Shown: piece after piece, positions 1 through 64,000 of the stretch | How positions within the stretch are numbered: the stretch's first letter is position 1 | Layout: every line of letters starts with the position of its first letter | Source: Gammaproteobacteria bacterium | GTDB lineage: Bacteria > Pseudomonadota > Gammaproteobacteria > Pseudomonadales > Azotimanducaceae | Assembly (NCBI GenBank): GCA_002726655.1 | Contig: PBRP01000034.1 | Span: forward strand, 19,087-83,086 | DNA length: 64,000 bases | Direction of reading: 5' to 3' | Notes under the pieces: model-generated | What the model saw: only the letters and a program-made list of their open reading frames with translations | What the model was told of the DNA's origin: nothing | Database searches by the model: none | Made by a program: the position numbers and the translations under genes

Positions 1-215
1 TGAACCAGGTAGCTTCATTTGATGACGGGACCGTAACCACAATAGATGGTATCCGGGTTGACTATGCTGACGGATGGGGTCTGGTCCGTGCGTCCAATAC
101 AAACCCTATGCTTACCCTGCGATTTGAAGCGGATGATGATTCAGCCATGGAAAGAATAAAGAATGTCTTCAGGGAACAAATCCAGGCCATCGATGAGAAT
201 ATCAATTTTGACTAG
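1..215 (+). CDS. algC: Phosphomannomutase/phosphoglucomutase, C-terminal fragment (5' end outside window)
   Basis: Frame 3 translates to ...DGIRVDYADGWGLVRASNTNPMLTLRFEADDDSAMERIKNVF...NFD*, the conserved C-terminal domain of alpha-D-phosphohexomutases. It sits upstream of argB as in Pseudomonas. Confidence 0.8.
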   Translation, partial: NQVASFDDGTVTTIDGIRVDYADGWGLVRASNTNPMLTLRFEADDDSAMERIKNVFREQIQAIDENINFD

Positions 216-248
216 CTCATTGGCCAGGACAATCTGCGTGGTATCTGA

Positions 249-1154
<906 letters not shown>

Positions 1155-1165
1155 CTTACCAACCA

Positions 1166-1768
1166 ATGACAGAAGAGCAGGAACCCAAAGTTTCACGCAA
1201 AGAGCAAATACTTCAGTCGCTTGCCAAGATGCTGGAACAAAGCCCGGGAGCCCGCATTACAACCGCGGGACTCGCTAGACAGGTTGGGGTATCGGAGGCC
1301 GCCCTCTATAGGCACTTTCCCAGCAAGGCCAAAATGTTTGAAGCACTTATCGAGTTTATCGAGGATACGATCTTTTCGCGTGTCTCCATTATCTTAACCG
1401 AGGAGAATTCTACAGAAGCCCGTTGCAACCAGGTCCTGACACTCCTGTTAACTTTCTCAGAGCGTAATCCCGGTATCACTAGAATCTTAACCGGTGACCC
1501 CTTGTCCGGTGAATCCGAACGATTACGAATGCGAGTCTCACAATTTTTTGAGCGTCTAGAAACACAACTCAGGCAGATCTTGCGGGAAGCAGAAATCAGG
1601 AATAATCATCAAACATCACTGGATATCAATATGGCCGCCAACCTCATGCTGAGCACAGTGGAGGGTAAGATCTGTCAGTACGTCCGCAGTGATTTTGAAA
1701 CGGTGCCGACCCTTCATTGGCAGAGCCAGTGGCAGGTACTCAAGCAGGTAGTCTTTGCCCGGATTTAG
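1166..1768 (+). CDS. slmA: TetR-family nucleoid occlusion factor SlmA
   Basis: 200 aa. The N-terminus KEQILQSLAKMLEQSPGARITTAGLARQVGVSEAALYRHFPSKAKMFEALIEFIED closely resembles SlmA. Its position next to pyrE/rph is also conserved. Confidence 0.8.
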   Translation: MTEEQEPKVSRKEQILQSLAKMLEQSPGARITTAGLARQVGVSEAALYRHFPSKAKMFEALIEFIEDTIFSRVSIILTEENSTEARCNQVLTLLLTFSERNPGITRILTGDPLSGESERLRMRVSQFFERLETQLRQILREAEIRNNHQTSLDINMAANLMLSTVEGKICQYVRSDFETVPTLHWQSQWQVLKQVVFARI

Positions 1769-1787
1769 AGACTGAACGTCTCAGGGT

Positions 1788-2435
1788 TTAGCGTTCTGGA
1801 TCTTCACCATAGAGTTCGCGAACTCTATCCAGATCGGTCGCATAACTACCCCGTAACACTTCCATCTCATCGTGTTTACCCTGGATATCATTCTTAATCT
1901 GGGCCATCCTGGCTTCAATCGTCCTAATTCTATCCAGACGATCCTTACCGATGGTTCCTCCCGATCTCTCAATGTCAGCAAGACTCGCCTCCAGTTGGTG
2001 CTTTTGATCTATCTGGCGACGCAAATTACCATTTTGTGTATTGATAAAGCTCTCTATGCTCCGCAACTTGGTGTCTCTTGCTCTGACTACATCTTCGGGC
2101 GTGCTATACAAGCGAAGCAGATTCTGATCAGCAATCTTCTGTTCCCTTCGCCTCCTGTCCGCTTCCCTTTGTTCCGCAAGCGCACTGTCTCGCGCTTGAA
2201 TCTCTTCCTCAGAAAGAGCTCGCGGTACAACTTCAATCACCCGGCCATCAAGGCTAAGTATGGTATAGCCATTTTTGACATAGCGGGCCGGGACATAGCT
2301 GTCCAGTACAGTTACGCCATCTTCGTTCTTGTATTTGTAAAGTTCTGCGACGGCACCCTGGGACACAATAATAAGGGCGACCATCAACATAAGTTGAATA
2401 AGGGACTTTCCAGTGATGTTAGAATGATCTCTCAT
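1788..2435 (-). CDS. DUF4124-type secreted coiled-coil protein
   Basis: Has a signal-like N-terminus (LIQLMLMVALIIVSQGAVA), then ELYKYKNEDGVTVLDSYVP (DUF4124-like), then a charged coiled-coil region. Confidence 0.6.
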   Translation of the reverse strand: MRDHSNITGKSLIQLMLMVALIIVSQGAVAELYKYKNEDGVTVLDSYVPARYVKNGYTILSLDGRVIEVVPRALSEEEIQARDSALAEQREADRRRREQKIADQNLLRLYSTPEDVVRARDTKLRSIESFINTQNGNLRRQIDQKHQLEASLADIERSGGTIGKDRLDRIRTIEARMAQIKNDIQGKHDEMEVLRGSYATDLDRVRELYGEDPER

Positions 2436-2438
2436 ATA

Positions 2439-3086
2439 CTAACCCGTTCCATACTCACCCTGGTAGCTTTCAATCAATTCAAGTTCTTTGCTAAAGCGAC
2501 CGGCCGAATCCAGATAATCAATGATATTACTCAACTTTACGACGCTGGCAACAGAAACACCATACTCCTGCTCAACTTCTTCGATCGCCGAAAACTCACC
2601 ACTTCCTCTTTCCTGCCGGTCGATTGCGAGCAAAATCCCAGTCACTTCTACAGGACTTTTCGACAACAGACCCATCACTTCCCGCATCGCGGTTCCAGCC
2701 GTTATGACATCATCGACCACGACAACCTTGCCCTGTAACTGAGCACCGACCATTTGGCCGCCTTCCCCGTGGTCCTTTACCTCCTTGCGGTTAAAGGCAT
2801 AGGGACAATCGATACCATGATTCAGATGAAGGGCAATTGTGGTAGCGCAAACCAGTGGAATGCCCTTGTAGGCCGCGCCAAAAAGCAAATCAAACTCCAC
2901 ACCGGAATCGAGCAAAGCGGCAGCATAAAATTCACCAATCCCGGTAAGGGTCCGACCAGTGTTAAACAAGCCGGTGTTGAAAAAGTAGGGGCTTGTTCTG
3001 CCTGACTTCAGCTCAAATTCACCGAATGTCAGTACCCCGCTCTCAACGGCAAACTCCAGAAATCTATGCTGATAATCCGTGGTCAC
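2439..3086 (-). CDS. pyrE: Orotate phosphoribosyltransferase
   Basis: 215 aa. Contains [14 protein letters not shown] and the PRPP motif [17 protein letters not shown] overlap with the rph stop. Confidence 0.95.
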
Positions 3087-3808
3087 TTTAGTATCCCCAG
3101 GGAATTCCTCTGGATGTCATTCAATTCGAGGATACCTTTTTCAGCCAGCGACAACATCATGTCGAGCTGCTGCCGATCAAATGGGTCGGCTTCAGCTGTA
3201 CCCTGAACCTCAATGAACCTACCATCTTCAGTCATCACAACATTCATATCAGTGTCAGCACCAGAGTCCTCAACATATTCCAGGTCCAGCAAAGGGTGTC
3301 CCTTAACAATCCCAACCGATACCGAAGCGATTAGCTGCCTTTCCGGTATGGTTTTCAGATCAAGATAATCAATTGCATCAAACAGAGCAACGCACGCCCC
3401 TGTAATGGATGCGGTTCTTGTTCCTCCGTCCGCCTGAATCACGTCACAGTCAACGCGAATAGTATTCTCACCCAGTGTTTTCATATCTACGGCTGCTCTC
3501 AGGGAGCGGCCAATGAGCCGCTGAATTTCCTGGGTTCGACCGCCCTGCTTTCCCCTTGCTGCTTCTCTTCCCATTCGCTCATTAGTAGATCGGGGCAGCA
3601 TTCCATATTCAGCCGTAATCCAGCCCTGCCCACTCCCCCTGAGAAATGGAGGTACACCTGATTCCGCGCTGGCCGTACAAATTACGCGTGTATCGCCAAA
3701 AGATACCATCACTGATCCCTCGGCATGTTTGTTGTATCCGCGATGAATCTCAATTGACCGCAATTGATCAAACTGTCGGTCACCGCTCCTCGAAAATTTT
3801 TCTACCAT
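3083..3808 (-). CDS. rph: Ribonuclease PH
   Basis: 241 aa. Contains [49 protein letters not shown] and [18 protein letters not shown]. Confidence 0.95.
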
Positions 3809-3908
3809 TAATATTTCCCTCCCAATATCGGCTGTAGCTTATGAAATTTTGTACCAATCTCCATTATACTTGGGTTATCAACAATTGATCCTGAAGAAAG
3901 CAGATTGT

Positions 3909-4760
3909 ATGGCAAGAAGCATGACAGCGTTTGCACGCGCGCAAACAAAGAATATTTCCTGGGAAATTCGATCCGTGAATCAACGATACCTGGATGTGTC
4001 CTTTCGGATGCCTGAAGCCTATAGGGCGCTTGAGATACAACTAAAGAAATCCCTGCGCCAGCAGCTCCACCGTGGAAAGCTTGATTGTGTCCTGCGAGTC
4101 GACAAGGAACAGATTCAAACATCACTCACGATCGACAGCGGACTGGTCAAGTCACTTGGGGCAGCAGTCAGCAAAATAGATGACCTTACTGGTGAAAAAA
4201 GCCAAGTAGATGCCGTTGAGCTACTAAGGTGGCCCGGAGTAATTCTTGAAGATGACATAGACGTCGAAGCCGAGCAGGTCAATATAACGGAGACTTTTGG
4301 CAATGCTGTTGGTTCTCTCGTGGAAATGAGAGAAAGGGAAGGAGATGAGCTAAGGAGCATCGTGCTCGCTCAGCTTGAGGAGCTCGCCAGTATCGTGGAT
4401 CAGATTCGCCTGGAGGCGCCAGCCATCGTTGAACATCAGCGCAACAAGCTGCAGGACAAATTGTCACAAATCGAGGTTGAGGTGGATGATGGCAGACTTG
4501 AACAGGAATTCGTTTACCTTGCTCAGAAGTCAGACACTATGGAAGAACTGGATCGCCTCGATACACATATCGCAGAAGTTCAAAACACCTTGAATCAAAC
4601 AGGCCCAATCGGTCGGCGTTTGGATTTCCTGATGCAGGAACTCAATCGTGAGGCCAACACACTATCTTCAAAGGCAACCAGCGCGAATACCTCCCTGCAG
4701 ACAGTCGATTTGAAAGTCATTATTGAGCAGATGAGAGAGCAGATTCAGAATCTGGAGTAA
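3909..4760 (+). CDS. yicC: YicC-family stress-induced protein
   Basis: The internal Met gives MARSMTAFARA..., matching the canonical YicC N-terminus. The C-terminus RLDFLMQELNREANTLSSKA is the YicC signature. The ORF-track start at 3849 is probably too far upstream. Confidence 0.85.
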   Translation: MARSMTAFARAQTKNISWEIRSVNQRYLDVSFRMPEAYRALEIQLKKSLRQQLHRGKLDCVLRVDKEQIQTSLTIDSGLVKSLGAAVSKIDDLTGEKSQVDAVELLRWPGVILEDDIDVEAEQVNITETFGNAVGSLVEMREREGDELRSIVLAQLEELASIVDQIRLEAPAIVEHQRNKLQDKLSQIEVEVDDGRLEQEFVYLAQKSDTMEELDRLDTHIAEVQNTLNQTGPIGRRLDFLMQELNREANTLSSKATSANTSLQTVDLKVIIEQMREQIQNLE

Positions 4761-4764
4761 AGCA

Positions 4765-5385
4765 TTGGGTACTGGTAGACCATTTGTAGTAGCAGCTCCA
4801 TCAGGCGCCGGTAAGACCAGCCTGGTGAAGGCACTGGTCGATACATCACCGAATATAAAGGTGGCAACCTCCCATACGACACGCCCAAAACGCGCTAACG
4901 AGGTCGATAAACTCAACTATTTTTTTGTTGACGAACCCCATTTCCTGCGAATGATCGAGAACAGTGAGTTCCTGGAATGGGCTCGGGTTTTCGGCTTCTT
5001 ATACGGTACCAGTAAGAAAGAGGCTGATCGTATATTGACGGGCGGTGATCATCTTATCCTGGAGATCGACTGGCAGGGCACGGCCCAGATTCGCCTTGAA
5101 GTTCCACACGCAACCACCATTTTTATCTTGCCACCATCTCTGGGATCACTACGAGATCGTTTGCAGCAGCGCGCGCAGGATGATCAGCATACCGTCGATC
5201 AACGCATGAGTGCTGCTATTGACGAAATTTCCCACTACATGGATTTTGACTATCTGATTGTTAATGATGATTTTGATCAGGCACTGAGCGAGATGGGAGC
5301 CGTGGTATCAGGACAGGGGGACCACCTTCGCCAGGCCGCGCAAAGACGCAAGCTGGCTCCGCTGATTTCAGCTCTACAAGGATGA
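4765..5385 (+). CDS. gmk: Guanylate kinase
   Basis: 206 aa, TTG start. Has the P-loop VVAAPSGAGKTSL, plus TTRPKR and FLEWARVFGFLYGT. Confidence 0.93.
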   Translation: MGTGRPFVVAAPSGAGKTSLVKALVDTSPNIKVATSHTTRPKRANEVDKLNYFFVDEPHFLRMIENSEFLEWARVFGFLYGTSKKEADRILTGGDHLILEIDWQGTAQIRLEVPHATTIFILPPSLGSLRDRLQQRAQDDQHTVDQRMSAAIDEISHYMDFDYLIVNDDFDQALSEMGAVVSGQGDHLRQAAQRRKLAPLISALQG

Positions 5386-5557
5386 CGTATCCAGATTCAT
5401 TAGGAAGCAGCAATATTAATTGCCACTATTCGTGCCATAATATTGTCAGATAGCCTTATTATGGCTAAACTGTGCGGCCCTAAATGGCAGTCCATACCAG
5501 AGCGTGATGAAAACTCTGGGATTGGCGCACAGAATTAGTTCCCGGAGAATAAAGCAG

Positions 5558-5833
5558 ATGGCTAGAGTTACCATTGAAGATTGTCTTGAAAATGTGGATA
5601 ACAGATTCGAGCTGGTGATGGTTTCCAGCAAACGGGCCAGGCAAATAGCCATGCTGGGTAAAGAGCCGATGGTACCGCTGGAAAATGACAAACCCACCGT
5701 ACTGGCATTGAGAGAAATCGCAGAAGGTCATGTGAATGCCTCAATTCTCGAGGAGCCCACACAGGAAGAGACAGAGGCGTTGGCGCTCAGCGCTGTACAG
5801 GATGGTTTTGAGCAACACAACCCAGAGTTCTGA
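5558..5833 (+). CDS. rpoZ: DNA-directed RNA polymerase subunit omega
   Basis: The internal Met gives [30 protein letters not shown], the canonical RpoZ N-terminus. It lies between gmk and spoT. Confidence 0.93.
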
Positions 5834-5880
5834 TCGCCTTACCCACTACAGTAAAGGTCAATCGTTAGCGGGCGAACGCC

Positions 5881-7986
5881 GTGCTAACGATTGATACTTT
5901 TACCTCAGACCTCAAATCTTATCTTGAGCCCCTTCAAGTAGATCAGATAAAAAAAGCCTACTCCTTTGCAAAAGACGCACACCAGGGACAAACCAGAAAG
6001 TCCGGCGAACCTTATATATCACATCCACTGGCAGTAGCCTCAATTCTGGCGGACATGCATATGGACCATCAGTGTCTGATGGCTGCCCTGTTACATGACG
6101 TTATCGAAGATACCGGAGTTCCCAAGCACACTTTAAGCAAGCAGTTCGACGATCAGGTGGCAGAACTGGTTGACGGTGTGAGTAAGCTGAAAAGCATCTT
6201 CGAATCCCGTGCTGAAGCGCAGGCCGAAAACTTCCAGAAAATGACACTCGCGATGGCGAAGGACATTCGTGTCATTCTGGTGAAACTGGCAGACAGGCTA
6301 CACAATATGCGAACTCTGGACTATCTGTATCCTGAGAAACGACGCAGAATTGCTCGTGAAACCCTCGAGATTTATGCCCCCATAGCCAACAGGCTTGGCA
6401 TGAACAATATACGCGTTGAATTTGAGGAACTGGGATTCAAAGCCCTGTATCCCTTACGTTCATCCATGATCGAAAGAGCCGTCAAGAAAGCCCGGGGCAA
6501 TCGAAAGGAAATAGTGAGCAATGTACGGCAATCTATTGCTGACTGTCTTGAGCGTGAGGGAATCGAAGCAACGGTTTTCGGCCGGGAGAAACACCTGTAT
6601 AGCATCTATGACAAGATGCGATCCAAGCGCCGCTCCTTTCATGAAATTATGGACGTCTACGCTTTCAGAATTATTGTCGACAACGTGGATACCTGCTATC
6701 GCACACTGGGTGCCGTGCACAACCTGTACAAGCCCGTCGCCGGTCGGTTCAAGGACTATGTGGCAATCCCGAAAGCCAATGGATATCAATCCCTGCACAC
6801 CACTCTATTTGGTATGCATAGTCTGCCTATAGAAATTCAAATCCGAACCCATGAAATGGAAATGGTAGCCAACAATGGAATCGCCGGACACTGGCTGTAT
6901 AAATCGAGTGATGACACTGCCTCCGGGAGTCACAAAAGAGCACGGGAGTGGATGCACGGGCTCCTTGAACTCCAACAGAGCGCCGGTAATTCTTTGGAGT
7001 TCATCGAAAATGTGAAAACAGACCTGTTCCCCGATGAAGTGTATGTATTCACTCCCCTCGGTGAGATATATGAGCTTCCTCAGGGATCAACGCCAATAGA
7101 TTTTGCCTACGCGGTACACACGGATATCGGTAATACGTGTGTTGCCTGTCGAATTGATCGCAGGCTTGCCCCACTGAGCGCATCACTCGAAAGCGGACAA
7201 ACGGTCCAAATCATAACCGCCCCAGGGGCACTACCAAGCCCTGCATGGCTGGGCTTCGTTATAACCGGTAAGGCCAGAAGCAGTATCCGCCATGCGCTCA
7301 AGAACCAGCAGCGGAGCGAGTCAATCACGCTTGGTAAGCGTCTGCTCGAGAGAACACTACAGACCCACCAGAAATCATTAGCCGATATTGAACCCATTAA
7401 ACTGGCGAAGGTTCTTGAGGACCGCAGGGTTCCTGACCTGGAGTCTTTACTTGCCGAAGTGGGTCTTGGTAACCAGATGGCGCATGTCATAACGGGGATG
7501 TTAATCACGTTACCGGAAAATGCTGAGGAAAGTGAGTTCCACGGTCCTCTCGCTATCAGGGGTACTGAGGGCATGGTGGTAACCTATGCTCGTTGCTGCA
7601 AGCCCATCCCAGGGGATCACATAGTAGGCCACATCAGTGCAGGACGAGGTATCGTCATACATTCAGACCACTGCAAGAACATACAGGACCTGCAAAAAAA
7701 GCCCGAAGAAATCCTGCCTGCACGGTGGGACCCAGAAGTTGAGCAGGAATTTTCAGTTGAGCTTCGGGTAGAGCTAGAACACGAAAAAGGCATAATTGCG
7801 ATCCTGGCTTCCACTATCACTGCTGCGAACGCTAACGTGGAACGAATTAACATGCTGGAAAAAGACGCCAGACTCAGTACAGTGAACATCGTGCTTTCTG
7901 TCAAGGACAGGATTCACCTGGCAAACGTTATCAGAAGATTGCGTACCATCAAGGTGATAAACAAAATCATCAGGGTTCGCAGCTGA
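5881..7986 (+). CDS. spoT: Bifunctional (p)ppGpp synthetase/hydrolase
   Basis: 701 aa, GTG start. Has the HD domain (HPLAVASILADMHMD, LLHDVIEDT), a RelA/SpoT synthetase domain (YSIYDKM, GYQSLHTT), and TGS and ACT regions. Follows rpoZ. Confidence 0.93.
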   Translation: MLTIDTFTSDLKSYLEPLQVDQIKKAYSFAKDAHQGQTRKSGEPYISHPLAVASILADMHMDHQCLMAALLHDVIEDTGVPKHTLSKQFDDQVAELVDGVSKLKSIFESRAEAQAENFQKMTLAMAKDIRVILVKLADRLHNMRTLDYLYPEKRRRIARETLEIYAPIANRLGMNNIRVEFEELGFKALYPLRSSMIERAVKKARGNRKEIVSNVRQSIADCLEREGIEATVFGREKHLYSIYDKMRSKRRSFHEIMDVYAFRIIVDNVDTCYRTLGAVHNLYKPVAGRFKDYVAIPKANGYQSLHTTLFGMHSLPIEIQIRTHEMEMVANNGIAGHWLYKSSDDTASGSHKRAREWMHGLLELQQSAGNSLEFIENVKTDLFPDEVYVFTPLGEIYELPQGSTPIDFAYAVHTDIGNTCVACRIDRRLAPLSASLESGQTVQIITAPGALPSPAWLGFVITGKARSSIRHALKNQQRSESITLGKRLLERTLQTHQKSLADIEPIKLAKVLEDRRVPDLESLLAEVGLGNQMAHVITGMLITLPENAEESEFHGPLAIRGTEGMVVTYARCCKPIPGDHIVGHISAGRGIVIHSDHCKNIQDLQKKPEEILPARWDPEVEQEFSVELRVELEHEKGIIAILASTITAANANVERINMLEKDARLSTVNIVLSVKDRIHLANVIRRLRTIKVINKIIRVRS

Positions 7987-8009
7987 TCCGGTTAAGGCAG
8001 GCCAAATTT

Positions 8010-8390
8010 ATGACAAAGAATCAAATTTCAACTGCTGGTGCACCACAGGCTATTGGCCCATACTCCCAGGCAGTCGTACACCAGGGCACCGTTTATATCA
8101 GTGGCCAGATCCCGCTGATCCCGGAAACAATGCTATTGGTCAGCGACGATATAACTGAGCAAATCGACCAGGTGTTCTCCAACCTCCAGGAAATCTGCCA
8201 GGCAGCAGGGGGAGACCTCGACTCTATCGTTAAACTTACTGTCTACCTGATCAACCTTGACCATTTCACTGCAGTGAATACCGCCATGGAAAATCTCCTT
8301 AACAAACCCTACCCGGCTCGCGCTGCCGTTGAAGTGTCAGCCCTGCCAAAAGGAGCCATGGTGGAGGTAGACGCCATCATGTCACTTTGA
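8010..8390 (+). CDS. ridA: RidA/YjgF-family reactive intermediate deaminase
   Basis: 126 aa. Contains APQAIGPYSQAV, YISGQIPL and PARAAVEVSALPKGAMVEVDAI. Confidence 0.9.
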   Translation: MTKNQISTAGAPQAIGPYSQAVVHQGTVYISGQIPLIPETMLLVSDDITEQIDQVFSNLQEICQAAGGDLDSIVKLTVYLINLDHFTAVNTAMENLLNKPYPARAAVEVSALPKGAMVEVDAIMSL

Positions 8391-8406
8391 ACCGCTCCCA
8401 GAGCCT

Positions 8407-10479
8407 TTGCATAACATGGGACTTGATAAATCACCGGTAAGTTCTCTTAAAGGCGTAGGTCCCGCACTGGCTGGTAAACTCGCAAAAATTGGCATCTTCA
8501 CCCTGCAGGACGTCCTTTTTCATCTGCCATTTCGTTACGAAGACCGAACACGAATCACCCCAATCGGGATGCTGGTCCCAGGAAAATCGGTAGTCCTTGA
8601 GGGAGAAATCATCTCCTGTGATATAGCGTATGGGAGGAGGCGCAGTTTACTGGCCTACCTTCAGGACAGCACAGGTCAGATCGCATTGAGGTTCTTCCAT
8701 TTCACGAAAGCACAACAAAGAAATCTCTCATCCAGCCGGTCCATTCGTTGTTTTGGTGAAGCTCGACTTGGTGCCACCGGCCTGGAAATCTACCATCCTG
8801 AATATAGTCAAAATGTCAGTGCTGAACTTCCCAAACACTTTACACCTGTATACCCGGGCACTGAAGGCGTCAGCCAACAGCGCTATCGCAAAATTGTTTC
8901 CCAGGTGTTCGCGCTAATGAGTAGCGGTGACCAGCTTGATGAGTTAATGGGTGACATCGAGCATCCTTATGAAATTGACATCAATAACGCACTAGATCTG
9001 GTACACAACCCGCCACATGATGTTGACATGGATGCATTACTTGCGGGGAGACATCTAGCGCAGCAAAATCTCGCCTTCGAGGAACTGTTGGCTCACCAAA
9101 TAAGTTTGCGTTTGGTAAGAGATGAAATTAATAGACTCGAGGCACCCTGTTTTCATAGTCCGGGAATCGACTATAAGGCCCTTATTTCCTCGTTTGGGTA
9201 CGAGCTTACAGACGCACAGATCCGTGTTGCCGGGGAAGTCGCTATCGATATGGCACAGACATCACCCACTTTAAGACTAATTCAGGGTGATGTGGGTTCT
9301 GGAAAAACAGTTATTGCAGCACTGTCTGCGGTGCACGCCCACGAAAACGGATACCAGTGTGCCCTGATGGCACCCACGGAAATATTGGCTGAGCAGCATT
9401 TCATCAACCTCTCCAGTTGGCTCACACCCCTGGGCATCACCACTGCCTGGTTAACGGGGAAAGTGAAGGGGAAAAGACGCCGAGAGGAACTCGAGTCCAT
9501 CGCAAGCGGTAGCGCCAGGGTAGTTATCGGCACTCATGCCTTGTTTCAAAAAGACGTTCAGTTTGGCAATCTCGGACTGGTCATTATTGACGAACAACAT
9601 CGATTCGGCGTTCATCAAAGATTGGCCCTCAGGGAAAAGGGCAACAAAGACAAGTTTATGCCTCATCAGCTGATCATGACTGCCACCCCGATTCCAAGAA
9701 CCCTCACCATGAGCATGTATGCTGATATGGATTGCTCCATCATTGATGAGCTGCCTCCGGGAAGAAAGCCGGTTACCACAAACGTTCTACCTGATTCGCG
9801 TCGCGATGACGTCGTCACGCGTGTGAAGTCAGCCTGCCAATCAGGAGCCCAGGCGTACTGGGTATGTACCCTGGTGGAAGAGTCCGAGATTATTCAGTGC
9901 CAGGCAGCTGAAGCCACCGCCACCGATCTGTCCAGAGAGCTGAAGGGACTAGAGGTCGGCTTGATCCACGGGCGACTGCCGGCAGCCGAAAAAGCCGAGA
10001 CGATGAATCAATTCAAAGCGGGTGAAATTGATCTGCTAGTGGCTACAACCGTGATAGAAGTTGGTGTTGATGTTCCCAATGCGAGTCTGATGGTAATTGA
10101 GAATTCTGAAAGACTAGGTCTCGCACAACTCCATCAACTTCGCGGTCGTATCGGTCGTGGCAAGGCGCAAAGTCATTGCCTCCTGCTCTACCACTCCCCA
10201 CTCGGCGAAACCAGTAGACAGCGATTGAATGTACTTCGCGAAAGTAACGATGGCTTCCATATCGCCGAGATGGATTTGCAAATCCGGGGTCCCGGTGAAC
10301 TGTTCGGGAGCCGACAATCCGGTAGTTTGCAATTCAGAATAGCTGATCTGCTTCGTGACCATCATATGCTTGATGACATCGCTCGCATTGCAAATCAGCT
10401 GCTGCGCAACGACCAGATCTCGGCCAGGGCAATTATCGAACGCTGGATAGTATCGCCGGAAGAATTTAGTCAGGCTTAG
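8407..10479 (+). CDS. recG: ATP-dependent DNA helicase RecG
   Basis: 690 aa. Has the wedge-domain N-terminus (LKGVGPALAGKLAKIGIFTLQDVLFHLPFRYEDRT), Walker A GDVGSGKT, DEQHRFG and QLRGRIGRG. The ATG at 8416 is an alternative start. Confidence 0.93.
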   Translation: MHNMGLDKSPVSSLKGVGPALAGKLAKIGIFTLQDVLFHLPFRYEDRTRITPIGMLVPGKSVVLEGEIISCDIAYGRRRSLLAYLQDSTGQIALRFFHFTKAQQRNLSSSRSIRCFGEARLGATGLEIYHPEYSQNVSAELPKHFTPVYPGTEGVSQQRYRKIVSQVFALMSSGDQLDELMGDIEHPYEIDINNALDLVHNPPHDVDMDALLAGRHLAQQNLAFEELLAHQISLRLVRDEINRLEAPCFHSPGIDYKALISSFGYELTDAQIRVAGEVAIDMAQTSPTLRLIQGDVGSGKTVIAALSAVHAHENGYQCALMAPTEILAEQHFINLSSWLTPLGITTAWLTGKVKGKRRREELESIASGSARVVIGTHALFQKDVQFGNLGLVIIDEQHRFGVHQRLALREKGNKDKFMPHQLIMTATPIPRTLTMSMYADMDCSIIDELPPGRKPVTTNVLPDSRRDDVVTRVKSACQSGAQAYWVCTLVEESEIIQCQAAEATATDLSRELKGLEVGLIHGRLPAAEKAETMNQFKAGEIDLLVATTVIEVGVDVPNASLMVIENSERLGLAQLHQLRGRIGRGKAQSHCLLLYHSPLGETSRQRLNVLRESNDGFHIAEMDLQIRGPGELFGSRQSGSLQFRIADLLRDHHMLDDIARIANQLLRNDQISARAIIERWIVSPEEFSQA

Positions 10480-10537
10480 CTGGGACTAAATCGCCGAGCC
10501 AGCGTGGCTAGCCCGGATAATTCACAAAATATCCAGG

Positions 10538-11794
10538 TTAGGTAGTTTTGTCATAAAAGATAGCTTCATCAAATTGATTTTCGCTTTTCGCAACCACTGT
10601 AGATACGGCTGCATCACCAGTGACATTGACGGCTGTTCTAAGCATATCAAGCAGCCTGTCGACACCAATGATTAGAGCAATACCCTCAACCGGCAAACCA
10701 ACCTGGGTCAGCACCATAGCCAGGGTTATTAGCCCTACGCCTGGAACACCTGCTGTTCCAATTGATGCAAGTGTTGCCGTCAACACAACCATGAGATAAC
10801 CCGTCATGGAAATGTCTATGTTATATGCCTGGGAAATAAACACGGTCGCCACGCCCTGCATAATGGCAGTGCCATCCATATTGATCGTTGCTCCAAGTGG
10901 TACCGTGAAGGACGCCACTTCATTCTTCACACCCAGCCGGTCCTCAACATGTTCCAGTGTGATGGGCAGGGTGGCATTGCTGGACGCCATGCTAAATGCA
11001 TAGGCCATTACAGGAGAAAACTTGCGATAGAAAGTTAAGGGATTTAGATTAGCGGCAAACCTGATCAGCAAACTGAAGGTTCCACTAAAATGCAAAAGAA
11101 GCACAAAAACAACCGTGAGGAAATACTTCAACAGATCCGCGATTGCACTAAATCCCATATTGGCAAACAAGGTCACCATCAGACAAAAAACCCCGATAGG
11201 TGCAACTGTCATCAGCATCATGATGAGACGCATGATGACGGCATCCCAGTCATTTAGTGTAGCCCGGACTCTCTGCCCCGGCTCTCCACACTTGTTGATA
11301 GCAACGCCAACGAGTATGGCGAAAACTATGACCTGCAGCATATTACCTTCGGCCATAGCCCGGACAGGATTGGTCGGAACAATATTTATCAATACCTGCT
11401 TGATAGAGGGGCTATCCTTGGCAGCAAATTCACTCTGTGCTGCCAGATTTATACCTTCGCCAGGATTAATCGTGGTCGCTACAAATAGAGCCAGAGAAAT
11501 CGCAATTGCTGTTGTAAATAGATACAGACCCATGGTTTTTAGGCCGATACGCCCCATACTAGAACCGTCTGAGAGGTTGCTCGCACCGCAAACCAATGAC
11601 ACAAATACCAGTGGTACAACCAGCAACTTCAAACTCGCTATAAAGATTTTGCCGCCGATATCGAACAGTCCATCAATGAAATAGACCATAACTATCCCAT
11701 CATCAGCCAGGGCTATCATGTGGACACCTGACCCAAGGACAAATCCAAGGATCATGCCAATAATTATATTCCTGGTTAACTTACCTCGATCCAT
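10538..11794 (-). CDS. Dicarboxylate/amino acid:cation symporter (DAACS family)
   Basis: Multi-pass membrane protein with DAACS motifs (SSNATLP, GATINMDGTA, VDRLLDMLRTAVNVTGD). I use the internal Met (MDRGKLTRNII...). The 455-aa ORF-track form would overlap the divergent ubiA start. Confidence 0.85.
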   Translation of the reverse strand: MDRGKLTRNIIIGMILGFVLGSGVHMIALADDGIVMVYFIDGLFDIGGKIFIASLKLLVVPLVFVSLVCGASNLSDGSSMGRIGLKTMGLYLFTTAIAISLALFVATTINPGEGINLAAQSEFAAKDSPSIKQVLINIVPTNPVRAMAEGNMLQVIVFAILVGVAINKCGEPGQRVRATLNDWDAVIMRLIMMLMTVAPIGVFCLMVTLFANMGFSAIADLLKYFLTVVFVLLLHFSGTFSLLIRFAANLNPLTFYRKFSPVMAYAFSMASSNATLPITLEHVEDRLGVKNEVASFTVPLGATINMDGTAIMQGVATVFISQAYNIDISMTGYLMVVLTATLASIGTAGVPGVGLITLAMVLTQVGLPVEGIALIIGVDRLLDMLRTAVNVTGDAAVSTVVAKSENQFDEAIFYDKTT

Positions 11795-11899
11795 AATCAA
11801 ACAAGCCTTTCCAGAGACAATGGGTTCTGATTTGAGCCCGGCGGTTGAAGGACCAGGCAAGCAAAGTATACTAACTGATTTACCCCCATCACGATAGAA

Positions 11900-12808
11900 A
11901 TGCACTCAGCCATACTTTCGATCAAACAATTTGCGGCTTCTCTCCTTATCCGCCACCCCAAGATTCCTTTCTTGATCGCATTAACACGCCTTGACCGACC
12001 CATTGGAATCTACCTGCTATTGTGGCCAACACTCTGGGCGCTATGGATGGCTGCAGAAGGTTTTGCCGGTTGGCACCTTTTCCTGGTATTTACTTTGGGC
12101 ACCGTTCTTACCCGATCCGCTGGTTGCATCATCAATGACATAGCGGACAGGAATTTTGATGGACAGGTTAAACGAACAAGGGGCAGACCGCTGGTATCCG
12201 GGGATTTGGTCGTCCAGGAAGCATTCGTGTTCCTGGGAGCCATCACCTTCTGCGCATTCATACTGGTACTTAGCACTAACATCTATACGGTGGGCATCGC
12301 ATTTTTCGGCGCGGCCATCAGTGCAATCTACCCATTTATGAAACGCTACACCTACCTGCCACAGGTCATACTGGGCGTAGCCTTTTCCTGCGGCATACCC
12401 ATGGCTTTTACCGCGACGCATGGATCTATTCCGCAGGTTGCCTGGCTCCTTATCATTGCTAACCTTGTATGGACGGTAGCCTATGACACGCAATACGCTA
12501 TGGTGGATCGCGATGATGATATCCGCCTTGGGCTCAAGTCCTCGGCAATCCTGTTCGCAGAACTGGATAGGCTGGCGATAGGGATACTGCAGGTGACCTT
12601 CCTAGGTACACTTTTTCTGGTTGGGAGATCCGAGCAACTCACCTGGCCCTTTTACATCGGGCTTCTTATTGCCTCTGGATTCATCGTCTATCAGCAATTT
12701 CTAATCAGAAACCGTGAGCGGGAAGGGTGCTTCAATGCCTTTCTAAATAATCACCTAGTAGGGTTGAGTATTTTCCTGGGGCTATTCGTACACTACCTGC
12801 TTATTTGA
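11900..12808 (+). CDS. ubiA: 4-hydroxybenzoate polyprenyltransferase
   Basis: 302 aa. Contains TRLDRPIGIYLLLWPTLWALW, NDIADRNFDGQVKRTRGRPL and YDTQYAMVDRDDD, the UbiA prenyltransferase signatures. Confidence 0.9.
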   Translation: MHSAILSIKQFAASLLIRHPKIPFLIALTRLDRPIGIYLLLWPTLWALWMAAEGFAGWHLFLVFTLGTVLTRSAGCIINDIADRNFDGQVKRTRGRPLVSGDLVVQEAFVFLGAITFCAFILVLSTNIYTVGIAFFGAAISAIYPFMKRYTYLPQVILGVAFSCGIPMAFTATHGSIPQVAWLLIIANLVWTVAYDTQYAMVDRDDDIRLGLKSSAILFAELDRLAIGILQVTFLGTLFLVGRSEQLTWPFYIGLLIASGFIVYQQFLIRNREREGCFNAFLNNHLVGLSIFLGLFVHYLLI

Positions 12809-12867
12809 ATCTAGAAAATTAGTCTTATTCTGACACTAATTCGACGAATTTTAGTAGTTAGGGTTAT

Positions 12868-14403
12868 CTACCAGCGCCCATTCCCAGGGCGCATCATGCC
12901 TGGATCGAGCAGGATTGGGTACGTATCGCGGATCTTGCGATCCGTCTCTGAGTCTATCAGGTCAGGGTAGTGGGTACTGAGTAGCGCCTTTACTCGTTTG
13001 CCTGACTGCTGGCGAATATCAAGTGACCCGGCTGTTTCCCAGTCTTCAGGTGGACTTCGATCAGAAATTGCCGGGTACTCAAACGCCGACCGCATGAGCT
13101 CCAGTGTCTGGGGGTGACGCAGATAGTGACCATCCCCATGCACAACATCTGCTATGACATCAAGGGAAAGGGTTGAATCATCTACCTCAATTCCTCGCAC
13201 CGTGCGTAATATCGCACCAAGCATGTCGTTGTCTATTACCAGGGCTTCGAATGACAATGCCATCAGACCACCAACCATACCGGCAGATTCAGATACATTG
13301 TTACAACCTGCCTGTGAAGCCAGAGCAACGCTTATGCCCTTTTCAAACCCCGCCTGATTATCTGGAATCTTCGCATCGGTCATGCCCGCACCAATAGAAC
13401 TAACGAGGCCATAGTGATTTATCATCTGAGCCGCAGCCGCACTCACCAGTGCTTCCTCGCCACTACCCCCGGTAAAGGCTCCGGTACGCAGGTCTGTCAC
13501 AAAAGGCCAGGCTCCAACAATGACAGGATAGCCAGGTGACACCATGTCAACCAGCAACAGGCCGGCAAGGGCCTCAGCAACACATTGAACCAGAGCACCC
13601 GCAAGTGCCGCAGGTGCCGTTGCTCCAGCCTGTGGAGCGACTACGATCCATACGGGGGCCCCGAACTTAACCGACTCAACGCAGACTTCACTGTTGTCCC
13701 TGGCGTAGCGCAAGGGTGAAACGATCGGGCATCCACCACCATGGCAAAAGGGCCGGTCAAACCAGCGCTTTTCACTGCCAGCAATAGTTTTCAACATCTC
13801 CAGCGTCGGGTCTATGTGAGAGGCATTATTGAACGTCAAGGCAGTGTGTTTGGCCGTACCCGCCACACTGGCATAGGCCGTATTAATGTCACAGGCAAGT
13901 TGATCCTGAATTTCTGTGGCAACAATCAATCGGGAAAATGCGTGTATGTTATCGAGCCTGTCGATCAGCCTTGCCGCATCGTAGATGTCCAGTAGTGTTG
14001 AAGGCCGATAGATTTGTGAATCAGGGTCCAGCATGTTTACCGCTTCGCCGCCACCGTATGTATGCACGCTCTGGCCGCCCAATTTCAAATCATGTTGAGG
14101 CGTACGCCCGAAAAACTGCATTTCCTTGGGCGTATTGGCAATAACGTCTTCAACCAACGCCCGCGGAAAACAAAGCCGGCCATGTTCATTCATCCAGGCT
14201 CCGCGATTTACGGCTTTCTCCTGGAGAATAGGTATGGGATCTCCCATGCCAATGACCTCAAGTACTTCCAGCACCGCCTGGTTAATTCGTTCCAGATCCA
14301 GTTCGCCAAGCGGACGGTAATCGCCACCGCGCATACCGGCTGTAACGACTGCCCCGGATGGCTTTTTTTCCTGACTTCTTTTTCTACCTCGGCGCAAGGT
14401 CAT
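12868..14403 (-). CDS. MttB-superfamily (non-pyrrolysine) quaternary-amine:corrinoid methyltransferase, paralogue 1
   Basis: Uninterrupted ORF with no in-frame TAG, ending in the family-typical ...MRPGNGRW. Shares GGCPIVSPLR, APQAGATAPAALAG and FTGGSGEEAL blocks with paralogue 2. Start chosen at the internal Met (MTLRRGRKRS...); the ORF-track start is 14457. Confidence 0.85.
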   Translation of the reverse strand: MTLRRGRKRSQEKKPSGAVVTAGMRGGDYRPLGELDLERINQAVLEVLEVIGMGDPIPILQEKAVNRGAWMNEHGRLCFPRALVEDVIANTPKEMQFFGRTPQHDLKLGGQSVHTYGGGEAVNMLDPDSQIYRPSTLLDIYDAARLIDRLDNIHAFSRLIVATEIQDQLACDINTAYASVAGTAKHTALTFNNASHIDPTLEMLKTIAGSEKRWFDRPFCHGGGCPIVSPLRYARDNSEVCVESVKFGAPVWIVVAPQAGATAPAALAGALVQCVAEALAGLLLVDMVSPGYPVIVGAWPFVTDLRTGAFTGGSGEEALVSAAAAQMINHYGLVSSIGAGMTDAKIPDNQAGFEKGISVALASQAGCNNVSESAGMVGGLMALSFEALVIDNDMLGAILRTVRGIEVDDSTLSLDVIADVVHGDGHYLRHPQTLELMRSAFEYPAISDRSPPEDWETAGSLDIRQQSGKRVKALLSTHYPDLIDSETDRKIRDTYPILLDPGMMRPGNGRW

Positions 14404-14715
14404 CACCTCATTAGGGTCTAGCCGACTGCTGAAAAGCAGACTGTTAGACCGATACATGAATGTATCGGCCGCAAATCAACGAAGTAAGTTGTTGATTTAT
14501 CGCGAGCGGGCTGAGGCCCGCGACCCTGAAAAAGTGCAGGAAAGCACTATTTTAGCAACCCGTTATAGGTACTGACCATCGTTATAGTACATCTTCCCAC
14601 ACAAGAAGACCTTCATGTAGAATCCCAACCAATCCAGACTCTGCAGCACAAACCAATATGGCAACAGGGATCACTAACAAGGTTGGATATCCAACAAAGG
14701 GCATATCGCTTCACT

Positions 14716-16302
14716 ATGACTGAGTCACACAGCACTCGCCGGGACAGAAAACGCACAAAGCGTTCGGGTGGCCGCTCGGCACGCAGGAAGATCCGCAGCA
14801 ATACAAATGCCGCTAATGCCGTCAGGGCCGGTATGCCGGGAGGACAGTATCGACCTTTAACTGATAATGATATCAAGCGTATCTATGACACCGCACTCAA
14901 GATCCTGGAAGACATAGGCATTGGCGATCCGATTCCCGAAATCCTTCACTATGCCCTGCCCAAGGGCTGCACTCTGGACACCGACAACAGGTTGCGCTTC
15001 CCGCGCAGCCTGGTAGAAGATCTTATCGATGTTTCTGCCAAGGAATACGTGCTCCATTCTCAGGATCCTGTAAATGATCTTACGGTACGCGGCACTGATG
15101 TTCTTTTTGGCTCATCGGGTGAAGCCGTTTCTATACTTGATTATGAATCCCAGCGTTTCAGGCCAACACGCCTGGTCGATCTATACGATGCGAGCCGGCT
15201 GGCCGATCAACTAGAACACATTCACACCTTCGGTCAACCATTTATCGCGGCTGAATACAGTGGAAATGTCTATGTCCATAACATTAACATTGCCTACGCA
15301 CAGCTAGCCGGGACGCGGAAATCTTTCGCGCTTGGCATTGCTGAAGTCGACCATATAGAGACGTTGATCGCACTTTTTGACACTTATCTCGGCGAAGAGG
15401 GTGCTTTCTTAAAACGACCTTTTTGTACCTTTGGCGGATGCCCGATCGTATCACCACTGCGATTCGGTAAAGACAATGCCGAGGTACTGGTCAAGGTTGC
15501 GGAACTGGGTTTACACGTAGATGTGGCGGTCGCTCCCCAGGCAGGAGCGACTTCTCCTGCCGCATTGGCGGGAACCCTGGCGCAGTGCTTTGCTGAAACG
15601 CTTGCCTGTATGTGCGTGGTAAATCTGGTTCGACCCGGTACCGCCATCAATTTTGGTATGTGGCCCTTCATCTCAGATCTGCGTACCGGCGCCTTTACGG
15701 GTGGCAGCGGCGAGGAGGCGCTCGTCATGGCCGCGACAACACAACTCTGTAACCACTTCGGCTTTATTACCAGTGTCGGTGCAGGAATGACCGACTCAAA
15801 AACCATGGACGTTCAGGCTGGATACGAAAAGGCTCTGACCACAGTCACCGCGGCGCTCGCTGGATGCAATCTGATTGCAGCCTACCCTGGTATTGTAGGT
15901 AGCCTGATTGGCCAATCGTTTGAGGGCATGGTGATTGACAATGACATGATAGGTAACATACAGCGTATATTGAGAGGAATAGAGGTAACTGAAGAAACCC
16001 TGTCCTATGACGTGATCAAACAGACAGTTACAGGCGCCGGCCACTTTCTTGGAAGTCAGCAGACCCTTGAACTGATGGAGACAGAATACCTATACCCCAG
16101 CGTCGCTGACAGACTTGCTCCCGCGGCCTGGGAAGAACTGGGAAGTAAAACCCTATATGAAAAGGCTCATGATCGAGTAGGAAACATGCTAAATGACTAC
16201 TACCCACAGTACATCGACCCAAAAGTAGACGCCCGTATTCGTGAGAACTTTCCGATAAAACTAGATCCGATTGATATGAGACGCGGGAATGGGAGATGGT
16301 AA
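14716..16302 (+). CDS. MttB-superfamily (non-pyrrolysine) methyltransferase, paralogue 2
   Basis: Same blocks as paralogue 1 (GGCPIVSPLR, APQAGATSPAALAG, FTGGSGEEAL, ...RRGNGRW). Arg-rich N-terminal leader. Start at the internal Met 14716; the ORF-track start is 14683. Confidence 0.85.
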   Translation: MTESHSTRRDRKRTKRSGGRSARRKIRSNTNAANAVRAGMPGGQYRPLTDNDIKRIYDTALKILEDIGIGDPIPEILHYALPKGCTLDTDNRLRFPRSLVEDLIDVSAKEYVLHSQDPVNDLTVRGTDVLFGSSGEAVSILDYESQRFRPTRLVDLYDASRLADQLEHIHTFGQPFIAAEYSGNVYVHNINIAYAQLAGTRKSFALGIAEVDHIETLIALFDTYLGEEGAFLKRPFCTFGGCPIVSPLRFGKDNAEVLVKVAELGLHVDVAVAPQAGATSPAALAGTLAQCFAETLACMCVVNLVRPGTAINFGMWPFISDLRTGAFTGGSGEEALVMAATTQLCNHFGFITSVGAGMTDSKTMDVQAGYEKALTTVTAALAGCNLIAAYPGIVGSLIGQSFEGMVIDNDMIGNIQRILRGIEVTEETLSYDVIKQTVTGAGHFLGSQQTLELMETEYLYPSVADRLAPAAWEELGSKTLYEKAHDRVGNMLNDYYPQYIDPKVDARIRENFPIKLDPIDMRRGNGRW

Positions 16303-16383
16303 TCCCGGCTTGGATCCGAGCTAAGTTCTTGCTATTTTGAAACATCCTCGCGACTAACGAAGCAGTGGAATAGGAATAGGAAT

Positions 16384-17088
16384 ATGTCACAAGACAATGA
16401 AGAGCAGGACGAAGAGATCATTCTATCGGAGCTCAATGATGAAGAGCTGGTGGAACAGATATTCGACGATCTATACGATGGCCTTGCGGAGGAAATCGCT
16501 GAGGCGACTCAAATACTGCTTGACCGCGGATGGTCAGCCAAAAAGGTACTTGATGACGCGCTTGTCGGCGGCATGAATATCGTGGGTGTGGATTTTCGGG
16601 ACGGGATTCTGTTCGTACCGGAAGTCCTGCTATCGGCAAACGCCATGAAAGCCGGGATGAGCATTCTAAAGCCGATTCTTGCAGCGGCTGGTGCCAAGCC
16701 AGTGGGAAAGATGGTCATCGGTACTGTTAAGGGAGATATCCATGATATCGGCAAAAACCTGGTGGGTATGATGATGGAAGGCGCCGGGTTTGAAGTCATT
16801 GATATTGGTATTAACACGGACGTCGAAACCTACATCGAAACCCTTAACAGGGAGAATCCGGATATTCTAGGTATGTCAGCACTTCTGACCACAACCATGC
16901 CCTATATGAAAGTCGTCATCGACAGAATGCAGGAGCGCAATATTCGCGATAACTATATCGTCATGGTTGGCGGTGCTCCGCTAAACGAGGAGTTCGCCAA
17001 CGCGATGGGGGCTGATGCCTATTGCCGCGATGCAGCCACCGCTGTTGAGATAGCTAAAGATCTGGTGCAGAAACGACGTGCTGGCTGA
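16384..17088 (+). CDS. Corrinoid (cobalamin-binding) methyl-carrier protein
   Basis: 234 aa. Has the B12-binding DxHxxG motif (GDIHDIGKNLV), then SALLTTTMP and GGAPLN as in MtbC/MtgC/MetH cap plus Rossmann domains. The N-terminal roughly 40 aa are unusually acidic. Confidence 0.88.
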   Translation: MSQDNEEQDEEIILSELNDEELVEQIFDDLYDGLAEEIAEATQILLDRGWSAKKVLDDALVGGMNIVGVDFRDGILFVPEVLLSANAMKAGMSILKPILAAAGAKPVGKMVIGTVKGDIHDIGKNLVGMMMEGAGFEVIDIGINTDVETYIETLNRENPDILGMSALLTTTMPYMKVVIDRMQERNIRDNYIVMVGGAPLNEEFANAMGADAYCRDAATAVEIAKDLVQKRRAG

Positions 17089-17109
17089 ACCGGTCTTCAC
17101 AGTTTCCCA

Positions 17110-17721
17110 GTGAACAATTCTTCACCCCGTATATTGCTGATAGGGTGCGGTGCTATCGCCCAGGAACTGCTTGATTTGCAGCGTTGCAACGGCTGGGCAC
17201 ACATCAAATTGCAGTGTCTGCCAGCAGGATTGCACAATACACCGGAGAAAATACCCGACGCGGTTGGCGCGCTGGTTGAAAAGTGGCAAAGCCATTATGA
17301 ACAGATCCTGGTCGCCTACGCCGATTGTGGTACCGGCGGCCTGCTTGATGCCAAACTTGATGAATACGGTATTGAACGCCTGCCAGGAGCCCACTGTTAT
17401 GAGTTTTTTTCAGGCTCGGAAGTGTTCGACGGATTCTTAACTGAGGAAATAGGCACCTACTACCTAACAGATTTTCTCGTGCGCCATTTTGACCGGCTTA
17501 TCAAGGCAGGTCTGGGTCTGGATGTTCACCCTGAATTATTGCCTGTATATTTCAGCAACTACAAGCGGGTAATGTACCTGGCGCAGACACGTTCGCAAAA
17601 TCTATCACTGCTGGCCCGCGAACATGCCGAATATCTTGGACTTGACTACTGTGAGCACTATACGGGTCTCGCACCTTTGGGCAGGGCACTGACAGCAGAG
17701 TCAATTCTTGTGCAAAGCTAG
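17110..17721 (+). CDS. DUF1638 domain protein
   Basis: 203 aa, GTG start. The pattern ILLIGCGAI...CLPAGLHNTPEKI...ADCGTGG...YYLTDFL is what I recall for DUF1638, a family commonly embedded in corrinoid methyltransferase clusters. Confidence 0.6.
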   Translation: MNNSSPRILLIGCGAIAQELLDLQRCNGWAHIKLQCLPAGLHNTPEKIPDAVGALVEKWQSHYEQILVAYADCGTGGLLDAKLDEYGIERLPGAHCYEFFSGSEVFDGFLTEEIGTYYLTDFLVRHFDRLIKAGLGLDVHPELLPVYFSNYKRVMYLAQTRSQNLSLLAREHAEYLGLDYCEHYTGLAPLGRALTAESILVQS

Positions 17722-17780
17722 CGGCCATTTCCAATGAGCGCTGGCGATTTCCACCTTGAAGTACTCAGAAGGAATTCAGG

Positions 17781-18686
17781 ATGACTGACACGGTAATCAG
17801 TTCCGCAAAGAAAGAGGTAGTTATTGGCTTCGAGCAGCCCTTCGTTGTAATTGGAGAGCGAATTAATCCAACAGGACGGAAAATGCTGTCAGAAGAAATG
17901 AAGCTTGGCGACTATTCCCGTGTACAGACTGATGCTATAGCTCAGATCGAGGCGGGCGCTCAAGTACTGGACGTTAATGCCGGCATACCTCTGGCGGATG
18001 AACCGACAATACTGGCAGACTGTATCAAGCTCTTGCAGTCAATTAGCGATGTGCCCCTGTGTATCGATTCATCAATGGTCGAAGCTCTTGAAGCAGGGCT
18101 TGCGGTTTATCAGGGCAAGGCTCTCCTAAATTCGGTTACGGGTGAAGATGAGGTCCTGGAGCGGATATTGCCACTGGTTAAGAAATACGGATGTGCAGTC
18201 GTTGCCATCTGCAATGACGACACCGGCATATCAGAAGATATTGAGGTTCACTTTCAGGTTGCCAGGAAAATCATCGAGCGGGCATCGGACCATGGGATTG
18301 CCAGCAGTGATATTGTAGTCGATCCCCTGGTGATGCCCGTCGGTGCCATAGGTACCGCAGGCAGACAGGCAATGGCACTGGTAGAGCGATTAAGGTCCGA
18401 GTTGGGTGTTAACACCACTTGTGGGGCTTCAAATCTGAGTTTCGGCTTACCCAACCGCTCTGGTCTCAACGCTGCATTCATCAGTATGATAATGGGAAGC
18501 GGTATGACATCGGCTATTACCAACCCGCTAAAACCAGACCTGATGCAGGCAGTTAGAGGTGCTGATGTCGTGATGGGTCATGACTCTGAATGTGCCGCCT
18601 GGATTGAGTCGTATCGAGATCGCTCAGAAGGAGCAGCAGTGAAGCGGGGTAGGCGCGGTGGTCGACGCGCTCGCAGGGCCAAATAA
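17781..18686 (+). CDS. Methyltetrahydrofolate:corrinoid methyltransferase (pterin-binding, MtgA/AcsE/MtrH-like)
   Basis: 301 aa. Has a pterin-binding TIM-barrel pattern (IGERINPTGRK, LDVNAG, CIDSS, LNSVTGE, GASNLSFGLPNR). Arg-rich C-terminal tail. Confidence 0.82.
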   Translation: MTDTVISSAKKEVVIGFEQPFVVIGERINPTGRKMLSEEMKLGDYSRVQTDAIAQIEAGAQVLDVNAGIPLADEPTILADCIKLLQSISDVPLCIDSSMVEALEAGLAVYQGKALLNSVTGEDEVLERILPLVKKYGCAVVAICNDDTGISEDIEVHFQVARKIIERASDHGIASSDIVVDPLVMPVGAIGTAGRQAMALVERLRSELGVNTTCGASNLSFGLPNRSGLNAAFISMIMGSGMTSAITNPLKPDLMQAVRGADVVMGHDSECAAWIESYRDRSEGAAVKRGRRGGRRARRAK

Positions 18687-18719
18687 CCGACATAACTACC
18701 CAGGGGTGAATTGAGAATC

Positions 18720-20720
18720 ATGCCTACCGGCAAGGACCCGAAGATCATTTTTTCACCATCCGGCAAACGCGGACAATTTCCTGCTGGTACAAGCCTGTTG
18801 CAGGCAGCTCGCAAGCTGGGTGTCGACATTGATTCCGTTTGCGGCGGGCGAGGAACCTGTGGCCGTTGTCAGGTAACCGTCTCTGAGGGAGAGTTTTCAA
18901 AACATGGTATCGTTTCGAATACGGCACACCTATCGGATCAGAATGAAGCAGAATCCCGCAGCCGCGATAAACGAAAGCTAAGAGAAGGTCATCGCCTGAG
19001 CTGTCAAACCCAATTGCTCGGCGACATCGCCATTGACGTGCCGAGTACTAGCCAGATCCATCGCCAGCTTGTATGCAAAGACCACGAAGCCCGCGCGATT
19101 AGTATTAATCCCTCGGTACATGCCTTTTTCGTTGAAGTAGCCAGGCCAAGTTTGACAGACCCCACCGGTGACCTCGAACGGCTGATGGCAGCACTTGAGA
19201 AGGATTGGCAGCTTAGCAACCTGGTGTGTGACCTCGCCATAACACGTTCTTTGCCGGAAGTACTCAGGACCGCGAACTGGCAAGTCACAGTCGCAGTAAG
19301 AGGTTCAACTGAGATTGTTGCCGTCTCTGCAGGGTTGAAAGAATCTCTCTATGGTGTCGCTATTGACGTTGGCTCTACTACAATTGCGGCGCACCTCTGC
19401 GACCTGAGCAGTGGAGAAGTACTAGCTAGCGCTGGCCGCATGAATCCACAGATTCGGTATGGAGAGGATCTGATGAGCCGGGTTTCCTACATCATGTTAA
19501 ATTCGGGTGGGGAGGCTGAACTGATCAAGGCTGTGCGGGGGGCGATCTCAGAACTCCTGATCGAAACGACTGCCAAGGCCAGGTTGCGCCCGCTGGATAT
19601 CGTCGAAATAGTTATTGTCGGCAACCCAATCATGCAGCACCTGGTACTTGGCCTAAACCCAATTCATCTCGGTACCGCCCCCTTCACCCTGACAAGCGAC
19701 GCAGCCACCAGTGTCCGGGCACGTGATATTGGTATTGATATCAGCCCGGGAGGATATGCCTATGTTCTACCCTGTATAGCCGGCCATGTCGGTGCTGATG
19801 CGGCAGCGGTGTTACTCGCGGAAGCGCCCTATGATCGTGACGAAATTTCCCTGCTCATTGACGTCGGTACCAACGCTGAAATATTTCTCGGAAACCGTGA
19901 TCGCATACTTGCGGCATCCAGTCCCACAGGGCCAGCATTCGAGGGGGCACAGATCAGCTCTGGCCAAAGAGCGGCGCCCGGCGCGGTGGAAAGAGTTCGT
20001 ATTGACCACGACACGCTTGAACCCAGATTCAAGGTCGTAGGTTGTGACGTCTGGTCTGATGACGCTGCTTTTAACGATCAATTGCCTGTCACGGGTGTCA
20101 GCGGAATATGTGGTTCCGGAATAATTGAGGCAGTAGCGGAATTGTTTCTCGCAGGAGTAGTTAATGCTGAAGGAGTTATTACACCCGAAGCAGCAGCACG
20201 CTCGAAACGTATTGTCAGGCAGGAGCGAACATTCACCTACATCCTGGTTGAGGGTGAACCCGGTGTTCGCATCGAGCAAAACGATATCCGCGCAATCCAA
20301 CTGGCAAAGGCTGCTCTCTATGCAGGGGTTCGTTTGCTTATGGACAAGTTGGGCGTAACACGAGTGCAGCGGATACGACTTGCTGGAGCATTTGGTGCAA
20401 ATATCGATGTTAAGTACGCAATGATACTGGGTATGATTCCAGACTGTGACTTGTCGAATGTTTCTTCTGCCGGCAATGCTGCCGGGACCGGAGCGCGTAT
20501 CGCACTTCTAGATAGGCATGCCAGACAGCTCATAGAACAGCAGGTAAGGGCCATTGAAAAAATTGAAACTGCAGCAGAGGATAGCTTCCAGGATCACTAT
20601 GTTTCGGCCATGGGTATTCCACACCAGTTCGACCCGTTTACCGAGTTGCGCAAGCTTGTCGAAGTACCAATCACTAAACCGGCAACGACCGGTAGACGCC
20701 GAAGAAAACGAACTAGGTAG
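18720..20720 (+). CDS. RamA/ASKHA-type corrinoid reductive activase with N-terminal 2Fe-2S ferredoxin domain
   Basis: Plant-type ferredoxin motif CGGRGTCGRCQV...C near the N-terminus, followed by a large ASKHA (sugar-kinase/actin-like) domain (AIDVGSTTIAAH, LIDVGTNAEI, ICGSGIIEA). Arg-rich C-terminal tail. The ORF-track TTG start is at 18711. Confidence 0.82.
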   Translation: MPTGKDPKIIFSPSGKRGQFPAGTSLLQAARKLGVDIDSVCGGRGTCGRCQVTVSEGEFSKHGIVSNTAHLSDQNEAESRSRDKRKLREGHRLSCQTQLLGDIAIDVPSTSQIHRQLVCKDHEARAISINPSVHAFFVEVARPSLTDPTGDLERLMAALEKDWQLSNLVCDLAITRSLPEVLRTANWQVTVAVRGSTEIVAVSAGLKESLYGVAIDVGSTTIAAHLCDLSSGEVLASAGRMNPQIRYGEDLMSRVSYIMLNSGGEAELIKAVRGAISELLIETTAKARLRPLDIVEIVIVGNPIMQHLVLGLNPIHLGTAPFTLTSDAATSVRARDIGIDISPGGYAYVLPCIAGHVGADAAAVLLAEAPYDRDEISLLIDVGTNAEIFLGNRDRILAASSPTGPAFEGAQISSGQRAAPGAVERVRIDHDTLEPRFKVVGCDVWSDDAAFNDQLPVTGVSGICGSGIIEAVAELFLAGVVNAEGVITPEAAARSKRIVRQERTFTYILVEGEPGVRIEQNDIRAIQLAKAALYAGVRLLMDKLGVTRVQRIRLAGAFGANIDVKYAMILGMIPDCDLSNVSSAGNAAGTGARIALLDRHARQLIEQQVRAIEKIETAAEDSFQDHYVSAMGIPHQFDPFTELRKLVEVPITKPATTGRRRRKRTR

Positions 20721-20755
20721 GGTGCGCTGGATTACTAAATTGCACGGGAATCAAT

Positions 20756-22270
20756 ATGGCCAGAAGAAGTCATCGTAAGAAACGCGATGCTAATGCTATC
20801 CGGCAGCTTCCATTCAACAACGTCACAAATCCATACCCACCAATGGAAGTGCTTAATGATAGTCAGGTTCAGAAGATAGTCACCACTGCTCTGACAGTGC
20901 TGGAGTCTCACGGCATGCGCTTCATGCATGATGAAAGTCGACGCCTGCTGAGACAGGCTGGAGCCAACGTGGATGACTCGCAACAGATGGTGCGAATTGA
21001 TCGTGATCTTGTCTTGGAGAAAATTGCACAGGCCCCATCAGAATTCACACTAAGCGCCCGAAACCCCGATCATGATCTGAAGATCGGCGCGAACAACATC
21101 GTCTTTACATCTGTTGGCGGGCCAGCATTTTGCACCGACCTCGACCAGGGTCGGCGTCCGGGTACCTATGAAAACATGTGCGACTATCTGAAGCTGGTCC
21201 AGAGTTTGAATATCGTTCACCAGGAAGGGGGCGGTGCCTTTGAAGCAATGGACCTGCCACCGGAATCACGACACCTTGACCTCTACCTCGCTCAATCGAC
21301 TCTGCTCGACAAGAATGCGCAAGCCTACGCCCTGGGCCGAACGCGTACCATTGACTGCATCGAGATGACCTGTATTGCCCATGGAATTGATCGGACCGAG
21401 CTAGAAAAAAGGCCATACATACTTGCGATAATCAACACCAACTCCCCGCGACAGCTAGACGTTCCAATGTCAGAGGCTGTTATCGAACTGGCTTTAGCTG
21501 GGCAGGTTAGTTGTATTACACCCTTTACTATGGCCGGGTTTATGAGTCCAGTCACCCTTGCCGGTACCCTGGTACAGCAAACTGCCGAAATTCTGGCTGT
21601 GGCAACCCTCGCACAGGCAGTTAGGCCAGGCGCCCCAGTGATATATGGATCCTTTGCCTCAAATATCGACATGCAAACCGGAGCGCCTGCACTCGGAACG
21701 CCTGAATACACAAAAATGTCTTTCGCAAGCTGCCAGATAGCCCGCTGTCTGGGACTGCCCAGCAGATCCAGCAATACAACGACGTCAAACTGTGCTGATG
21801 CACAATCTGCATATGAAAGTGAGATGTCACTATGGGGATCTGTAATGGGTCACGCAAACCTTGTCAATCATGCGGCCGGCTGGCTGGAGAGCGGCTTAAC
21901 AGCATCGTTTGAAAAATTGATGCTTGATGCTGAGATGCTGCAAATGATGGCAGAGACACTGAAGGCTATAGAAGTCAGCGATGAGGAGTTGGCACTAGAC
22001 GCAATCTCGAACGTTGAGCCCGGAGGTCATCACTTCATGACTGAACACACCCTCGCGCGTTACGAAACTGCCTTTTATCCGAGTATGCTCTCAACCCGTC
22101 AGAATTTTGAAACCTGGAGTGAGCAAGGCCAACAGGATGCAACCATGAGAGCCAACACCATGTGGAAACAACTACTAAATGAATATGAGCGCCCTGCCAT
22201 TGAGCCCGATAAGGAGGAAGCCCTTAAGGACTATGTTGCGAGACGCAAGCGAGAAATTGCAACGCCTTGA
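20756..22270 (+). CDS. MttB-superfamily (non-pyrrolysine) methyltransferase, paralogue 3
   Basis: 504 aa with no in-frame stop. More diverged, but keeps family architecture (..INTNSPRQLD.., ITPFTMAGFMSPVTLAGTLVQQTAE.., GAPALGTPE..). Basic N-terminus MARRSHRKKRD. Confidence 0.78.
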   Translation: MARRSHRKKRDANAIRQLPFNNVTNPYPPMEVLNDSQVQKIVTTALTVLESHGMRFMHDESRRLLRQAGANVDDSQQMVRIDRDLVLEKIAQAPSEFTLSARNPDHDLKIGANNIVFTSVGGPAFCTDLDQGRRPGTYENMCDYLKLVQSLNIVHQEGGGAFEAMDLPPESRHLDLYLAQSTLLDKNAQAYALGRTRTIDCIEMTCIAHGIDRTELEKRPYILAIINTNSPRQLDVPMSEAVIELALAGQVSCITPFTMAGFMSPVTLAGTLVQQTAEILAVATLAQAVRPGAPVIYGSFASNIDMQTGAPALGTPEYTKMSFASCQIARCLGLPSRSSNTTTSNCADAQSAYESEMSLWGSVMGHANLVNHAAGWLESGLTASFEKLMLDAEMLQMMAETLKAIEVSDEELALDAISNVEPGGHHFMTEHTLARYETAFYPSMLSTRQNFETWSEQGQQDATMRANTMWKQLLNEYERPAIEPDKEEALKDYVARRKREIATP

Positions 22271-22291
22271 GAAAGGAGCCGGACTGAACAC

Positions 22292-23818
22292 ATGCGACCA
22301 ACATTAACCACGCTTGACGACCAACTCAAGGACCGGATTCTGACTGAAGCAAAGCGCCTGATGGCCGAAGTGGGAATGGAAATTCGCGGTGAGCCCCTGA
22401 AGCAGAGACTGCTGGATCATGGACTGAAATCAGACGCCGCTGGTACTCGCATTTTCTTCCCACAGGATGTGGTTGAAAAAGCCATTGCTGACGCACCGGG
22501 TTCATTTTCTCTTTTTGATCGGGACGGTGAATTTCACACTGAAATTGGTGGTAACAATGTACACTTCGTTCCCGGCTCGAGTGGGCTCAAGATCCTCGAT
22601 CACAGGAGCGGACAATGCCGCCTGGCCAATTCACATGATTATGTCGAGTATGTACGCCTGTGCGACGGGCTTGAACACATTGCCTACCTGGCAACCGCGT
22701 TTTCTACTAACCAGGACATAGAGTCGCAGGTATCCGATGCCTGGCGCCTCTATATGACACTGACTAACTCGAAGAAACCCATAGTATCGGGTGCTTTCAG
22801 TGAAAATGGTGTGCCTCGGATGGTAGAGATGATGCAGATGTTCCGCCAGAGCCGCGCAGATCTCATCGCTAAACCCATGTCAATTTTCACCATTACCGCG
22901 ACTGGGAACTTCCGTTACGGCGAAGATTCATGCCAGAACCTGCTTGATTGCGTCGAAGCCGGAATCCCTGTGGAAATTGTACCGGTAACCTTGATGGGGC
23001 TTATTGCACCAGTAACCCTGGTGGGAGCCCTGGTGTTTCATTGTGTTGACGTTCTCACCGGCATAACAATGGCGCAAATTGTCAGACCCGGCGCAGCGGT
23101 GCTTTTTGGTGGTGCACCGGCAACCTTTCATATGAAGGCGGCAAGTTCACCCATGGCCGCCATTGAGGCACAACATCTCAATGTGGCTTACGTGGAAATC
23201 GCCAAGTCTCTCAGTTTACCTACCCAGGCCTACATGGCGTTAAGTGATGCTAAGTCTCTTGATGCCCAGGCTGGTGCCGAGACTTTCAGCAGTGCTCTGG
23301 TGGCGGCAATAGCCGGTGTCAATTCGATCTCCGGTCCGGGCATGCTGGATTTTGTCCTGACGTTCAGCCTGCCCAAGCTCATCTTTGACAATGACCTCTG
23401 TGGTCAGGCTTTGCATTTTGTACGTGAAATCAAGGTGCTTGAAGACCTGCCCTCAGATGACCTGGTCAAAGAACTCCTGCAGGAAGATCACCTGCTCACT
23501 TCGCCACATACCTTGAAAAACTGGCCCCAGGAGCTTTATCTTACTGACTCCGTTATCGACCGCTTCAGCCGCGAAAAATGGCTGGAAGAAGGCGCTAGAG
23601 AACTCCATGAACGCGCCGGTGAGGAAGTAGACCGCAGGCTAAGCGCCTATACCCCGATTGCTACCGATGCCCAGATTGATCAAGCCATGAAAGACCTTGT
23701 TACCTCAGGATTCAAGACCCAGACAGACCTGCCTGAACTGCCTCCATTGCCCGCGTCGCCAGGGACAGCGCCAGCGTCAGGTCGTCGAGGTCGAGCCCGA
23801 CGTCGCCGCAAGCGCTAA
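22292..23818 (+). CDS. MttB-superfamily (non-pyrrolysine) methyltransferase, paralogue 4
   Basis: 508 aa. AAGGAG Shine-Dalgarno upstream. Family blocks present ([27 protein letters not shown]). Has a proline-rich linker and then an Arg-rich C-terminal tail. Confidence 0.75.
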
Positions 23819-23965
23819 TACCGCTACAGTTTAGATGGATATTCCAGACTAACCAGGATATCCGAAAGTACTGTAGAATTTACCTGGATACTCAGAACCG
23901 CACTTTCATTAATCAATCCATTCGGGATCCGTTCAGTTTCAATATCAGAAGGGAGAAATTGACTT

Positions 23966-24697
23966 ATGGAATTTACAATTTCTGCGCGCAGTAAACCTGC
24001 AGCACAACCAATACAGCAATTGATCAAGAAAAATTTCAGCCAGATCCCGATTGATCAGATTGAAAGTTTCTTTGGTTTCACCGAACCATGTACTCTCTAC
24101 GGGGGCAGGGTCTTTGGCCAGACCGAACTCAGTCGGTATGACCTGCGCTCAATGTACAAGATGAATATCAACTACAGGATACCCCTGACGAATCATTATG
24201 CGACGGAAGACGAATACAAGGCTTGTCTGCCATTCCTGGAAAAACACTATCGACCCGGCAACTCGGTGATTATCACCAACGACGACCTGGCGACCTGGAT
24301 CAGAGCAGATTTTCCAGACTATCGGGTCGAGGCAAGTGTGATTAAGAACATCAACACCCTGCCCAAGGTTATGCAGGCCTATGAACTTTACGATACGGTC
24401 ATTCTGCCAATGGATGCCAATGAGGATGAGGAGTTTCTTCTGTCCATTCCAGAAAAGGAACGTATCATGCTATTTGCAAACGCGGGATGTGCAATGACCT
24501 GCCCGGCAAAGATCTGCTATACGAGTGTCTCAAAGGCCAATAAGGAAGGTGACAAGAGTTTGTGGCAATGTTCTCAATCCATCAAACCCAGAGATATTCT
24601 GGGTATGATGGATTTTGATCTTGATCATCTCCAAGACCTGGGTTTTCACCGTTTCAAACTCTTGCGATCAAGACCAGGCCAGCTGACTGGCTTCTAA
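23966..24697 (+). CDS. Uncharacterised protein, possible short divergent U32-like (TrhP/UbiV-type) Fe-S protein
   Basis: 243 aa, AGGGAG upstream. By-eye alignment of residues around 105-190 to the TrhP core encoded next door (see findings). Cys pattern C-x3-C-x4-C plus distal Cys residues. Confidence 0.55.
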   Translation: MEFTISARSKPAAQPIQQLIKKNFSQIPIDQIESFFGFTEPCTLYGGRVFGQTELSRYDLRSMYKMNINYRIPLTNHYATEDEYKACLPFLEKHYRPGNSVIITNDDLATWIRADFPDYRVEASVIKNINTLPKVMQAYELYDTVILPMDANEDEEFLLSIPEKERIMLFANAGCAMTCPAKICYTSVSKANKEGDKSLWQCSQSIKPRDILGMMDFDLDHLQDLGFHRFKLLRSRPGQLTGF

Positions 24698-25001
24698 CCA
24701 CCGGCGGAACTAGCCCCTTATCTGACAATAAGATTCCCTCAATGCCCCCGATGATGCTGGAAGTTGTAGTGAATTAACGAATTTGAACCAGTCAATAAAA
24801 CCATTCGTGATGTTTATAGTAGTCCTTAGTTGTTCGCCGGATTGAATAGTTTGGTATCTAATCTTCTGTGGCAACGGCCATCCATGGCCTGGTCCCGCGT
24901 CTAGGCGACCCCATCCGTCCATGGCGCTAGCAACGTCAGGCCAGATTCCAAACTACCCAATCCTAACAATCGAAATTTGTCGAACTAATGTCGGATCAAG
25001 G

Positions 25002-26306
25002 CTAATTCTCATCTCGCACCAGCAAGCCATATTCCAGTTGCTCCACTGACAGTTTCACTGGTTTTCTTATCTGAACCAGATGCCCTGAACCGGGTGCTAC
25101 GTCTATTGCATGACCGTCCTTATTTTCCAGGGTTGTAAGCTCAAAATTGAGATTCCCGGATGGTGTCATCAGTTGCAGGGTCTCATCTTTTTCAAATCGA
25201 TTCTTTACATCGATGGTCAGCCAATCTTCGTTCGCATCAATCACCTCGCCCACAAATCGCTGCGGCCCCGTGGGCTGCTTCTGGTTATCGTATCCTTGAT
25301 ACTCGGCCGGTGGGTGGCGGCGATAAAAGCCTTCTGTGTAGCCCCTGTTCGCCAGAGTCTGCAGGTCGTCCATCATCTGCATATCGAAGTCTTTCCCCTG
25401 CACGGCCTCCTCTATGGCTCGACGGTACACCTGTGCGGTTCGCGCTACATAGTAGTGTGATTTGGTTCGGCCCTCGATTTTCAGTGTACGAATACCCATT
25501 TCACAGAACCGTGCAACATGCTGAACCGCGCGTAGATCCTTTGAATTCATAATGTAGGTACCAAATTCATCTTCATAGGCAGGCATGTACTCTCCAGGCC
25601 TTCCCTCTTCCTGAAGCAAGAATGCCGGTTCTTTTTCCCTTTCGACGGCCTTCAGTGGCAGAAGCTCACCCGTTTCGTTTTCAGTTGCCTCGTGAGCCTG
25701 GTACTTCCACCGGCACGAATTCGTGCAGGCTCCCTGGTTTGAATCCCTGTGAGTCATATAGCCCGAAAGCAAACACCGGCCAGAGTATGCAATGCATAGT
25801 GCGCCGTGAACAAACACCTCAAGTTCCATGTCCGGCACTTTCTGACGAATATCCTCAATTTCTTCGAGGGACAGCTCCCGTGACAATATCACCCGGGTTA
25901 GCCCCTGTTGCTGCCAGAACCTCACCGTCGCCCAGTTTACGGCGTTGGACTGGACTGATAGATGAATAGCCATATCAGGAAACTTCTCTCGAACCAGCAT
26001 AATCAGACCGGGATCAGACATGATTAGGGCATCCGGCTGCATCTCAATGACCGGCTCCAGGTCCTTCAGGTAACTCTTAACCTTGTCATTGTGAGGAGAA
26101 ATATTGGAAGCGACATAAAACTGTTTCGCTGCTCGATGGGCTTCATCGATTGCCCCTGCAAGTATTTCAGTTTCCTTGAACTGATTATTTCGCACACGAA
26201 GGCTGTAACGAGGCTGACCAGCGTAAACGGCATCCGAACCATAGGCAAAAGCATAGCGCATATGCTTGACGGTTCCGGCCGGGGACAGCAACTCAGGTTT
26301 TTGCAT
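25002..26306 (-). CDS. trhP: U32-family tRNA uridine(34) hydroxylase (prephenate-dependent), YegQ/TrhP type
   Basis: 434 aa. Near-collinear with E. coli YegQ as I recall it: KPELLSPAGT.K.MRYAFAYG.DAVYAGQPRYSLRVRNN, FVHGALC.AYSGRCLLSGY, YIMNSKDLRA, LKIEGRTKS.YY.ARTAQVYR.AI. Confidence 0.85.
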   Translation of the reverse strand: MQKPELLSPAGTVKHMRYAFAYGSDAVYAGQPRYSLRVRNNQFKETEILAGAIDEAHRAAKQFYVASNISPHNDKVKSYLKDLEPVIEMQPDALIMSDPGLIMLVREKFPDMAIHLSVQSNAVNWATVRFWQQQGLTRVILSRELSLEEIEDIRQKVPDMELEVFVHGALCIAYSGRCLLSGYMTHRDSNQGACTNSCRWKYQAHEATENETGELLPLKAVEREKEPAFLLQEEGRPGEYMPAYEDEFGTYIMNSKDLRAVQHVARFCEMGIRTLKIEGRTKSHYYVARTAQVYRRAIEEAVQGKDFDMQMMDDLQTLANRGYTEGFYRRHPPAEYQGYDNQKQPTGPQRFVGEVIDANEDWLTIDVKNRFEKDETLQLMTPSGNLNFELTTLENKDGHAIDVAPGSGHLVQIRKPVKLSVEQLEYGLLVRDEN

Positions 26307-26495
26307 TTATGGCTCCAGTTGTCCTGGTATGGATCGTGATCCCAAGTGTATCCTTGAATTGTTATCTCTACCAAGAATAAGGAGAATGCTCATGCCAATG
26401 GTCAGCAGAAGTCTTACAGGATACACTCTGCTGCTGGCGATTTTGTCACAACTCGATCTAACCGGCTCTGTCTTACTCGTTGTTGTCCGGTTTTA

Positions 26496-26562
26496 GATAT
26501 CGAGCAGGTTATCCTGGGCGGACCCGTTCTCCATCAGTGATTGTTTTTAAAGGCTAACGGTT
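26496..26562. repeat. Conserved intergenic element, copy A (trhP/selD divergent spacer)
   Basis: gatatcGAGCaGGtTATCCTGGGCGGaCCCgTtCTcCATcAGTGATTg...CTAACGgTT. The core matches copy B at about 34 of 42 positions in my hand alignment. Confidence 0.6.
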
Positions 26563-26618
26563 TACGTGTTTGGCAAATCTGGTTCAGAATATGCAATTTT
26601 CGGACAGAAACTAACTAG

Positions 26619-27668
26619 ATGTCATTATTCAAGAAACATACGCTTACAAGCCTCTCTAAAACCTGCGGCTGAGCGTCGAAAATCAGTTCGGTCGAACTGT
26701 CCAGGTTACTCAAGACTCTGCCAGCCACGGAGGATGCCAACCTGCTCGTGGGATTTGAAAATTCTGACGACGCGGGAGTTTACAGGATCAGTGATGAGCA
26801 GGCACTGGTCACCACAGCAGATTTCATTACACCACCGGTCGATGATCCCTATATTTACGGCCAGATTGCCGCCGCCAACTCATTAAGTGATATATACGCC
26901 ATGGGCGGAAGGCCTGTTACCTGCCTGAATCTTGTGTGCTTCCCAACTGGCAAGCTCGATGAGTCTATTCTTCATAGAGTTATCCAGGGAGCAATTTCCA
27001 AGATAACGGAGGCCGGTGCCGTACTTGCCGGAGGACACAGCACTGAGGATTCAGAGCCAAAATTCGGGCTCTCGGTCACAGGCCTGGTTCACCCAGAAAA
27101 ATACTGGGCTAATAAGGGTGCCCGACCGGGGGATCTACTGCTCCTAACTAAACCGATAGGCAGCGGACTGTTGTTTAACGCCAACCTCAAGGGTGCCGTG
27201 TCGGCAACCGCCATGGAAGCCTGTATCAATCATCTGGTTCAACTTAACAAGACCGCAGCCGAGATTTTCTCCCAATACGAGATAAGTGCTGCAACGGACA
27301 TTACGGGTTTTGGCCTGGCAGGTCACAGCTACGAAATGGCCCGCGCATCCAAAGTGACAATCAACATCGATCACACAAAGGTCCCTGTTTTCGATGAAGC
27401 CGAGGCCATGTTTCGGCGCGGGTTCACGACCGGGAGCAGTGCCAGCAATTTGGACATGATCAAGGAAACCTGCGACCTCAGCAAACTGGAAGCAAGCAGG
27501 CGTGAGCTTATGGTTGATCCTCAAACCAGTGGTGGTCTGTTGGTCTCGGTGCCAGAAGATGAGGCAAATAACATCATCCAGAAACTCCTTGATGCCGGTC
27601 TTGAAGAGGCTGCTATTATTGGTGAGGTGTTGGCTCATGATGGCCAGTACTTCCTCAACTTTCCCTGA
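26619..27668 (+). CDS. selD: Selenide, water dikinase (selenophosphate synthetase), selenocysteine-containing (TGA at 26670-26672 read as Sec)
   Basis: The ORF track only shows 26748..27668. Extending the same frame upstream gives MSLFKKHTLTSLSKTCG-TGA-ASKISSVELSRLLKTLPATEDANLLVGFENSDDAGVY. This aligns with the SelD N-terminal glycine-rich loop (E. coli ...GAGCGCKI...), with TGA at the Cys17 position. Downstream are the AIR-synthase-like motifs (TTADFITPPVDDPY, DIYAMGG, LAGGHS, TDITGFGL). Confidence 0.85.
26670..26699 (+). promoter_or_regulatory. Candidate bacterial SECIS element (UGA plus hairpin)
   Basis: UGA is followed after 11 nt by a perfect 6-bp stem CAGUUC/GAACUG (26684-26689 pairs with 26694-26699). 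The apical loop is GGUC (26690-26693), the same loop sequence I recall for the E. coli fdhF SECIS, at a similar distance from the UGA. Confidence 0.7.
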
Positions 27669-27673
27669 TCCTT

Positions 27674-28591
27674 CTATTGCTCCAGCAACTGGCTGGCCTT
27701 CTTTTGAAGACCTCGCGAGAACATGTTGATCAGTCCATGATCCCGTTGCCAGCGTTGGAAAAGTTCGTTATCCCTGCTCTTCACAAATTCTTCAAATTGT
27801 CGTGCATTTTCAGTAGTTACTGCATCAAAATCAGCGATACCAAGGAGAAAGTCGTCACCACTTAAGCGAATTAAATCTCCCGCAAGCTGAAGAGCACTAC
27901 CGGCGGCACTGACGGTTTCGGGATCTCCATCAAGTCTAATGGTATGAGAGATCATGAAGGCATTAAGAGAAGTCAGGACATGATGTGGTTCTGAAAGAGC
28001 AAAATTGGCTGGCAGATCTCCTGCAGTGATTACGCGATCATCCCTGACAGTAACGTCCTCAAACAGGGCATAACCCTGGCTCAATTCAGCTAGAAAACCA
28101 GTCTCATCTCTGCTGTTCAGCTTCACACCAGGTTCATCACTATCGACAAGCACCACAATATCTTCGTCAGGACACCGGACCCGGACAAAAAGATGGTTTA
28201 CATGTTCAGATGCGGCTACCCAATTCTTGAACCCGGAAAGACTGACACGAGCCTCTGATTTCGTAATTACGGTTCCCGGCTTTTCCCCGGTCTTGTCTTC
28301 CGCTACCAGATAGCTTGCCCAGCCTTCTCTGGGGCAGAAGGGAAAAGCACAGCGAATCATGCCCTGATAACCTGCATGAAATACCCAGGCCAAACGATCA
28401 GCGAGAGCGCCACCAACCAGGGACACAACGAGCGGCGCGTGATCACTCACAGTTGAGCCCATCCAGAGGCTATGCCACCCGGCTTCAGTCTGGGATTCAC
28501 CCGGCACGATACTTCCCGACAAAAGCCGGTCTAGTTCCAATTGAAAATCCTTATTCTCATCCATCTCAATGGCTCCATTCTCAGAATTCAT
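27674..28591 (-). CDS. Short acyl-CoA-dehydrogenase-like protein (function unknown)
   Basis: 305 aa. The segment VSLSGFKNWVAASEHVNHLFVRV resembles the ACAD middle-domain G.K.WIT....A......A motif. It is much shorter than canonical ACADs and I see no clear catalytic C-terminal domain. Confidence 0.4.
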   Translation of the reverse strand: MNSENGAIEMDENKDFQLELDRLLSGSIVPGESQTEAGWHSLWMGSTVSDHAPLVVSLVGGALADRLAWVFHAGYQGMIRCAFPFCPREGWASYLVAEDKTGEKPGTVITKSEARVSLSGFKNWVAASEHVNHLFVRVRCPDEDIVVLVDSDEPGVKLNSRDETGFLAELSQGYALFEDVTVRDDRVITAGDLPANFALSEPHHVLTSLNAFMISHTIRLDGDPETVSAAGSALQLAGDLIRLSGDDFLLGIADFDAVTTENARQFEEFVKSRDNELFQRWQRDHGLINMFSRGLQKKASQLLEQ

Positions 28592-28745
28592 ACTTTCTCA
28601 GATTACCCTTGATCCGCGCAAATCAGCTGCACTGCCGAACACTTCACCTGGGCGCCCACCAAAAGTGCATATCATCAGGGGAGAAAGGGATCTGTATGAT
28701 AGTATTTTATGCTGAGTCTTCTACCCTTGGGACCTGCTTGTCACT

Positions 28746-29255
28746 ATGATGCGTTTCGTTCGATTTCTGGATGGTGTCAATGAACTGATTGGAACATCCG
28801 TTGCCTGGCTAACCCTGGTAATGATGCTCACCACTTGTGGTGTAGTCGTCGCAAGATACATTTTTAATGTCGGCTCGATTGCCCTGCAGGAATCTGTCAT
28901 GTACCTGCATGGCACCGTGTTTATGCTGGGCATTGCCTACACCCTGAAACATCAGGGACATGTCCGGGTCGATATCTTCTATGCCAGATTCTCCACCAGA
29001 ACCCGGGCAATAATTGACAGCCTGGGCACGATCATATTTCTGTTTCCGATTGGACTGTTTTTCTTCATCTCCAGCCTCGACTATGTCTCTTTTTCCTGGT
29101 CATTGAAGGAAGGATCAGCGCAACCAGGAGGCCTGCCCGGTGTCTTTGTCTTGAAAACTCTTATTCCGGTGATGGCCTTTCTACTGTTGCTCCAGGGTCT
29201 TGCGGAATTAGGTCGCCTGACAATGATTATCACTCACAACGATGAGCAAGCATGA
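28746..29255 (+). CDS. TRAP transporter small permease (DctQ-type)
   Basis: 169 aa with four predicted hydrophobic segments, immediately preceding and abutting the large permease gene. Confidence 0.8.
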   Translation: MMRFVRFLDGVNELIGTSVAWLTLVMMLTTCGVVVARYIFNVGSIALQESVMYLHGTVFMLGIAYTLKHQGHVRVDIFYARFSTRTRAIIDSLGTIIFLFPIGLFFFISSLDYVSFSWSLKEGSAQPGGLPGVFVLKTLIPVMAFLLLLQGLAELGRLTMIITHNDEQA

Positions 29256-30620
29256 ATGGCTGAATTCATACCCCTCATTATGTTCGCTATCGTCTTTGCT
29301 CTGCTGCTGCTTGGCTATCCAGTTGCTTTAACACTGGCTGGAACAGCACTTATCTCTGCTGCACTTGGCATAGCCACTGGCACATTTGATTCTGCCTTTC
29401 TCATTGCCATGCCAAATCGTCTTTTCGGTATCGTTACCAATCAGACCTTGATCGCCGTACCTCTGTTCGTGCTGATGGGAGTCATTCTTGAAAAATCCAG
29501 AATTGCAGAAGATCTGCTGGACTCTATGAGCTCCCTGTTTGGCCCACTTCCAGGCGGCCTCGGTCTCGCAGTTACCCTTGTTGGAATGTTGATGGCAGCC
29601 AGCACCGGTATTGTAGGTGCAACAGTTGTAACCATGGGTTTGATGTCTCTGCCAAGCATGTTAAAAGCCAAGTACGACCCGGCCCTGGCCACCGGAGCAA
29701 TATGCGCAACGGGCACCCTCGGGCAGATCATTCCACCTTCTATCTCCCTCGTGCTTCTGGGAGATGTTCTTTCTAACGCCTACCAGCAGGCACAGCTTAG
29801 CCAGGGTATTTTTAGCCCGCGCACCATATCTGTAGGAGATCTATTCGCGGCTGCCATCATTCCCGGGCTGATGCTGGTACTCTTTTACGCGGCCTATATC
29901 TGGATCACAGCCCTGATATGGCCGCTAAAGGCCCCACCTACTCACGCCGGGACAGAAAGGACGCCGAATATTCTCAGCAGCCTGGTGCCACCACTAATTC
30001 TTATTGTTTCGGTCCTGGGCTCTATCCTGGCTGGTATTGCAACGCCTACAGAAGCTGCCGGTGTCGGCGCCATGGGAGCATTCCTCCTGGCCATAATGAG
30101 GAGAGCCCTGAACCTAGAAAAACTGAAGTCCGTAACCCGATCCACGACGCAGACAACTTCCATGGTGTTCTTTATCCTGATCGGAGCGTCACTATTTTCA
30201 CTCGTTTTCAGGGGTTTCGGTGGCGATGACCTGGTAGGGCAGCTTTTCCTTGATATGCCTGGTGGCGTTACTGGCGCTACCCTAATCGTCATGCTGGTAA
30301 TCTTTTTGCTGGGATTTGTCCTCGACTTTATCGAAATTACCTTTGTCGTGGTACCTATCGTCGGACCGGTGTTGATGGCAATGGGAGTCGACCCTGTCTG
30401 GCTTGGCGTCATGATTGCCATAAACCTGCAGACTTCTTTCCTGACTCCACCTTTTGGTTTTGCCCTTTTCTATCTGCGCGGTGTGGCTCCACCAGAAGTG
30501 CCTACAACTGAAATCTATCGCGGTGTTGTGCCTTTCATCATCATTCAGTTGTCTGTGCTACTCATTATCGCCTGGCAACCGGCAGCCGCAACCTGGCTAC
30601 CATCACTATTATATCACTAG
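29256..30620 (+). CDS. TRAP transporter large permease (DctM-type)
   Basis: 454 aa polytopic membrane protein with a DctM-like pattern (PLFVLMGVILEKS, GQIIPPSI, TPPFGFALFYLRGV). Confidence 0.88.
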   Translation: MAEFIPLIMFAIVFALLLLGYPVALTLAGTALISAALGIATGTFDSAFLIAMPNRLFGIVTNQTLIAVPLFVLMGVILEKSRIAEDLLDSMSSLFGPLPGGLGLAVTLVGMLMAASTGIVGATVVTMGLMSLPSMLKAKYDPALATGAICATGTLGQIIPPSISLVLLGDVLSNAYQQAQLSQGIFSPRTISVGDLFAAAIIPGLMLVLFYAAYIWITALIWPLKAPPTHAGTERTPNILSSLVPPLILIVSVLGSILAGIATPTEAAGVGAMGAFLLAIMRRALNLEKLKSVTRSTTQTTSMVFFILIGASLFSLVFRGFGGDDLVGQLFLDMPGGVTGATLIVMLVIFLLGFVLDFIEITFVVVPIVGPVLMAMGVDPVWLGVMIAINLQTSFLTPPFGFALFYLRGVAPPEVPTTEIYRGVVPFIIIQLSVLLIIAWQPAAATWLPSLLYH

Positions 30621-30654
30621 CCTGGTTTTTGTCCGGATTTGGATATTGAGCGGG

Positions 30655-31788
30655 CTAGTCGCTATCTTCCAGGAGGGACCTGGCATCTCCGTATGCCCGC
30701 TCTGAAATCTTCTGGTACTCAACAACATCACTTCTATACCGCGTAAAAGAGTCATAAATTTTCTGGCTCAGGGGATCCTCATCCACGATAGAGGCTGTCA
30801 CCTCCTTTGAGAGCCTGGCAAGCTCCTTAATAACATCGTCAGGTAGTTTTCTTAATTCCACGCCATGGTTATCTACCAGTTCACGTAACGCCGCATTATT
30901 TCGCGCTGTATACTCTGCCAGCAAATCACTATTTACCGTGAGTACAGCAGCCCGCAATATTTCCTGTAGATCTTCAGGCAATGAATCATAGGCTTCTTTG
31001 TTTACGATAGCCTCCAGAGTTGGCCCAGGTTCCTGCCATCCTGGGTAGTAGTAGTATTTCGCGACCCGATGCAGACCAAAAGCCAGGTCATTGTAGGGGC
31101 CGACCCATTCAGTCGCGTCTATGACGCCCGTCTGCAAACTCGTAAAAATTTCACCACCATGCATATTGACCGCTATTCCACCTGCCTTCTCAAAGACTTC
31201 ACCACCCAGTCCGGGTATGCGCATTTTCATACCTTGAATATCTTCGAGGGAATTAATCTCCCTGTTGAACCAGCCGGCCATCTGCACACCGGTATTACCA
31301 GCTGCAAAAGGCACAAGGTTATATCTGGCATAGAGCTCCCGCCACAGTTCCATTCCACCACCATGAAACAACCAGCCATTCATTTCCTGGGCTGTCAGCC
31401 CGAAGGGTACCGCGGTAAAAAACTGTGCTATTTCTACCTTGCCTTTCCAATAGTAGGCTGCCCCATGTCCCATCTGCACAGCACCCTGGGAGACTGCTTC
31501 AAATACCTCGCGAGCCGGCACTATCTCGCCGGCCCCATAGACTCTTATATCCAGCCGGCCATTACTCATCTTACGAACCATATCTGCAATGGTTTCAGGC
31601 GCAACACCCATACCCGGCAGATTTTTTGGCCAGGTTGTAACCATCCGCCAGGAGTAGACTTCCTTGGCTTTTGCCTCCCCTGAGGCTTCTGAAGAGGCTC
31701 TGTCCTCGGTCCCACCACAACCGTACAAAGACAACATGCTGACCAGCATCAAATACTTAATTTTCACTTTCCGTTCCTTCCTGTTCAT
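30655..31788 (-). CDS. TRAP transporter periplasmic solute-binding lipoprotein (DctP family)
   Basis: The internal Met gives MNRKERKVKIKYLMLVSMLSLYGCGG (lipobox LYGC). The mature part (WRMVTTWPKNLPG, AAYYWKGK, FAAGNTGVQMAGWF) matches the DctP-type family that I recall as the mannitol/chloroaromatic COG4663 class. Confidence 0.8.
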   Translation of the reverse strand: MNRKERKVKIKYLMLVSMLSLYGCGGTEDRASSEASGEAKAKEVYSWRMVTTWPKNLPGMGVAPETIADMVRKMSNGRLDIRVYGAGEIVPAREVFEAVSQGAVQMGHGAAYYWKGKVEIAQFFTAVPFGLTAQEMNGWLFHGGGMELWRELYARYNLVPFAAGNTGVQMAGWFNREINSLEDIQGMKMRIPGLGGEVFEKAGGIAVNMHGGEIFTSLQTGVIDATEWVGPYNDLAFGLHRVAKYYYYPGWQEPGPTLEAIVNKEAYDSLPEDLQEILRAAVLTVNSDLLAEYTARNNAALRELVDNHGVELRKLPDDVIKELARLSKEVTASIVDEDPLSQKIYDSFTRYRSDVVEYQKISERAYGDARSLLEDSD

Positions 31789-31839
31789 GCTGCACCCATG
31801 ATCTCTCATCAGTGCATCAATAATGGACCCTTTGTTTTC

Positions 31840-34077
31840 CTACCCAACCGATTCCAGCTTGGCATAGGCCGTCATCAGCCACTTGCTGCCTGTGCCCACA
31901 AAATTAACCTGGACTCTGGCCTGTTTTCCGGCACCTTCGTAGTTCACCACAGTACCTTCACCGAATTTTGCATGTATCACTCGCTGCCCAAGTTTCAGGC
32001 CCGTTCCATCTACTTCAGCATCTCTTGCTATGGCAGTCAGACCCCTTGACCTGGCAGATGTGACGGGCCTAACCAGTGTATTTTGTGACCTGATTTCCAG
32101 TATCAGCTGCTCAGGTATCTCCGCGACAAACCTGGACGGTCTATTGTAAGTATCACTACCATGCATCCGCCGGGCCTCCGCATAGGTCAGGTACAATTGC
32201 TCCATCGCCCTTGTAACGCCCACATAACACAGTCGTCGCTCTTCCTCCAAACGCCCGGGTTCCTCAATGGACATCCTATGGGGGAATAGTCCTTCTTCCA
32301 TTCCAGCGAGGAAAACCAGTGGAAATTCCAGGCCCTTGGCACTGTGTAAGGTCATCAACTGTACACAATCCTGGTTAGGATCGCCTTGACCTTCTCCCGC
32401 CTCCAACGCAGCATGATTGAGAAATTGCTCCAGTATCGTTAACTCAATGGGATCAGCTGTCTCTTCTGATGTAAGGTCTGAAGATCCCACTTCTGCAAAC
32501 GATAGCTCTTCTTCCGGGTCAAAAGTTCTTGCGGCGGTCACCAATTCATCCAGGTTTTCCAACCTTGCCTGCCCCCGTTCCCCTCTCTCCTTCTCATAGA
32601 AGCTTTTAAGTCCGGACTGTTCCACAACAATTTCTACCATTCCGGGCAAGTCAGAATCTTTCGTCTTCTCGTCAAGTGTATTGATCAAATTGATGAAGCC
32701 GCCTACGGCGTTTCTTGCCCTCGCTGGCAGATCACCCGCCTGTGCAATACCACAGGCAGCCCGCCACATGGAGATATTACTGGTACTCGCCAAAATACGA
32801 ATCTGCTCTAGGGTCCGGCCTCCAATTCCCCGGGTGGGTGTGTTAACCACCCGTTCAAAGGCAGCATCCGCATCTCGCCCTGCAACCAGTCTCATGTAGG
32901 CAAGTGCATTTCGAATTTCTGCCCGTTCAAAAAAACGCTGCCCACCATAGATACGATAGGGTAACTGTGATCTAAGCAATGCTTCTTCCATAGCCCTTGA
33001 TTGAGCATTGGAGCGATATAGGATTGCCGCATCGCAGAAGCGATTCCCATCCCGGGACCACTGTTTGATACATTCGACAATATATCGCGCCTCATCAATT
33101 TCATTGTACGCGGCATACAGCTTGACAAGGTCCCCATCATTTCCGTCGGTCCAAAGCTCCTTGCCGAGTCTGCCAGCATTCTTGTTGATCAAACCATTGG
33201 CAGCTTTGAGGATATTTCCTGTGGAACGATAATTCTGTTCAAGGCGGATGGTACGGCTATTAGGGAAGTCTTTGCTAAACCGCTGGATATTCTCTATTTT
33301 TGCTCCACGCCAGCCGTAAATGGACTGATCATCATCTCCCACAACCGTCAGGATGTCCCTGTTGCCGGCCAGGACCTGAAGCCAGGCGTATTGAATGGTA
33401 TTAGTGTCCTGGAACTCGTCCACTAACAGGGTCACGAACCTGTCCTGGTAGTGCTGCAGTAATCTGTCGTTATTCAACCAAAGCTCATGGGCTCGAAGCA
33501 GCAACTCACCAAAATCCACCATGCCACCACGTTCACAGGCTTCTTCATAAGCCCGGTAAACTTCCAGATGGGTCTTGATATACAGATCACCGAAATCTTC
33601 TATATTTTTTGGCCGCAGTCCCTCATCTTTCTGGTTATTGATGAACCAGACCGCCTGCCTGGGTGGCCACCTTTTTTCATCCAGATTGAGATTGCTCATG
33701 ACTCTTTTTACGAGACGTAGTTGATCATCGGCATCGAGGATTTGAAAATTCTGTTGTAAACCCGCTTCCTGCCAGTGCATGCGTAGCAACCTATGGGCAA
33801 TGCTGTGGAAAGTTCCAACCCACATTCCCTGCGCTGGCATCGACAACAAGGATTCGATGCGGCCTCTCATTTCAGCAGCGGCCTTATTCGTAAAAGTAAC
33901 CGCAAGAATACTGTAAGGAGAAACATCCTCAGTTTGAATCAGCCATGCGATTCGATGAGTCAAGACCCTGGTCTTTCCACTCCCTGCGCCCGCCAGTACC
34001 AGCGCACTACCCAAGGGAGCGGCTACGGCATCTCTTTGAGCTTCATTGAGCGAATCCAGGATATGTGAAACATCCAT
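31840..34077 (-). CDS. uvrD: DNA helicase II
   Basis: 745 aa. Contains LNEAQRDAV, LVLAGAGSGKTRVLTHRIA, VDEFQDTN, QNYRS and VTLMTLHSAKGLEF, plus a C-terminal Tudor-like GQRVIHAKFGEGTV. Confidence 0.92.
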   Translation of the reverse strand: MDVSHILDSLNEAQRDAVAAPLGSALVLAGAGSGKTRVLTHRIAWLIQTEDVSPYSILAVTFTNKAAAEMRGRIESLLSMPAQGMWVGTFHSIAHRLLRMHWQEAGLQQNFQILDADDQLRLVKRVMSNLNLDEKRWPPRQAVWFINNQKDEGLRPKNIEDFGDLYIKTHLEVYRAYEEACERGGMVDFGELLLRAHELWLNNDRLLQHYQDRFVTLLVDEFQDTNTIQYAWLQVLAGNRDILTVVGDDDQSIYGWRGAKIENIQRFSKDFPNSRTIRLEQNYRSTGNILKAANGLINKNAGRLGKELWTDGNDGDLVKLYAAYNEIDEARYIVECIKQWSRDGNRFCDAAILYRSNAQSRAMEEALLRSQLPYRIYGGQRFFERAEIRNALAYMRLVAGRDADAAFERVVNTPTRGIGGRTLEQIRILASTSNISMWRAACGIAQAGDLPARARNAVGGFINLINTLDEKTKDSDLPGMVEIVVEQSGLKSFYEKERGERGQARLENLDELVTAARTFDPEEELSFAEVGSSDLTSEETADPIELTILEQFLNHAALEAGEGQGDPNQDCVQLMTLHSAKGLEFPLVFLAGMEEGLFPHRMSIEEPGRLEEERRLCYVGVTRAMEQLYLTYAEARRMHGSDTYNRPSRFVAEIPEQLILEIRSQNTLVRPVTSARSRGLTAIARDAEVDGTGLKLGQRVIHAKFGEGTVVNYEGAGKQARVQVNFVGTGSKWLMTAYAKLESVG

Positions 34078-34084
34078 AAGAAAC

Positions 34085-35917
34085 CTACTCTACTGTCACA
34101 GACTTGGCGAGGTTTCGGGGCTGATCAACATCTGTACCCTTAAATACAGCAACATGATATGCCAGGAGCTGCATAGGCAGGACATAAACAAGAGGTGAAA
34201 TTATGCTGTGGCACGCAGGTAGATGAAGAACAGTTGTATCCGGATCATCAGGGAATCGACTGCTTTCATGGGCAAAAATATACAGCTCTCCTCCCCGTGC
34301 ACGAACTTCCTGGAGATTCGACTTGAGTTTCTCCAACAAATCATCATCTGGCGCAACAGCTATGACGGGCATATCATCATCTACCAGCGCCAGGGGTCCA
34401 TGTTTTAGTTCACCAGCCGGATAACCCTCAGCGTGAATATACGAAATCTCCTTTAACTTGAGAGCGCCTTCCAATGCGATGGGGTAGTTGGTTCCCCTGC
34501 CTAAAAAGAGAGCATTGCGTTTCTCAACAAATCTCTCGGCGATAATTTCAATCTGGTTATCCAGTTTCAGAACCTGTTCCAGTAAATCCGGCGTCGCCGA
34601 CAGGGCTGCAACAATTTCCTGCTGTTCATCCTCTGACAATCCATTGTGCCTTCCCAATGTAACGACGAGCAGCAACAGGCCTGCCAGCTGGTTGGTGAAT
34701 GCCTTCGTGGACGCGACACAAATCTCTATACCCGCCTGGATCATCAGGCAGAAATCGGATTCTCGAACAAGGGAACTATTGGGAACATTGCAGAGGCAAA
34801 GGCTGGCCAGGTAACGACTGTCGGTAGCATTTCTCAACGCAGCCAGCGTATCGGCCGTTTCACCTGATTGGGAGATGGTAACCAGCAATGTATCCTGTAA
34901 AACAGCAACCTTCCTGTAGCGAAGTTCACTTGCAATTTCAACGCTGCAGGGTAGACCCGCAATCTGTTCAAACCAATATTGCGCCACCAGACCGGTATAG
35001 TAGCTGCTGCCACAGGCAACTATCCGAACTGCCTTGACCTTGGCAAACATTTCACCTGCTCCGATACCAAAGGCAATGTCCAGCACTCTCCCATCAGCAA
35101 CCCTTCCCTGAAGAGTTTGTCTCAGGGCATCTGGCTGGTCAAAGATTTCCTTGAGCATGAAATGACGGAAATTTCCCTTGTCACCAGTCTCATGATGATC
35201 ATCGAGCTTAACTGTCCTGCTCTCAACGGAAGCTCTGTTATGACCAAAGATGGAGATCTCTTCCGCCGATAATTCAACAATCTCACCTTCTTCCAGGAAA
35301 ATGAATCGATCAGTTACAGGACGAAGCGCCTGGGGATCTGACGCTACAAAGTTCTCACCGATACCAAGACCAACAACCAGCGGGCTGCCCGCACGGGCCG
35401 CCAGCAAGGTTCTGGGATAGTCGATATGCTGCACGACTATGGCATACGCACCATGCAGCCGGTCCAATACCGCGTCTACTCCTTCCCTGAAATCTCCGCA
35501 CTTTTCTATTTCCCGGGCGAGTAGATGCGCGATTACTTCCGTGTCTGTTTCTGAAACAAAACAATAGCCATCCTGCTGCAACTCAACCCGAAGGGCTTCA
35601 TGATTTTCGACTATGCCATTATGAACAACACTGATCTTGTCTCCGGAAACATGTGGATGAGCATTATTCTCTGAAGGGCTGCCGTGAGTCGCCCAGCGTG
35701 TGTGCGCGATACCAACATGCCCAGCTGGTCTAGGGTCCTGACAAGCACTGTGCAGCTCACTGACTTTGCCAAGCCGGCGGATTCTCTGCAGGCCATCACT
35801 TTCACTGTAGACGGAAAGTCCCGCTGAATCATATCCCCTGTATTCCAGCCTTTGCAGCCCTTCCAACAGAATACCTGCAACATCGCGATGAGTGACCGCT
35901 CCGACAATTCCGCACAT
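34085..35917 (-). CDS. glmS: Glutamine-fructose-6-phosphate aminotransferase
   Basis: 610 aa. MCGIVGAV N-terminal nucleophile, two SIS domains, C-terminal ...NLAKSVTVE. Confidence 0.96.
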   Translation of the reverse strand: MCGIVGAVTHRDVAGILLEGLQRLEYRGYDSAGLSVYSESDGLQRIRRLGKVSELHSACQDPRPAGHVGIAHTRWATHGSPSENNAHPHVSGDKISVVHNGIVENHEALRVELQQDGYCFVSETDTEVIAHLLAREIEKCGDFREGVDAVLDRLHGAYAIVVQHIDYPRTLLAARAGSPLVVGLGIGENFVASDPQALRPVTDRFIFLEEGEIVELSAEEISIFGHNRASVESRTVKLDDHHETGDKGNFRHFMLKEIFDQPDALRQTLQGRVADGRVLDIAFGIGAGEMFAKVKAVRIVACGSSYYTGLVAQYWFEQIAGLPCSVEIASELRYRKVAVLQDTLLVTISQSGETADTLAALRNATDSRYLASLCLCNVPNSSLVRESDFCLMIQAGIEICVASTKAFTNQLAGLLLLVVTLGRHNGLSEDEQQEIVAALSATPDLLEQVLKLDNQIEIIAERFVEKRNALFLGRGTNYPIALEGALKLKEISYIHAEGYPAGELKHGPLALVDDDMPVIAVAPDDDLLEKLKSNLQEVRARGGELYIFAHESSRFPDDPDTTVLHLPACHSIISPLVYVLPMQLLAYHVAVFKGTDVDQPRNLAKSVTVE

Positions 35918-35956
35918 ACTAACGGACCAAGGAAGAATAAGGATGAGGCATTTTTC

Positions 35957-37321
35957 TCATCGCTTTTTCGGTCTCTTCCAATGAGTGATTGTCTTTTGCC
36001 TGCCGCGACTAACGGCCAGCACATTCTTTTCAACATCACTTGTAATAGTGGAGCCTGCACCGATTGAGGAGCCCTCCCCAATAGTGACGGGTGCAACAAG
36101 GGCAGTATTCGAACCTACAAAAACATGATCCCTTATGTGTGTCTCAAATTTATTTACGCCATCATAGTTACAGGTAATGGTTCCTGCGCCTATGTTCACT
36201 GAGCGTCCAATAGTGCTGTCTCCCAGGTAGGAAAGATGACTGGCCTTCGTCCCTTCACCCAGTGTGCTCTTTTTGACTTCGACAAAATTACCGACCGCCG
36301 ATTCGCTTTTCAAATGAGTTCCGGGACGCAGCCTGGCAAATGGGCCAACCCTGCAACCATTGTCTATGGTAGTTTCTTCAATCACTGAATTAGCCTTGAT
36401 AACAGAATCTTGCCCAATTTTGCTGTCTGTGATTACGCAATTTGGACCTATAACGACACCATCCGCGATTTCCACCTTCCCTTCTAGTATTACATTGACG
36501 TCAATCACAACATCCTTACCGACCGTCAATTCACCTCTGAGATCGAATCTGTTTGGATCGATTATATGGACACCCTGATCCATGAATTTGCGGGCATTAT
36601 TGAGCTGGTGCTCTCTTTCCAATGCCGCCAGTTGTTCAAAAGTATTGATTCCTGTCACTTCAATTGCCTCCGACGCTTTGTGGGCGGATACCTTGCAACC
36701 AGATTCTGCTGCGATCGCCACAATATCCGTCAGCAGATATTCACCTTGATCGTTGTCATTATCCAGACTTGAGAGCCACTTTTGTAATAGGGATGCAGTG
36801 ATAATCATGCAACCAGTATTAATCTCTTTGATTGCTTTTTGATCCTCCGTCGCGTCACGTTCCTCGACTATTGCAGCGACGTTTCCATTCGTATCCCGCA
36901 CAATTCTTCCATAGTTAAAGGGCTCGATCATATCAACGCTTAATACGCCCAGGTCACACTCTAATCCCACCAGTGCCTCCAAGGTCGCGGTTGTAATTAA
37001 TGGTGCATCACCCAGCAAAATAATCACCCTGGATTCCGCTGCAAAATGCTCCGTGGCCTGCATTACAGCATGCCCGGTACCAAGTCTTTCCTCCTGCATG
37101 ACCCAGTTAACTTCCGCTTCCGGGAATACCGCCCTGACCAGTTCCGCCTCCGAACCAATAACGACATGAACCCGTGATATACCAAATTCTTTGACGGTTC
37201 CCAACAAATGAAATAGAAGTGGTCGGCCCGCAAAATGGTGCAGGACTTTCGGTCGCCGGGAGCGCATCCTGGATCCCTTTCCGGCGGCTAGAATGCAGAC
37301 TTCGATACTTTTATCCGACAT
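35957..37321 (-). CDS. glmU: Bifunctional UDP-N-acetylglucosamine pyrophosphorylase / GlcN-1-P acetyltransferase
   Basis: 454 aa. Contains ILAAGKGSRM and a left-handed beta-helix hexapeptide repeat C-terminal half. Confidence 0.95.
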   Translation of the reverse strand: MSDKSIEVCILAAGKGSRMRSRRPKVLHHFAGRPLLFHLLGTVKEFGISRVHVVIGSEAELVRAVFPEAEVNWVMQEERLGTGHAVMQATEHFAAESRVIILLGDAPLITTATLEALVGLECDLGVLSVDMIEPFNYGRIVRDTNGNVAAIVEERDATEDQKAIKEINTGCMIITASLLQKWLSSLDNDNDQGEYLLTDIVAIAAESGCKVSAHKASEAIEVTGINTFEQLAALEREHQLNNARKFMDQGVHIIDPNRFDLRGELTVGKDVVIDVNVILEGKVEIADGVVIGPNCVITDSKIGQDSVIKANSVIEETTIDNGCRVGPFARLRPGTHLKSESAVGNFVEVKKSTLGEGTKASHLSYLGDSTIGRSVNIGAGTITCNYDGVNKFETHIRDHVFVGSNTALVAPVTIGEGSSIGAGSTITSDVEKNVLAVSRGRQKTITHWKRPKKR

Positions 37322-37384
37322 CTGGAGAGTTTACCTTTATATCTGTCTGCTGACAGAAAAAGCGACCGCTTTGAAGCCAATCAC

Positions 37385-37403
37385 AAAAAAGGCGACTCTC
37401 GCC
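37385..37403 (-). terminator. Candidate intrinsic terminator after atpC
   Basis: On the minus strand, GGCGA-GAG-UCGCC is followed by UUUUUU, about 25 nt after the atpC stop. The stem is short (5 bp, extendable with A-U pairs). Confidence 0.5.
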
Positions 37404-37428
37404 GCCTTTATCGAACTTCAAATTATTG

Positions 37429-37851
37429 CTACTTTTTCTTTTCCCTAAATTTCCGGATAGTTCTCAGCATGGCAGCCGTCTCCTGTAGATCTAGAGTTAC
37501 CCTGGCATAATCAATGTCAGCCTTCTGATCCGCAAGCTCATGCTCAACTTTCTTTTGTGCCTCAAGGGCTGCTGCTTCATCCATATCACCTGCCCGATAG
37601 GCAGTATCAGCCAAAATTGTAATTGAAGTAGGCTGGACTTCAATGTAGCCACCGGACGCAAAAAAGACTTCCTCTTCACCACCCTCTAGAATTAATCGAA
37701 CAGGTCCCGGTCTCACTCCACTCAACAGCGGTGTATGTCCTGGCAATATTCCAAGCTCTCCGATTGTCCCAGTAGCGACAACCATCTCGACCTGCCCCGA
37801 AAAAATCTCCTCCTCGGCGCTGACAATGCTGCAAGTTACGGTAGATGCCAT
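37429..37851 (-). CDS. atpC: F1 ATP synthase epsilon subunit
   Basis: 140 aa. Last gene of the atp operon; IVSAEEEIFSGQVEMVVATG.. is typical. Confidence 0.93.
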   Translation of the reverse strand: MASTVTCSIVSAEEEIFSGQVEMVVATGTIGELGILPGHTPLLSGVRPGPVRLILEGGEEEVFFASGGYIEVQPTSITILADTAYRAGDMDEAAALEAQKKVEHELADQKADIDYARVTLDLQETAAMLRTIRKFREKKK

Positions 37852-37879
37852 AGTGTCCTATATCCCCAACCTTTTCAGG

Positions 37880-39268
<1,389 letters not shown>

Positions 39269-39298
39269 TTAGCTTAACCATGCGGTTAGTGCTCCGGC

Positions 39299-40159
39299 CT
39301 ATACTGCCGCAGCACCACCAACTATCTCTGACAATTCTTGTGTAATTGCTGCCTGTCGTGCGTTATTCATGATGAGCTCTAACTCATCAATCAAATCACC
39401 GGCATTATCCGTCGCACTCTTCATGGCGATCATTTTCGCCGCCTGCTCGCAGGCCACATTCTCAACAACTGCCTGATAAACCTGTGACTCAAGAAAACGT
39501 GTTATCAAGCCTTCTATCAGCTGCCTGGCATCGGGCTCATAAATATAGTCCCATCGATACTTCATGCCGACATCATCTTCCCTGTCCAGTGGAACTAATT
39601 GCCTGATGGTCGGCTCCTGCGTCATGGTATTGACGAACACATTATTTGCCAGGAAAATTTTGTCGACCCCACCTTCACCAAACAGATCCAGCATCACCTT
39701 GATACTGCCAATCAGGTCAGCTAAGGCAGGAGATTCGCTAATATGACTGCTTGCCGCTATGACATTTCCACCATAGCTCTTAAAGAACTGAATGCCCTTA
39801 TTACCGATCAGACACAAGTCTACTTCGACTCCCTGATCTACCCATTGCTTGATATCCAGGACAACGGTTTTCAGCAAATTGACGTTGAGACCACCACATA
39901 ATCCTTTATCTGTCGTTACTACAATGAACCCAACCCGTCTAACATCCCGTTCTGCCATAAACTCATGACGATATTCGGGGGACGCATTAGCCACATGACT
40001 GATCACGGCACGAATCTGATCGGAATAGGGGCGCCCTCGAGACATTCTTTCCTGCGCCTTTCGCATTTTACTCGCAGCCACCATTTCCATCGCACTGGTA
40101 ATTTTCTGCGTGTTCTTAATGCTTCCGATCTGTTTTCGAAGTTCTTTGGCGTTTGCCAT
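39299..40159 (-). CDS. atpG: F1 ATP synthase gamma subunit
   Basis: 286 aa. [36 protein letters not shown] is the canonical N-terminus. Confidence 0.96.
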
Positions 40160-40199
40160 GGTCTTTCCCGTTAGCGCTTGTCAGTTATGGCCTTCTTTC

Positions 40200-41744
40200 T
40201 TACCAGGTCTGGGTTGATTTAAAGGTCTCAAGTGCCTTCTTCATTGCTTCGACAATCTCATCCGTATAGGCACCCTGTTCGTTAACTTCCTTCATAAAAT
40301 CTGCATGCTCTGTATTCATGTAGCTAACCAGCGCACTTTCGAAATCAAGTACCTTCTCTACTTCGATGTCTACCAGCATTCCCTCGTTAGCAGCAAACAA
40401 AACAACACCCATTTCCGCTACAGTCATGGGGGAATACTGTTTCTGCTTCATCAGTTCGTTGATGCGCTCCCCATGCTCGAGTTGTCTTCTGGTCGCATCA
40501 TCAAGGTCAGATGCAAACTGGGAGAAAGCAGCAAGTTCCCGGTACTGGGCAAGGGCCAGCTTAATTCCGCCGGATATCTTGGACATGAATTTTACCTGTG
40601 CGTCTCCACCAACCCGTGATACCGATATACCAGGATTCATTGCCGGCCGTTCGCCTGCATTGAACTTATCCGATTCAAGGAAAATCTGACCATCCGTTAT
40701 TGAGATAACGTTGGTAGGAACAAAAGCTGAAACGTCACCTGCCTGAGTTTCGATAATGGGTAGTGCGGTCAGTGAACCTGTCTTTCCTTTAACTTCACCA
40801 TTGGTCGCGTTTTCTACATACTTCTCATTTACCCTGGCAGCCCTCTCAAGAAGTCTGGAGTGTAGGTAAAAAACATCACCCGGATAAGCCTCTCGACCTG
40901 GTGGGCGTCGCAACAGCAGTGAAATTTGACGATAAGCCCACGCCTGTTTGGTAAGGTCATCATAAATTATCAGGGCATCCTCACCACGGTCACGGAAATA
41001 TTCACCCATAGCACAGCCGGAATAGGCTGAAATATATTGCATTGGAGCCGGGTCTGATGCACCGGCAGCAACAATAATTGTATTTTCCATCGCTCCATAT
41101 TCTTCCAATGTTCGTACTACGTTGGCGATAGAAGAGAATTTCTGGCCAATTGCCACATACACACACTTAATGCCAGATGCCTGCTGGTTGATAATCGTAT
41201 CAATCGCAATTGCAGTTTTACCTGTTTGACGGTCTCCAATAATCAACTCTCTCTGTCCGCGTCCAATCGGGATCATCGAGTCGATACATTTAAGGCCGGT
41301 CTGTACAGGCTGGTTAACGTGCTGTCTAGCGATTACACCCGGCGCTACCTTTTCAACCGGTGACGTATTTGAAGCATTCAACGGACCCTTGCCATCGATG
41401 GGGTTACCAAGGGAATCAACGACTCTTCCCAATAGCTCCGGTCCCGTTGGTACTTCCAGGATACGCCCGGTACACCTTGCGGTTTGCCCTTCCGTGAGGG
41501 ATTTGTAGTCACCCAGTACAACCGCACCGACAGAATCTCTTTCCAGGTTAAGTGCGAAGCCAAAAAGGTTATCGGGAAATTCGATCATTTCACCGTTTTG
41601 AACATCAGCCAGCCCATGGATGCGCACGATACCGTCAGAAACACTGACGATCGTACCTTCATTACGAGCTTCAGAAGAAACATCAAGCTTTTCGATTCGC
41701 TGCTTGATAATCTCGCTGATTTCGGAAGGATTCAGTTGTTGCAT
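40200..41744 (-). CDS. atpA: F1 ATP synthase alpha subunit
   Basis: 514 aa. Contains GDRQTGKT, plus operon position. Confidence 0.97.
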
Positions 41745-41815
41745 GTTCCGTTCCTCGGAAAATTAATAGTATTCTAGTTGTTCAAACAAATAATGCTCTC
41801 GCCGAGAGCCGCCTG

Positions 41816-42358
41816 CTAACCTAGCGCATTCGACAATTTCTGCAACTTACCTCTAACAGAATCATCAATAACTGTGTCTTCAGCTTTGATCACTACACCA
41901 CCCAGTAAACTCTTATCAACGCTGGTTTCCAGATTAATTTCTCGCTGTAGCTTCGTGTTTAGAGCTTGTGACAGCGATTCTTTCTCACTCTGAGTTACTT
42001 CAAACGCACTTGAGATCTCAACATCCATCGTCTTCTCATGATTTGCCTTAAGTAGCTCAAACATCTCAGAGATATTGGGTAACAATTCTATTCGAGAGTA
42101 AGTTGAGAGCACCGCAACGAAATTGCGTCCCTCCTCACTAAGCTCATCACCCAGCAACCTAACCAGTAGTTCCGCTCCCTGCTCATCCGACAGCGAAGGA
42201 TCGTCTAATGCTTGACGAACCATTTCCTGTCTGGCTGTTGCAGCAAGCAAAGACAACATCCGTGACCAGGTAACGAGTCCTTCAGTCTGATCAAGCGCGT
42301 AAGTAAAAGCAGCCCTGGCGTAGGGTCTGGCTATTGTCGCAAGTTCTGTTTCAGCCAT
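41816..42358 (-). CDS. atpH: F1 ATP synthase delta subunit
   Basis: 180 aa. TIARPYARAAF N-terminus, plus operon position. Confidence 0.92.
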   Translation of the reverse strand: MAETELATIARPYARAAFTYALDQTEGLVTWSRMLSLLAATARQEMVRQALDDPSLSDEQGAELLVRLLGDELSEEGRNFVAVLSTYSRIELLPNISEMFELLKANHEKTMDVEISSAFEVTQSEKESLSQALNTKLQREINLETSVDKSLLGGVVIKAEDTVIDDSVRGKLQKLSNALG

Positions 42359-42371
42359 CTCAAGAGTATCC

Positions 42372-42842
42372 TTACAATTCTGCCGATAGCCGGGTCAACA
42401 TCTCTGAATGTGCCGCCTGGTCAATCGTACTTTCGAGAATCTTCTCTGCGCCGTCGATCGCAAGCTCACCAACGCGGGTACGAAGCTCCTCTCTGGCCCG
42501 GCTAATTTCCTGATCAATTTCAGCCTGGGCTCCATGAATTATACGATCAGCTTCTTCTCTGCCCTGTCCTTTCGCTTCTTCAACAATTTGGCTGGCCCGG
42601 CTCCTCGCCTGAACTAATAGTTCTGCAGCCTGCTTCTTGGCATCGTCAAGTTCAATTGCTACCGACTCGTTCGCTGCCTCAAGCTTCTTTTCCGCCACAG
42701 CGGCATTATCCAGGCCCTCGGCTATTAGCTTCTGGCGCTCGCGCATCGCCTCACCAATATAAGGCCAGACAAACTTCATGCAGAAAACCACGAACATGAC
42801 GAACGAAATAAGTTGGCCAAGCATCGTAAGGTTAATATTCAC
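42372..42842 (-). CDS. atpF: Fo ATP synthase subunit b
   Basis: 156 aa. Single N-terminal TM segment followed by a long charged helix. Confidence 0.92.
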   Translation of the reverse strand: MNINLTMLGQLISFVMFVVFCMKFVWPYIGEAMRERQKLIAEGLDNAAVAEKKLEAANESVAIELDDAKKQAAELLVQARSRASQIVEEAKGQGREEADRIIHGAQAEIDQEISRAREELRTRVGELAIDGAEKILESTIDQAAHSEMLTRLSAEL

Positions 42843-42882
42843 TGTTCACCCCGAATAGATTAATAGAGGATTGCCCACAAAC

Positions 42883-43125
<243 letters not shown>

Positions 43126-43141
43126 TTAATCGTTTTAAAGC

Positions 43142-44427
<1,286 letters not shown>

Positions 44428-44569
44428 TGGAACAAAGCCTTTACCGCCAAGTCTATCGCGGCAGCAGAGTATAGAGATTTACTCTTGGTCGTTCAACTTG
44501 AGGCGCTATTAATTTGCCGCTTTTGGCTTCTTTTTCTTCTTTTTGATCGAGATTTCCCTGAATCTGGTC

Positions 44570-45442
44570 TCACAAATCCAAATCTCCGAACCAACCCAGT
44601 ATTCCATCAAATTCATCCAGGCTGCTGTAGCTGATGGTTAACTTACCGCTACCTTTGGCCGTGTGTCGAATCGCAACGGGTTGTCCAAGTTTTTGTGCGA
44701 TCTGCTCCTGCAGGTGGCGTATATCAGCATCACCCTTTCCCTTGCTCTCCTTTTTCGGTTCTGCCGAACCTTTCGCCAGCAACTTCCTGACCATCTCTTC
44801 CGCCTGACGTACGTTGAGATGCCCTTCCACTATGTCAACAGCAGCCTGCTCCTGGCGCATATCATCCAGACTCAATAAGGCTCGCGCATGTCCCATTTCA
44901 ATTTCACCTGAACTCAAGAAGTGAATAACTCTCGGGGTCAGATTCGCCAGGCGCAGCATGTTCGTTACAGCGCTTCGACTCTTACCTACAGTTTCAGCCA
45001 CCTGCTGATGGGTCAAGTCAAACTCTTCTATCAGTCGCTGCAGTGCCAGGGACTCTTCCCAGGGGTTCAGATCTTCCCTCTGGATATTCTCAATCAGAGA
45101 CATGGCAATTGCAGACTGATCATCCGCATCTCGTACAAGGGAAGGCACTTTATCCAATCCTGCCACCTGAGCTGCACGCCAGCGTCTCTCGCCAGCAATT
45201 ATCTCGTACCTATCTTCACCAAGTTGCCGCAGAACGATAGGCTGCATGATCCCCTGTGCCCTGATTGATTCGGCCAGCTCACTTAGACCCTGCTCATCGA
45301 AACCCTTACGAGGTTGGTATTTTCCCGGCCTTATCCACTCGATGGGTATTTCATGTAACTGTTGCCGCGGAGGGATCGCATTCGGTTTAGGACCAAGTAG
45401 CGCATCAAGCCCCTTGCCCAGCCCTCTTCTTTTAGGCGCCAT
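44570..45442 (-). CDS. parB: Chromosome partitioning protein ParB
   Basis: 290 aa. Contains [22 protein letters not shown]...[16 protein letters not shown] and a helix-turn-helix. Confidence 0.94.
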
Positions 45443-46223
45443 TCGGTCCCCCTATGCTCTTCGCATCGCGTCTTACCAGCTCTCCTGCCAGCGCCAGGTA
45501 TGACTTGGACCCCTTGGACTGCTTGTCATAGAAAAGTATCGGTATGCCATAGCTTGGGGCTTCAGCAAGGCGAACGTTTCTCGGTATTACCGTGCGATAA
45601 ACCCTATCGCCAAAATGCTCCAGTAACTGAGCAGATACCTCACGGGTTAAGCTGTTTCTTGGGTCGTACATGGTGCGAATAATGCCCTCTATATACAGAC
45701 TTGGATTTAGCTGCATGGTAATTCTGTCAATGGTGTCGATCAAAGCAGACAATCCTTCAAGTGCATAGTACTCACATTGCATCGGTATCACGACACCATC
45801 TGCAGCAACCAGGCCATTGACCGTCAACAAACTCAGGGAGGGTGGACAGTCTATAATGATGAAGTCGTATCCATGCCGTATCTCTTCGATAGACTTCTTT
45901 AGACAATATTCCCTCTCTGGCATGTCCAGCAGTTCAATTTCAGCACCAGTCAGCGCCGAGTTAGCCGCAAGCAGATCATAACCTGCAGCTTCAGCGTCAA
46001 TCCCAGCCTCGGCGATGGTTGTCATACCAAGCAGAACCTCATACACAGAGCTTTCCACATCACGCTTGTCTATGCCGCTACCCATGGTGGCATTTCCCTG
46101 GGGATCAAGATCTACCAGCAGCACCTTTCTTTTCATCGCGGCCAGGGAAGCCGCCAGATTAACACTGGTGGTTGTCTTGCCGACTCCGCCCTTCTGGTTA
46201 GCAACTGCCAGTACAATACTCAT
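45432..46223 (-). CDS. parA: Chromosome partitioning ATPase ParA/Soj
   Basis: 263 aa. Deviant Walker [11 protein letters not shown]. Confidence 0.94.
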
Positions 46224-46849
46224 CTGGTTTCTCGATATTTAAGTTCGACCAGGCATCTCTCTGCATCAAGCAACGGTACCTCAATAGGAATTACCCGAGT
46301 CACCTGCAGGGGGGAAGCCTGTGCAAGCGCGGAATCGTGGTCCTGCTTACCCTTCATAGCCAGAACATTTCCCTGACTGTGAAGCAGGTGGGACACTTTT
46401 TCCGCAATAGTTTCCAGCGAAGCAAATGCCCTGCATAGTACCTGGTCGAATTTCTCACCGTGGTATTGCTCTACTCGATCCTGCACCACCACTACATTTT
46501 CCAATTCCAGCTCAATCACGGCCTGTGTCATGAAGCGTGTCTTTTTCCCGTTCGAGTCCAGCAGTACAAATTTTTTGGCCGGATAGAGAATCGCCAGGGG
46601 GATACCCGGCAAACCTGCCCCACTACCAACATCTATGATTCTACTGCCTTCTATAAAGGGCGCTATCGATAACGAATCCAGGAGGTGCCGCACTACCATT
46701 TCCTCCGGTACCTGAACCGCTGTCAGGTTATAAACTTCATTCCATCGACAGAGCTGATCAATGAATGCGGTCGACTTGGAAACAAGCGTATCTGCTAGAG
46801 GAAATGGAAGCTGGTCAACTCCAGTCTGAATCAGGTCGACAATCTTCAT
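46220..46849 (-). CDS. rsmG: 16S rRNA (guanine527-N7)-methyltransferase
   Basis: The internal Met (MKIVDLIQ...) gives a roughly 209-aa protein with the SAM motif [17 protein letters not shown]. Its ATG overlaps the mnmG stop as ATGA. The 264-aa ORF-track form would overlap mnmG by 165 nt. Confidence 0.88.
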
Positions 46850-48765
46850 CTGCCCAACTTTAGTGGCCTGGAAGTGCCTTGCTTGCCCTGTGATTCCATC
46901 AAATACTGTTTCTTCAAGTAGACTAGTAGCAGGGAGATCGCTGCATGAGTTACTCCTGCTACCCGCCCTGCCTGGCCAATGGTCGCTGGCCGGACTGATT
47001 CCAGCTTCTGGCACACTTCATTGGAAAGACCGCTAATTGTGCCATATTCGATGGAATCCGGTATCGCCATTTCCTGCTGGGCCATAACCCGATCAATTTC
47101 CTCCTGCTGCCTTACAATGTAGCCCTCATACTTACAATCTATCTCAATCTGTTCGGCCACTTCCTCTCTCAAAGAATCCAGTTTCGCGGCATTCATCAGC
47201 TCATTTACGGTGACGCCAGGACGCTTCAACAGCCCAAGTAGGCTGTGGTCTCGATTTAGCGCCTGTCCCAGTAACGTCTCGACTGCTGCATCACCAGGAT
47301 GCACATAGGTTTTGCTCAATACACCTGCCTGACGCTGAATTGCCTCCTCCTTCTCACAAAAATATCGCCATCGCTGTTCATCAATCAGACCCAGTTCTCT
47401 TCCCTGCTCAGTCAACCGCCTGTCGGCGTTATCCTGACGGAGGATAAGCCTGTATTCCGCGCGGCTGGTAAACATACGGTAGGGTTCCCGAGTTCCCATT
47501 GTTATCAGGTCATCCACAAGTACACCCATATAGGCTTCATTTCTTCGCGGACTCCAGGCTTCTTCTCCTTTGGCTAGCCTGGCGGCGTTTATCCCTGCTA
47601 TCAGCCCCTGGGCTCCGGCTTCTTCGTAGCCGGTTGTGCCATTAATCTGCCCCGCAAAAAACAGACCAGGCAAATGGCGGGTTTCAAGTGAATTCTTCAA
47701 ATCCCTTGGCTCAAAGAAATCATACTCAATAGCGTAACCTGGCCTGGTGATATGCGTGTTCTCAAAACCCTTTATGGTCCTTACGAACGCCTGCTGGACA
47801 TCAAATGGCAGACTGGTTGAAATACCATTTGGATAAAGTTCAGTCGTGTTCAGCCCCTCTGGTTCGATAAAAATCTGATGAGAGGACTTATCGGCAAATC
47901 GCACTATCTTGTCTTCAATTGACGGGCAATAGCGCGGACCAACGCCAGCGATTTCCCCCGTATAAAGCGGTGAACGATCAAGACCCGAATGAATAAGCTC
48001 GTGAGTTTCTTCATTGGTGTGGGTAATAAAGCAGGGGACCTGACGCGGGTGATCGTCTCTGCTAGCCATATAGGACATGACAGGTCGTTGCTCATCGCCG
48101 GGTTGCTCTTCGAGTTCCGAGAAATCAACGGTGTTGCCATCAATCCGTGGCGGCGTCCCTGTTTTTAGTCGATCAACTGAAAAGGGCAGTTCTCTGAGGC
48201 GATCCGCCAGTCGGTTTGAAGGAGGATCGCCGGCTCGGCCACCTGGCTGCTTGTCCATGCCCACATGGATAATCCCTCCAAGGAAGGTACCAACTGTCAA
48301 CACTACGGCCGGGGCAGTAAATCTCAATCCAGTGTCCGTTACTACACCGGTAACTCGCCCATCACCGATAATCAGATCGTCCACTGACTGCTGAAAAAGC
48401 TTAAGATTCTGCTGATTCTCGAGTGCATGGCGAATATATGCCCTGTACAGCTGCCTGTCGGCCTGCGCCCGCGTTGCTCTTACGGCTGGCCCCTTGCGCG
48501 CGTTCAAAACACGAAAGTGGATACCCGAATGATCAGCCGCTAAGGCCATCACCCCGCCCAGCGCATCAATCTCCTTTACCAGGTGGCTTTTACCAATTCC
48601 GCCAATTGCCGGGTTGCAGGACATCTGCCCGAGGGTTTCAATATTTTGAGTCACCAGCAATGTCTTTGAGCCACTACGGGCTGATGCCAGAGCGGCCTCA
48701 GTGCCAGCGTGACCACCACCCACGACGATTACATCAAAATTTGTTGCACTAACCATCATTGCCAT
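46846..48765 (-). CDS. mnmG: tRNA uridine 5-carboxymethylaminomethyl modification enzyme MnmG (GidA)
   Basis: 639 aa. FAD motif [15 protein letters not shown], plus [11 protein letters not shown]. Confidence 0.96.
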
Positions 48766-48908
48766 GCCAAGTAAGGCAAACAGCCGTCAAGCCATTAAAT
48801 GCGAGGAAAAGGGGATGCAGTATACGATTGAAAGCCAGGATGTCCACGTATGAAGTTATTCGCTTTCGAAGTACGATAGCTGTTACAGGCCGGAACCAGT
48901 CTGCTTAA

Positions 48909-50282
48909 TCATTTACCTATGCAGAAACTCGAAAAAATCCTGCCAAGAAGATCATCACTGGTAACTATCCCGGTAATTTCACCCAGTGCCTGCTGGCACA
49001 ACTTCAATTCTTCAGCCAGTAATTCACCGGCACCCGCTTCCACAAGGTGCCTTCCCCCCGTTTCGACTGAGATTCTTGCCCTTGCCAGCGCATCCAGATG
49101 ACGGGTCCTTGCTATGAAAGTTCCCTCCTCAACCGCGATGAAGCCTAACGCCTGTTTAAGGTGCTCTCTAAGGCAACCTATTCCTTCGCCGGTCTTGGCG
49201 GAGACGGGAACCCAACCCTCGGGGACTCCATCAAGTTCCCGCTGCCAGTCCGGATTCAGATCTATCTTATTCACTACTACGGTAACGGGCATTTCACCCG
49301 GCACTTCGCCACGCAGCGCTTCCGCCGCTGCAGCCAATTCTCCCCTGTAGGCGAAACAATCGACAATAAGAATCACATGGTCTGCGTTTCTGATTTCGCC
49401 ATGAGCGCGTTTTACGCCTTCTACCTCTATCACATCACTGCCGGAACGTAGCCCGGCAGTATCAATTAGCCTGAGAGGCAGGCCATCCAGATGAATATAG
49501 TTATCGACTATGTCCCGGGTTGTACCGGCTATATCGGTAACAATTGACACCTCTTTGCCAGTGAGCGAATTCATCAGGCTTGATTTCCCTGCATTGGGTC
49601 GACCTGCCAGTACCAGGCTCACGCCTTCTCTCAACAGTGCACCCTGGGTAGCCTTTTCCGTCACCTCGTCAAATTCTGAAAGAATGCTCTTCAACATTCC
49701 CTGCACTTTCTTGTCACCAAGAAAATCAATTTCTTCCTCAGGGAAATCGATTGCTGCCTCAACATACATTCTTAACAGGGTTACTTTCTCGGTTAGTTTT
49801 TCAATCTGGTTTGAGAACTCACCCTGCATTGATCGTACAGCGCTTTTAGCAGCAGCTTTACTGGCACTATCTATCAGATCAGCAATAGCCTCCGCTTGAG
49901 AAAGATCAATTTTATCGTTCAGAAAAGCCCTTTGTGTGAATTCCCCGGGGGCAGCTATCCTCGCTCCTAACCGCACGCATCTGTCTAGTAGCAGTCTCAT
50001 AACGACCGGTCCACCATGGCCATGTAATTCGAGTACGTGCTCACCGGTAAAAGATGCTGGTTTGGGGAAATAAATTACCAGTCCCCTATCAATAACGGAC
50101 CGATCGCCATCACGAAAATCACTAATAGCGGCAAATCTAGGTACTGGTAGCGACCCTGTAATGGCTTGGCATATATCCTGGACTTTGTTCCCTGACAGCC
50201 TCACTACGCCGATTCCACCTCTGCCCGGTGGTGTGGCCTGAGCCACTATCGTATCCTCCAAAACAGGGGGCTTCTCACTCAT
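48909..50282 (-). CDS. mnmE: tRNA modification GTPase MnmE (TrmE)
   Basis: 457 aa. Contains DTIVAQATPPGRGGIGVVRLSG and the G-domain GRPNAGKSSL, with the C-terminal CIGK tetrapeptide. Confidence 0.96.
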   Translation of the reverse strand: MSEKPPVLEDTIVAQATPPGRGGIGVVRLSGNKVQDICQAITGSLPVPRFAAISDFRDGDRSVIDRGLVIYFPKPASFTGEHVLELHGHGGPVVMRLLLDRCVRLGARIAAPGEFTQRAFLNDKIDLSQAEAIADLIDSASKAAAKSAVRSMQGEFSNQIEKLTEKVTLLRMYVEAAIDFPEEEIDFLGDKKVQGMLKSILSEFDEVTEKATQGALLREGVSLVLAGRPNAGKSSLMNSLTGKEVSIVTDIAGTTRDIVDNYIHLDGLPLRLIDTAGLRSGSDVIEVEGVKRAHGEIRNADHVILIVDCFAYRGELAAAAEALRGEVPGEMPVTVVVNKIDLNPDWQRELDGVPEGWVPVSAKTGEGIGCLREHLKQALGFIAVEEGTFIARTRHLDALARARISVETGGRHLVEAGAGELLAEELKLCQQALGEITGIVTSDDLLGRIFSSFCIGK

Positions 50283-50318
50283 CCCTGTTCGCCTCTAGCT
50301 AGTTCTCGTCCGTTTCTT

Positions 50319-50384
50319 GACATAGAGCGGGCTATCCTGGGCGGCCCCTTACTTCATAAGTGATTAATTTATATATCTAACGTT
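50319..50384. repeat. Conserved intergenic element, copy B (yidC-mnmE spacer)
   Basis: gacataGAGCgGGcTATCCTGGGCGGcCCCtTaCTtCATaAGTGATTa...CTAACGTT. This is the counterpart of copy A in the same orientation. Confidence 0.6.
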
Positions 50385-50433
50385 ATTGTAGTGTTGCGAA
50401 ACTTGGCCAAAGTCCTCCATTTACTGACAGGAA

Positions 50434-52104
50434 CTAGCCACCCTTTTCGATCTGACGTGTTACAAACCACTGTTGCATTATGGAAAGTATATTGTTTACC
50501 AACCAGTAGAGAACCAACCCAGAGGGGAACCAAAGGAAAAAGAAGGTAAACATGATAGGCATCATTTTGAAAACTTTAGCCTGTACTGGATCAGGGGGTT
50601 CAGGCTGCAGCATTTGCGTCAGGTACATTGAAATACCCATTAATATGGGTAGAACAAAATAGGGATCCATAACCGAAAGATCATTGATCCATAGGGCAAA
50701 AGGCGCCTGTCGTAATTCCACGCTCTCCATCAACGTCCAGTAAAGTGCTAGAAATACCGGCATTTGTAAAAGAATAGGAAAGCATCCTCCTAACGGATTC
50801 GCTCCTTCCTTCTTGTACAACTCCATCATGGCTTGCGAGAACTGCTGTTTATCATCGCCATGCCTTTCCTTCAAACGAGCCATCTCTGGCTGCAGCTTGC
50901 GCATTTTTGCCATCGACTTAAAACTGGCAGCAGACAAAGGAAATAGCAGCGTTTTTACAATAACCGTAAGCAGAATAATCGCCACACCCCAGTTATTGAA
51001 CATTCCGTGAATTAGCGTCAGCAGGTAGAAAAGCGGCTGTGCCAGCCACCATAGAAATCCGTAATCCACCGTTAAATTGAGTCCTTCAGCGATTTGTTCA
51101 AGCCTATACTGATCTTTTGGACCTACGTAATACTGCGCACCTATCTGCCCAGTAGAGTTCTTCGCCACGGTGATGACGGGTGTGGTAAAACCTAACAAAT
51201 AAATATCCTGATTAGGTAGTTTCCTTACCTGATAAGAAACCTCTGTCTCTCCGTCAGGTACCCAGGCGCTGACAAAATAGTGTTGAACCATCGCGATATA
51301 GCCGCCATTGATTTTCACCTTAAAACTATCGTCAGCAATATCGTCAAAACTCAATTTCTTATAGAGTTCATCATGTGTCCGAACAGCACCGCCAATAAAA
51401 GGACGTAAACCCATACTATTAGTATCAACGTTTCTAGGTTCCTCCCCGTCTCTCTTTATCTGAGAAAAAAAGGCTACCTGTAAATCAGTATTGGACAAGT
51501 TTTCAACAAAGTATTTAACTTCTACAAGATAGTCTCCCTGCTTGAAGATAAACTTTTTCGTAATGTTAACCCCAGCTTCGGTCCGATAATTAAGATCCAC
51601 TTCCATCGAATCACTACCGTTAAGCTCATAATGACTTTTAGAGGAACTATATAGTGGCCTTTTCCCTGATTTATCTACACCGTCTGGGCCAATCAAACCG
51701 CTCTGAGCTGCATAGGAGTTTCTTGGATCAACCAACAAAAACGGGACTTCTGGCGTATCCAGCGCTACTGGATAAGAGGGCAGGGCGGCACGAACTATAT
51801 CTCCACCCTGCAAATCAATAGTGAGATCAAGCACATCTGATCTAACGCTAACATGATGGCGCGTACTCAACTTTACCGGGACTTCTGTTTTTGTAACATC
51901 GACCAGTGGCACAACATCAGGAATGTCGTTTGAAACAATCGCTTCTGGTACGTCATCTAAAGGAGTAGAAAGGTCAGATGTTTCCTCAGGGATAACTTCA
52001 TTCAAAGACTCAGCATTACTGCCATAATCTTCGTTCCACGCTAAAATAAGAAGATACGATGTAACAGCCAGTCCGAGCAGTATTGCTATTCTCTGAATGT
52101 CCAC
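50434..52104 (-). CDS. yidC: Membrane protein insertase YidC
   Basis: 556 aa. N-terminal TM segment, large periplasmic domain, conserved C-terminal 5-TM core (GWAIILLT..VK....PL, KMR.LQP). Confidence 0.95.
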   Translation of the reverse strand: MDIQRIAILLGLAVTSYLLILAWNEDYGSNAESLNEVIPEETSDLSTPLDDVPEAIVSNDIPDVVPLVDVTKTEVPVKLSTRHHVSVRSDVLDLTIDLQGGDIVRAALPSYPVALDTPEVPFLLVDPRNSYAAQSGLIGPDGVDKSGKRPLYSSSKSHYELNGSDSMEVDLNYRTEAGVNITKKFIFKQGDYLVEVKYFVENLSNTDLQVAFFSQIKRDGEEPRNVDTNSMGLRPFIGGAVRTHDELYKKLSFDDIADDSFKVKINGGYIAMVQHYFVSAWVPDGETEVSYQVRKLPNQDIYLLGFTTPVITVAKNSTGQIGAQYYVGPKDQYRLEQIAEGLNLTVDYGFLWWLAQPLFYLLTLIHGMFNNWGVAIILLTVIVKTLLFPLSAASFKSMAKMRKLQPEMARLKERHGDDKQQFSQAMMELYKKEGANPLGGCFPILLQMPVFLALYWTLMESVELRQAPFALWINDLSVMDPYFVLPILMGISMYLTQMLQPEPPDPVQAKVFKMMPIMFTFFFLWFPSGLVLYWLVNNILSIMQQWFVTRQIEKGG

Positions 52105-52340
52105 TACTGCTCCCGCTCTTCACATATATGGTCTGGTACCAGATCGACCCCACCCGGGTCGAAAGGATGGCATTTACACACCCGTCTAACCGCCAAAGTA
52201 CACCCCTTCAGGATTCCAAACCTGCTAATTGATTCGCTCGCATATTCAGAACAACTGGGGTAGAACCGACACCGCTGGCCCAGGAAACCACTCAAAGTCG
52301 CCTGGTATATCCAAATAATCTTGAGTAGAAAAACCTTCAC
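52104..52340 (-). CDS. yidD: Membrane protein insertion efficiency factor YidD
   Basis: 78 aa. Contains YQ...S...G..CRF.PSCS.Y and CHP..PGG.D. Confidence 0.9.
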   Translation of the reverse strand: MKVFLLKIIWIYQATLSGFLGQRCRFYPSCSEYASESISRFGILKGCTLAVRRVCKCHPFDPGGVDLVPDHICEEREQ

Positions 52341-52708
52341 GTTTCCAACACAGTTTGTTGACTGGACTTCTCAACGACAGTTGCAAACGCCCCAACCAGG
52401 ATCTGATTGAGTGCTTGCGTTGATTTCCCATTTGTACCTGACCTGGTCAAGATGACAATATCAAGTGAAGCAGGTGATACCCTTCTGAATACTTCTCTAA
52501 TTAGTCTCTTCAGCCTGTTTCTACTGGCCGCCTTTGCTGTATTTTTCTTAGCAACGACCATGCCCAATCTATTTTGTTTCACGTTGTTCCTGCGGGCGAG
52601 TAAAAGTATTTCGGGACTACTCACCCGGAATTGATTAGATTTGAAAACTGCATCAAATTCTTTCGAATTATTTAGTCTTTTCGAGGTGGGGAAACCCTGG
52701 TCGGCCAT
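52337..52708 (-). CDS. rnpA: Ribonuclease P protein component
   Basis: 123 aa basic protein. Has the RNR motif (AASRNRLKRLIRE) and sits between rpmH and yidD. Confidence 0.92.
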   Translation of the reverse strand: MADQGFPTSKRLNNSKEFDAVFKSNQFRVSSPEILLLARRNNVKQNRLGMVVAKKNTAKAASRNRLKRLIREVFRRVSPASLDIVILTRSGTNGKSTQALNQILVGAFATVVEKSSQQTVLET

Positions 52709-52734
52709 TAGTCATGCCCGGTAAGCAGAAAAGC

Positions 52735-52869
52735 TTAGGCTGAGAGAACTTTACGGCCCTTTGCTCTTCGTCTCTTCAAAACCAGACGGCCAGCCTTAGT
52801 GGACATTCTGGAACGGAATCCATGCCTTCGCTTTCTTTTTAAATTACTTGGTTGGAAAGTTCTTTTCAT
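52735..52869 (-). CDS. rpmH: 50S ribosomal protein L34
   Basis: Not in the ORF track because it is under 60 aa. The minus strand translates to [44 protein letters not shown], the canonical L34. Confidence 0.95.
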
Positions 52870-52959
52870 TTGCCTGCACCAGTCAGAATGGGTCTAAAAA
52901 GGAGCGGCGATTCTAATGAAGAACCCAATTACAGTCAATCAGACAATTCATTTTACCTA

Positions 52960-53240
52960 ATAAGCTTGTGATGGTAGCTCGCTCTTAATATTATCTAATT
53001 ATATATAAATTTATTATTGTTGTTTTTATTAGTGATGATTTTTCTGTGGATTAGTCGGTATTCTGGTCCTATTTCAAGGGGTTAGCTACTTAATAAGGAT
53101 GGTGGCCGATTATGTATTTGTGGCATAGAGGGTGTTGATATGTTGGGGACTAAACACGGTTTTATCCACCGCTCTTTGCCATAGGTTGGGACAACACTTT
53201 TTATACACAGGTTACCCACAGGTTAGTAACTAATTATTGA
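52960..53240. other. Candidate chromosomal replication origin (oriC) / dnaA control region
   Basis: AT-rich tract at about 52985-53040 (possible unwinding element). It is followed by four 9-mers, each one mismatch from TTATCCACA: 53045-53053 (minus, TAATCCACA), 53162-53170 (TTATCCACC), 53201-53209 (TTATACACA) and 53212-53220 (TTACCCACA). Located in the rpmH-dnaA spacer as in Pseudomonas. Coding strand switches here. Confidence 0.6.
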
Positions 53241-53478
53241 GTGGGTTCATGTATAAATTATTGAAAAATATAGAGTTTTTTTCGGTTATTTGTCTACCAA
53301 TGCTTGGCTTGAGGCAGTCAAAGGCGTTAGTATTCGAGGCTGGAAATAGAGAAGATCAGACCGTATAGAACTTCTTTGCTGTCTCGCTCGAAATCCAAAT
53401 GCGCTTTATAAAAAAAGGCCGTGCTTTAACAAAGATTTCTTAAAACATTATAAAAATAAAGCTAAGAGTGAGGGTTCT

Positions 53479-54813
53479 GTGGGGGCAACAATCTGGCATA
53501 AATGCCTACAAATTCTTGAAGATGAATTATCTTCACAACAATACAACACATGGATTAAACCACTTCAGGTGACCGCTGGCGGTTCTAATGTGACTTTGTT
53601 GGCACCAAATAGATATATCCGTGATCGAGTCAACGATCAGTTTCTGAGTCGGATAAAGGAGTTGCTGGAGGTACAGGGTTCTACAGAGGTAATTCTGGAG
53701 ATTGGTAGTAGTGGCAGGGCTCGTAAGGCCAACACTGACAGACAGGAAGCGTTGGATATCAGCCTTGCGGCCAGGGAGAATTTCTATCCCTTGTTGGAAC
53801 TGAACAAGGATTTCACTTTTGATACCTTTGTTTCTGGCAGTTCAAATGAAATGGCGTGGGCAGCGGCCATGCAGGTGTCAGAAAACGTTGGCGGAGCATC
53901 TTACAACCCCTTGCTGTTGTACGGTGGATCAGGATTAGGAAAGACCCATCTGATGCATGCCGTGGGTAATTCCATCATTGAAAAGCACCCCAATCTAAAA
54001 GTAGCTTACATGTATTCCCAGCGTTTTATGGAAGACATGGTTAGAGCGATTGAGCATGGCACCATGTCGGACTTCACCCAGTACTACCGGTCTGTTGATG
54101 TTTTACTTATGGATGATATTCAGTTTCTAGCCAAAGGATCCAAGTCACAGGAGGAATTCTTCCATGTTTTCAATAGGTTACAGGAAGATAGCAGGCAAAT
54201 AGTATTAACCTGCGATCGTTACCCAAAGGAGATACAGGGACTGGAGGAGAGACTGGAGAGCCGTTTTGTCTGGGGCATGACTGCGGCGGTTGAACCCCCG
54301 GAGTTGGAGACCAGGATAGCGATTCTGATGAAGAAAGCCGAACTGGAGCAGACGGTTCTTCCGCATGATCCAGCTTTTTTCATCGCAGAGCGAATCCGGT
54401 CAAATGTACGGGAGTTGGAAGGAGCGCTGAAACGAGTTATTGCTAACGCAAGGTTCACTGACCGCCAAATCTCAATAGAGCAGGTTCGTGAATCGCTGCG
54501 GGATCTTATTGCCATACAGGACAGACAAGTCGGCATCGACAACATTCAGAAGACCGTTGCGGACTACTACAAAATAAGGATTGCCGATCTACTCTCAAAA
54601 AGGCGTAATCGATCTGTAGCCAGACCAAGGCAACTGGCAATGGCATTGGCTAAAAAACTGACCAACCACAGTTTACCGGAAATAGGTGATTCTTTTGGCG
54701 GCAGGGACCATACCACGGTGCTGCATGCCTGCCGAAAAATTGAAGAGCTTAGAGAAAGTAAGCCAGAGATCAATGAAGACTACCGTAATTTGCTGCGCTT
54801 ACTCACCGCCTGA
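53479..54813 (+). CDS. dnaA: Chromosomal replication initiator DnaA
   Basis: 444 aa, GTG start. Has AAA+ Walker [11 protein letters not shown], plus the domain IV helix-turn-helix ([32 protein letters not shown]). Confidence 0.96.
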
Positions 54814-54827
54814 TTGCTCTGCAGCGA

Positions 54828-55931
54828 ATGAAGTTTTCAATAAATCGTGAAGCGCTACTCGAGCCCTTGCAGGTCGTCACTAATGTTGTAGAGCGCAGGC
54901 AGACCCTGCCGATATTGTCTAATTTGCTGATTGCCATTGAAGACAATACCCTAAGTATGACCGGTACCGATCAGGAAGTAGAATTGATCGCACGTACTGA
55001 TGCTTTCAGTAGTGATGAAGTTGGTGAAATTACTGTACCCGCAAGGAAGTTGTTGGACATTTGCAAAAGTTTACCGCAAGCCGCCATTGTCGATTGCTCG
55101 CTAAAGGAAGGCCGGCTGGCGATAAAGAGTGGAACCTTTAAGTCGCAGCTAGCCACCCTGCCTGTGGTGGATTTCCCGAATGTCGAAATGGACTCATATG
55201 ATGTCACTTTTGTACTAGCCGCCGGTGTATTGCAGCAACTATTGGATAAGACCAGTTTTGCGCTGGCTCAACAGGATGTTCGTTACTTTTTCAATGGTTT
55301 GTTACTTGAAGCGGAAGGCAGCCTGGTGAGGTTCGTTGCAACCAATGGCCAGCGACTGGCCACCAGCTATGTTGATGAGGTTGAGACTGGATCAAGTCAG
55401 CAGTTCATTGTTCCCCGCAAGGGAGTGAATGAACTCTCAAGACTAGTTCAGGATGGCGGCGATCAGGAAGTGAAGATGAGCTTTTCCAGCAATCATATGC
55501 AGGTTCATTGTGCGCAGGCCACTTTAACAAGCAAGTTGATAGATGCCACCTATCCCGATTACACCCGGGCGATTCCAGAAGGGGGAGACAAGATACTGGT
55601 GGGTGACCGCTTACTAATAAAGGAAGCACTTAGCCGAACAGCAATTCTTTCAAATGAGTTGTATCGGAATGTCAGGCTATTACTAGAACCTGGAAAACTT
55701 GGGATGCATGCAAATAACCCCATGCTGGAGGAGGCCGAAGAAACTGTTACCGTCGACTATAGTGGATTGCCATTGGAAATAGGCTTTAATGTTGGCTATC
55801 TCATCGAGACCTTGACGGTCATGCAAGGAGAAAAGGTGCGCATGGAGTTAACGGATGCGAATAGCGCTTGTTTATTGACAGACCCTGATGATATAAACTC
55901 TCGCTATGTTATCAGCCCAATGATGCTATAG
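54828..55931 (+). CDS. DNA polymerase III beta sliding clamp, divergent upstream paralogue
   Basis: 367 aa, full length with three clamp domains. The N-terminus MKFSINREALLEPLQVVTNVVERRQTLPILSNLL and the blocks QQDVRYFFNGLL, FIVPRKGV, TSKLID..YPDY and ANNP..EEAEE are clamp-like. Several otherwise invariant gammaproteobacterial positions differ (see findings). Confidence 0.85.
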   Translation: MKFSINREALLEPLQVVTNVVERRQTLPILSNLLIAIEDNTLSMTGTDQEVELIARTDAFSSDEVGEITVPARKLLDICKSLPQAAIVDCSLKEGRLAIKSGTFKSQLATLPVVDFPNVEMDSYDVTFVLAAGVLQQLLDKTSFALAQQDVRYFFNGLLLEAEGSLVRFVATNGQRLATSYVDEVETGSSQQFIVPRKGVNELSRLVQDGGDQEVKMSFSSNHMQVHCAQATLTSKLIDATYPDYTRAIPEGGDKILVGDRLLIKEALSRTAILSNELYRNVRLLLEPGKLGMHANNPMLEEAEETVTVDYSGLPLEIGFNVGYLIETLTVMQGEKVRMELTDANSACLLTDPDDINSRYVISPMML

Positions 55932-55992
55932 TTGAGTTAGGGTTAGTGTAAGCGCTTACTAACATATCGGTGCACATACCTGGTGGTGTCCT

Positions 55993-57093
55993 ATGAAATT
56001 TTCAATTAATCGAGAAGTCCTTTTGCGACCTTTACAGCAGGTAGCTGGTGTCGTAGAGCGTCGACAGACGCTTCCAGTGCTGGCGAATGTGCTGATGCAG
56101 GTAACTGAAAATCAGCTGTCGATGACCGGTACGGATCTGGAAGTCGAGCTGGTGGGCAGGGTGGAGTTAGAGGGAGCCAGCGCCGGTGAAATTACCGTGC
56201 CAGCAAGAAAGCTGGTGGATATTTGTCGAGAAATTCCCGAAAAAGCTGAAATAGAGTTTGGGCTCAACGATCAGAGGCTGGAGATCAAGTCCGGCAGATT
56301 CCGATCAAACCTGTCAACTTTACCCGCAGATGATTTTCCTGCGGTCGACAGTACTGCTTCTGAAATGTCGTCGACGGTAGAGAGCAAAGCCTTCAAGAAA
56401 TTACTGGATAGCACCGGTTTTGCCATGGCTCAGCAGGATGTCCGTTATTTTCTGAATGGCATGCTAATAGAGATTGGTAGTGGCCGTATAAGATCTGTAT
56501 CAACCGATGGTCATCGCTTGGCTATGGGGAATCTAACGGTAAAAACTGAGAACGATGAAATGCGGCAAGTCATTGTGCCGAGAAAAGGGATTGTGGAAAT
56601 ACAGCGCTTGTTGAATGAACTGGAGGGGGATGTAGAAATTTCTCTGGGTGCCGGTCATGTCTGTGTTTCATCCAGGGATTACACCTTGACCTCGAAACTG
56701 GTAGATGGTCGATTCCCAGAATACGAGAGGGTGATTCCAAGGAATGGTGACAAGATCATTTTTGCGGACAGGGTTGAATTGCGCCAGGCTCTCAATCGTA
56801 CAGCAATACTCTCAAACGAAAAATTCCGCGGTATCAGGGTAATACTCAGTAAAGGATCTATCCAGTTGTCTGCTAATAACCCGGAGCAGGAGGAAGCAGA
56901 GGAGACGGTATCGGTAGAATATGACGGAGAGGGCATCGAAATAGGCTTCAACGTCAGCTATCTGCAGGATGTGTTGGGTGTTTTGGAGAGTGATAAAGTC
57001 AAGCTGACTCTTCATGATGGGAACAGCAGCGCGCTCCTCGAAGACCCTGATAATGAAGATACCCTTTACGTGGTTATGCCAATGAAGTTATGA
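55993..57093 (+). CDS. dnaN: DNA polymerase III beta sliding clamp (canonical-looking copy)
   Basis: 366 aa. Closely resembles Pseudomonas/E. coli DnaN as I recall them (GTDLEVELVGRV, STDGHRLAM, SKLVDGRFPEYERVIP, ILSNEKFRGIR, ANNPEQEEAEE, GFNVSYLQDVLGV, YVVMPMKL). ATGA overlap with recF. Confidence 0.95.
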   Translation: MKFSINREVLLRPLQQVAGVVERRQTLPVLANVLMQVTENQLSMTGTDLEVELVGRVELEGASAGEITVPARKLVDICREIPEKAEIEFGLNDQRLEIKSGRFRSNLSTLPADDFPAVDSTASEMSSTVESKAFKKLLDSTGFAMAQQDVRYFLNGMLIEIGSGRIRSVSTDGHRLAMGNLTVKTENDEMRQVIVPRKGIVEIQRLLNELEGDVEISLGAGHVCVSSRDYTLTSKLVDGRFPEYERVIPRNGDKIIFADRVELRQALNRTAILSNEKFRGIRVILSKGSIQLSANNPEQEEAEETVSVEYDGEGIEIGFNVSYLQDVLGVLESDKVKLTLHDGNSSALLEDPDNEDTLYVVMPMKL

Positions 57094-58178
57094 GCCTGGC
57101 CCGGCTGGATGTAACGGGCGTTAGAAATATTCGTCAGGCTACCCTGGAACTCAGTGCCGGAACCAATCTGATTTATGGCGGTAATGGCAGCGGTAAGACG
57201 AGCCTGCTCGAGTCGGTCTATATCCTGGGTGCCGCCAGGTCCTACAGGGGTCACACAATCGAGCCGTTAATTTCAAGGGGACAGGATGAGTGCCTGGTCC
57301 GCGGTGTTATCGAATCCCTTCCATCACGACATACAATCGGTGTACAGAGAAGACGGGGAGGTGAACGGGAAATTCGTGTTGATGGAAATGACGTAAAACG
57401 TGCCACGGATTTAGCCAACCTTTTACCAACCCTTGTCATTGGACCGGATACGGTCAATCTACTGCTGGGACCGCCAGGGATCAGAAGGCGATTCTTGAAT
57501 TGGGGATTGTTTCACGTGGAACCTTCCTTCACTGAGGTCTGGGGAAATGCCAATAGATGTTTGCGGCAACGCAATGAATTGCTGCGCAGGCATGCGCCAG
57601 CGGATGAATTGGGTATTTGGACACGGGAGCTGGTTGGATATTCAGAACAGCTGGACAAAATCAGAGCAGCCTTTAGCACGGAATACGGTGAGATTTTCCT
57701 GCAAAACTGTATGCGGATGACCGAATTGCCTGATATTTCGTTCAAATACTACCGGGGCTGGAATCATGATCAGCAATTACTGGAATTGTATGAAAAAGAT
57801 GACGAAAGTGATCGAAAAAGAGGGTTCACACAGCGCGGTTTTCAGCGCGCTGATGTTAGAATAGAGGTAGCCGGTGAGGATGCTATCGGCTCATGTTCTC
57901 GCGGTGAACTCAAGGTAATTTCCTGGACTATGGTTATCAGCCAAGGGGCCATGTTGAATGATGCCAGGGCTGGCAATCTCATATACCTGGTCGATGACCT
58001 GGGCTCTGAGTTGGATCTGCAGCATCAAGCACGGATGTGTACTTACTTGAGATCGACAGGTAGGCAGGTTCTCGCCACAGGCATAGAGCAAGATAGGCTC
58101 ATTGAATCCTGGGGTGGAGAAGGTAGCAAATTGTTTCACGTGGAACATGGTTCCGTGAAGCAGCGAGGAGAAGATTGA
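57090..58178 (+). CDS. recF: DNA replication and repair protein RecF
   Basis: 362 aa. Contains L.V.GVRNI, with Walker A GGNGSGKTSLLE. Confidence 0.94.
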   Translation: MSLARLDVTGVRNIRQATLELSAGTNLIYGGNGSGKTSLLESVYILGAARSYRGHTIEPLISRGQDECLVRGVIESLPSRHTIGVQRRRGGEREIRVDGNDVKRATDLANLLPTLVIGPDTVNLLLGPPGIRRRFLNWGLFHVEPSFTEVWGNANRCLRQRNELLRRHAPADELGIWTRELVGYSEQLDKIRAAFSTEYGEIFLQNCMRMTELPDISFKYYRGWNHDQQLLELYEKDDESDRKRGFTQRGFQRADVRIEVAGEDAIGSCSRGELKVISWTMVISQGAMLNDARAGNLIYLVDDLGSELDLQHQARMCTYLRSTGRQVLATGIEQDRLIESWGGEGSKLFHVEHGSVKQRGED

Positions 58179-60596
<2,418 letters not shown>

Positions 60597-60601
60597 TTGA
60601 T

Positions 60602-61153
60602 TTATATCGCTATTAGTTTCTTCGCGAAAGCAAGTAAGTCGTCATAGACATGATCAAGTCCGGGTCTGTGTTTCCTTGTTTCGGCCCCATTTCCCGTTAG
60701 AACCAGAACAGCTTTACAGCCTGCTGCTTCCGCCGCCTGTATATCCTTAAGAGAATCACCAACGTAGGGTATTTGTGTAATATCGATACCTGATTCAGTT
60801 GCGATCTCGTACAGGAGACCGGGCGCCGGCTTGCGGCACTTACACTTGTCCTTCGGGTGGTGGGGGCAGTAGTGAATGCTGGATAGTTTTCCACCTGCTG
60901 CAGCAATCATCGTCGACATTTTGTCATGAATGGCGCTTAGACTGGATTCCGTCAGGAGGCCACGGCCGACGCCTGCCTGGTTGGTTGCTACGTGAATGCT
61001 GTACCCCTTCTGGTGCAACAGAGCGATAGCTTCAAGACTCCCGGGTATGGGCTGCCATTCCTCCGGACTCTTTATGTAGTCGGGCGAATCCTGGTTGATG
61101 ACTCCGTCGCGATCCAGGATAACGATTCGACCATTTTCATCTTGTGTATTCAT
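60602..61153 (-). CDS. gmhB: D-glycero-beta-D-manno-heptose 1,7-bisphosphate 7-phosphatase
   Basis: 183 aa. HAD motif ILDRDGVIN, Zn-binding CPHHP...C.CRKP, and VGDSLKD. Confidence 0.85.
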   Translation of the reverse strand: MNTQDENGRIVILDRDGVINQDSPDYIKSPEEWQPIPGSLEAIALLHQKGYSIHVATNQAGVGRGLLTESSLSAIHDKMSTMIAAAGGKLSSIHYCPHHPKDKCKCRKPAPGLLYEIATESGIDITQIPYVGDSLKDIQAAEAAGCKAVLVLTGNGAETRKHRPGLDHVYDDLLAFAKKLIAI

Positions 61154-61171
61154 CTGCTTTACCTTTGCAGA

Positions 61172-63232
61172 TCAGGATTGCAACAGTGAGAAATCCGCTA
61201 CCTCAAGAAAAATTAGCCTTAGCTCTGCCAGAGCAGCAAGACGGTTGTTCTTTAGGCTTTCATCATCTGCCATCACCATGACATCATTAAAATATTTGTC
61301 AACATGAGGCTGTAGCTGAGCAAGTTGTAGAAATTTTTCCTCGTAGTTAAGGCTGCCTTCAGAAAATACCTTTTGTGTCGATTCTACCTGATCTGCGAGG
61401 CTCTTCTCGGATACCTCCCTGAAGAGTGAGGGATCTGGGGGCTCAAGAGTATCCAGAGCAGCTTTCTTTAAGATATTGGCGACTCGTTTATTGGCCTCAA
61501 TTAAATTTGTAGCCTGTTGGTGCTGGCGAAAGTCCTGCACTGAGCGGATTCTGTGATCTGCCTCCAACAGGTCAGTGATTCCCGCATGGCTGTACCGCAC
61601 TGCATTGAAAACATCTTGATCAATCCCTAGTTCACCGTACCAGTTGGCTAGCCGGTCGAGGATATAGTCAAAAACCTCGTCTGTTGAAGACTCGTGCTGG
61701 TGTAGGTCCAGTGAAGTTTGCAGTGATGTTCGTATATCTAGCGAAAGTTTGTTCTCGATACATATGCGAACAATGCCCAGTGTTTGGCGCCTTAGGGCGA
61801 ATGGGTCGCGCGAACCGGATGGTGGTTGCCCTATTGCGAATAAACCAACGAGTGTATCGAGTTTGTCAGCGAGAGCGACACAGCTTGCTACCGGGTTGGA
61901 CGGAAGGTCTGCGCCAGAATAGTCAGGCATGTAGTGCTGCCGGATGGCGCTGCACACATTTTCGTCTTCACCATCATTAGTGGCGTAATAACCTCCCATA
62001 GTGCCCTGCAAGTCGGGAAACTCATTTACCATCTCAGAAACGAGATCAGCTTTGCAAAGTAGCCCGGCTCTGCTACTAGCAATCTCATCTATTTCAGTTT
62101 CCTTGGCGATAAATTCTGCTAACTTAGAAATGCGCTCAGCTTTTTCAAAGAAAGTACCAAGCTCAGACTGAAACACAATTGACTGCAGTCGAGCCAATTT
62201 TTCTTCCATGGTCGTCGCTGAATCCTTTCTAAAAAAGAAAGCAGCGTCTGCTAACCGAGGTCTGATGACTCTCTCGTTGCCTGCAATTACAATGGAGGGA
62301 TCTTTGCTTGCAAGGTTTGAAACAGTTATGAAATTTGGGAGCAGCTTACCTTTGTCGTTAGTCAGATGAAAATAGCGCTGGTGCTTTTTCATTACAGAAA
62401 CTAGCGCTTCCTCCGGTATTTCAAGGAAAGCAGATTCGAAACTACCGGATAAGGCGCATGGAAATTCCACCAGTGCTGTAACTTCTTCGAGAAGGGCTTC
62501 ATCAAGTTCCAGGTTGGCATCTAGGAAAGAAGCCTGATCTTCCAGCTGTTTCAGAATTTGCTGTTGGCGTTGTTCAAAGTCAACAATCACAGAAGCTTTC
62601 TCTAGTGTGGCAGCGTAGTCTTTCGCACTTGGAATTGTACACTCGCCATCAGACATGAATCGGTGTCCCCTGCTGGTTCGACCTGTCGCCTTACCCAGGA
62701 TGTTGGCGGGAACAATTTCATTTCCATATATCAGTACTATCCAGTGGACCGGCCTGGCGAATTCGAGGCGTTTACTGCCCCAGCGCATATTTCTGTCAAT
62801 TGGTAGGTTCGCTACAGAATTAGTCACCAGGAGCTCAATTTCGTCGTGTAGATACTTACCCTCCTGCACGCCTCGGTAAAACACCCACTCTCCCTTTTCG
62901 GATGTAAGTCTTTCCAAACTAGTTGGATCTTCTACTCCACATGATCGGGCGAACCCGAGCAAAGCTTTTGTTGGGTCACCATTCCCATCAAAAGCTGCAG
63001 ATACTGCTGGTCCCCTTTTTTCGATTTGCTGATCAATTTGCTTGTTGGCCAGATCCTCTATGAGGACAGCAAGTCTTCTGGGTGTAGAGAAGCTCCTGGT
63101 CGCGGTGAAAGTGAAACCAGCGCTGTTAAGTTGCTCTGAAAGATTTTTTTCCAGGCTCGACATCAGCTTTTTCAGAGATTTCGGCGGGAGCTCCTCGGTA
63201 CCAATCTCTAACAGAAGGTGATCATTTGGCAT
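61172..63232 (-). CDS. glyS: Glycine-tRNA ligase beta subunit
   Basis: The internal Met gives [18 protein letters not shown], the canonical GlyS N-terminus. It overlaps the glyQ stop by 11 nt. The ORF-track form (to 63397) runs into glyQ. Confidence 0.93.
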
Positions 63233-64000
63233 TGGCAGTCTCCTGTAGGACATAATCCCTCGCCTTCGCGTCTGAAAGGGGAAAGCCAAGATCCAATCGT
63301 GACTTAAAGTAGGTCTGTGCCACCCCTCTGGCCAGGGTGCGAACTCTAAGAATATAACGCTGCCTTTCAGTAACAGAGATAGCCTGGCGGGCATCAAGCA
63401 GATTAAATACGTGAGATGCTTTCATGACGTATTCGTAGGCAGGTAGAGATAAGCCTGTTTCCAGCAGCCGTTTTGTTTCTGACTCAAAAAAGTCAAACTG
63501 TGAAAAAAGCCCAGCCACGTTTGATTCGTCGAAGTTGAATCTGGACATTTCTATTTCATATTGGAGGTAGACATCCGCATAGGTGACTACCTGGTCGTCC
63601 TTCTGAGTCCAGACAAGTTGCCTGAAATCCTCGACACCCTGCAGGTACAGGGCCAGTCGTTCCAGGCCATAGGTGATTTCCCCCATGACAGGAAAGCACT
63701 CCAGTCCACCGACCTGCTGGAAATAGGTGAACTGGGATATTTCCATGCCATCCATCCAGACTTCCCAGCCCAGACCCCACGCACCTAATGTCGGAGATTC
63801 CCAATCGTCTTCAACGAAACGGATATCGTGGACCAGGGGGTCGATACCCAGGTGGCGAAGAGAATCCAGATAAAGATCCTGGAAATTTTCTGGCGAAGGT
63901 TTCATTACCACCTGATACTGGTAGTAATACTGATATCGGTTTGGATTCTCTCCATAGCGGCCATCTGTGGGTCGCCGACAGGGCTGGACATAGGAGGCCT
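63222..64000 (-). CDS. glyQ: Glycine-tRNA ligase alpha subunit (5' end outside window)
   Basis: Contains [42 protein letters not shown]... The frame stays open to the window edge (...[29 protein letters not shown]). Confidence 0.95.

Follow-up and report, generated by a model that had tools for sequence, protein, structure and literature searches.

We identified a gene cluster in which all six corrinoid-using enzymes carry an Arg-rich segment at one terminus and the corrinoid protein that they would share begins with an acidic segment. The cluster lies in the 64-kb stretch of DNA analyzed here (the window). The pattern was confirmed to be more general than the window: it is real across genomes and beyond chance. 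The Arg tails and the acidic shuttle look like a conserved, so far undescribed electrostatic leash of a multi-part enzyme. The interpretation we favor, and consider somewhat probable, is an aerobic MtgBCD(E) system in which the Arg tails of the partners bind MtgC at its acidic head and cap and thereby tether the shuttle, a contact that would carry a kinetic benefit.

Its protein content identifies the cluster as the aerobic system known as split methionine synthase/glycine-betaine demethylase (MtgB, MtgC, MtgD, RamA and DUF1638). It has the same parts as the MtgBCDE split methionine synthase whose genetics has been described (PMC5764234, PMC12478193), namely MtgC, DUF1638, MtgD, an activase and PF06253 proteins; unlike the described systems, it contains four MttB paralogs and lacks MtgE in the window. 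The shuttle is an MtgC-type corrinoid protein of 234 aa (16384..17088, + strand) with a B12-binding_2 cap and a B12-binding domain in Pfam, distinct from both anaerobe MtgC and MetH. For both anaerobe MtgC models, NF047996 and NF047995, its score is under the cut-off, and it is 69-78% identical to proteins of Ruegeria, Mesorhizobium, Rhizobium and other genera, in which DUF1638 is also found beside it. An identity gap sets this type apart (at least 69% within the group vs at most 59% for all other corrinoid proteins). Downstream are a DUF1638 protein (17110..17721, + strand; PF07796), a separate MtgD-like, pterin-binding methyl-H4folate:corrinoid methyltransferase (17781..18686, + strand; PF00809, and 351 bits vs a cut-off of 259 for NF005719), and a RamA/RACo-like reductive activase with a 2Fe-2S domain and an ASKHA ATPase (18711..20720, + strand; Fer2, RACo_linker, Raco_middle and RACo_C_ter, the ASKHA part corresponding to DUF4445). 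DUF1638 has been genetically linked to B12 reactivation (PMC5764234, PMC12478193) and is genetically required together with a RamA-like protein (PMC5764234); its gene adjoins the corrinoid gene in 72 of the 80 in-group loci.

The four MttB-family paralogs all matched PF06253 and are of the non-Pyl type. MttB-1 (MtgB-like; 12868..14403, - strand; E = 6e-98) and MttB-2 (14716..16302, + strand) precede the corrinoid gene. MttB-3 (20756..22270, + strand; E = 9e-182, match from residue 3) is, of the four, nearest to the MtgB-type proteins that other phyla commonly have, and is followed by MttB-4 (22292..23818, + strand), whose match covers residues 3-470 and begins at profile position 29. An assignment to the pyrrolysine-dependent trimethylamine methyltransferase MttB (TIGR02369) was rejected, as the paralogs scored 280-348 bits vs an equivalog cut-off of 525. 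The domain assignments made in the initial annotation thus agree with Pfam. MtgE (homocysteine S-methyltransferase, PF02574) was not found in the 64-kb window by tblastn with an MtgE query from locus L019. In many in-group loci, the genes for MtgE and the corrinoid protein are not linked, and the former may sit elsewhere in this genome. The small PF13769 protein is absent from the window cluster.

Basic termini had been reported on MttB-1 to MttB-4, the pterin methyltransferase and the activase, and all of them were found in the translations. MttB-1, counted from the Met at 14403, starts MTLRRGRKRSQEKK; its basic leader MTLRRGRKRSQEKKPSGAVVTAG (about 14335-14403, - strand) is kept in contigs L166, L167, L161 and L165. 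MttB-2 starts MTESHSTRRDRKRTKRSGGRSARRKIRS from the Met at 14716, and its leader (about 14716-14832, + strand) has 12 K/R in 22 residues; an alternative TTG start is present at 14683. The MttB-3 leader MARRSHRKKRDANAIR (about 20756-20839, + strand) is of a GGRRxRGGxAARRA type carried by 34 MttB-3-like homologs. MttB-4 has no N-leader region and carries a basic C-terminal add-on of 38 residues (about 23702-23815, + strand), kept in L166, L161, L165 and L073. The tails of the other two enzymes are C-terminal: residues 280-301 of MtgD (about 18618-18683, + strand), ending KRGRRGGRRARRAK, and residues 640-669 of RamA (about 20628-20717, + strand), ending TGRRRRKRTR. When at least 6 K/R in a 12-residue terminal stretch were required, 6/6 corrinoid-using enzymes but only 3/45 other ORFs of the window qualified (Fisher p = 4.7e-6), the three being a signal-peptide-like N-terminus, GlmU and AtpC. 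The acidic N-terminus reported for the corrinoid protein was likewise present, with 17 D/E and no K/R in the first 40 residues (the window protein is identical to database protein P0002), and no other ORF of the window came near it. The head proper comprises residues 1-22 (16384-16449, + strand) and continues into cap helix 1, which is also acidic and extends to about 16500. DUF1638 indeed has neither type of extension.

Ribosome-binding sites upstream of the leader starts were ambiguous when taken alone, and a codon-position test was used instead. Over 144 leader and tail codons, the window and its sister contig L166 differed at 23, 14 and 62 sites at codon positions 1, 2 and 3, respectively; 51 of the codon changes were synonymous and 29 non-synonymous. 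This comparison of related sequences shows that the leaders and tails are translated and under purifying selection, and the coding pattern bears out the translation of the N-terminal leaders, including those of MttB-1, MttB-2 and MttB-3. Public gene calls include the leader in relatives of MttB-2 (527-528 aa) and differ on one start, with 488 aa in L166 vs 509 aa in L167. Gene callers sometimes trim such leaders, which annotation pipelines should heed.

The tails of MtgD and RamA are, by structural prediction and alignment, add-ons beyond the folded cores. MtgD residues 280-301 were predicted by AF2 to be disordered coil (pLDDT 36-41), and PDB homologs of MtgD stop at query residues 280-284; similarly, PDB 3zyy aligns to RamA query residues 10-639 only. 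The corrinoid head presents a mixed picture. AF2 predicted residues 1-10 to be disordered, and placed residues 11-20 (EIILSELNDE) with a pLDDT of 87. As much of the head is predicted to be ordered, the acidic target may take the form of a surface and not of a flexible arm, and fly-casting by the head is a less apt description than disordered tails reaching an acidic head/cap surface. The acidic N-terminus is real, but it is neither a purely disordered extension nor the sole acidic region of the protein.

Indeed, acidity extends over the whole shuttle. The window MtgC has a net charge of -22 over 234 aa, and the median over the aligned region is -21 in the in-group vs -7 in anaerobe-type relatives; the cap helices alone account for -6 in the in-group vs -1 in the outgroup. 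No protein of the set is more acidic than MtgC, which has no basic tail. Partner cores are all net negative (-4 to -17). DUF1638, with a net charge of -10, has -3.6 per 100 aa vs -9.3 for MtgC and is similar to the enzymes in this respect. Tails are net about +2 to +9 over their last 20 residues. Oppositely charged segments are thus present on both sides, positive on the tails and negative on the head and on MtgC as a whole (about -21), and the sequences show charge complementarity between the tails and MtgC.

Conservation was assessed in 80 species-level genomes of Alpha-, Beta- and Gammaproteobacteria, Actinobacteria and Chloroflexota, whose corrinoid proteins are 69-78% identical. With a threshold of at least 5 K/R in 12 residues, C-terminal Arg tails were detected on 88% of MtgD, on 90% of 39 RamA homologs and on 33/33 MtgE, the fourth partner missing from the window, vs 7% of background ORFs by the same measure. 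MtgE has a different substrate-binding module, and its tail bears out a prediction that went beyond the initial annotation. None of the 71 DUF1638 homologs had a basic C-terminus, MTHFR and the small PF13769 proteins of in-group clusters had no tail, and no tails beyond background occurred in other ORFs of the window or of the locus flanks. In MttB proteins, the basic segment is an N-terminal leader or, in one type, a C-terminal tail; MttB-4 represents a type that lost the leader region and now has its tail at the C-terminus, so that the position of the basic segment is unimportant. The corrinoid head had a net charge of -6 to -14 in all 76 scored proteins of the genome loci. An acidic head was kept in 120/120 closest homologs of the corrinoid protein, and an RGRRxGRRRR-like tail in 120/120 closest MtgD homologs. 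Their conservation indicates that tails and leaders are under selection for composition rather than for sequence. The recurring Gly/Arg motif RGRRxGRRRR resembles nucleic-acid-binding RGG-like segments. Tails and head also occur together in 5 metagenome loci of the in-group clade and in two divergent lineages, L124 (61% identity) and L169 (58%). Several longer "fusion" corrinoid proteins (P0001, P0128, P0132, P0133 and P0137) proved to be duplicated or frameshifted assemblies and not natural fusions.

A different picture emerged for anaerobe-type systems. In about 75 such loci, no strong tails (at least 6 K/R in 12) were detected on MT2, RACo, Hcy-MT or MttB proteins scored at their termini, and the acidic head was absent, the first residues of the corrinoid proteins already belonging to the cap helix. 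The closest MT2s of the outgroup and a small number of anaerobe MttBs do have mildly basic termini, with no acidic head to accompany them. A headless corrinoid protein at 55% identity (P0153) lies among TPR and glycosyltransferase genes, and is uninformative because of this unrelated gene context. The initial annotation had predicted that basic enzyme tails would co-occur with an acidic corrinoid N-extension in homologous clusters, and this was observed across the 80 genome loci. At the clade level, however, the co-occurrence is essentially one evolutionary transition, and DUF1638 came with this clade as well (72/80 in-group loci vs 2 distant copies in the outgroup). The expected co-variation holds as presence and absence between clades but is weak as a quantitative charge correlation inside the clade: for MtgD, Spearman rho between head and tail charge was -0.36 (p = 0.03), and for RamA and MtgE no significant correlation was found within the clade, all by statistics that ignore kinship. 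Since these correlations are weak or non-significant and do not consider phylogeny, we left them out as support.

How such a system might operate can be outlined as follows. A single small MtgC ferries methyl groups between separately encoded enzymes, namely the four MttB-family proteins, MtgD and, elsewhere, MtgE, and MtgC with oxidized cobalt is repaired by the RamA-like activase. In this clade, each partner has gained a short Arg-rich segment on a flexible linker of 10-40 residues at whichever terminus was free, and MtgC has turned strongly acidic, with an N-terminal acidic head joined to an acidic cap domain. Most probably, the cationic tails would bind the anionic head/cap surface non-specifically and so make the shuttle locally more concentrated near its partners, replacing the covalent linkers of MetH and offsetting the repulsion between MtgC and the net-negative enzyme cores. 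The acidity lies on the cap, and catalysis requires the cap to leave the corrin; bound tails may therefore also favor the open, cap-off state. The tethering module originally proposed is partly supported: tail/head co-occurrence, partner specificity and leader translation speak for it, and the head, being partly ordered, fits a fly-casting arm less well.

Other explanations of the tails were considered. They may bind a cellular polyanion (RNA, DNA/nucleoid, polyphosphate or anionic membrane lipids) and co-localize the pathway enzymes, possibly in a condensate, with the acidity of MtgC being secondary. Gly/Arg-rich low-complexity tails on unrelated proteins match in composition what is typical for binding to nucleic acids or polyanions, disorder is predicted for the MtgD tail, and MttB-family proteins, oligomeric in solved structures (PMC9842639), would provide multivalency. 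However, MtgC, which must meet all tailed enzymes, is acidic and tailless, and would be repelled from such a scaffold unless it bound the tails itself; in addition, the acidic head appears exactly in the tail-bearing lineages, and no other ORF of the window or locus flanks shares the tails beyond background. We regard this explanation as unlikely, while giving it some weight. Another, distinctly unlikely explanation is that the tails dock on another clade-specific component as a hub or repair platform, most plausibly DUF1638 (or PF13769), and that the MtgC head serves another purpose. DUF1638 is nearly clade-specific, with only 2 distant copies in the outgroup, is itself tailless and net negative, and is genetically tied to the RamA-like protein as noted above. 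Yet its acidity is moderate and like that of the enzymes themselves, L169 has head and tails and no DUF1638 on its 6.4-kb contig, and PF13769 is missing from the window cluster.

It is also conceivable, if quite unlikely, that the tails act on their own proteins, neutralizing the cores or affecting solubility, oligomerization, stability, proteolysis or expression with no MtgC contact. The negative charge of all partner cores would fit such a role, as would the N-terminal residues of M. barkeri MttB that stabilize the hexamer (PMC9842639) and the outgroup proteins that have mildly basic termini and no acidic head. This leaves unexplained why the same composition is found on four unrelated enzyme classes, and at either terminus of MttBs, only in the acidic-shuttle clade, and why similarly acidic non-partner proteins of the same clusters are tailless. 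That the tails and the head have no function, and arose by drift in composition or from annotation errors such as GC-rich spacers read as coding or start codons called wrongly, appears highly improbable. Many in-group genomes are GC-rich, which favors Arg codons, spurious high-GC ORFs are likewise Arg-rich at the end, and the leader start codons are not fixed by ribosome-binding sites; but all tails are retained in the window at about 50% GC, the codon-position pattern and the synonymous excess show purifying selection, and the features are kept across the five bacterial groups and in all of the closest homologs.

Two known targeting signals were rejected. Unlike a Tat signal peptide, the leaders run into polar or Gly-rich sequence that lacks a hydrophobic stretch, and half of the tails are C-terminal. 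The MtgD tail is predicted to be coil and not an amphipathic helix, as microcompartment or encapsulin targeting would involve, and no shell or encapsulin genes were seen among the window ORFs or the called genes of the examined loci.

The favored tail-MtgC docking can be compared with other corrinoid systems. In the crystal structure of MttB bound to MttC, the two proteins meet mainly through the cap domain, with few direct contacts (PMC9842639; PDB 7XCN), and the MtaBC complex is anchored by an additional domain at the N-terminus of MtaC (PMC9842639; PDB 2I2X). Partner binding through an N-terminal add-on of a corrinoid protein has a precedent in MtaC, whose extension, unlike the acidic head of the window MtgC, is a folded domain specific to one partner. 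Methanogen and anaerobe corrinoid proteins have no acidic head, and their partners have no Arg tails. Classical multidomain MetH groups the same four activities about a single B12 domain that bears a four-helix cap, and the B12 and pterin modules of the window are homologous to those of MetH. However, the modules of MetH are covalently linked and include a dedicated reactivation domain, whereas the window system consists of separate polypeptides, and we infer that the Arg tails stand in for the covalent linkers. Small, strongly acidic carriers or hubs recognized via basic elements of their partners are known from acyl carrier protein and from the acidic C-terminal tip of bacterial SSB, in which recognition by many unrelated enzymes is largely electrostatic and sequence-tolerant. 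Their partners use a basic patch or pocket on the fold, in contrast to the disordered terminal tail and the putative contact proposed here. The words arginine, charged and electrostatic were absent from PMC5764234, PMC12478193 and a 2025 MtgBCD preprint, as was tail from the preprint, and no description of Arg tails was found in the literature searched, most subscription journals being outside that search. The system itself is thus known, and the charged head/tail pattern adds to what has been described of it.

A broader interpretation, which we advance tentatively and rate as possible and somewhat short of probable, is that the Arg tails and the acidic MtgC head/cap constitute a universal, sequence-tolerant docking code by which one B12 shuttle is shared among an expandable set of methyltransferases and a repair enzyme, with tail binding also pulling the cap off the corrin. 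If true, a newly acquired tail would admit any enzyme to the shuttle network, with a non-covalent replacement for the MetH domain linkers; a tail on a neighboring enzyme would be a marker for new shuttle partners, and the code might serve as a design rule for engineered modular B12 methyltransferases. MtgBCDE/split-MetH systems are abundant in marine and soil bacteria, and couple glycine-betaine turnover, methionine synthesis and B12 demand. A charge code would provide a simple answer to the question of how one corrinoid protein finds at least four different enzymes in aerobic oligotrophs, whose protein levels are low, and, if true, would explain the spread of the system across phyla and the diversification of MttB paralogs.

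The eight-gene region at 12868-23818 of the window (ORF translations and Pfam) encodes four MttB-family methyltransferases (PF06253; MttB-1 to MttB-4, the first of them encoded on the minus strand), a corrinoid shuttle protein with a B12-binding_2 cap and a B12-binding domain, DUF1638, a pterin-binding methyl-H4folate methyltransferase and a RACo/RamA-like activase with Fer2 and ASKHA domains. The initial annotation had described Arg-rich extensions on the enzymes that dock on the corrinoid protein and an acidic N-terminus on the latter, and all of these charged termini were present in translations of the window. Basic termini, defined as at least 6 K/R in any 12-residue stretch, occurred in 6/6 partner enzymes versus 3/45 other ORFs (Fisher p = 4.7e-6), the three being an ORF with a signal-peptide-like N-terminus, GlmU and AtpC. 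The first 40 residues of the corrinoid protein contained 17 D/E and no K/R, and none of the other window ORFs had an N-terminus as acidic. DUF1638, previously described as free of such extensions, indeed lacked a basic tail (0/71 homologs).

Price et al. (PMC5764234) describe a system made up of homocysteine methyltransferase, pterin-binding and B12 proteins, in which B12 reactivation needs a RamA-like protein and DUF1638. In Ruegeria pomeroyi, one MtgC (corrinoid protein) and one MtgD (methyl-H4folate:corrinoid methyltransferase) serve two processes, yielding methionine with MtgE (homocysteine methyltransferase) and demethylating glycine betaine with the MttB-family MtgB (Mausz et al. 2025, PMC12478193). 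The window corrinoid protein was 69-78% identical to proteins of Ruegeria, Mesorhizobium, Rhizobium, Amphritea and many MAGs, with an adjacent DUF1638, which makes the cluster a gammaproteobacterial member of this known MtgBCDE/split methionine synthase system. It has four MttB paralogs and no MtgE detectable by tblastn within the 64-kb window. With NCBIfam models, all four MttBs scored below the Pyl-MttB cut-off, and the corrinoid protein likewise fell short of the cut-offs for anaerobe MtgC. A public entry identical to this corrinoid protein is labelled uncultured marine gammaproteobacterium.

The window adjoins the chromosome replication origin (dnaA, dnaN, recF, gyrB, the atp operon and glmUS; chromosome GC ~50%). 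Tandem dnaN (beta-clamp) paralogs, 50% identical over their full length, follow dnaA directly (54828-55931 and 55993-57093); a sliding clamp duplicated at the origin is unusual. A 243-aa ORF without Pfam or NCBIfam match (23966-24697) was kept with the cluster in relatives: at 5662-6393 of the related contig L161, where it lies beside MttB-1, and at 17638-18369 of the syntenic sister contig L166. Since it travels with the cluster and has several Cys residues, with a CAMTCPAKICY stretch, it may be a further component. The U32-family protein at 25002-26306 (minus strand) is TrhP, the prephenate-dependent tRNA U34 hydroxylase (NF011996, 719 bits), and thus neither a peptidase nor a member of the methyltransferase cluster.

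The acidic head of MtgC was kept in all 120 closest homologs (at least 79% identity), with 14-18 D/E and 0-2 K/R per 40 residues and the semi-conserved pattern [DE]n-I-[IV]-L-[SA]-[ED]-L-x-D-[DE]-E-L-x-x-Q-[MV]-x-DDLYDG. A genome scan with one genome per species yielded 80 loci spanning Alpha-, Beta- and Gammaproteobacteria, Acidimicrobiia, Thermoleophilia, Actinomycetes and Chloroflexota, in which the head comprised 21-35 residues with a net charge of −6 to −14 (76 scored proteins). C-terminal Arg tails (at least 5 K/R in 12) were present in 88% of 42 MtgD and 90% of 39 RamA homologs in these loci, and those below the threshold were still Arg-rich or were frameshifted. In addition, the closest MtgD homologs had an RGRRxGRRRR-like C-terminal tail (120/120), and in MttB3-like proteins the conserved core was preceded by a GGRRxRGGxAARRA-type leader (34/34). 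If tails mark MtgC-docking enzymes, MtgE should also be tailed; it was found in 33 loci, and all 33 proteins had a C-terminal tail (e.g., SRRGRRGRRRA). As specificity controls, proteins encoded in these clusters other than the methyl-transfer and repair partners were tail-less: DUF1638 (0/71), MTHFR (6 loci) and a small PF13769 protein (39 loci). In the MttB4 type, the N-terminal leader region is lost (the Pfam match begins at profile position 29) and the tail is instead at the C-terminus, in the window as well as in L166, L161, L165 and L073; the role of the tail is thus independent of which terminus bears it.

Beyond charge alone, a Gly/Arg motif was common to tails of unrelated partners (loci L001-L080 and database proteins P0271-P0390), with variants RGRRxGRRRR on MtgD, RRGRRGRRRA on MtgE and GGRRxRGG on the MttB leader, and likewise in the MttB-4 tail; Arg was strongly favoured over Lys in this in-group. 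About half of the related clusters also contained a small PF13769 ('Virulence_fact') protein of ~100-110 aa between DUF1638 and MtgD (L161, 11325-11630; L165, 11300-11635; 39 of loci L001-L080). It had no Arg tail in the 39 loci and was absent from the window, where the DUF1638-MtgD gap is only 59 nt (17722-17780).

A metagenome scan that took the closest corrinoid protein of solved structure (1Y80 type) as its seed provided an outgroup of ~75 anaerobe-type loci, whose corrinoid proteins were 35-54% identical to that of the window and began right at cap helix 1 (preceded by a median of 3 residues). None of the neighbouring outgroup MT2, homocysteine-MT, MttB and RACo proteins scored for termini reached 6 K/R in 12. 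The proposed co-occurrence of head and tails across clusters was borne out: both were present in the 80-genome clade, whereas outgroup loci had no head and no tail at this threshold. Five loci of the metagenome scan that fall in the MtgC clade had both, as did the more divergent lineages L124 (61% identity) and L169 (58%). Solved structures are consistent with this: the leader is missing from D. hafniense MtgB and M. barkeri MttB, the head is missing from the corrinoid proteins 1Y80, 7XCN_M and 4JGI, and the MT2 and RACo homologs stop at the point where the tails of the window proteins begin. The nearest outgroup MT2s had a short, mildly basic helix end (e.g., YIKAYRQRRTQ) and some anaerobe MttBs began with MARKRRG or MFRKRKAG, suggesting that weak basic termini may be older than the head and possible tail precursors; in loci with such termini (L088, L097, L112, L126 and L110), the corrinoid protein had no acidic head. 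Within the clade, head charge and tail charge covaried only weakly in quantitative terms. At clade level, the association comes close to reflecting a single evolutionary change, even though at least five separate proteins or termini acquired tails.

In AF2 models, MtgD is a TIM barrel with its final helix extending to residue 278, followed by residues 280-301 without secondary structure (pLDDT 36-41). Residues 1-10 of MtgC are disordered (pLDDT 39) and residues 11-20 (EIILSELNDE) are modelled with confidence (pLDDT 87) before cap helix 1 (residues 19-32), so the acidic target is predicted to combine a short flexible tip with an ordered, acidic surface of the cap. Median net charge of the aligned MtgC region was −21 in the clade versus −7 in the outgroup, and that of the cap helices −6 versus −1. 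All partner cores were net negative (−4 to −17). The best reading is a putative electrostatic leash, in which the disordered cationic tail of each partner would engage the shuttle through its anionic head and cap, raising the local concentration of the shuttle and offsetting core-core repulsion. Whereas inter-domain linkers hold the modules of MetH, the tails would be their non-covalent counterpart. This fits the MttB-MttC crystal complex, with its main contact via the cap domain and few direct contacts, and MtaBC, which is anchored by an N-terminal add-on of MtaC (PMC9842639). As catalysis requires the cap to move off the corrin, one may speculate that tail binding could also favour the open, cap-off state.

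Drift or artefact as the source of the tails is contradicted by their conservation in the closest MtgD homologs and by the codon pattern. Over 144 leader and tail codons compared between the window and L166, differences at codon positions 1/2/3 numbered 23/14/62, with 51 synonymous and 29 non-synonymous codon changes; this pattern indicates that the segments are translated and under purifying selection. In more distant relatives, sequence drifts and composition is kept (KRGRRGGRRARRAK in the window versus PRGRRGGRRGRKRRE and RRGRRGGRRRRNRG). GC-driven Arg enrichment was ruled out by the window GC of 50%. Annotations sometimes trim basic leaders: public gene calls for the MttB-1 ortholog give 488 aa without the leader in L166 (6613-8079) and 509 aa with it in the related contig L167 (6613-8142), the leader start codon being TTG in both.

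Binding of the tails to another polyanion, or condensate formation, would suit their Gly/Arg composition, but the highly acidic shuttle, which has no tail, would then be on the wrong side. The tails may instead dock on DUF1638, given that this protein is clade-specific; however, its acidity does not exceed that of the enzymes, and head and tails occur in L169 although its short contig carries no DUF1638. If the tails acted only within their own protein, their restriction to partners and to the MtgC clade would be left unexplained.

The charged head/tail pattern is not mentioned in PMC5764234, in PMC12478193 or in a related preprint, and full-text literature searches did not retrieve a description of it. 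The system is already known, and the pattern is a new feature or variant of it, one that is conserved, specific and directly testable.

Follow-up and report, generated by a model that had tools for sequence, protein, structure and literature searches.

How a single corrinoid carrier can serve several methyltransferases in an apparently oxygen-respiring gammaproteobacterium is the question raised by a gene island at positions 12868-23818 of the window, the 64,000-nucleotide stretch of a 126-kb contig analyzed here. The earlier note had regarded such systems as known from anaerobes. This view is outdated, since an MtgBCD system with RamA and a DUF1638 protein is functional in the aerobic Ruegeria pomeroyi (Mausz et al., 2025; PMC12478193); MtgBCD has also been found in marine Gammaproteobacteria, with its genes often in operons (PMC12478193). 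The island very probably represents a horizontally acquired, cobalamin-dependent methyl-transfer system of the MtgBCD type, built around one hub carrier. All parts by which the aerobic version is recognized (a PF06253 methyltransferase MT1, MtgC, MtgD, a RamA-like activase and DUF1638) lie in one operon here.

Composition of the island

All eight ORFs called earlier are present and intact (Table 1). Seven of them form a same-strand operon with gaps of 21-81 nt, and the eighth, MttB1, is transcribed divergently, as had been described. Domain searches likewise agreed with the earlier reading that neither a regulator nor a BCCT/ABC transporter is encoded within the island. The control region between MttB1 and the operon contains an 8-bp inverted repeat, AAATCAAC-n10-GTTGATTT, and a GC hairpin, while promoter-like matches in it were no commoner than in shuffles and a riboswitch search of the same region found none. 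The gene order recurs on independent metagenome contigs and the flanks, on a contig that also carries the dnaA/gyrB/atp region, show synteny with those of congeners; an assembly artefact is therefore unlikely.

Table 1. Features of the methyl-transfer island and its surroundings (window coordinates)
Feature	Position	Strand	Remarks
Lineage-specific segment	12809..28745	.	island + orf243, trhP, selD, 305-aa gene; tblastn synteny
MttB1, non-Pyl MttB-family MT1	12868..14457	(-)	529 aa; PF06253 E 6e-98; divergent from operon
Divergent intergenic control region, MttB1/seven-gene operon	14458..14682	.	sequence read
MttB2, non-Pyl MttB-family MT1	14683..16302	(+)	539 aa; PF06253 E 1e-96; operon gene 1
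Corrinoid (cobalamin) carrier, MtgC-like, acidic N-terminal head	16384..17088	(+)	B12-binding_2 + B12-binding
DUF1638 protein	17110..17721	(+)	PF07796 E 2e-26
MT2, methyl-corrinoid:tetrahydrofolate methyltransferase, MtgD/MtgA-like	17781..18686	(+)	Pterin_bind
RACo/AcsV-type activase	18711..20720	(+)	Fer2 + RACo_linker + Raco_middle + RACo_C_ter
MttB3, MtgB-side MT1	20756..22270	(+)	PF06253 E 9e-182, 605 bits
MttB4, C-terminal poly-Arg tail	22292..23818	(+)	PF06253 E 6e-74

The four island MttB proteins scored 249-605 bits with the MTTB profile PF06253 (cut-off 25), the alignments running from profile positions ~1-29 to 490-499 of 500. They have no internal TAG or TGA, and the claim of four full-length, non-pyrrolysine enzymes thus stood. 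Moreover, they stayed below the pyrrolysine-type equivalog TIGR02369 (280-348 bits, cut-off 525), and the Pyl-equivalent codon is ATG in MttB1 and MttB2, TTA in MttB4 and deleted in MttB3. The Rfam element PYLIS_3 matches the coding DNA of MttB1/2, MttB4 and MttB5/7 in register with the Pyl codon; in the tree these proteins lie on the side of the pyrrolysine MttB of Methanosarcina barkeri (7XCL), from which the proteins here differ in lacking the TAG and in scoring below that cut-off. The true start of MttB1 is probably a downstream ATG (MTLRRGRKR...) and that of MttB2 probably the ATG at 14716. The N-terminal stretch of MttB1 is basic and the N-terminus of MttB2 is Arg/Lys-rich, whereas MtgB of Desulfitobacterium hafniense has no basic N-terminal extension, only about five residues preceding its conserved core by the inferred native numbering.

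The count of four MttB paralogues is right for the island and too low for the genome, which encodes seven, three of them elsewhere. In a tree whose references included MtgB, 4YYC and 7XCL, the paralogues formed four deep clades with 20-27% identity between them. As had been noted, MttB1 and MttB2 are close (48% identity) and MttB3 and MttB4 diverged (no pairing above 27%, their own included). MttB2 shares 75% identity with the orphan paralogue MttB6 (contig C71), and orthologues of MttB1 with 64-68% identity were found in three related loci (L018, L035 and L062). Of 24 related loci that include sufficient sequence upstream of the carrier gene, 5 have a gene of the MttB1/2 type there.

That the carrier, the MT2 and the activase each occur once was confirmed by tblastn for the whole genome, which is 91% complete; DUF1638 is also a single copy by tblastn. 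The carrier contains DxHxxG at residues 118-123 and the SxL...GG motif, and its score with the NCBIfam models for MtgC of anaerobes stays under the cut-off (208 bits against 370). The MT2 is above that of NF005719 (351 bits against 259) and, by family search, is the only stand-alone pterin methyltransferase of the genome, the others being FolP and MetH.

RamA bears C-terminal 4Fe-4S clusters. The activase had been taken for a RamA-type protein; instead it is of the RACo/AcsV type, with an N-terminal plant-type 2Fe-2S domain (Fer2) in which Cys44/50/53/98 are present. All four of its Pfam domains, the same as in RACo of Carboxydothermus and AcsV (Fer2, RACo linker, RACo middle and ASKHA C-terminal), exceed their cut-offs, which places it in the RACo family (COG3894). 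Its score was 108.6 bits with the RamA model TIGR04270 (cut-off 500) and 416 bits with the AcsV exception model, also below the cut-off (800). Gene callers place its start at 18720, giving a product of 666 aa. One RACo was found in the genome by family search, against seven PF06253 genes. The DUF1638 gene keeps its position in most related loci, and the protein is presumed by analogy to be a helper of reductive reactivation, a role predicted for this family (PMC12478193).

A conserved poly-Arg tail occurs on every catalytic partner and an acidic head on the carrier. The basic tail was present in 31 of 33 MttB4, 53 of 54 MT2 (counted as at least 6 K/R among the last 20 residues), 68 of 72 RACo and 40 of 48 MttB3-type orthologues; RACo of Carboxydothermus and AcsV differ from the activase here in this conserved tail. 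All seven MttB paralogues of the host carry a basic tail. The acidic head, defined as at least 10 D/E within the 35 residues that precede the cap domain, was found in 41 of 43 carrier orthologues. From these charges we infer that the tails of all partners probably dock on the N-terminal head of the carrier, and tails and head may constitute an electrostatic docking code by which one carrier serves up to seven MT1 proteins, the MT2 and the activase.

Substrate pockets of the MttB paralogues

The substrate motif of MtgB consists of Y97, R312, H348 and F356, called the likely minimum set for glycine betaine, and the Arg equivalent to R312, which binds the acid group, is kept in all characterized members acting on acidic quaternary amines (PMC13080624). 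None of the four island proteins has the full motif. The residues at the four positions are G, R, H and G in MttB3 (two of four matched), G, S, E and L in MttB1, G, S, A and L in MttB2, and S, Q, S and V in MttB4. The R312-equivalent Arg is confined to MttB3 among the seven paralogues, being absent from MttB1, 2, 4, 5, 6 and 7, so that the earlier suggestion of the known betaines as substrates was not borne out.

In the tree, MttB3 clusters with MtgB and 4YYC; it is 35% identical to the former over its full length (D. hafniense, 2QNE/9YCE) and 39% to the latter. Its R337 and H372 align with R312 and H348 of MtgB, and all 34 orthologues share both. Within the island it is the best candidate for a methyltransferase of acidic, glycine-betaine-like quaternary amines, its substrate most likely being such an amine, with glycine betaine the leading candidate. 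This particular compound is not assured, because Gly occupies both aromatic positions of the MtgB site and one residue is deleted at the Pyl/Leu position.

Judged by their pockets, MttB1, MttB2, MttB4 and the three orphan paralogues probably act on other, non-acidic substrates. MttB4 shares no more than 27% identity with any other paralogue or PDB member, and its signature at the MtgB pocket positions, S/Q/L/S/V, was kept in 33 of 33 orthologues; the corresponding signature of MttB1 is G/S/M/E/L. Among 30 related operons with enough downstream DNA, MttB4 was present in 29 and MttB3 in 26. Its relatives in metagenomes amount to more than 3500 clusters at 90% identity, all generically named. By sequence comparison, MttB4 is a member of a highly conserved MttB clade without a studied member. 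Its substrate may be a non-acidic methylamine such as choline, or else a secondary or tertiary amine on which it would act independently of pyrrolysine. The combined proposition, that the MttB4 clade serves a compound class used by no characterized MttB and that tails and head form a docking code, is one we consider seriously without favoring it.

Deep divergence, together with pocket residues that are invariant within clades and unlike between them, argues for different substrates and supports the earlier suggestion to this effect. The opposite reading, that the four paralogues are isofunctional, e.g., all glycine betaine methyltransferases for different conditions, is improbable. The closeness of MttB1, MttB2 and MttB6 makes overlap plausible within that clade, and glycine betaine induces two PF06253 proteins in Ruegeria (PMC12478193). 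Yet the low identity between clades, the unlike pocket residues and the restriction of the Arg312 equivalent to MttB3 speak against it, and in Phaeobacter, which carries mtgB1-4, only mtgB1 of the four is highly expressed on glycine betaine (preprint, bioRxiv 10.64898/2025.12.19.695462).

Acquisition by the host lineage and genomic context

The island belongs to a lineage-specific segment of 15.9 kb between ubiA and a gene for a 169-aa protein. According to tblastn synteny with five genomes of the same genus, the congeners have a slot of 2-7 kb at this place, ~2 kb in four of them and 7 kb in the fifth; the slot of congener L105, the sole one whose ORFs were scanned, holds DUF47 and PHO4. PF06253 was absent from five of six congeners, and no island was present at the slot in the five whose ubiA lies on an assembled contig, which argues for an accessory gain; none of the six gave a match to trhP. 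A search for a tRNA or a long flanking repeat at the segment found neither. The core of carrier, DUF1638, MT2, RACo, MttB3 and MttB4 is conserved with 60-83% identity in ~40 Woeseiaceae-like MAGs, where the closest operons occur. The island is, on this comparative evidence, a horizontal acquisition of the host lineage. The MTHFR encoded in the operon of most related loci is absent from the island and has no homologue in the genome.

The host encodes four COX1-family matches (heme-copper oxidase homologues), and its description as apparently aerobic therefore holds. It also encodes FolD, two DAO + GCV_T proteins of ~810 aa of the dimethylglycine/sarcosine dehydrogenase type and one BCCT transporter. 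A dedicated MetF2 for methyl-THF oxidation was not found in the island, and the genome has a single metF (one PF02219 match). CbiC was not found in the 91%-complete genome, and the host is thus probably dependent on cobalamin uptake; its apparent inability to synthesize the corrin ring would tie the metabolism of the island to B12 exchange.

Proposed functioning, alternatives and significance

In the proposed scheme, each MT1 would bind its own methylated nitrogen compound in the TIM-barrel pocket and pass one of the methyl groups to cobalamin, in its Co(I) state, on the single carrier, after which the pterin-binding MT2 would transfer it from methyl-Co(III) to tetrahydrofolate. Co(II) formed by oxidation, presumably frequent in an O2-respiring cell, would be re-reduced with ATP by the RACo-type activase, with participation of its 2Fe-2S domain and probably of DUF1638. 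The resulting methyl-THF could be oxidized via the host MetF and FolD for energy or be used by MetH. We infer these chemical steps from the gene content and the intact motifs.

Co(I) is oxygen-sensitive, and the system might be active only under O2 limitation or anoxia, as an anaerobic-type pathway of a facultative organism. The closest operons are Woeseiaceae-like, several of them adjoining MtrC/MtrF-type multiheme cytochromes, and the acquired segment also holds trhP. This reading is nonetheless unlikely: identical genes occur on contigs of Tara and other marine metagenomes, the host has its four oxidase homologues, a dedicated ATP-dependent activase is to be expected if the cofactor is often oxidized, and both Ruegeria and Phaeobacter grow aerobically on glycine betaine by means of the homologous system (PMC12478193; bioRxiv 10.64898/2025.12.19.695462).

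As improbable as the isofunctional paralogues is the view that the carrier and MT2 act mainly in methionine synthesis, as the MtgC and MtgD parts of a split synthase completed by a separate homocysteine-binding MtgE, an arrangement found in Phaeobacter and Ruegeria, demethylation being secondary. The genome does contain two stand-alone PF02574 ORFs, on contigs C145 (303-aa frame) and C4 (343-aa frame), but both matches are weak (69 and 145 bits), far below the NCBIfam cut-offs, and unlinked to the island. A full-length MetH is kept on contig C97 (1238-aa frame; S-methyl_trans, Pterin_bind and B12-binding), which makes a role of the island in methionine synthesis unlikely, whereas MetH is missing from most MtgBCD genomes (Mausz et al., 2025; PMC12478193). 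The congener distribution, moreover, is that of an accessory gain. A decaying or silent acquisition is hardly credible: the operon MTHFR of relatives, a linked transporter and a regulator are all missing, and the MttB gene of congener G002 is disrupted by internal stops, but the eight ORFs are intact with their cofactor motifs, an identical MttB4 protein occurs on at least 24 independent metagenome contigs, and the orthologues retain their identity and invariant pocket residues over ~40 species.

The methyl-transfer system read here resembles MtgBCD of Ruegeria pomeroyi DSS-3 and Phaeobacter inhibens in its parts, the O2-respiring host, the paralogues sharing one carrier and the transfer of methyl to THF, a likeness by parts list. 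In those two aerobes the parts are backed by genetics and proteomics (PMC12478193; bioRxiv 10.64898/2025.12.19.695462). In Ruegeria the genes are scattered, whereas here they form one acquired operon; unlike both, the island host keeps the full MetH and has no MetF2, and its most constant MT1, MttB4, is without the acid-binding Arg/His pair. Distant versions in Halioglobus and Acidimicrobiales have a 4YYC-like MT1 (Y/R/L/H/G) alongside, a type to which MttB3 does not belong. The three-component logic of MT1, carrier and MT2 is that of MtgB/MtgC/MtgA of D. hafniense (2QNE, 9YCE; PMC13080624), which is an anaerobe and whose MtgB residues Y97 and F356 are not found in MttB3. A precedent for one corrinoid protein serving MttB paralogues of differing substrates is given by MtpB, MtcB, MtyB and MthB of Eubacterium limosum, an anaerobic acetogen; the characterized members keep the R312 equivalent, which only one of the seven paralogues here retains. 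In aerobic marine bacteria, a single MtgC can be accompanied by as many as seven PF06253 ORFs (PMC12478193).

Overall, the island is a gene-rich new example of a system already shown in oxygen-respiring marine bacteria. Methylated nitrogen osmolytes rank among the major forms in which carbon, nitrogen and energy are exchanged in the sea. Cobalamin-dependent demethylation, long thought to be anaerobic, was recognized in 2025 as a main route in oxic waters (PMC12478193). Here a pelagic gammaproteobacterium appears to have gained the whole kit in one step, pairing one carrier with seven substrate enzymes of four deep clades. The most constant substrate enzyme of the Woeseiaceae-type operon is of an uncharacterized type without the acid-binding arginine, and the identity of the MttB4 substrate would lengthen the list of compounds with vitamin B12-dependent turnover.

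Gene content of the island and the MT1 complement of the genome

All island genes listed in the earlier note are present at their coordinates according to the ORF map and the Pfam and NCBIfam scans (see the table below). Intergenic gaps of 21-81 nt separate the seven plus-strand genes, which form one operon; MttB1 is transcribed divergently from it on the minus strand, as had been described. The assignment of the four MttB-family (PF06253) MT1 enzymes to the non-pyrrolysine type also held, with internal TAG and TGA absent from 4/4 ORFs and all TIGR02369 scores below the equivalog level. Both parts of the cobalamin signature (DxHxxG and SxL...GG) were found in the carrier, an MtgC-like protein, and the activase possesses the cysteine set of a plant-type 2Fe-2S. 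The latter is RACo/AcsV-like instead of RamA-type as previously proposed, scoring 109 bits with the RamA model against a cut-off of 500. The Rfam model PYLIS_3 matched MttB1, MttB2 and MttB4 at 39.5-45.4 bits (gathering score 38), each match starting exactly at the homologue of the Pyl UAG codon (here ATG, ATG and TTA, respectively). A recoding signal was rejected, all three matches being explained by coding-sequence homology; the model is thus able to fire on non-Pyl mttB genes.

Features of the island and its surroundings (positions in the window)
Feature	Position	Strand	Evidence or remark
MttB1	12868-14457	-	ORF map, Pfam/NCBIfam scans
PYLIS_3 match in MttB1	13284-13383	-	Rfam
Inverted repeat and hairpin in the MttB1/MttB2 divergent spacer	14473-14521		repeat perfect, 8 bp
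MttB2	14683-16302	+	ORF map, Pfam/NCBIfam scans
PYLIS_3 match in MttB2	15787-15883	+	Rfam
Cobalamin carrier	16384-17088	+	cap and Rossmann B12 domains; acidic N-terminal head
DUF1638	17110-17721	+	ORF map, Pfam/NCBIfam scans
Pterin-binding methyltransferase (MT2)	17781-18686	+	NF005719, 351 bits against a cut-off of 259
Poly-Arg tail of MT2	18627-18686
Activase (RACo)	18711-20720	+	Fer2, RACo_linker, Raco_middle, RACo_C_ter
Poly-Arg tail of RACo	20661-20720
MttB3	20756-22270	+	ORF map, Pfam/NCBIfam scans
MttB4	22292-23818	+	ORF map, Pfam/NCBIfam scans
PYLIS_3 match in MttB4	23240-23339	+	Rfam
Poly-Arg tail of MttB4	23759-23818
Poly-Arg N-termini of MttB1-3
orf243	23966-24697		243 aa
trhP, selD, 305-aa gene	25002-28591

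The divergent spacer between MttB1 and MttB2 contains the inverted repeat AAATCAAC-n10-GTTGATTT, followed by a GCGGGC-TGAG-GCCCGC hairpin; the repeat might serve as operator for a regulator whose gene lies elsewhere. No cobalamin riboswitch or other RNA control was detected in window 10-30 kb at E <= 0.1, and promoter and terminator scans gave matches no better than in shuffles.

The window belongs to a 3.92 Mb MAG (161 contigs, 91% complete), in which it lies on a contig of 126 kb. This genome has seven PF06253 ORFs: the four of the island, two on contig C71 and one on C80. The three outside the island (MttB5-7) have no adjoining carrier gene and are neighboured by MFS transporters and flavin amine oxidases, with a TetR regulator on C80, which hints that their substrates are maybe methylated amines, demethylated and then oxidised. 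The gene order at C80 14266-19595 is MttB7-flavin amine oxidase-MFS transporter-TetR regulator; at C71 19822-27233, MttB5 adjoins an MFS transporter gene, and MttB6 is flanked by an SDR on one side and a flavin amine oxidase on the other. One congener, G002, shares the C71 pair.

A single carrier of the island type and a single DUF1638 were found in the genome by tblastn. RACo and the stand-alone pterin methyltransferase are likewise present once, the two other Pterin_bind matches being FolP and MetH. The single set of carrier, MT2 and activase claimed in the earlier note was therefore borne out, but the genome has seven MT1 enzymes and not four, which makes the hub picture stronger than originally stated: seven PF06253 proteins face one set of partners, so they would use one common carrier. 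A second carrier was rejected, as the twelve other B12-binding matches are MetH, mutase-type, radical-SAM-type or frames of ~135 aa; one match cut off at the edge of contig C4 lies outside this classified set. None of these matches resembled the carrier beyond the B12 domain (tblastn). Four stand-alone B12-binding ORFs of 132-140 aa are located on contigs C73, C2, C109 and C39, and further B12-binding frames include MetH, mutase-type proteins of 729 and 1087 aa, and several of ~500 aa.

Divergence and substrate pockets of the paralogues

Pairwise identity was highest between MttB2 and MttB6 (75%), followed by MttB5-MttB7 (52%) and MttB1-MttB2 (48%); MttB3 shares 39% with 4YYC and 35% with the Desulfitobacterium-type enzyme, D. 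hafniense MtgB, while all other pairs are at 19-29%. Comparison by phylogeny and active-site residues, as proposed in the earlier note, gave four deep clades with differing pockets in a tree whose reference members were those in the PDB only (2QNE/9YCE, 4YYC, 7XCL). MttB3 is placed on the side of MtgB and 4YYC, and MttB1/2/6, MttB4 and MttB5/7 on that of the pyrrolysine enzyme 7XCL, the deep order being provisional in this quick maximum-likelihood search of 105 sequences with long branches.

Glycine betaine is bound in MtgB by Y97 and F356 (cation-pi) and by R312 and H348 (carboxylate), according to mutagenesis and a ligand-bound structure; R312 recurs in every characterised member, and these all act on acidic quaternary amines (Picking et al. 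2026, PMC13080624). At positions 97/312/Pyl-equivalent/348/356 (MtgB numbering), MttB3 has G/R/deletion/H/G in 34/34 orthologues, MttB4 has S/Q/L/S/V in 33/33, MttB1 has G/S/M/E/L in 3/3, and MttB2 and MttB6 have G/S or C/M/A/L (five orthologues of MttB2, one of MttB6); the 4YYC-like pocket is Y/R/L/H/G (14-15/17 per position). Such residues, invariant within a clade and different between clades, argue against redundant paralogues. By these residues, MttB3 alone is a candidate for the use of an acidic quaternary amine. Compared with D. hafniense MtgB, however, even MttB3 has only part of the glycine betaine motif, and therefore glycine betaine would be a leading but tentative guess for its substrate rather than a finding. 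The MttB4 orthologues form >3500 90%-identity clusters in metagenomes, with generic names throughout, and no distant clade member above 28% identity was found in other contexts in an even sample of 400 gammaproteobacterial genomes (three candidates scored per genome). Abundant as it is, the clade covers a narrow phylogenetic range.

Charged tails and the predicted methyl transfer in an aerobic host

A basic C-terminal tail, defined as at least six K/R in the last 20 residues, was present across the fetched loci in MttB4 (31/33 orthologues), MT2 (53/54) and RACo (68/72). Moreover, 40 of the 48 MttB3-type proteins had at least seven K/R in the 35 residues ahead of the core, and 41/43 carriers had at least ten D/E in the N-terminal head. 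These features are conserved across Gammaproteobacteria and Acidimicrobiales loci; DUF1638 and the carrier C-terminus had no such bias in the fetched loci. In the genome, a basic tail occurs in 7/7 paralogues, the three orphan MT1s included. In contrast, D. hafniense MtgB has ~5 residues ahead of the conserved core and so no such basic extension. We know of no description of poly-Arg tails and an acidic carrier head in the publications consulted. The pattern fits a putative electrostatic docking of all partners, orphan MT1s included, on the same carrier.

By analogy with homologous systems, from which all of the proposed chemistry is derived, each MT1 would transfer a methyl group from its own substrate to the Co(I) carrier, MT2 would pass it from methyl-Co(III) to THF, and RACo with DUF1638 would re-reduce Co(II) to Co(I) at the expense of ATP. 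Methyl-THF might then be oxidised via host MetF and FolD or consumed by MetH. The genome contains one MetF, and a FolD adjoining a serine/threonine dehydratase and a GcvT-like gene, thus offering a route from methyl-THF to methylene-THF and onward; MetH is complete and accompanied by two weak stand-alone homocysteine methyltransferase-like ORFs. Two DAO + GCV_T proteins (~810 aa, dimethylglycine/sarcosine dehydrogenase type) provide a host route from dimethylglycine to glycine. Five further GCV_T matches and one BCCT transporter were also found. The reading of the host as aerobic is supported by four heme-copper oxidase homologues. CbiC was not found in the genome, an absence not proven at 91% completeness; cobalamin is therefore probably imported, and the genome seems heavily cobalamin-dependent yet without apparent ability to make the corrin ring. 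Host sequences (MttB4 region, AtpD, GyrB) are found in marine metagenomes from Tara, JGI and ENA.

Acquisition of the island, its relatives and precedent

The island is an acquisition of this lineage. A PF06253 gene is absent in 5/6 other species of the genus, and G002 has a broken MttB-family gene on its contig C9 (29747-31233; three pieces, one TGA and one TAG inside), which suggests that an earlier copy has decayed there. In five congeners with ubiA on an assembled contig, the counterparts of the genes at window 28746 onward come 2-7 kb after recG-SDF-ubiA; the slot scanned for ORFs in one of them (locus L105) contained DUF47 and PHO4. This synteny makes window 12.8-28.7 kb lineage-specific, and besides the island the segment contains orf243, trhP, selD and a 305-aa gene with weak similarity to an acyl-CoA dehydrogenase middle domain. 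A binning artefact was ruled out by the syntenic flanks and by the identical MttB4-orf243-trhP arrangement on independent metagenome contigs. Found in 0/6 congeners, trhP nevertheless follows MttB4 in L018, a Guaymas Basin MAG locus, so that it may have travelled together with the island. Orf243 was rejected as an island part (homologues in 0/80 related loci, no Pfam/NCBIfam match); its place between MttB4 and trhP is retained on the independent contigs of the same species. Neither tRNA, integrase nor flanking repeat was found at the island edges, where the search for long direct or inverted repeats returned only the MttB1/MttB2 paralogy.

The island proteins were mapped onto 80 loci obtained by an activase scan of species-representative genomes. 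The core carrier-DUF1638-MT2-RACo-MttB3-MttB4 is present at 60-83% amino-acid identity in ~40 MAGs, mostly labelled Woeseiaceae, Woeseia or unclassified marine Gammaproteobacteria. The more distant versions of Arenicellales, Halioglobus, Acidimicrobiales and SAR324 consist of carrier-MT2-RACo with or without a 4YYC-like MT1, some with MTHFR within the operon, and never include MttB4. Among 30 Woeseiaceae-type loci with enough downstream DNA, MttB3 and MttB4 are adjacent in 26 (gaps -6 to 34 nt), MttB4 is alone in three, MttB3 alone in none, and one has neither. An upstream MttB1/2-type gene is present in only 5/24 loci of this type with enough upstream DNA, and all four MT1 genes only in L018. 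Most Woeseiaceae-type operons (L016, L017, L026, L032 and ~36 other loci) have a divergent ~284-aa MTHFR-like gene (PF02219, 47 bits) between RACo and MttB3, which is absent from the window, locus L015 and the rest of the genome. PF06253 was found in 24/400 genomes of an even gammaproteobacterial sample, which indicates a patchy yet recurrent occurrence of the family within the class.

What the earlier note had singled out, anaerobe-type machinery in an aerobic host with a single carrier serving many MT1s, is already published. In the aerobic Ruegeria pomeroyi, MtgC and MtgD are required for growth on glycine betaine and double as a split methionine synthase, and induction was seen for DUF1638, a RamA-like protein and PF06253 proteins (Mausz et al. 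2025, PMC12478193). The same study reports mtgC, frequently as part of an operon, from marine Alpha-, Gamma- and Deltaproteobacteria. Of the four mtgB paralogues in Phaeobacter inhibens, mtgB1 encodes the enzyme for glycine betaine (preprint, December 2025). Overall, the earlier interpretation was borne out in part: the island belongs to the known MtgBCD systems of aerobic bacteria and stands out by its number of paralogues, its single-step acquisition and the unstudied MttB4 clade.

What the first reader, a model, noticed from the sequence alone, without database searches (positions are those of the whole stretch)
54828..57093. Tandem, diverged sliding-clamp genes inside the dnaA-dnaN-recF-gyrB core
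Two complete dnaN-like ORFs (367 and 366 aa) lie head to tail between dnaA and recF. Both start MKFSINRE.LL.PLQ.V..VVERRQTLP. By hand they are only about half identical overall (39 of the first 60 residues), and synonymous sites are saturated, so this is not a recent duplication or an assembly stutter. The downstream copy, which overlaps recF, carries the canonical gammaproteobacterial blocks. The upstream copy, 14 nt after dnaA, differs at normally invariant positions:
- GTDLEVEL becomes GTDQEVEL.
- TDGHRLA becomes TNGQRLA.
- LVDGRFPEYERV becomes LIDATYPDYTRA.
- NEKFRGIR becomes NELYRNVR.
- SNSSAL becomes ANSACL.
- VVMPMKL becomes VISPMML.
Second clamps are known elsewhere, for example antibiotic self-resistance or damage-tolerance paralogues. 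A diverged clamp inserted at the first position after dnaA, in the most conserved gene string of the bacterial chromosome, is unusual. It raises the possibility of heterodimeric clamps or a clamp specialised for a subset of clamp-binding partners (Hda/RIDA, translesion polymerases, mismatch repair).
Basis: partly seen in the sequence, partly recalled or inferred. Interest (0 to 1): 0.72.

Follow-up and report, generated by a model that had tools for sequence, protein, structure and literature searches.

The report
Conserved second sliding clamp, altered pocket
A whole group of uncultured marine bacteria keeps two DNA sliding-clamp genes side by side at the replication origin; the extra, upstream clamp is intact and under selection but its partner-docking pocket has been rebuilt, so it probably recruits a different set of proteins to DNA than the ordinary clamp does.

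Summary
Two intact dnaN genes (367 and 366 aa, 50% identical) lie between dnaA and recF. This is not an artefact: the same protein and layout occur on 18 independent assemblies. The order dnaA, upstream dnaN (UP), downstream dnaN (DOWN), recF, gyrB recurs in about 70 species-level genomes of marine Pseudomonadales (OM182 / HTCC2089 / Ca. Azotimanducaceae).

DOWN is the canonical clamp. UP is a distinct paralogue family under purifying selection (median dN/dS about 0.05 against 0.02 for DOWN) and evolves about twice as fast. Its model superposes on solved clamps (TM 0.96), and it keeps the DNA-contact residues. Its family-fixed substitutions concentrate in the partner-binding pocket: L155F, H175Q, V247A and M362S, with a relaxed subsite II.

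Both copies share an unusual interface change (S104F/F106S). I found no gene conversion and no mobile-element relative. One nested lineage has cleanly lost UP, so DOWN suffices alone and an obligate heterodimer is unlikely.

Best reading: an accessory clamp with re-specified partner recognition. Its partner, its oligomeric state and its origin (the tree is unresolved) remain unknown. I found no prior description in the literature I could search. I rate it a new variant of a known kind.

The parts
53479..54813 (+). dnaA, the replication initiator and first gene of the conserved string
   Evidence: TIGR00362 at 565 bits against a cut-off of 344. The GC-skew minimum and an AT-rich stretch lie just upstream at about 52.7-53.5 kb.
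54828..55931 (+). UP dnaN: a diverged beta-clamp paralogue with a rebuilt partner pocket (F155, N173, Q175, A248, S363 in its own numbering)
   Evidence: The signature residues are invariant across the family. The AlphaFold2 model has pLDDT 87 and TM 0.96 to solved clamps. Median dN/dS is about 0.05.
55932..55992 (+). 61-nt spacer between the two clamp genes, with no terminator-like site and a GGTGG Shine-Dalgarno-like motif before the downstream start
   Evidence: Spacer length varies from 23 to 514 nt among relatives.
55993..57093 (+). DOWN dnaN: the canonical gammaproteobacterial beta clamp (pocket L-H-V-M) carrying the clade-specific S104F/F106S interface state
   Evidence: TIGR00663 at 355 bits. 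It scores 468 bits to the P. aeruginosa clamp. All pocket residues are canonical. Median dN/dS is about 0.02.
57090..58178 (+). recF, overlapping the DOWN stop codon by 4 nt
   Evidence: TIGR00611 at 296 bits; coordinates.
58179..60596 (+). gyrB, the end of the conserved dnaA-dnaN-recF-gyrB string
   Evidence: Pfam gyrase B domains are recorded for the identical gene in L001.

Best explanation
The upstream gene encodes an accessory second beta sliding clamp that has been kept for a long time by one clade of marine Pseudomonadales.

Shown here:
- It is an intact, three-domain clamp protein under purifying selection.
- It sits between dnaA and the canonical dnaN, with no terminator-like site between the two clamp genes.
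- It keeps the residues that contact DNA, and most of the ring interface.
- Its fixed differences from canonical clamps concentrate in the hydrophobic cleft where polymerases, the clamp loader and repair or regulatory proteins dock.

Inferred:
- UP still forms a ring on DNA, but its cleft accepts a different or narrower set of clamp-binding motifs. Subsite I is reshaped by a large-for-small swap (L155F with V247A). The two bridge residues H175 and M362 are replaced by Q and S. Subsite II, which holds the conserved Gln of the motif, is degenerate.
- UP therefore gives the cell a second, partly separate docking platform. DOWN remains the general replicative clamp.
- UP most likely pairs with itself, though mixed rings with DOWN are physically plausible.
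- It most likely arose by tandem duplication within the lineage, after the S104F/F106S interface change.
For: Conservation:
- 74 of the 80 fetched species-representative loci carry UP, always in the order dnaA-UP-DOWN-recF-gyrB.
- All 70 distinct complete pairs are intact ORFs.
- The two families separate cleanly, 119 to 119.

Selection:
- Median omega is 0.052 for UP and 0.021 for DOWN over 29 unsaturated ortholog pairs. The median dN ratio UP/DOWN is 2.1.

Clamp identity:
- Family models pass. The model has pLDDT 87 and TM 0.96, RMSD about 1.6 A, to the P. aeruginosa and E. coli clamps.
- R24, R73, Q149 and K198 are retained.

Pocket:
- Using the residue list from PMC11139829, 4 of the 9 sites fixed differently in the two families are pocket residues: L155F, H175Q, V247A, M362S. 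Hypergeometric P = 4.5e-4 against all 366 sites, and P = 0.03 against the 90 doubly conserved columns.
- D173N, F241Y, F278Y and G280N lie next to pocket residues in sequence. Positions 344 and 365 (subsite II), S346 and K277 are relaxed or changed.
- Q175 occurs only in UP-type sequences among the 145 nearest 50%-identity representatives out of 1.84 billion proteins.

Accessory role:
- L093 is nested among tandem genomes (dnaA 85% and gyrB 89% to L027). It has only DOWN and no relic of UP.

Self-pairing:
- In 14 genomes, UP residue 105 is E. UP's own 301 is Q in all 14, and its 303 is T or I in clusters 22-23. DOWN in the same genomes keeps D301 and E303.

Origin:
- Both families share F104/S106, which is otherwise seen in only one of the canonical representatives.
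- There is no gene conversion: same-genome and other-genome UP-DOWN identity differ by at most 0.8%.
- There are no phage, plasmid or viral-contig relatives above 45% identity.

Plausibility:
- E. coli clamps with a single working cleft still load and support Pol III (PMC2685083).
Against: - No partner has been identified, and no binding, loading or expression data exist. The altered specificity is inferred from residue identity alone.
- The pocket enrichment is only modest (P = 0.03) when restricted to columns conserved in both families.
- If UP forms homodimers, it must still be loaded. Its subsite I, where the clamp-loader delta subunit plugs in (PMC11139829), is the part that changed.
- The self-pairing argument rests on one to three evolutionary events. 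The Fisher tests are not corrected for phylogeny.
- The tree does not resolve UP and DOWN as sisters: 31% bootstrap, falling to 6% without columns 104 and 106.
- UP is more weakly conserved overall (0.63 against 0.76 mean majority fraction). Shine-Dalgarno-like motifs precede it less often than they precede DOWN (27 of 70 against 44 of 70 loci). It has been lost at least once. Its contribution may therefore be small.
Confidence: 0.6

Rival explanations
1. Asymmetric heterodimeric clamp. UP and DOWN assemble head to tail into one ring with two different clefts: one canonical cleft for the clamp loader and Pol III, and one re-specified cleft for another partner. This would be a hard-wired 'toolbelt'.
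For: - The two genes are adjacent in every tandem locus, with no terminator-like site between them in the window.
- Both copies keep the same rare interface geometry, F104/S106 with I78, I272 and L273.
- E. coli heterodimers with a single working cleft load normally and support Pol III (PMC2685083). The title of PMC3022782 states that a single cleft is sufficient for viability.
- This arrangement would explain how a protomer with an altered delta-docking site could still be loaded.
Against: - A lineage nested in the clade lost UP and retains DOWN as its only clamp, with an unchanged sequence signature. DOWN therefore does not need UP.
- In clusters 22-24, the charge reversal at UP residue 105 (E) is compensated at UP's own 301 and 303. 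It is not compensated in DOWN, so a UP-domain I:DOWN-domain III interface would place E105 against D301/E303.
- The F104/S106 state also occurs in single-copy clamps (P0260, P0191), so it is not evidence for cross-pairing.
- E. coli single-cleft rings are severely impaired for unloading.
Confidence: 0.2
2. Inhibitor-resistant backup clamp. UP is a replication-competent clamp whose altered cleft escapes a cleft-targeting antibiotic, toxin or phage protein, by analogy with GriR and MypR.
For: The changes lie exactly in the cleft that griselimycin-type compounds and clamp-binding peptides occupy. Second DnaN genes acting as self-resistance determinants are documented (PMC10817943).
Against: - There is no biosynthetic cluster, transposase or mobile context. 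The neighbours are dnaA, recF, gyrB, rnpA and yidC in every genome.
- The F-Q-A-S signature is essentially invariant across UP sequences that are only about 47% identical to each other. That looks like stable recognition and not an arms race.
- A backup clamp would still have to bind the unchanged Pol III and delta motifs through a cleft altered at four core positions.
Confidence: 0.1
3. Non-loaded regulator or decoy. UP no longer works as a DNA-encircling processivity factor. Instead it binds and titrates a clamp partner, for example an Hda-like or DnaA-linked regulator or a clamp-loader subunit, and so tunes initiation or clamp recycling.
For: UP sits immediately after dnaA. Its interface ion pairs are relaxed (E298 is never acidic, R103 and R105 are variable) and K277 is lost. 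It is dispensable in one lineage.
Against: The DNA-contact residues R24, R73, Q149 and K198, and the hydrophobic interface core, remain conserved in UP. A soluble decoy would not need them. Canonical dnaN also follows dnaA directly in bacteria generally, so the position is uninformative.
Confidence: 0.07
4. Redundant duplicate drifting towards loss, or an assembly or binning artefact.
For: UP evolves about twice as fast as DOWN and has been lost in one lineage.
Against: All 70 distinct copies are intact. Omega is about 0.05. The signature residues are fixed across the family. The same arrangement is found on 18 independent assemblies of this organism and on complete chromosomes such as CP121333.1 and CP170502.1.
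Confidence: 0.02

Closest known systems
Canonical bacterial beta sliding clamp (DnaN) of E. coli (1MMI) and P. aeruginosa (6AMS)
   Same: UP has the same three-domain fold (TM 0.96) and the same length. It passes the dnaN equivalog model. It keeps the DNA-contact residues and most of the dimer interface, and it occupies the position after dnaA.
   Different: UP carries L155F, H175Q, V247A and M362S in the partner cleft. Positions 344, 346 and 365 are relaxed, and E298 and K277 are lost. H175 is invariant in all sampled canonical clamps. UP coexists with a fully canonical copy.
Self-resistance DnaN paralogues GriR and MypR in griselimycin and mycoplanecin producers (PMC10817943)
   Same: Each is a second dnaN in a genome that also has the housekeeping copy, and the functional differences are expected in the ligand-binding cleft.
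   Different: GriR and MypR are actinobacterial genes inside antibiotic biosynthetic clusters next to transposases. UP is in the origin-proximal housekeeping operon of a whole gammaproteobacterial clade, with no biosynthetic or mobile context.
Engineered single-cleft E. coli beta heterodimers (Scouten Ponticelli, Duzen and Sutton 2009, PMC2685083; PMC3022782)
   Same: They show that a ring with two non-equivalent clefts can load and can support Pol III replication. That makes a mixed UP:DOWN ring, or division of labour between clefts, biochemically plausible.
   Different: These are laboratory constructs in which one cleft is destroyed. They are not natural paralogues with a re-specified cleft, and they unload poorly.
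Heterotrimeric PCNA of Sulfolobus (PCNA1/2/3), recalled from my own knowledge (Dionne et al. 2003) and not checked here
   Same: It is a precedent for paralogous clamp subunits that each prefer different partners.
   Different: It is an archaeal PCNA, an obligate heterotrimer, and unrelated in sequence. For UP, obligate hetero-oligomerisation is disfavoured.
Bacillus anthracis dnaN1/dnaN2, recalled from my own knowledge and not checked here
   Same: It is a bacterium with two chromosomal clamp genes of unequal importance.
   Different: As far as I recall, the second copy lies elsewhere on the chromosome and not in tandem in the dnaA operon. No cleft re-specification comparable to F-Q-A-S is known to me.

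Membership tests
Bacterial beta sliding clamp, DnaN (TIGR00663; PF00712 + PF02767 + PF02768) | Three tandem clamp domains, with a score above the curated family cut-off | tested here: met
   UP scores 312 bits and DOWN 355 bits against a cut-off of 137.65. All three Pfam domains are present in both, with E-values from 1e-32 to 1e-44.
Bacterial beta sliding clamp, DnaN (TIGR00663; PF00712 + PF02767 + PF02768) | Clamp fold | tested here: met
   The AlphaFold2 model of UP has pLDDT 87 and pTM 0.81. Foldseek gives TM 0.96 and RMSD 1.5-1.7 A to P. aeruginosa clamps, and TM 0.92-0.96 to E. coli clamps.
Bacterial beta sliding clamp, DnaN (TIGR00663; PF00712 + PF02767 + PF02768) | Head-to-tail dimer interface: hydrophobic core I78/F106 against I272/L273, plus the ion pairs (PMC11139829) | tested here: inconclusive
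   I78, I272 and L273 are kept. F106 is S, with F at position 104, in both UP and DOWN. In UP, E298 is never acidic and R96, R103 and R105 are only partly kept. The F104/S106 state also occurs in single-copy clamps, so it is compatible with a working ring.
Bacterial beta sliding clamp, DnaN (TIGR00663; PF00712 + PF02767 + PF02768) | DNA-contact residues in the channel (R24, R73, Q149, K198). Their roles are recalled from the E. coli clamp-DNA structure. | tested here: met
   Conservation in UP: R24 84%, R73 94%, Q149 100%, K198 100%.
Bacterial beta sliding clamp, DnaN (TIGR00663; PF00712 + PF02767 + PF02768) | Canonical partner cleft (the subsite I and II residues listed in PMC11139829) | tested here: not met
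   UP has L155F, H175Q, V247A and M362S fixed. Position 344 (N in DOWN) and position 365 (K in DOWN) are variable in UP, R246 is kept in 63% and Y323 in 79%. DOWN has every cleft residue canonical. UP is therefore a clamp by fold and descent but not a canonical one at its functional cleft.
Bacterial beta sliding clamp, DnaN (TIGR00663; PF00712 + PF02767 + PF02768) | Loaded on primed DNA by the DnaX complex, and confers processivity | not testable with these tools
   This needs biochemistry.
Antibiotic self-resistance DnaN paralogues (GriR / MypR type) | Encoded within or beside a biosynthetic gene cluster for a clamp-targeting compound, near mobile genes | tested here: not met
   The neighbours are yidC, rnpA, dnaA, recF and gyrB in all loci. 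The criterion is taken from PMC10817943.
Antibiotic self-resistance DnaN paralogues (GriR / MypR type) | Second clamp gene in addition to the housekeeping copy | tested here: met
Antibiotic self-resistance DnaN paralogues (GriR / MypR type) | Reduced affinity for the inhibitor while still supporting replication | not testable with these tools
   No inhibitor is known, and this needs biochemistry.
Obligate hetero-oligomeric clamp (as in Sulfolobus PCNA1/2/3) | The subunits require each other, so neither is found alone | tested here: not met
   L093 is nested within the tandem clade and carries only DOWN.
Obligate hetero-oligomeric clamp (as in Sulfolobus PCNA1/2/3) | Interface changes in one subunit are compensated in the other | tested here: inconclusive
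   The one informative case (UP E105 with UP Q301 and T/I303, against DOWN D301/E303) favours self-pairing, but it represents only one to three events.

The most novel reading that the evidence does not exclude
UP and an as yet unidentified partner form a natural 'orthogonal' clamp-partner pair. Under this reading, the L155F/V247A size swap and the H175Q/M362S bridge change re-key the cleft, so that a dedicated polymerase, repair factor or initiation regulator is recruited to DNA without competing at the replicative clamp. UP would do this either as its own homodimer or as one half of a naturally asymmetric ring. That would be a bacterial answer to the long-standing question of how many partners share two identical clefts.
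Probability: 0.25. Interest if true: 0.85.

Novelty: new variant of a known kind. Interest (0 to 1): 0.66.

Why it matters
The bacterial beta clamp is treated as a single homodimer whose two identical clefts are contested by a dozen partners. How traffic at those clefts is ordered is still an open problem, and the cleft is an antibiotic target. Here evolution has run the experiment. A second clamp has been kept across an entire, abundant marine clade, with the two bridge residues and two core residues of the cleft replaced and then held fixed. Identifying what binds the F-Q-A-S cleft would show which residues set clamp-binding-motif specificity. It could also reveal a dedicated clamp-dependent pathway and give a natural template for engineering orthogonal clamp-partner pairs. 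On the practical side, both genes are currently annotated simply as 'DNA polymerase III subunit beta', so the distinction is invisible in databases and in dnaN-based marker analyses.

Tried and rejected
1. AlphaFold on a linker-joined UP-DOWN chain with a genome-paired alignment (A2), to compare heterodimer and homodimer.

2. A neighbour-joining tree of 204 clamps, to decide between in-lineage duplication and an older or foreign origin. UP is monophyletic in 171 of 200 bootstraps. UP and DOWN are sisters in only 62 of 200, and in 6 of 100 once columns 104 and 106 are removed. The origin is unresolved by the tree. A first run was also confounded because I had placed P0260 in the DOWN set.

3. 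I first read the shared F104/S106 interface as a hint of heterodimerisation. I rejected that after finding the same state in single-copy clamps: P0260/L092, a distant organism, and P0191/L093.

4. Fisher tests gave covariation between UP 103/105 and UP 301 (p = 3e-5 and 8e-4). All of it maps to one subclade, so I treat it as one to three events and not as statistics.

5. The promoter and terminator scan of 52.7-58.3 kb gave counts equal to the shuffled expectation. It offers no evidence for a separate transcription unit.

6. Gene conversion between the copies: none detectable.

7. Phage, plasmid or viral origin: the best relatives are 37-45% identical and are ordinary clamps.

8. A search for positions where UP gained constraint, which might mark a new binding surface, found only one (I317).

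9. The figure of 577 confirmed matches in the genome scan is not a count of tandem genomes. The patterns also hit canonical clamps, and the best-80 list already runs into 37-43% identical alphaproteobacterial clamps.

10. I could not look for partner genes (holA, hda, dnaE, polB, dinB and others).
Full report
**1. The observation**

The ORF list confirms the following genes.

| Gene | Coordinates | Length |
|---|---|---|
| dnaA | 53479-54813 | 444 aa |
| upstream dnaN (UP) | 54828-55931 | 367 aa |
| downstream dnaN (DOWN) | 55993-57093 | 366 aa |
| recF | 57090-58178 | 362 aa |
| gyrB | 58179-60596 | 805 aa |

- UP begins 14 nt after the dnaA stop. DOWN overlaps recF by 4 nt.
- BLASTP of the two clamps gives 50% identity, 70% positives and five gaps.
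- Both proteins have the three Pfam clamp domains. Both exceed the curated dnaN equivalog cut-off of 137.65 bits: UP 312 bits, DOWN 355 bits.
One correction: the downstream copy reads GNSSAL, not SNSSAL.
- Synonymous sites between the copies are saturated: the NG86 dS estimate is undefined, third-position identity is 0.33, and the longest shared exact word is 11 nt.
- The region sits at the chromosomal origin. The cumulative GC-skew minimum and an AT-rich stretch lie just upstream of dnaA. ORFs of the sizes expected for mnmE, mnmG, rsmG, parAB and the atp operon follow on the other side; only mnmE, yidC and rnpA have family evidence, the rest are assigned by size and position.

**2. Not an artefact, and not peculiar to one genome**

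- The exact UP protein is recorded on 18 independently assembled contigs from TARA, JGI, ENA and Logan. Every one of the 8 places shown that extends past UP has the same layout.
- Homologue searches with each copy returned two disjoint sets. In a joint alignment of 238 proteins they separate 119 to 119. UP-type proteins are 56-100% identical to UP and 45-54% to DOWN. DOWN-type proteins are 68-100% identical to DOWN and 49-55% to UP.
- A scan of one genome per GTDB species, using UP-specific peptide patterns, returned 80 loci. 74 of them carry an UP-type gene, always in the order dnaA-UP-DOWN-recF-gyrB. The other six are outgroups with a single dnaN.
- The record titles place the clade in marine Pseudomonadales: OM182, K189A, HTCC2089 and Ca. 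Azotimanducaceae. They include complete chromosomes of 2.9 to 4.4 Mb.
- All 70 distinct complete pairs are intact in both genes. The spacer between them is 23-514 nt.
- The figure of 577 pattern matches is not a count of tandem genomes, because the patterns also hit canonical clamps.

**3. Which copy is which**

- DOWN scores higher than UP against the solved P. aeruginosa clamp (468 against 385 bits) and the E. coli clamp (372 against 326 bits).
- DOWN has every partner-cleft residue in the canonical state. It is the ordinary replicative clamp.
- UP is a distinct paralogue family. All database names for it are simply 'DNA polymerase III subunit beta', and all sources are uncultured MAGs.

**4. 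UP is functional, not decaying**

- Over 29 ortholog pairs with unsaturated dS, median dN/dS is 0.052 for UP and 0.021 for DOWN. UP accumulates amino-acid changes about 2.1 times faster.
- An AlphaFold2 model built with 30 family members is confident (mean pLDDT 87, pTM 0.81). It superposes on P. aeruginosa and E. coli clamps with TM up to 0.96 and RMSD about 1.6 A.
- Channel residues that contact DNA in the E. coli clamp are retained in UP: R24, R73, Q149 and K198. Their roles are from my own knowledge of the clamp-DNA structure.

**5. What changed**

I verified my recalled E. coli DnaN sequence as identical to 1MMI and took the cleft and interface residue lists from a 2024 review (PMC11139829).

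- Nine positions are at least 90% conserved in each family but with different residues: L155F, D173N, H175Q, F241Y, V247A, F278Y, G280N, position 283 (L in UP, V in DOWN) and M362S.
- Four of these are among the 18 defined cleft residues. The hypergeometric probability is 4.5e-4 against all sites and 0.03 against the 90 columns conserved in both families. Most of the remainder are sequence neighbours of cleft residues.
- H175 and M362 are the two residues the review describes as bridging subsites I and II. L155F with V247A is a large-for-small exchange inside subsite I.
- Subsite II is relaxed in UP: positions 344 and 365 are variable, and S346 becomes A or P.
- Among the 145 nearest full-length representatives from a search of 1.84 billion cluster representatives, Q175 occurs only in the seven UP-type representatives. 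Every canonical one keeps H.
- No new conserved surface appears in UP.
- The parsimonious reading is a cleft that still binds a hydrophobic motif, but with altered preference.

**6. The interface and the heterodimer question**

- Both families carry S104F/F106S, which moves the interface phenylalanine two residues along its strand. All outgroups have S or A at 104 and F or Y at 106.
- All 119 DOWN-type hits have the F104/S106 state, and nearly all UP-type hits do.
- I first took this as a hint of cross-pairing. The same state, however, occurs in single-copy clamps: P0260 in a distant organism (dnaA 43% identical to the window), and P0191. It is therefore compatible with an ordinary clamp ring.
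- UP has lost E298, the partner of K74, in all 70 genomes. It keeps R96 and R103 in only 51 of 70, and a basic residue at 105 in only 32 of 70. DOWN keeps nearly all of the ion pairs.
- In one subclade of 14 genomes, UP residue 105 is reversed to E. UP's own 301 is neutralised to Q throughout that group, and its 303 to T or I in clusters 22-23, while DOWN keeps D301 and E303. A UP:UP interface is compensated, and a UP-domain I:DOWN-domain III interface would be repulsive. This favours self-pairing but reflects only one to three events.
- The strongest evidence comes from L093. Its neighbouring genes are as close to the tandem genome L027 (dnaA 85%, gyrB 89%) as those of the tandem genomes L071 and L094 are. 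Yet it has only DOWN, behind a 115-nt dnaA-dnaN spacer with no relic of UP. DOWN therefore works as the only clamp, and UP is accessory.
- A mixed ring is not excluded. E. coli heterodimers with one working cleft load and support Pol III normally, although they unload poorly (PMC2685083).

**7. Origin**

- The full-data neighbour-joining tree places UP as sister to the DOWN sequences of the same clade. Support is weak: UP monophyly 86%, UP plus DOWN 31%, and 6% without columns 104 and 106.
- Independent indications favour an old tandem duplication within the lineage, after the interface change:
  - the shared rare F104/S106 state;
  - no gene conversion that could have spread it, since same-genome and other-genome UP-DOWN identity differ by at most 0.8%;
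  - uniform GC content across the two genes;
  - no close relative in phage, plasmid or viral-contig collections, where the best matches are 37-45% identical.
- I put this at roughly three in four. An older paralogue or an ancient transfer is not excluded.

**8. Expression signals**

- Promoter-like and terminator-like matches are no more frequent than in shuffled sequence, and none lies in the UP-DOWN spacer. This is consistent with co-transcription from dnaA-region promoters, as in E. coli (the E. coli arrangement is from my own knowledge).
- A Shine-Dalgarno-like motif precedes UP in 27 of 70 loci and DOWN in 44 of 70. This is a weak hint that UP is made in smaller amounts.

**9. Comparison with what is known**

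- Second clamp genes are known as self-resistance determinants inside griselimycin and mycoplanecin gene clusters, next to transposases (PMC10817943). UP shares only the fact of being a second copy with expected cleft differences. Its context is purely housekeeping, and it is clade-wide.
- Paralogous clamp subunits with different partner preferences are known in the Sulfolobus heterotrimeric PCNA (my own knowledge). UP fails the obligate-partner criterion.
- Six full-text searches found no description of a tandem dnaN in this clade, or of a natural bacterial clamp with a re-specified cleft. The library does not cover subscription journals fully.

**10. Verdict**

The feature is a conserved, selected, origin-proximal second clamp with a rebuilt partner cleft. 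The specialised-clamp reading is supported by sequence evidence. The obligate-heterodimer reading is disfavoured. The partner, the oligomeric state and the physiological role remain to be established. I rate it a new variant of a known kind, with interest of about 0.66.

Noticed in passing
window 12868-23818: A cluster of four MttB-superfamily methyltransferase paralogues at 12868-14457 (-), 14683-16302, 20756-22270 and 22292-23818. They score 280-348 bits on TIGR02369, below its cut-off of 525, so they are non-pyrrolysine homologues. With them are an MtgC-like corrinoid protein (16384-17088), a methyl-THF:corrinoid methyltransferase (17781-18686) and a corrinoid reductive activase (18711-20720). 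Together these look like a quaternary-amine (glycine-betaine-type) demethylation module with several substrate-specific methyltransferases.
   Followed up: no
L093 3386-3500 (contig ZHEN20-1_SAMN07748056 scaffold_423; the same protein also lies on a 4.73-Mb contig): A member of the tandem clade has cleanly lost the upstream clamp. dnaA is followed after 115 nt by the canonical dnaN, with no recognisable remnant. It is a natural knockout useful for comparative genomics.
   Followed up: partly
L092 4001-5110 (protein P0260): A distant gammaproteobacterium (dnaA 43%, gyrB 68% identical to the window) has a single clamp with the same S104F/F106S interface state and a canonical cleft. The relocation of the interface phenylalanine may therefore have arisen more than once.
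   Followed up: partly
L064, L066, L078, L055, L063, L058 (between the two dnaN genes): Six tandem loci have unusually long UP-DOWN spacers (514, 357, 363, 255, 198 and 190 nt), against 23-110 nt elsewhere. I did not examine what these spacers contain.
   Followed up: no
L027, L071, L094 (upstream dnaN): In the subgroup that also contains the UP-loss lineage, UP diverges very fast (51-53% identity between genomes whose DOWN copies are 81% identical). Position 155 is L, not F, in L071 and L094. This may reflect relaxed or shifted constraint preceding loss.
   Followed up: partly
L032 and L036 (labelled Ca. Fonsibacter ubiquis); P0217 (labelled Ca. Pseudothioglobus); P0405 (labelled Burkholderiales): Contigs or proteins carrying this clade's clamp genes are filed under unrelated taxa in public MAGs. 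P0217's contig is the same one as an Azotimanducaceae MAG. These are most likely binning or naming errors.
   Followed up: partly
L090 5437-6195: In one of three otherwise near-identical contigs, recF is called as 252 aa where the others have 365 aa. This suggests a frameshift or assembly error in that record.
   Followed up: no
window 52709-53478: The intergenic region upstream of dnaA is AT-rich (GC 0.37-0.39) and coincides with the cumulative GC-skew minimum, so it probably contains oriC. I did not search for DnaA boxes.
   Followed up: no
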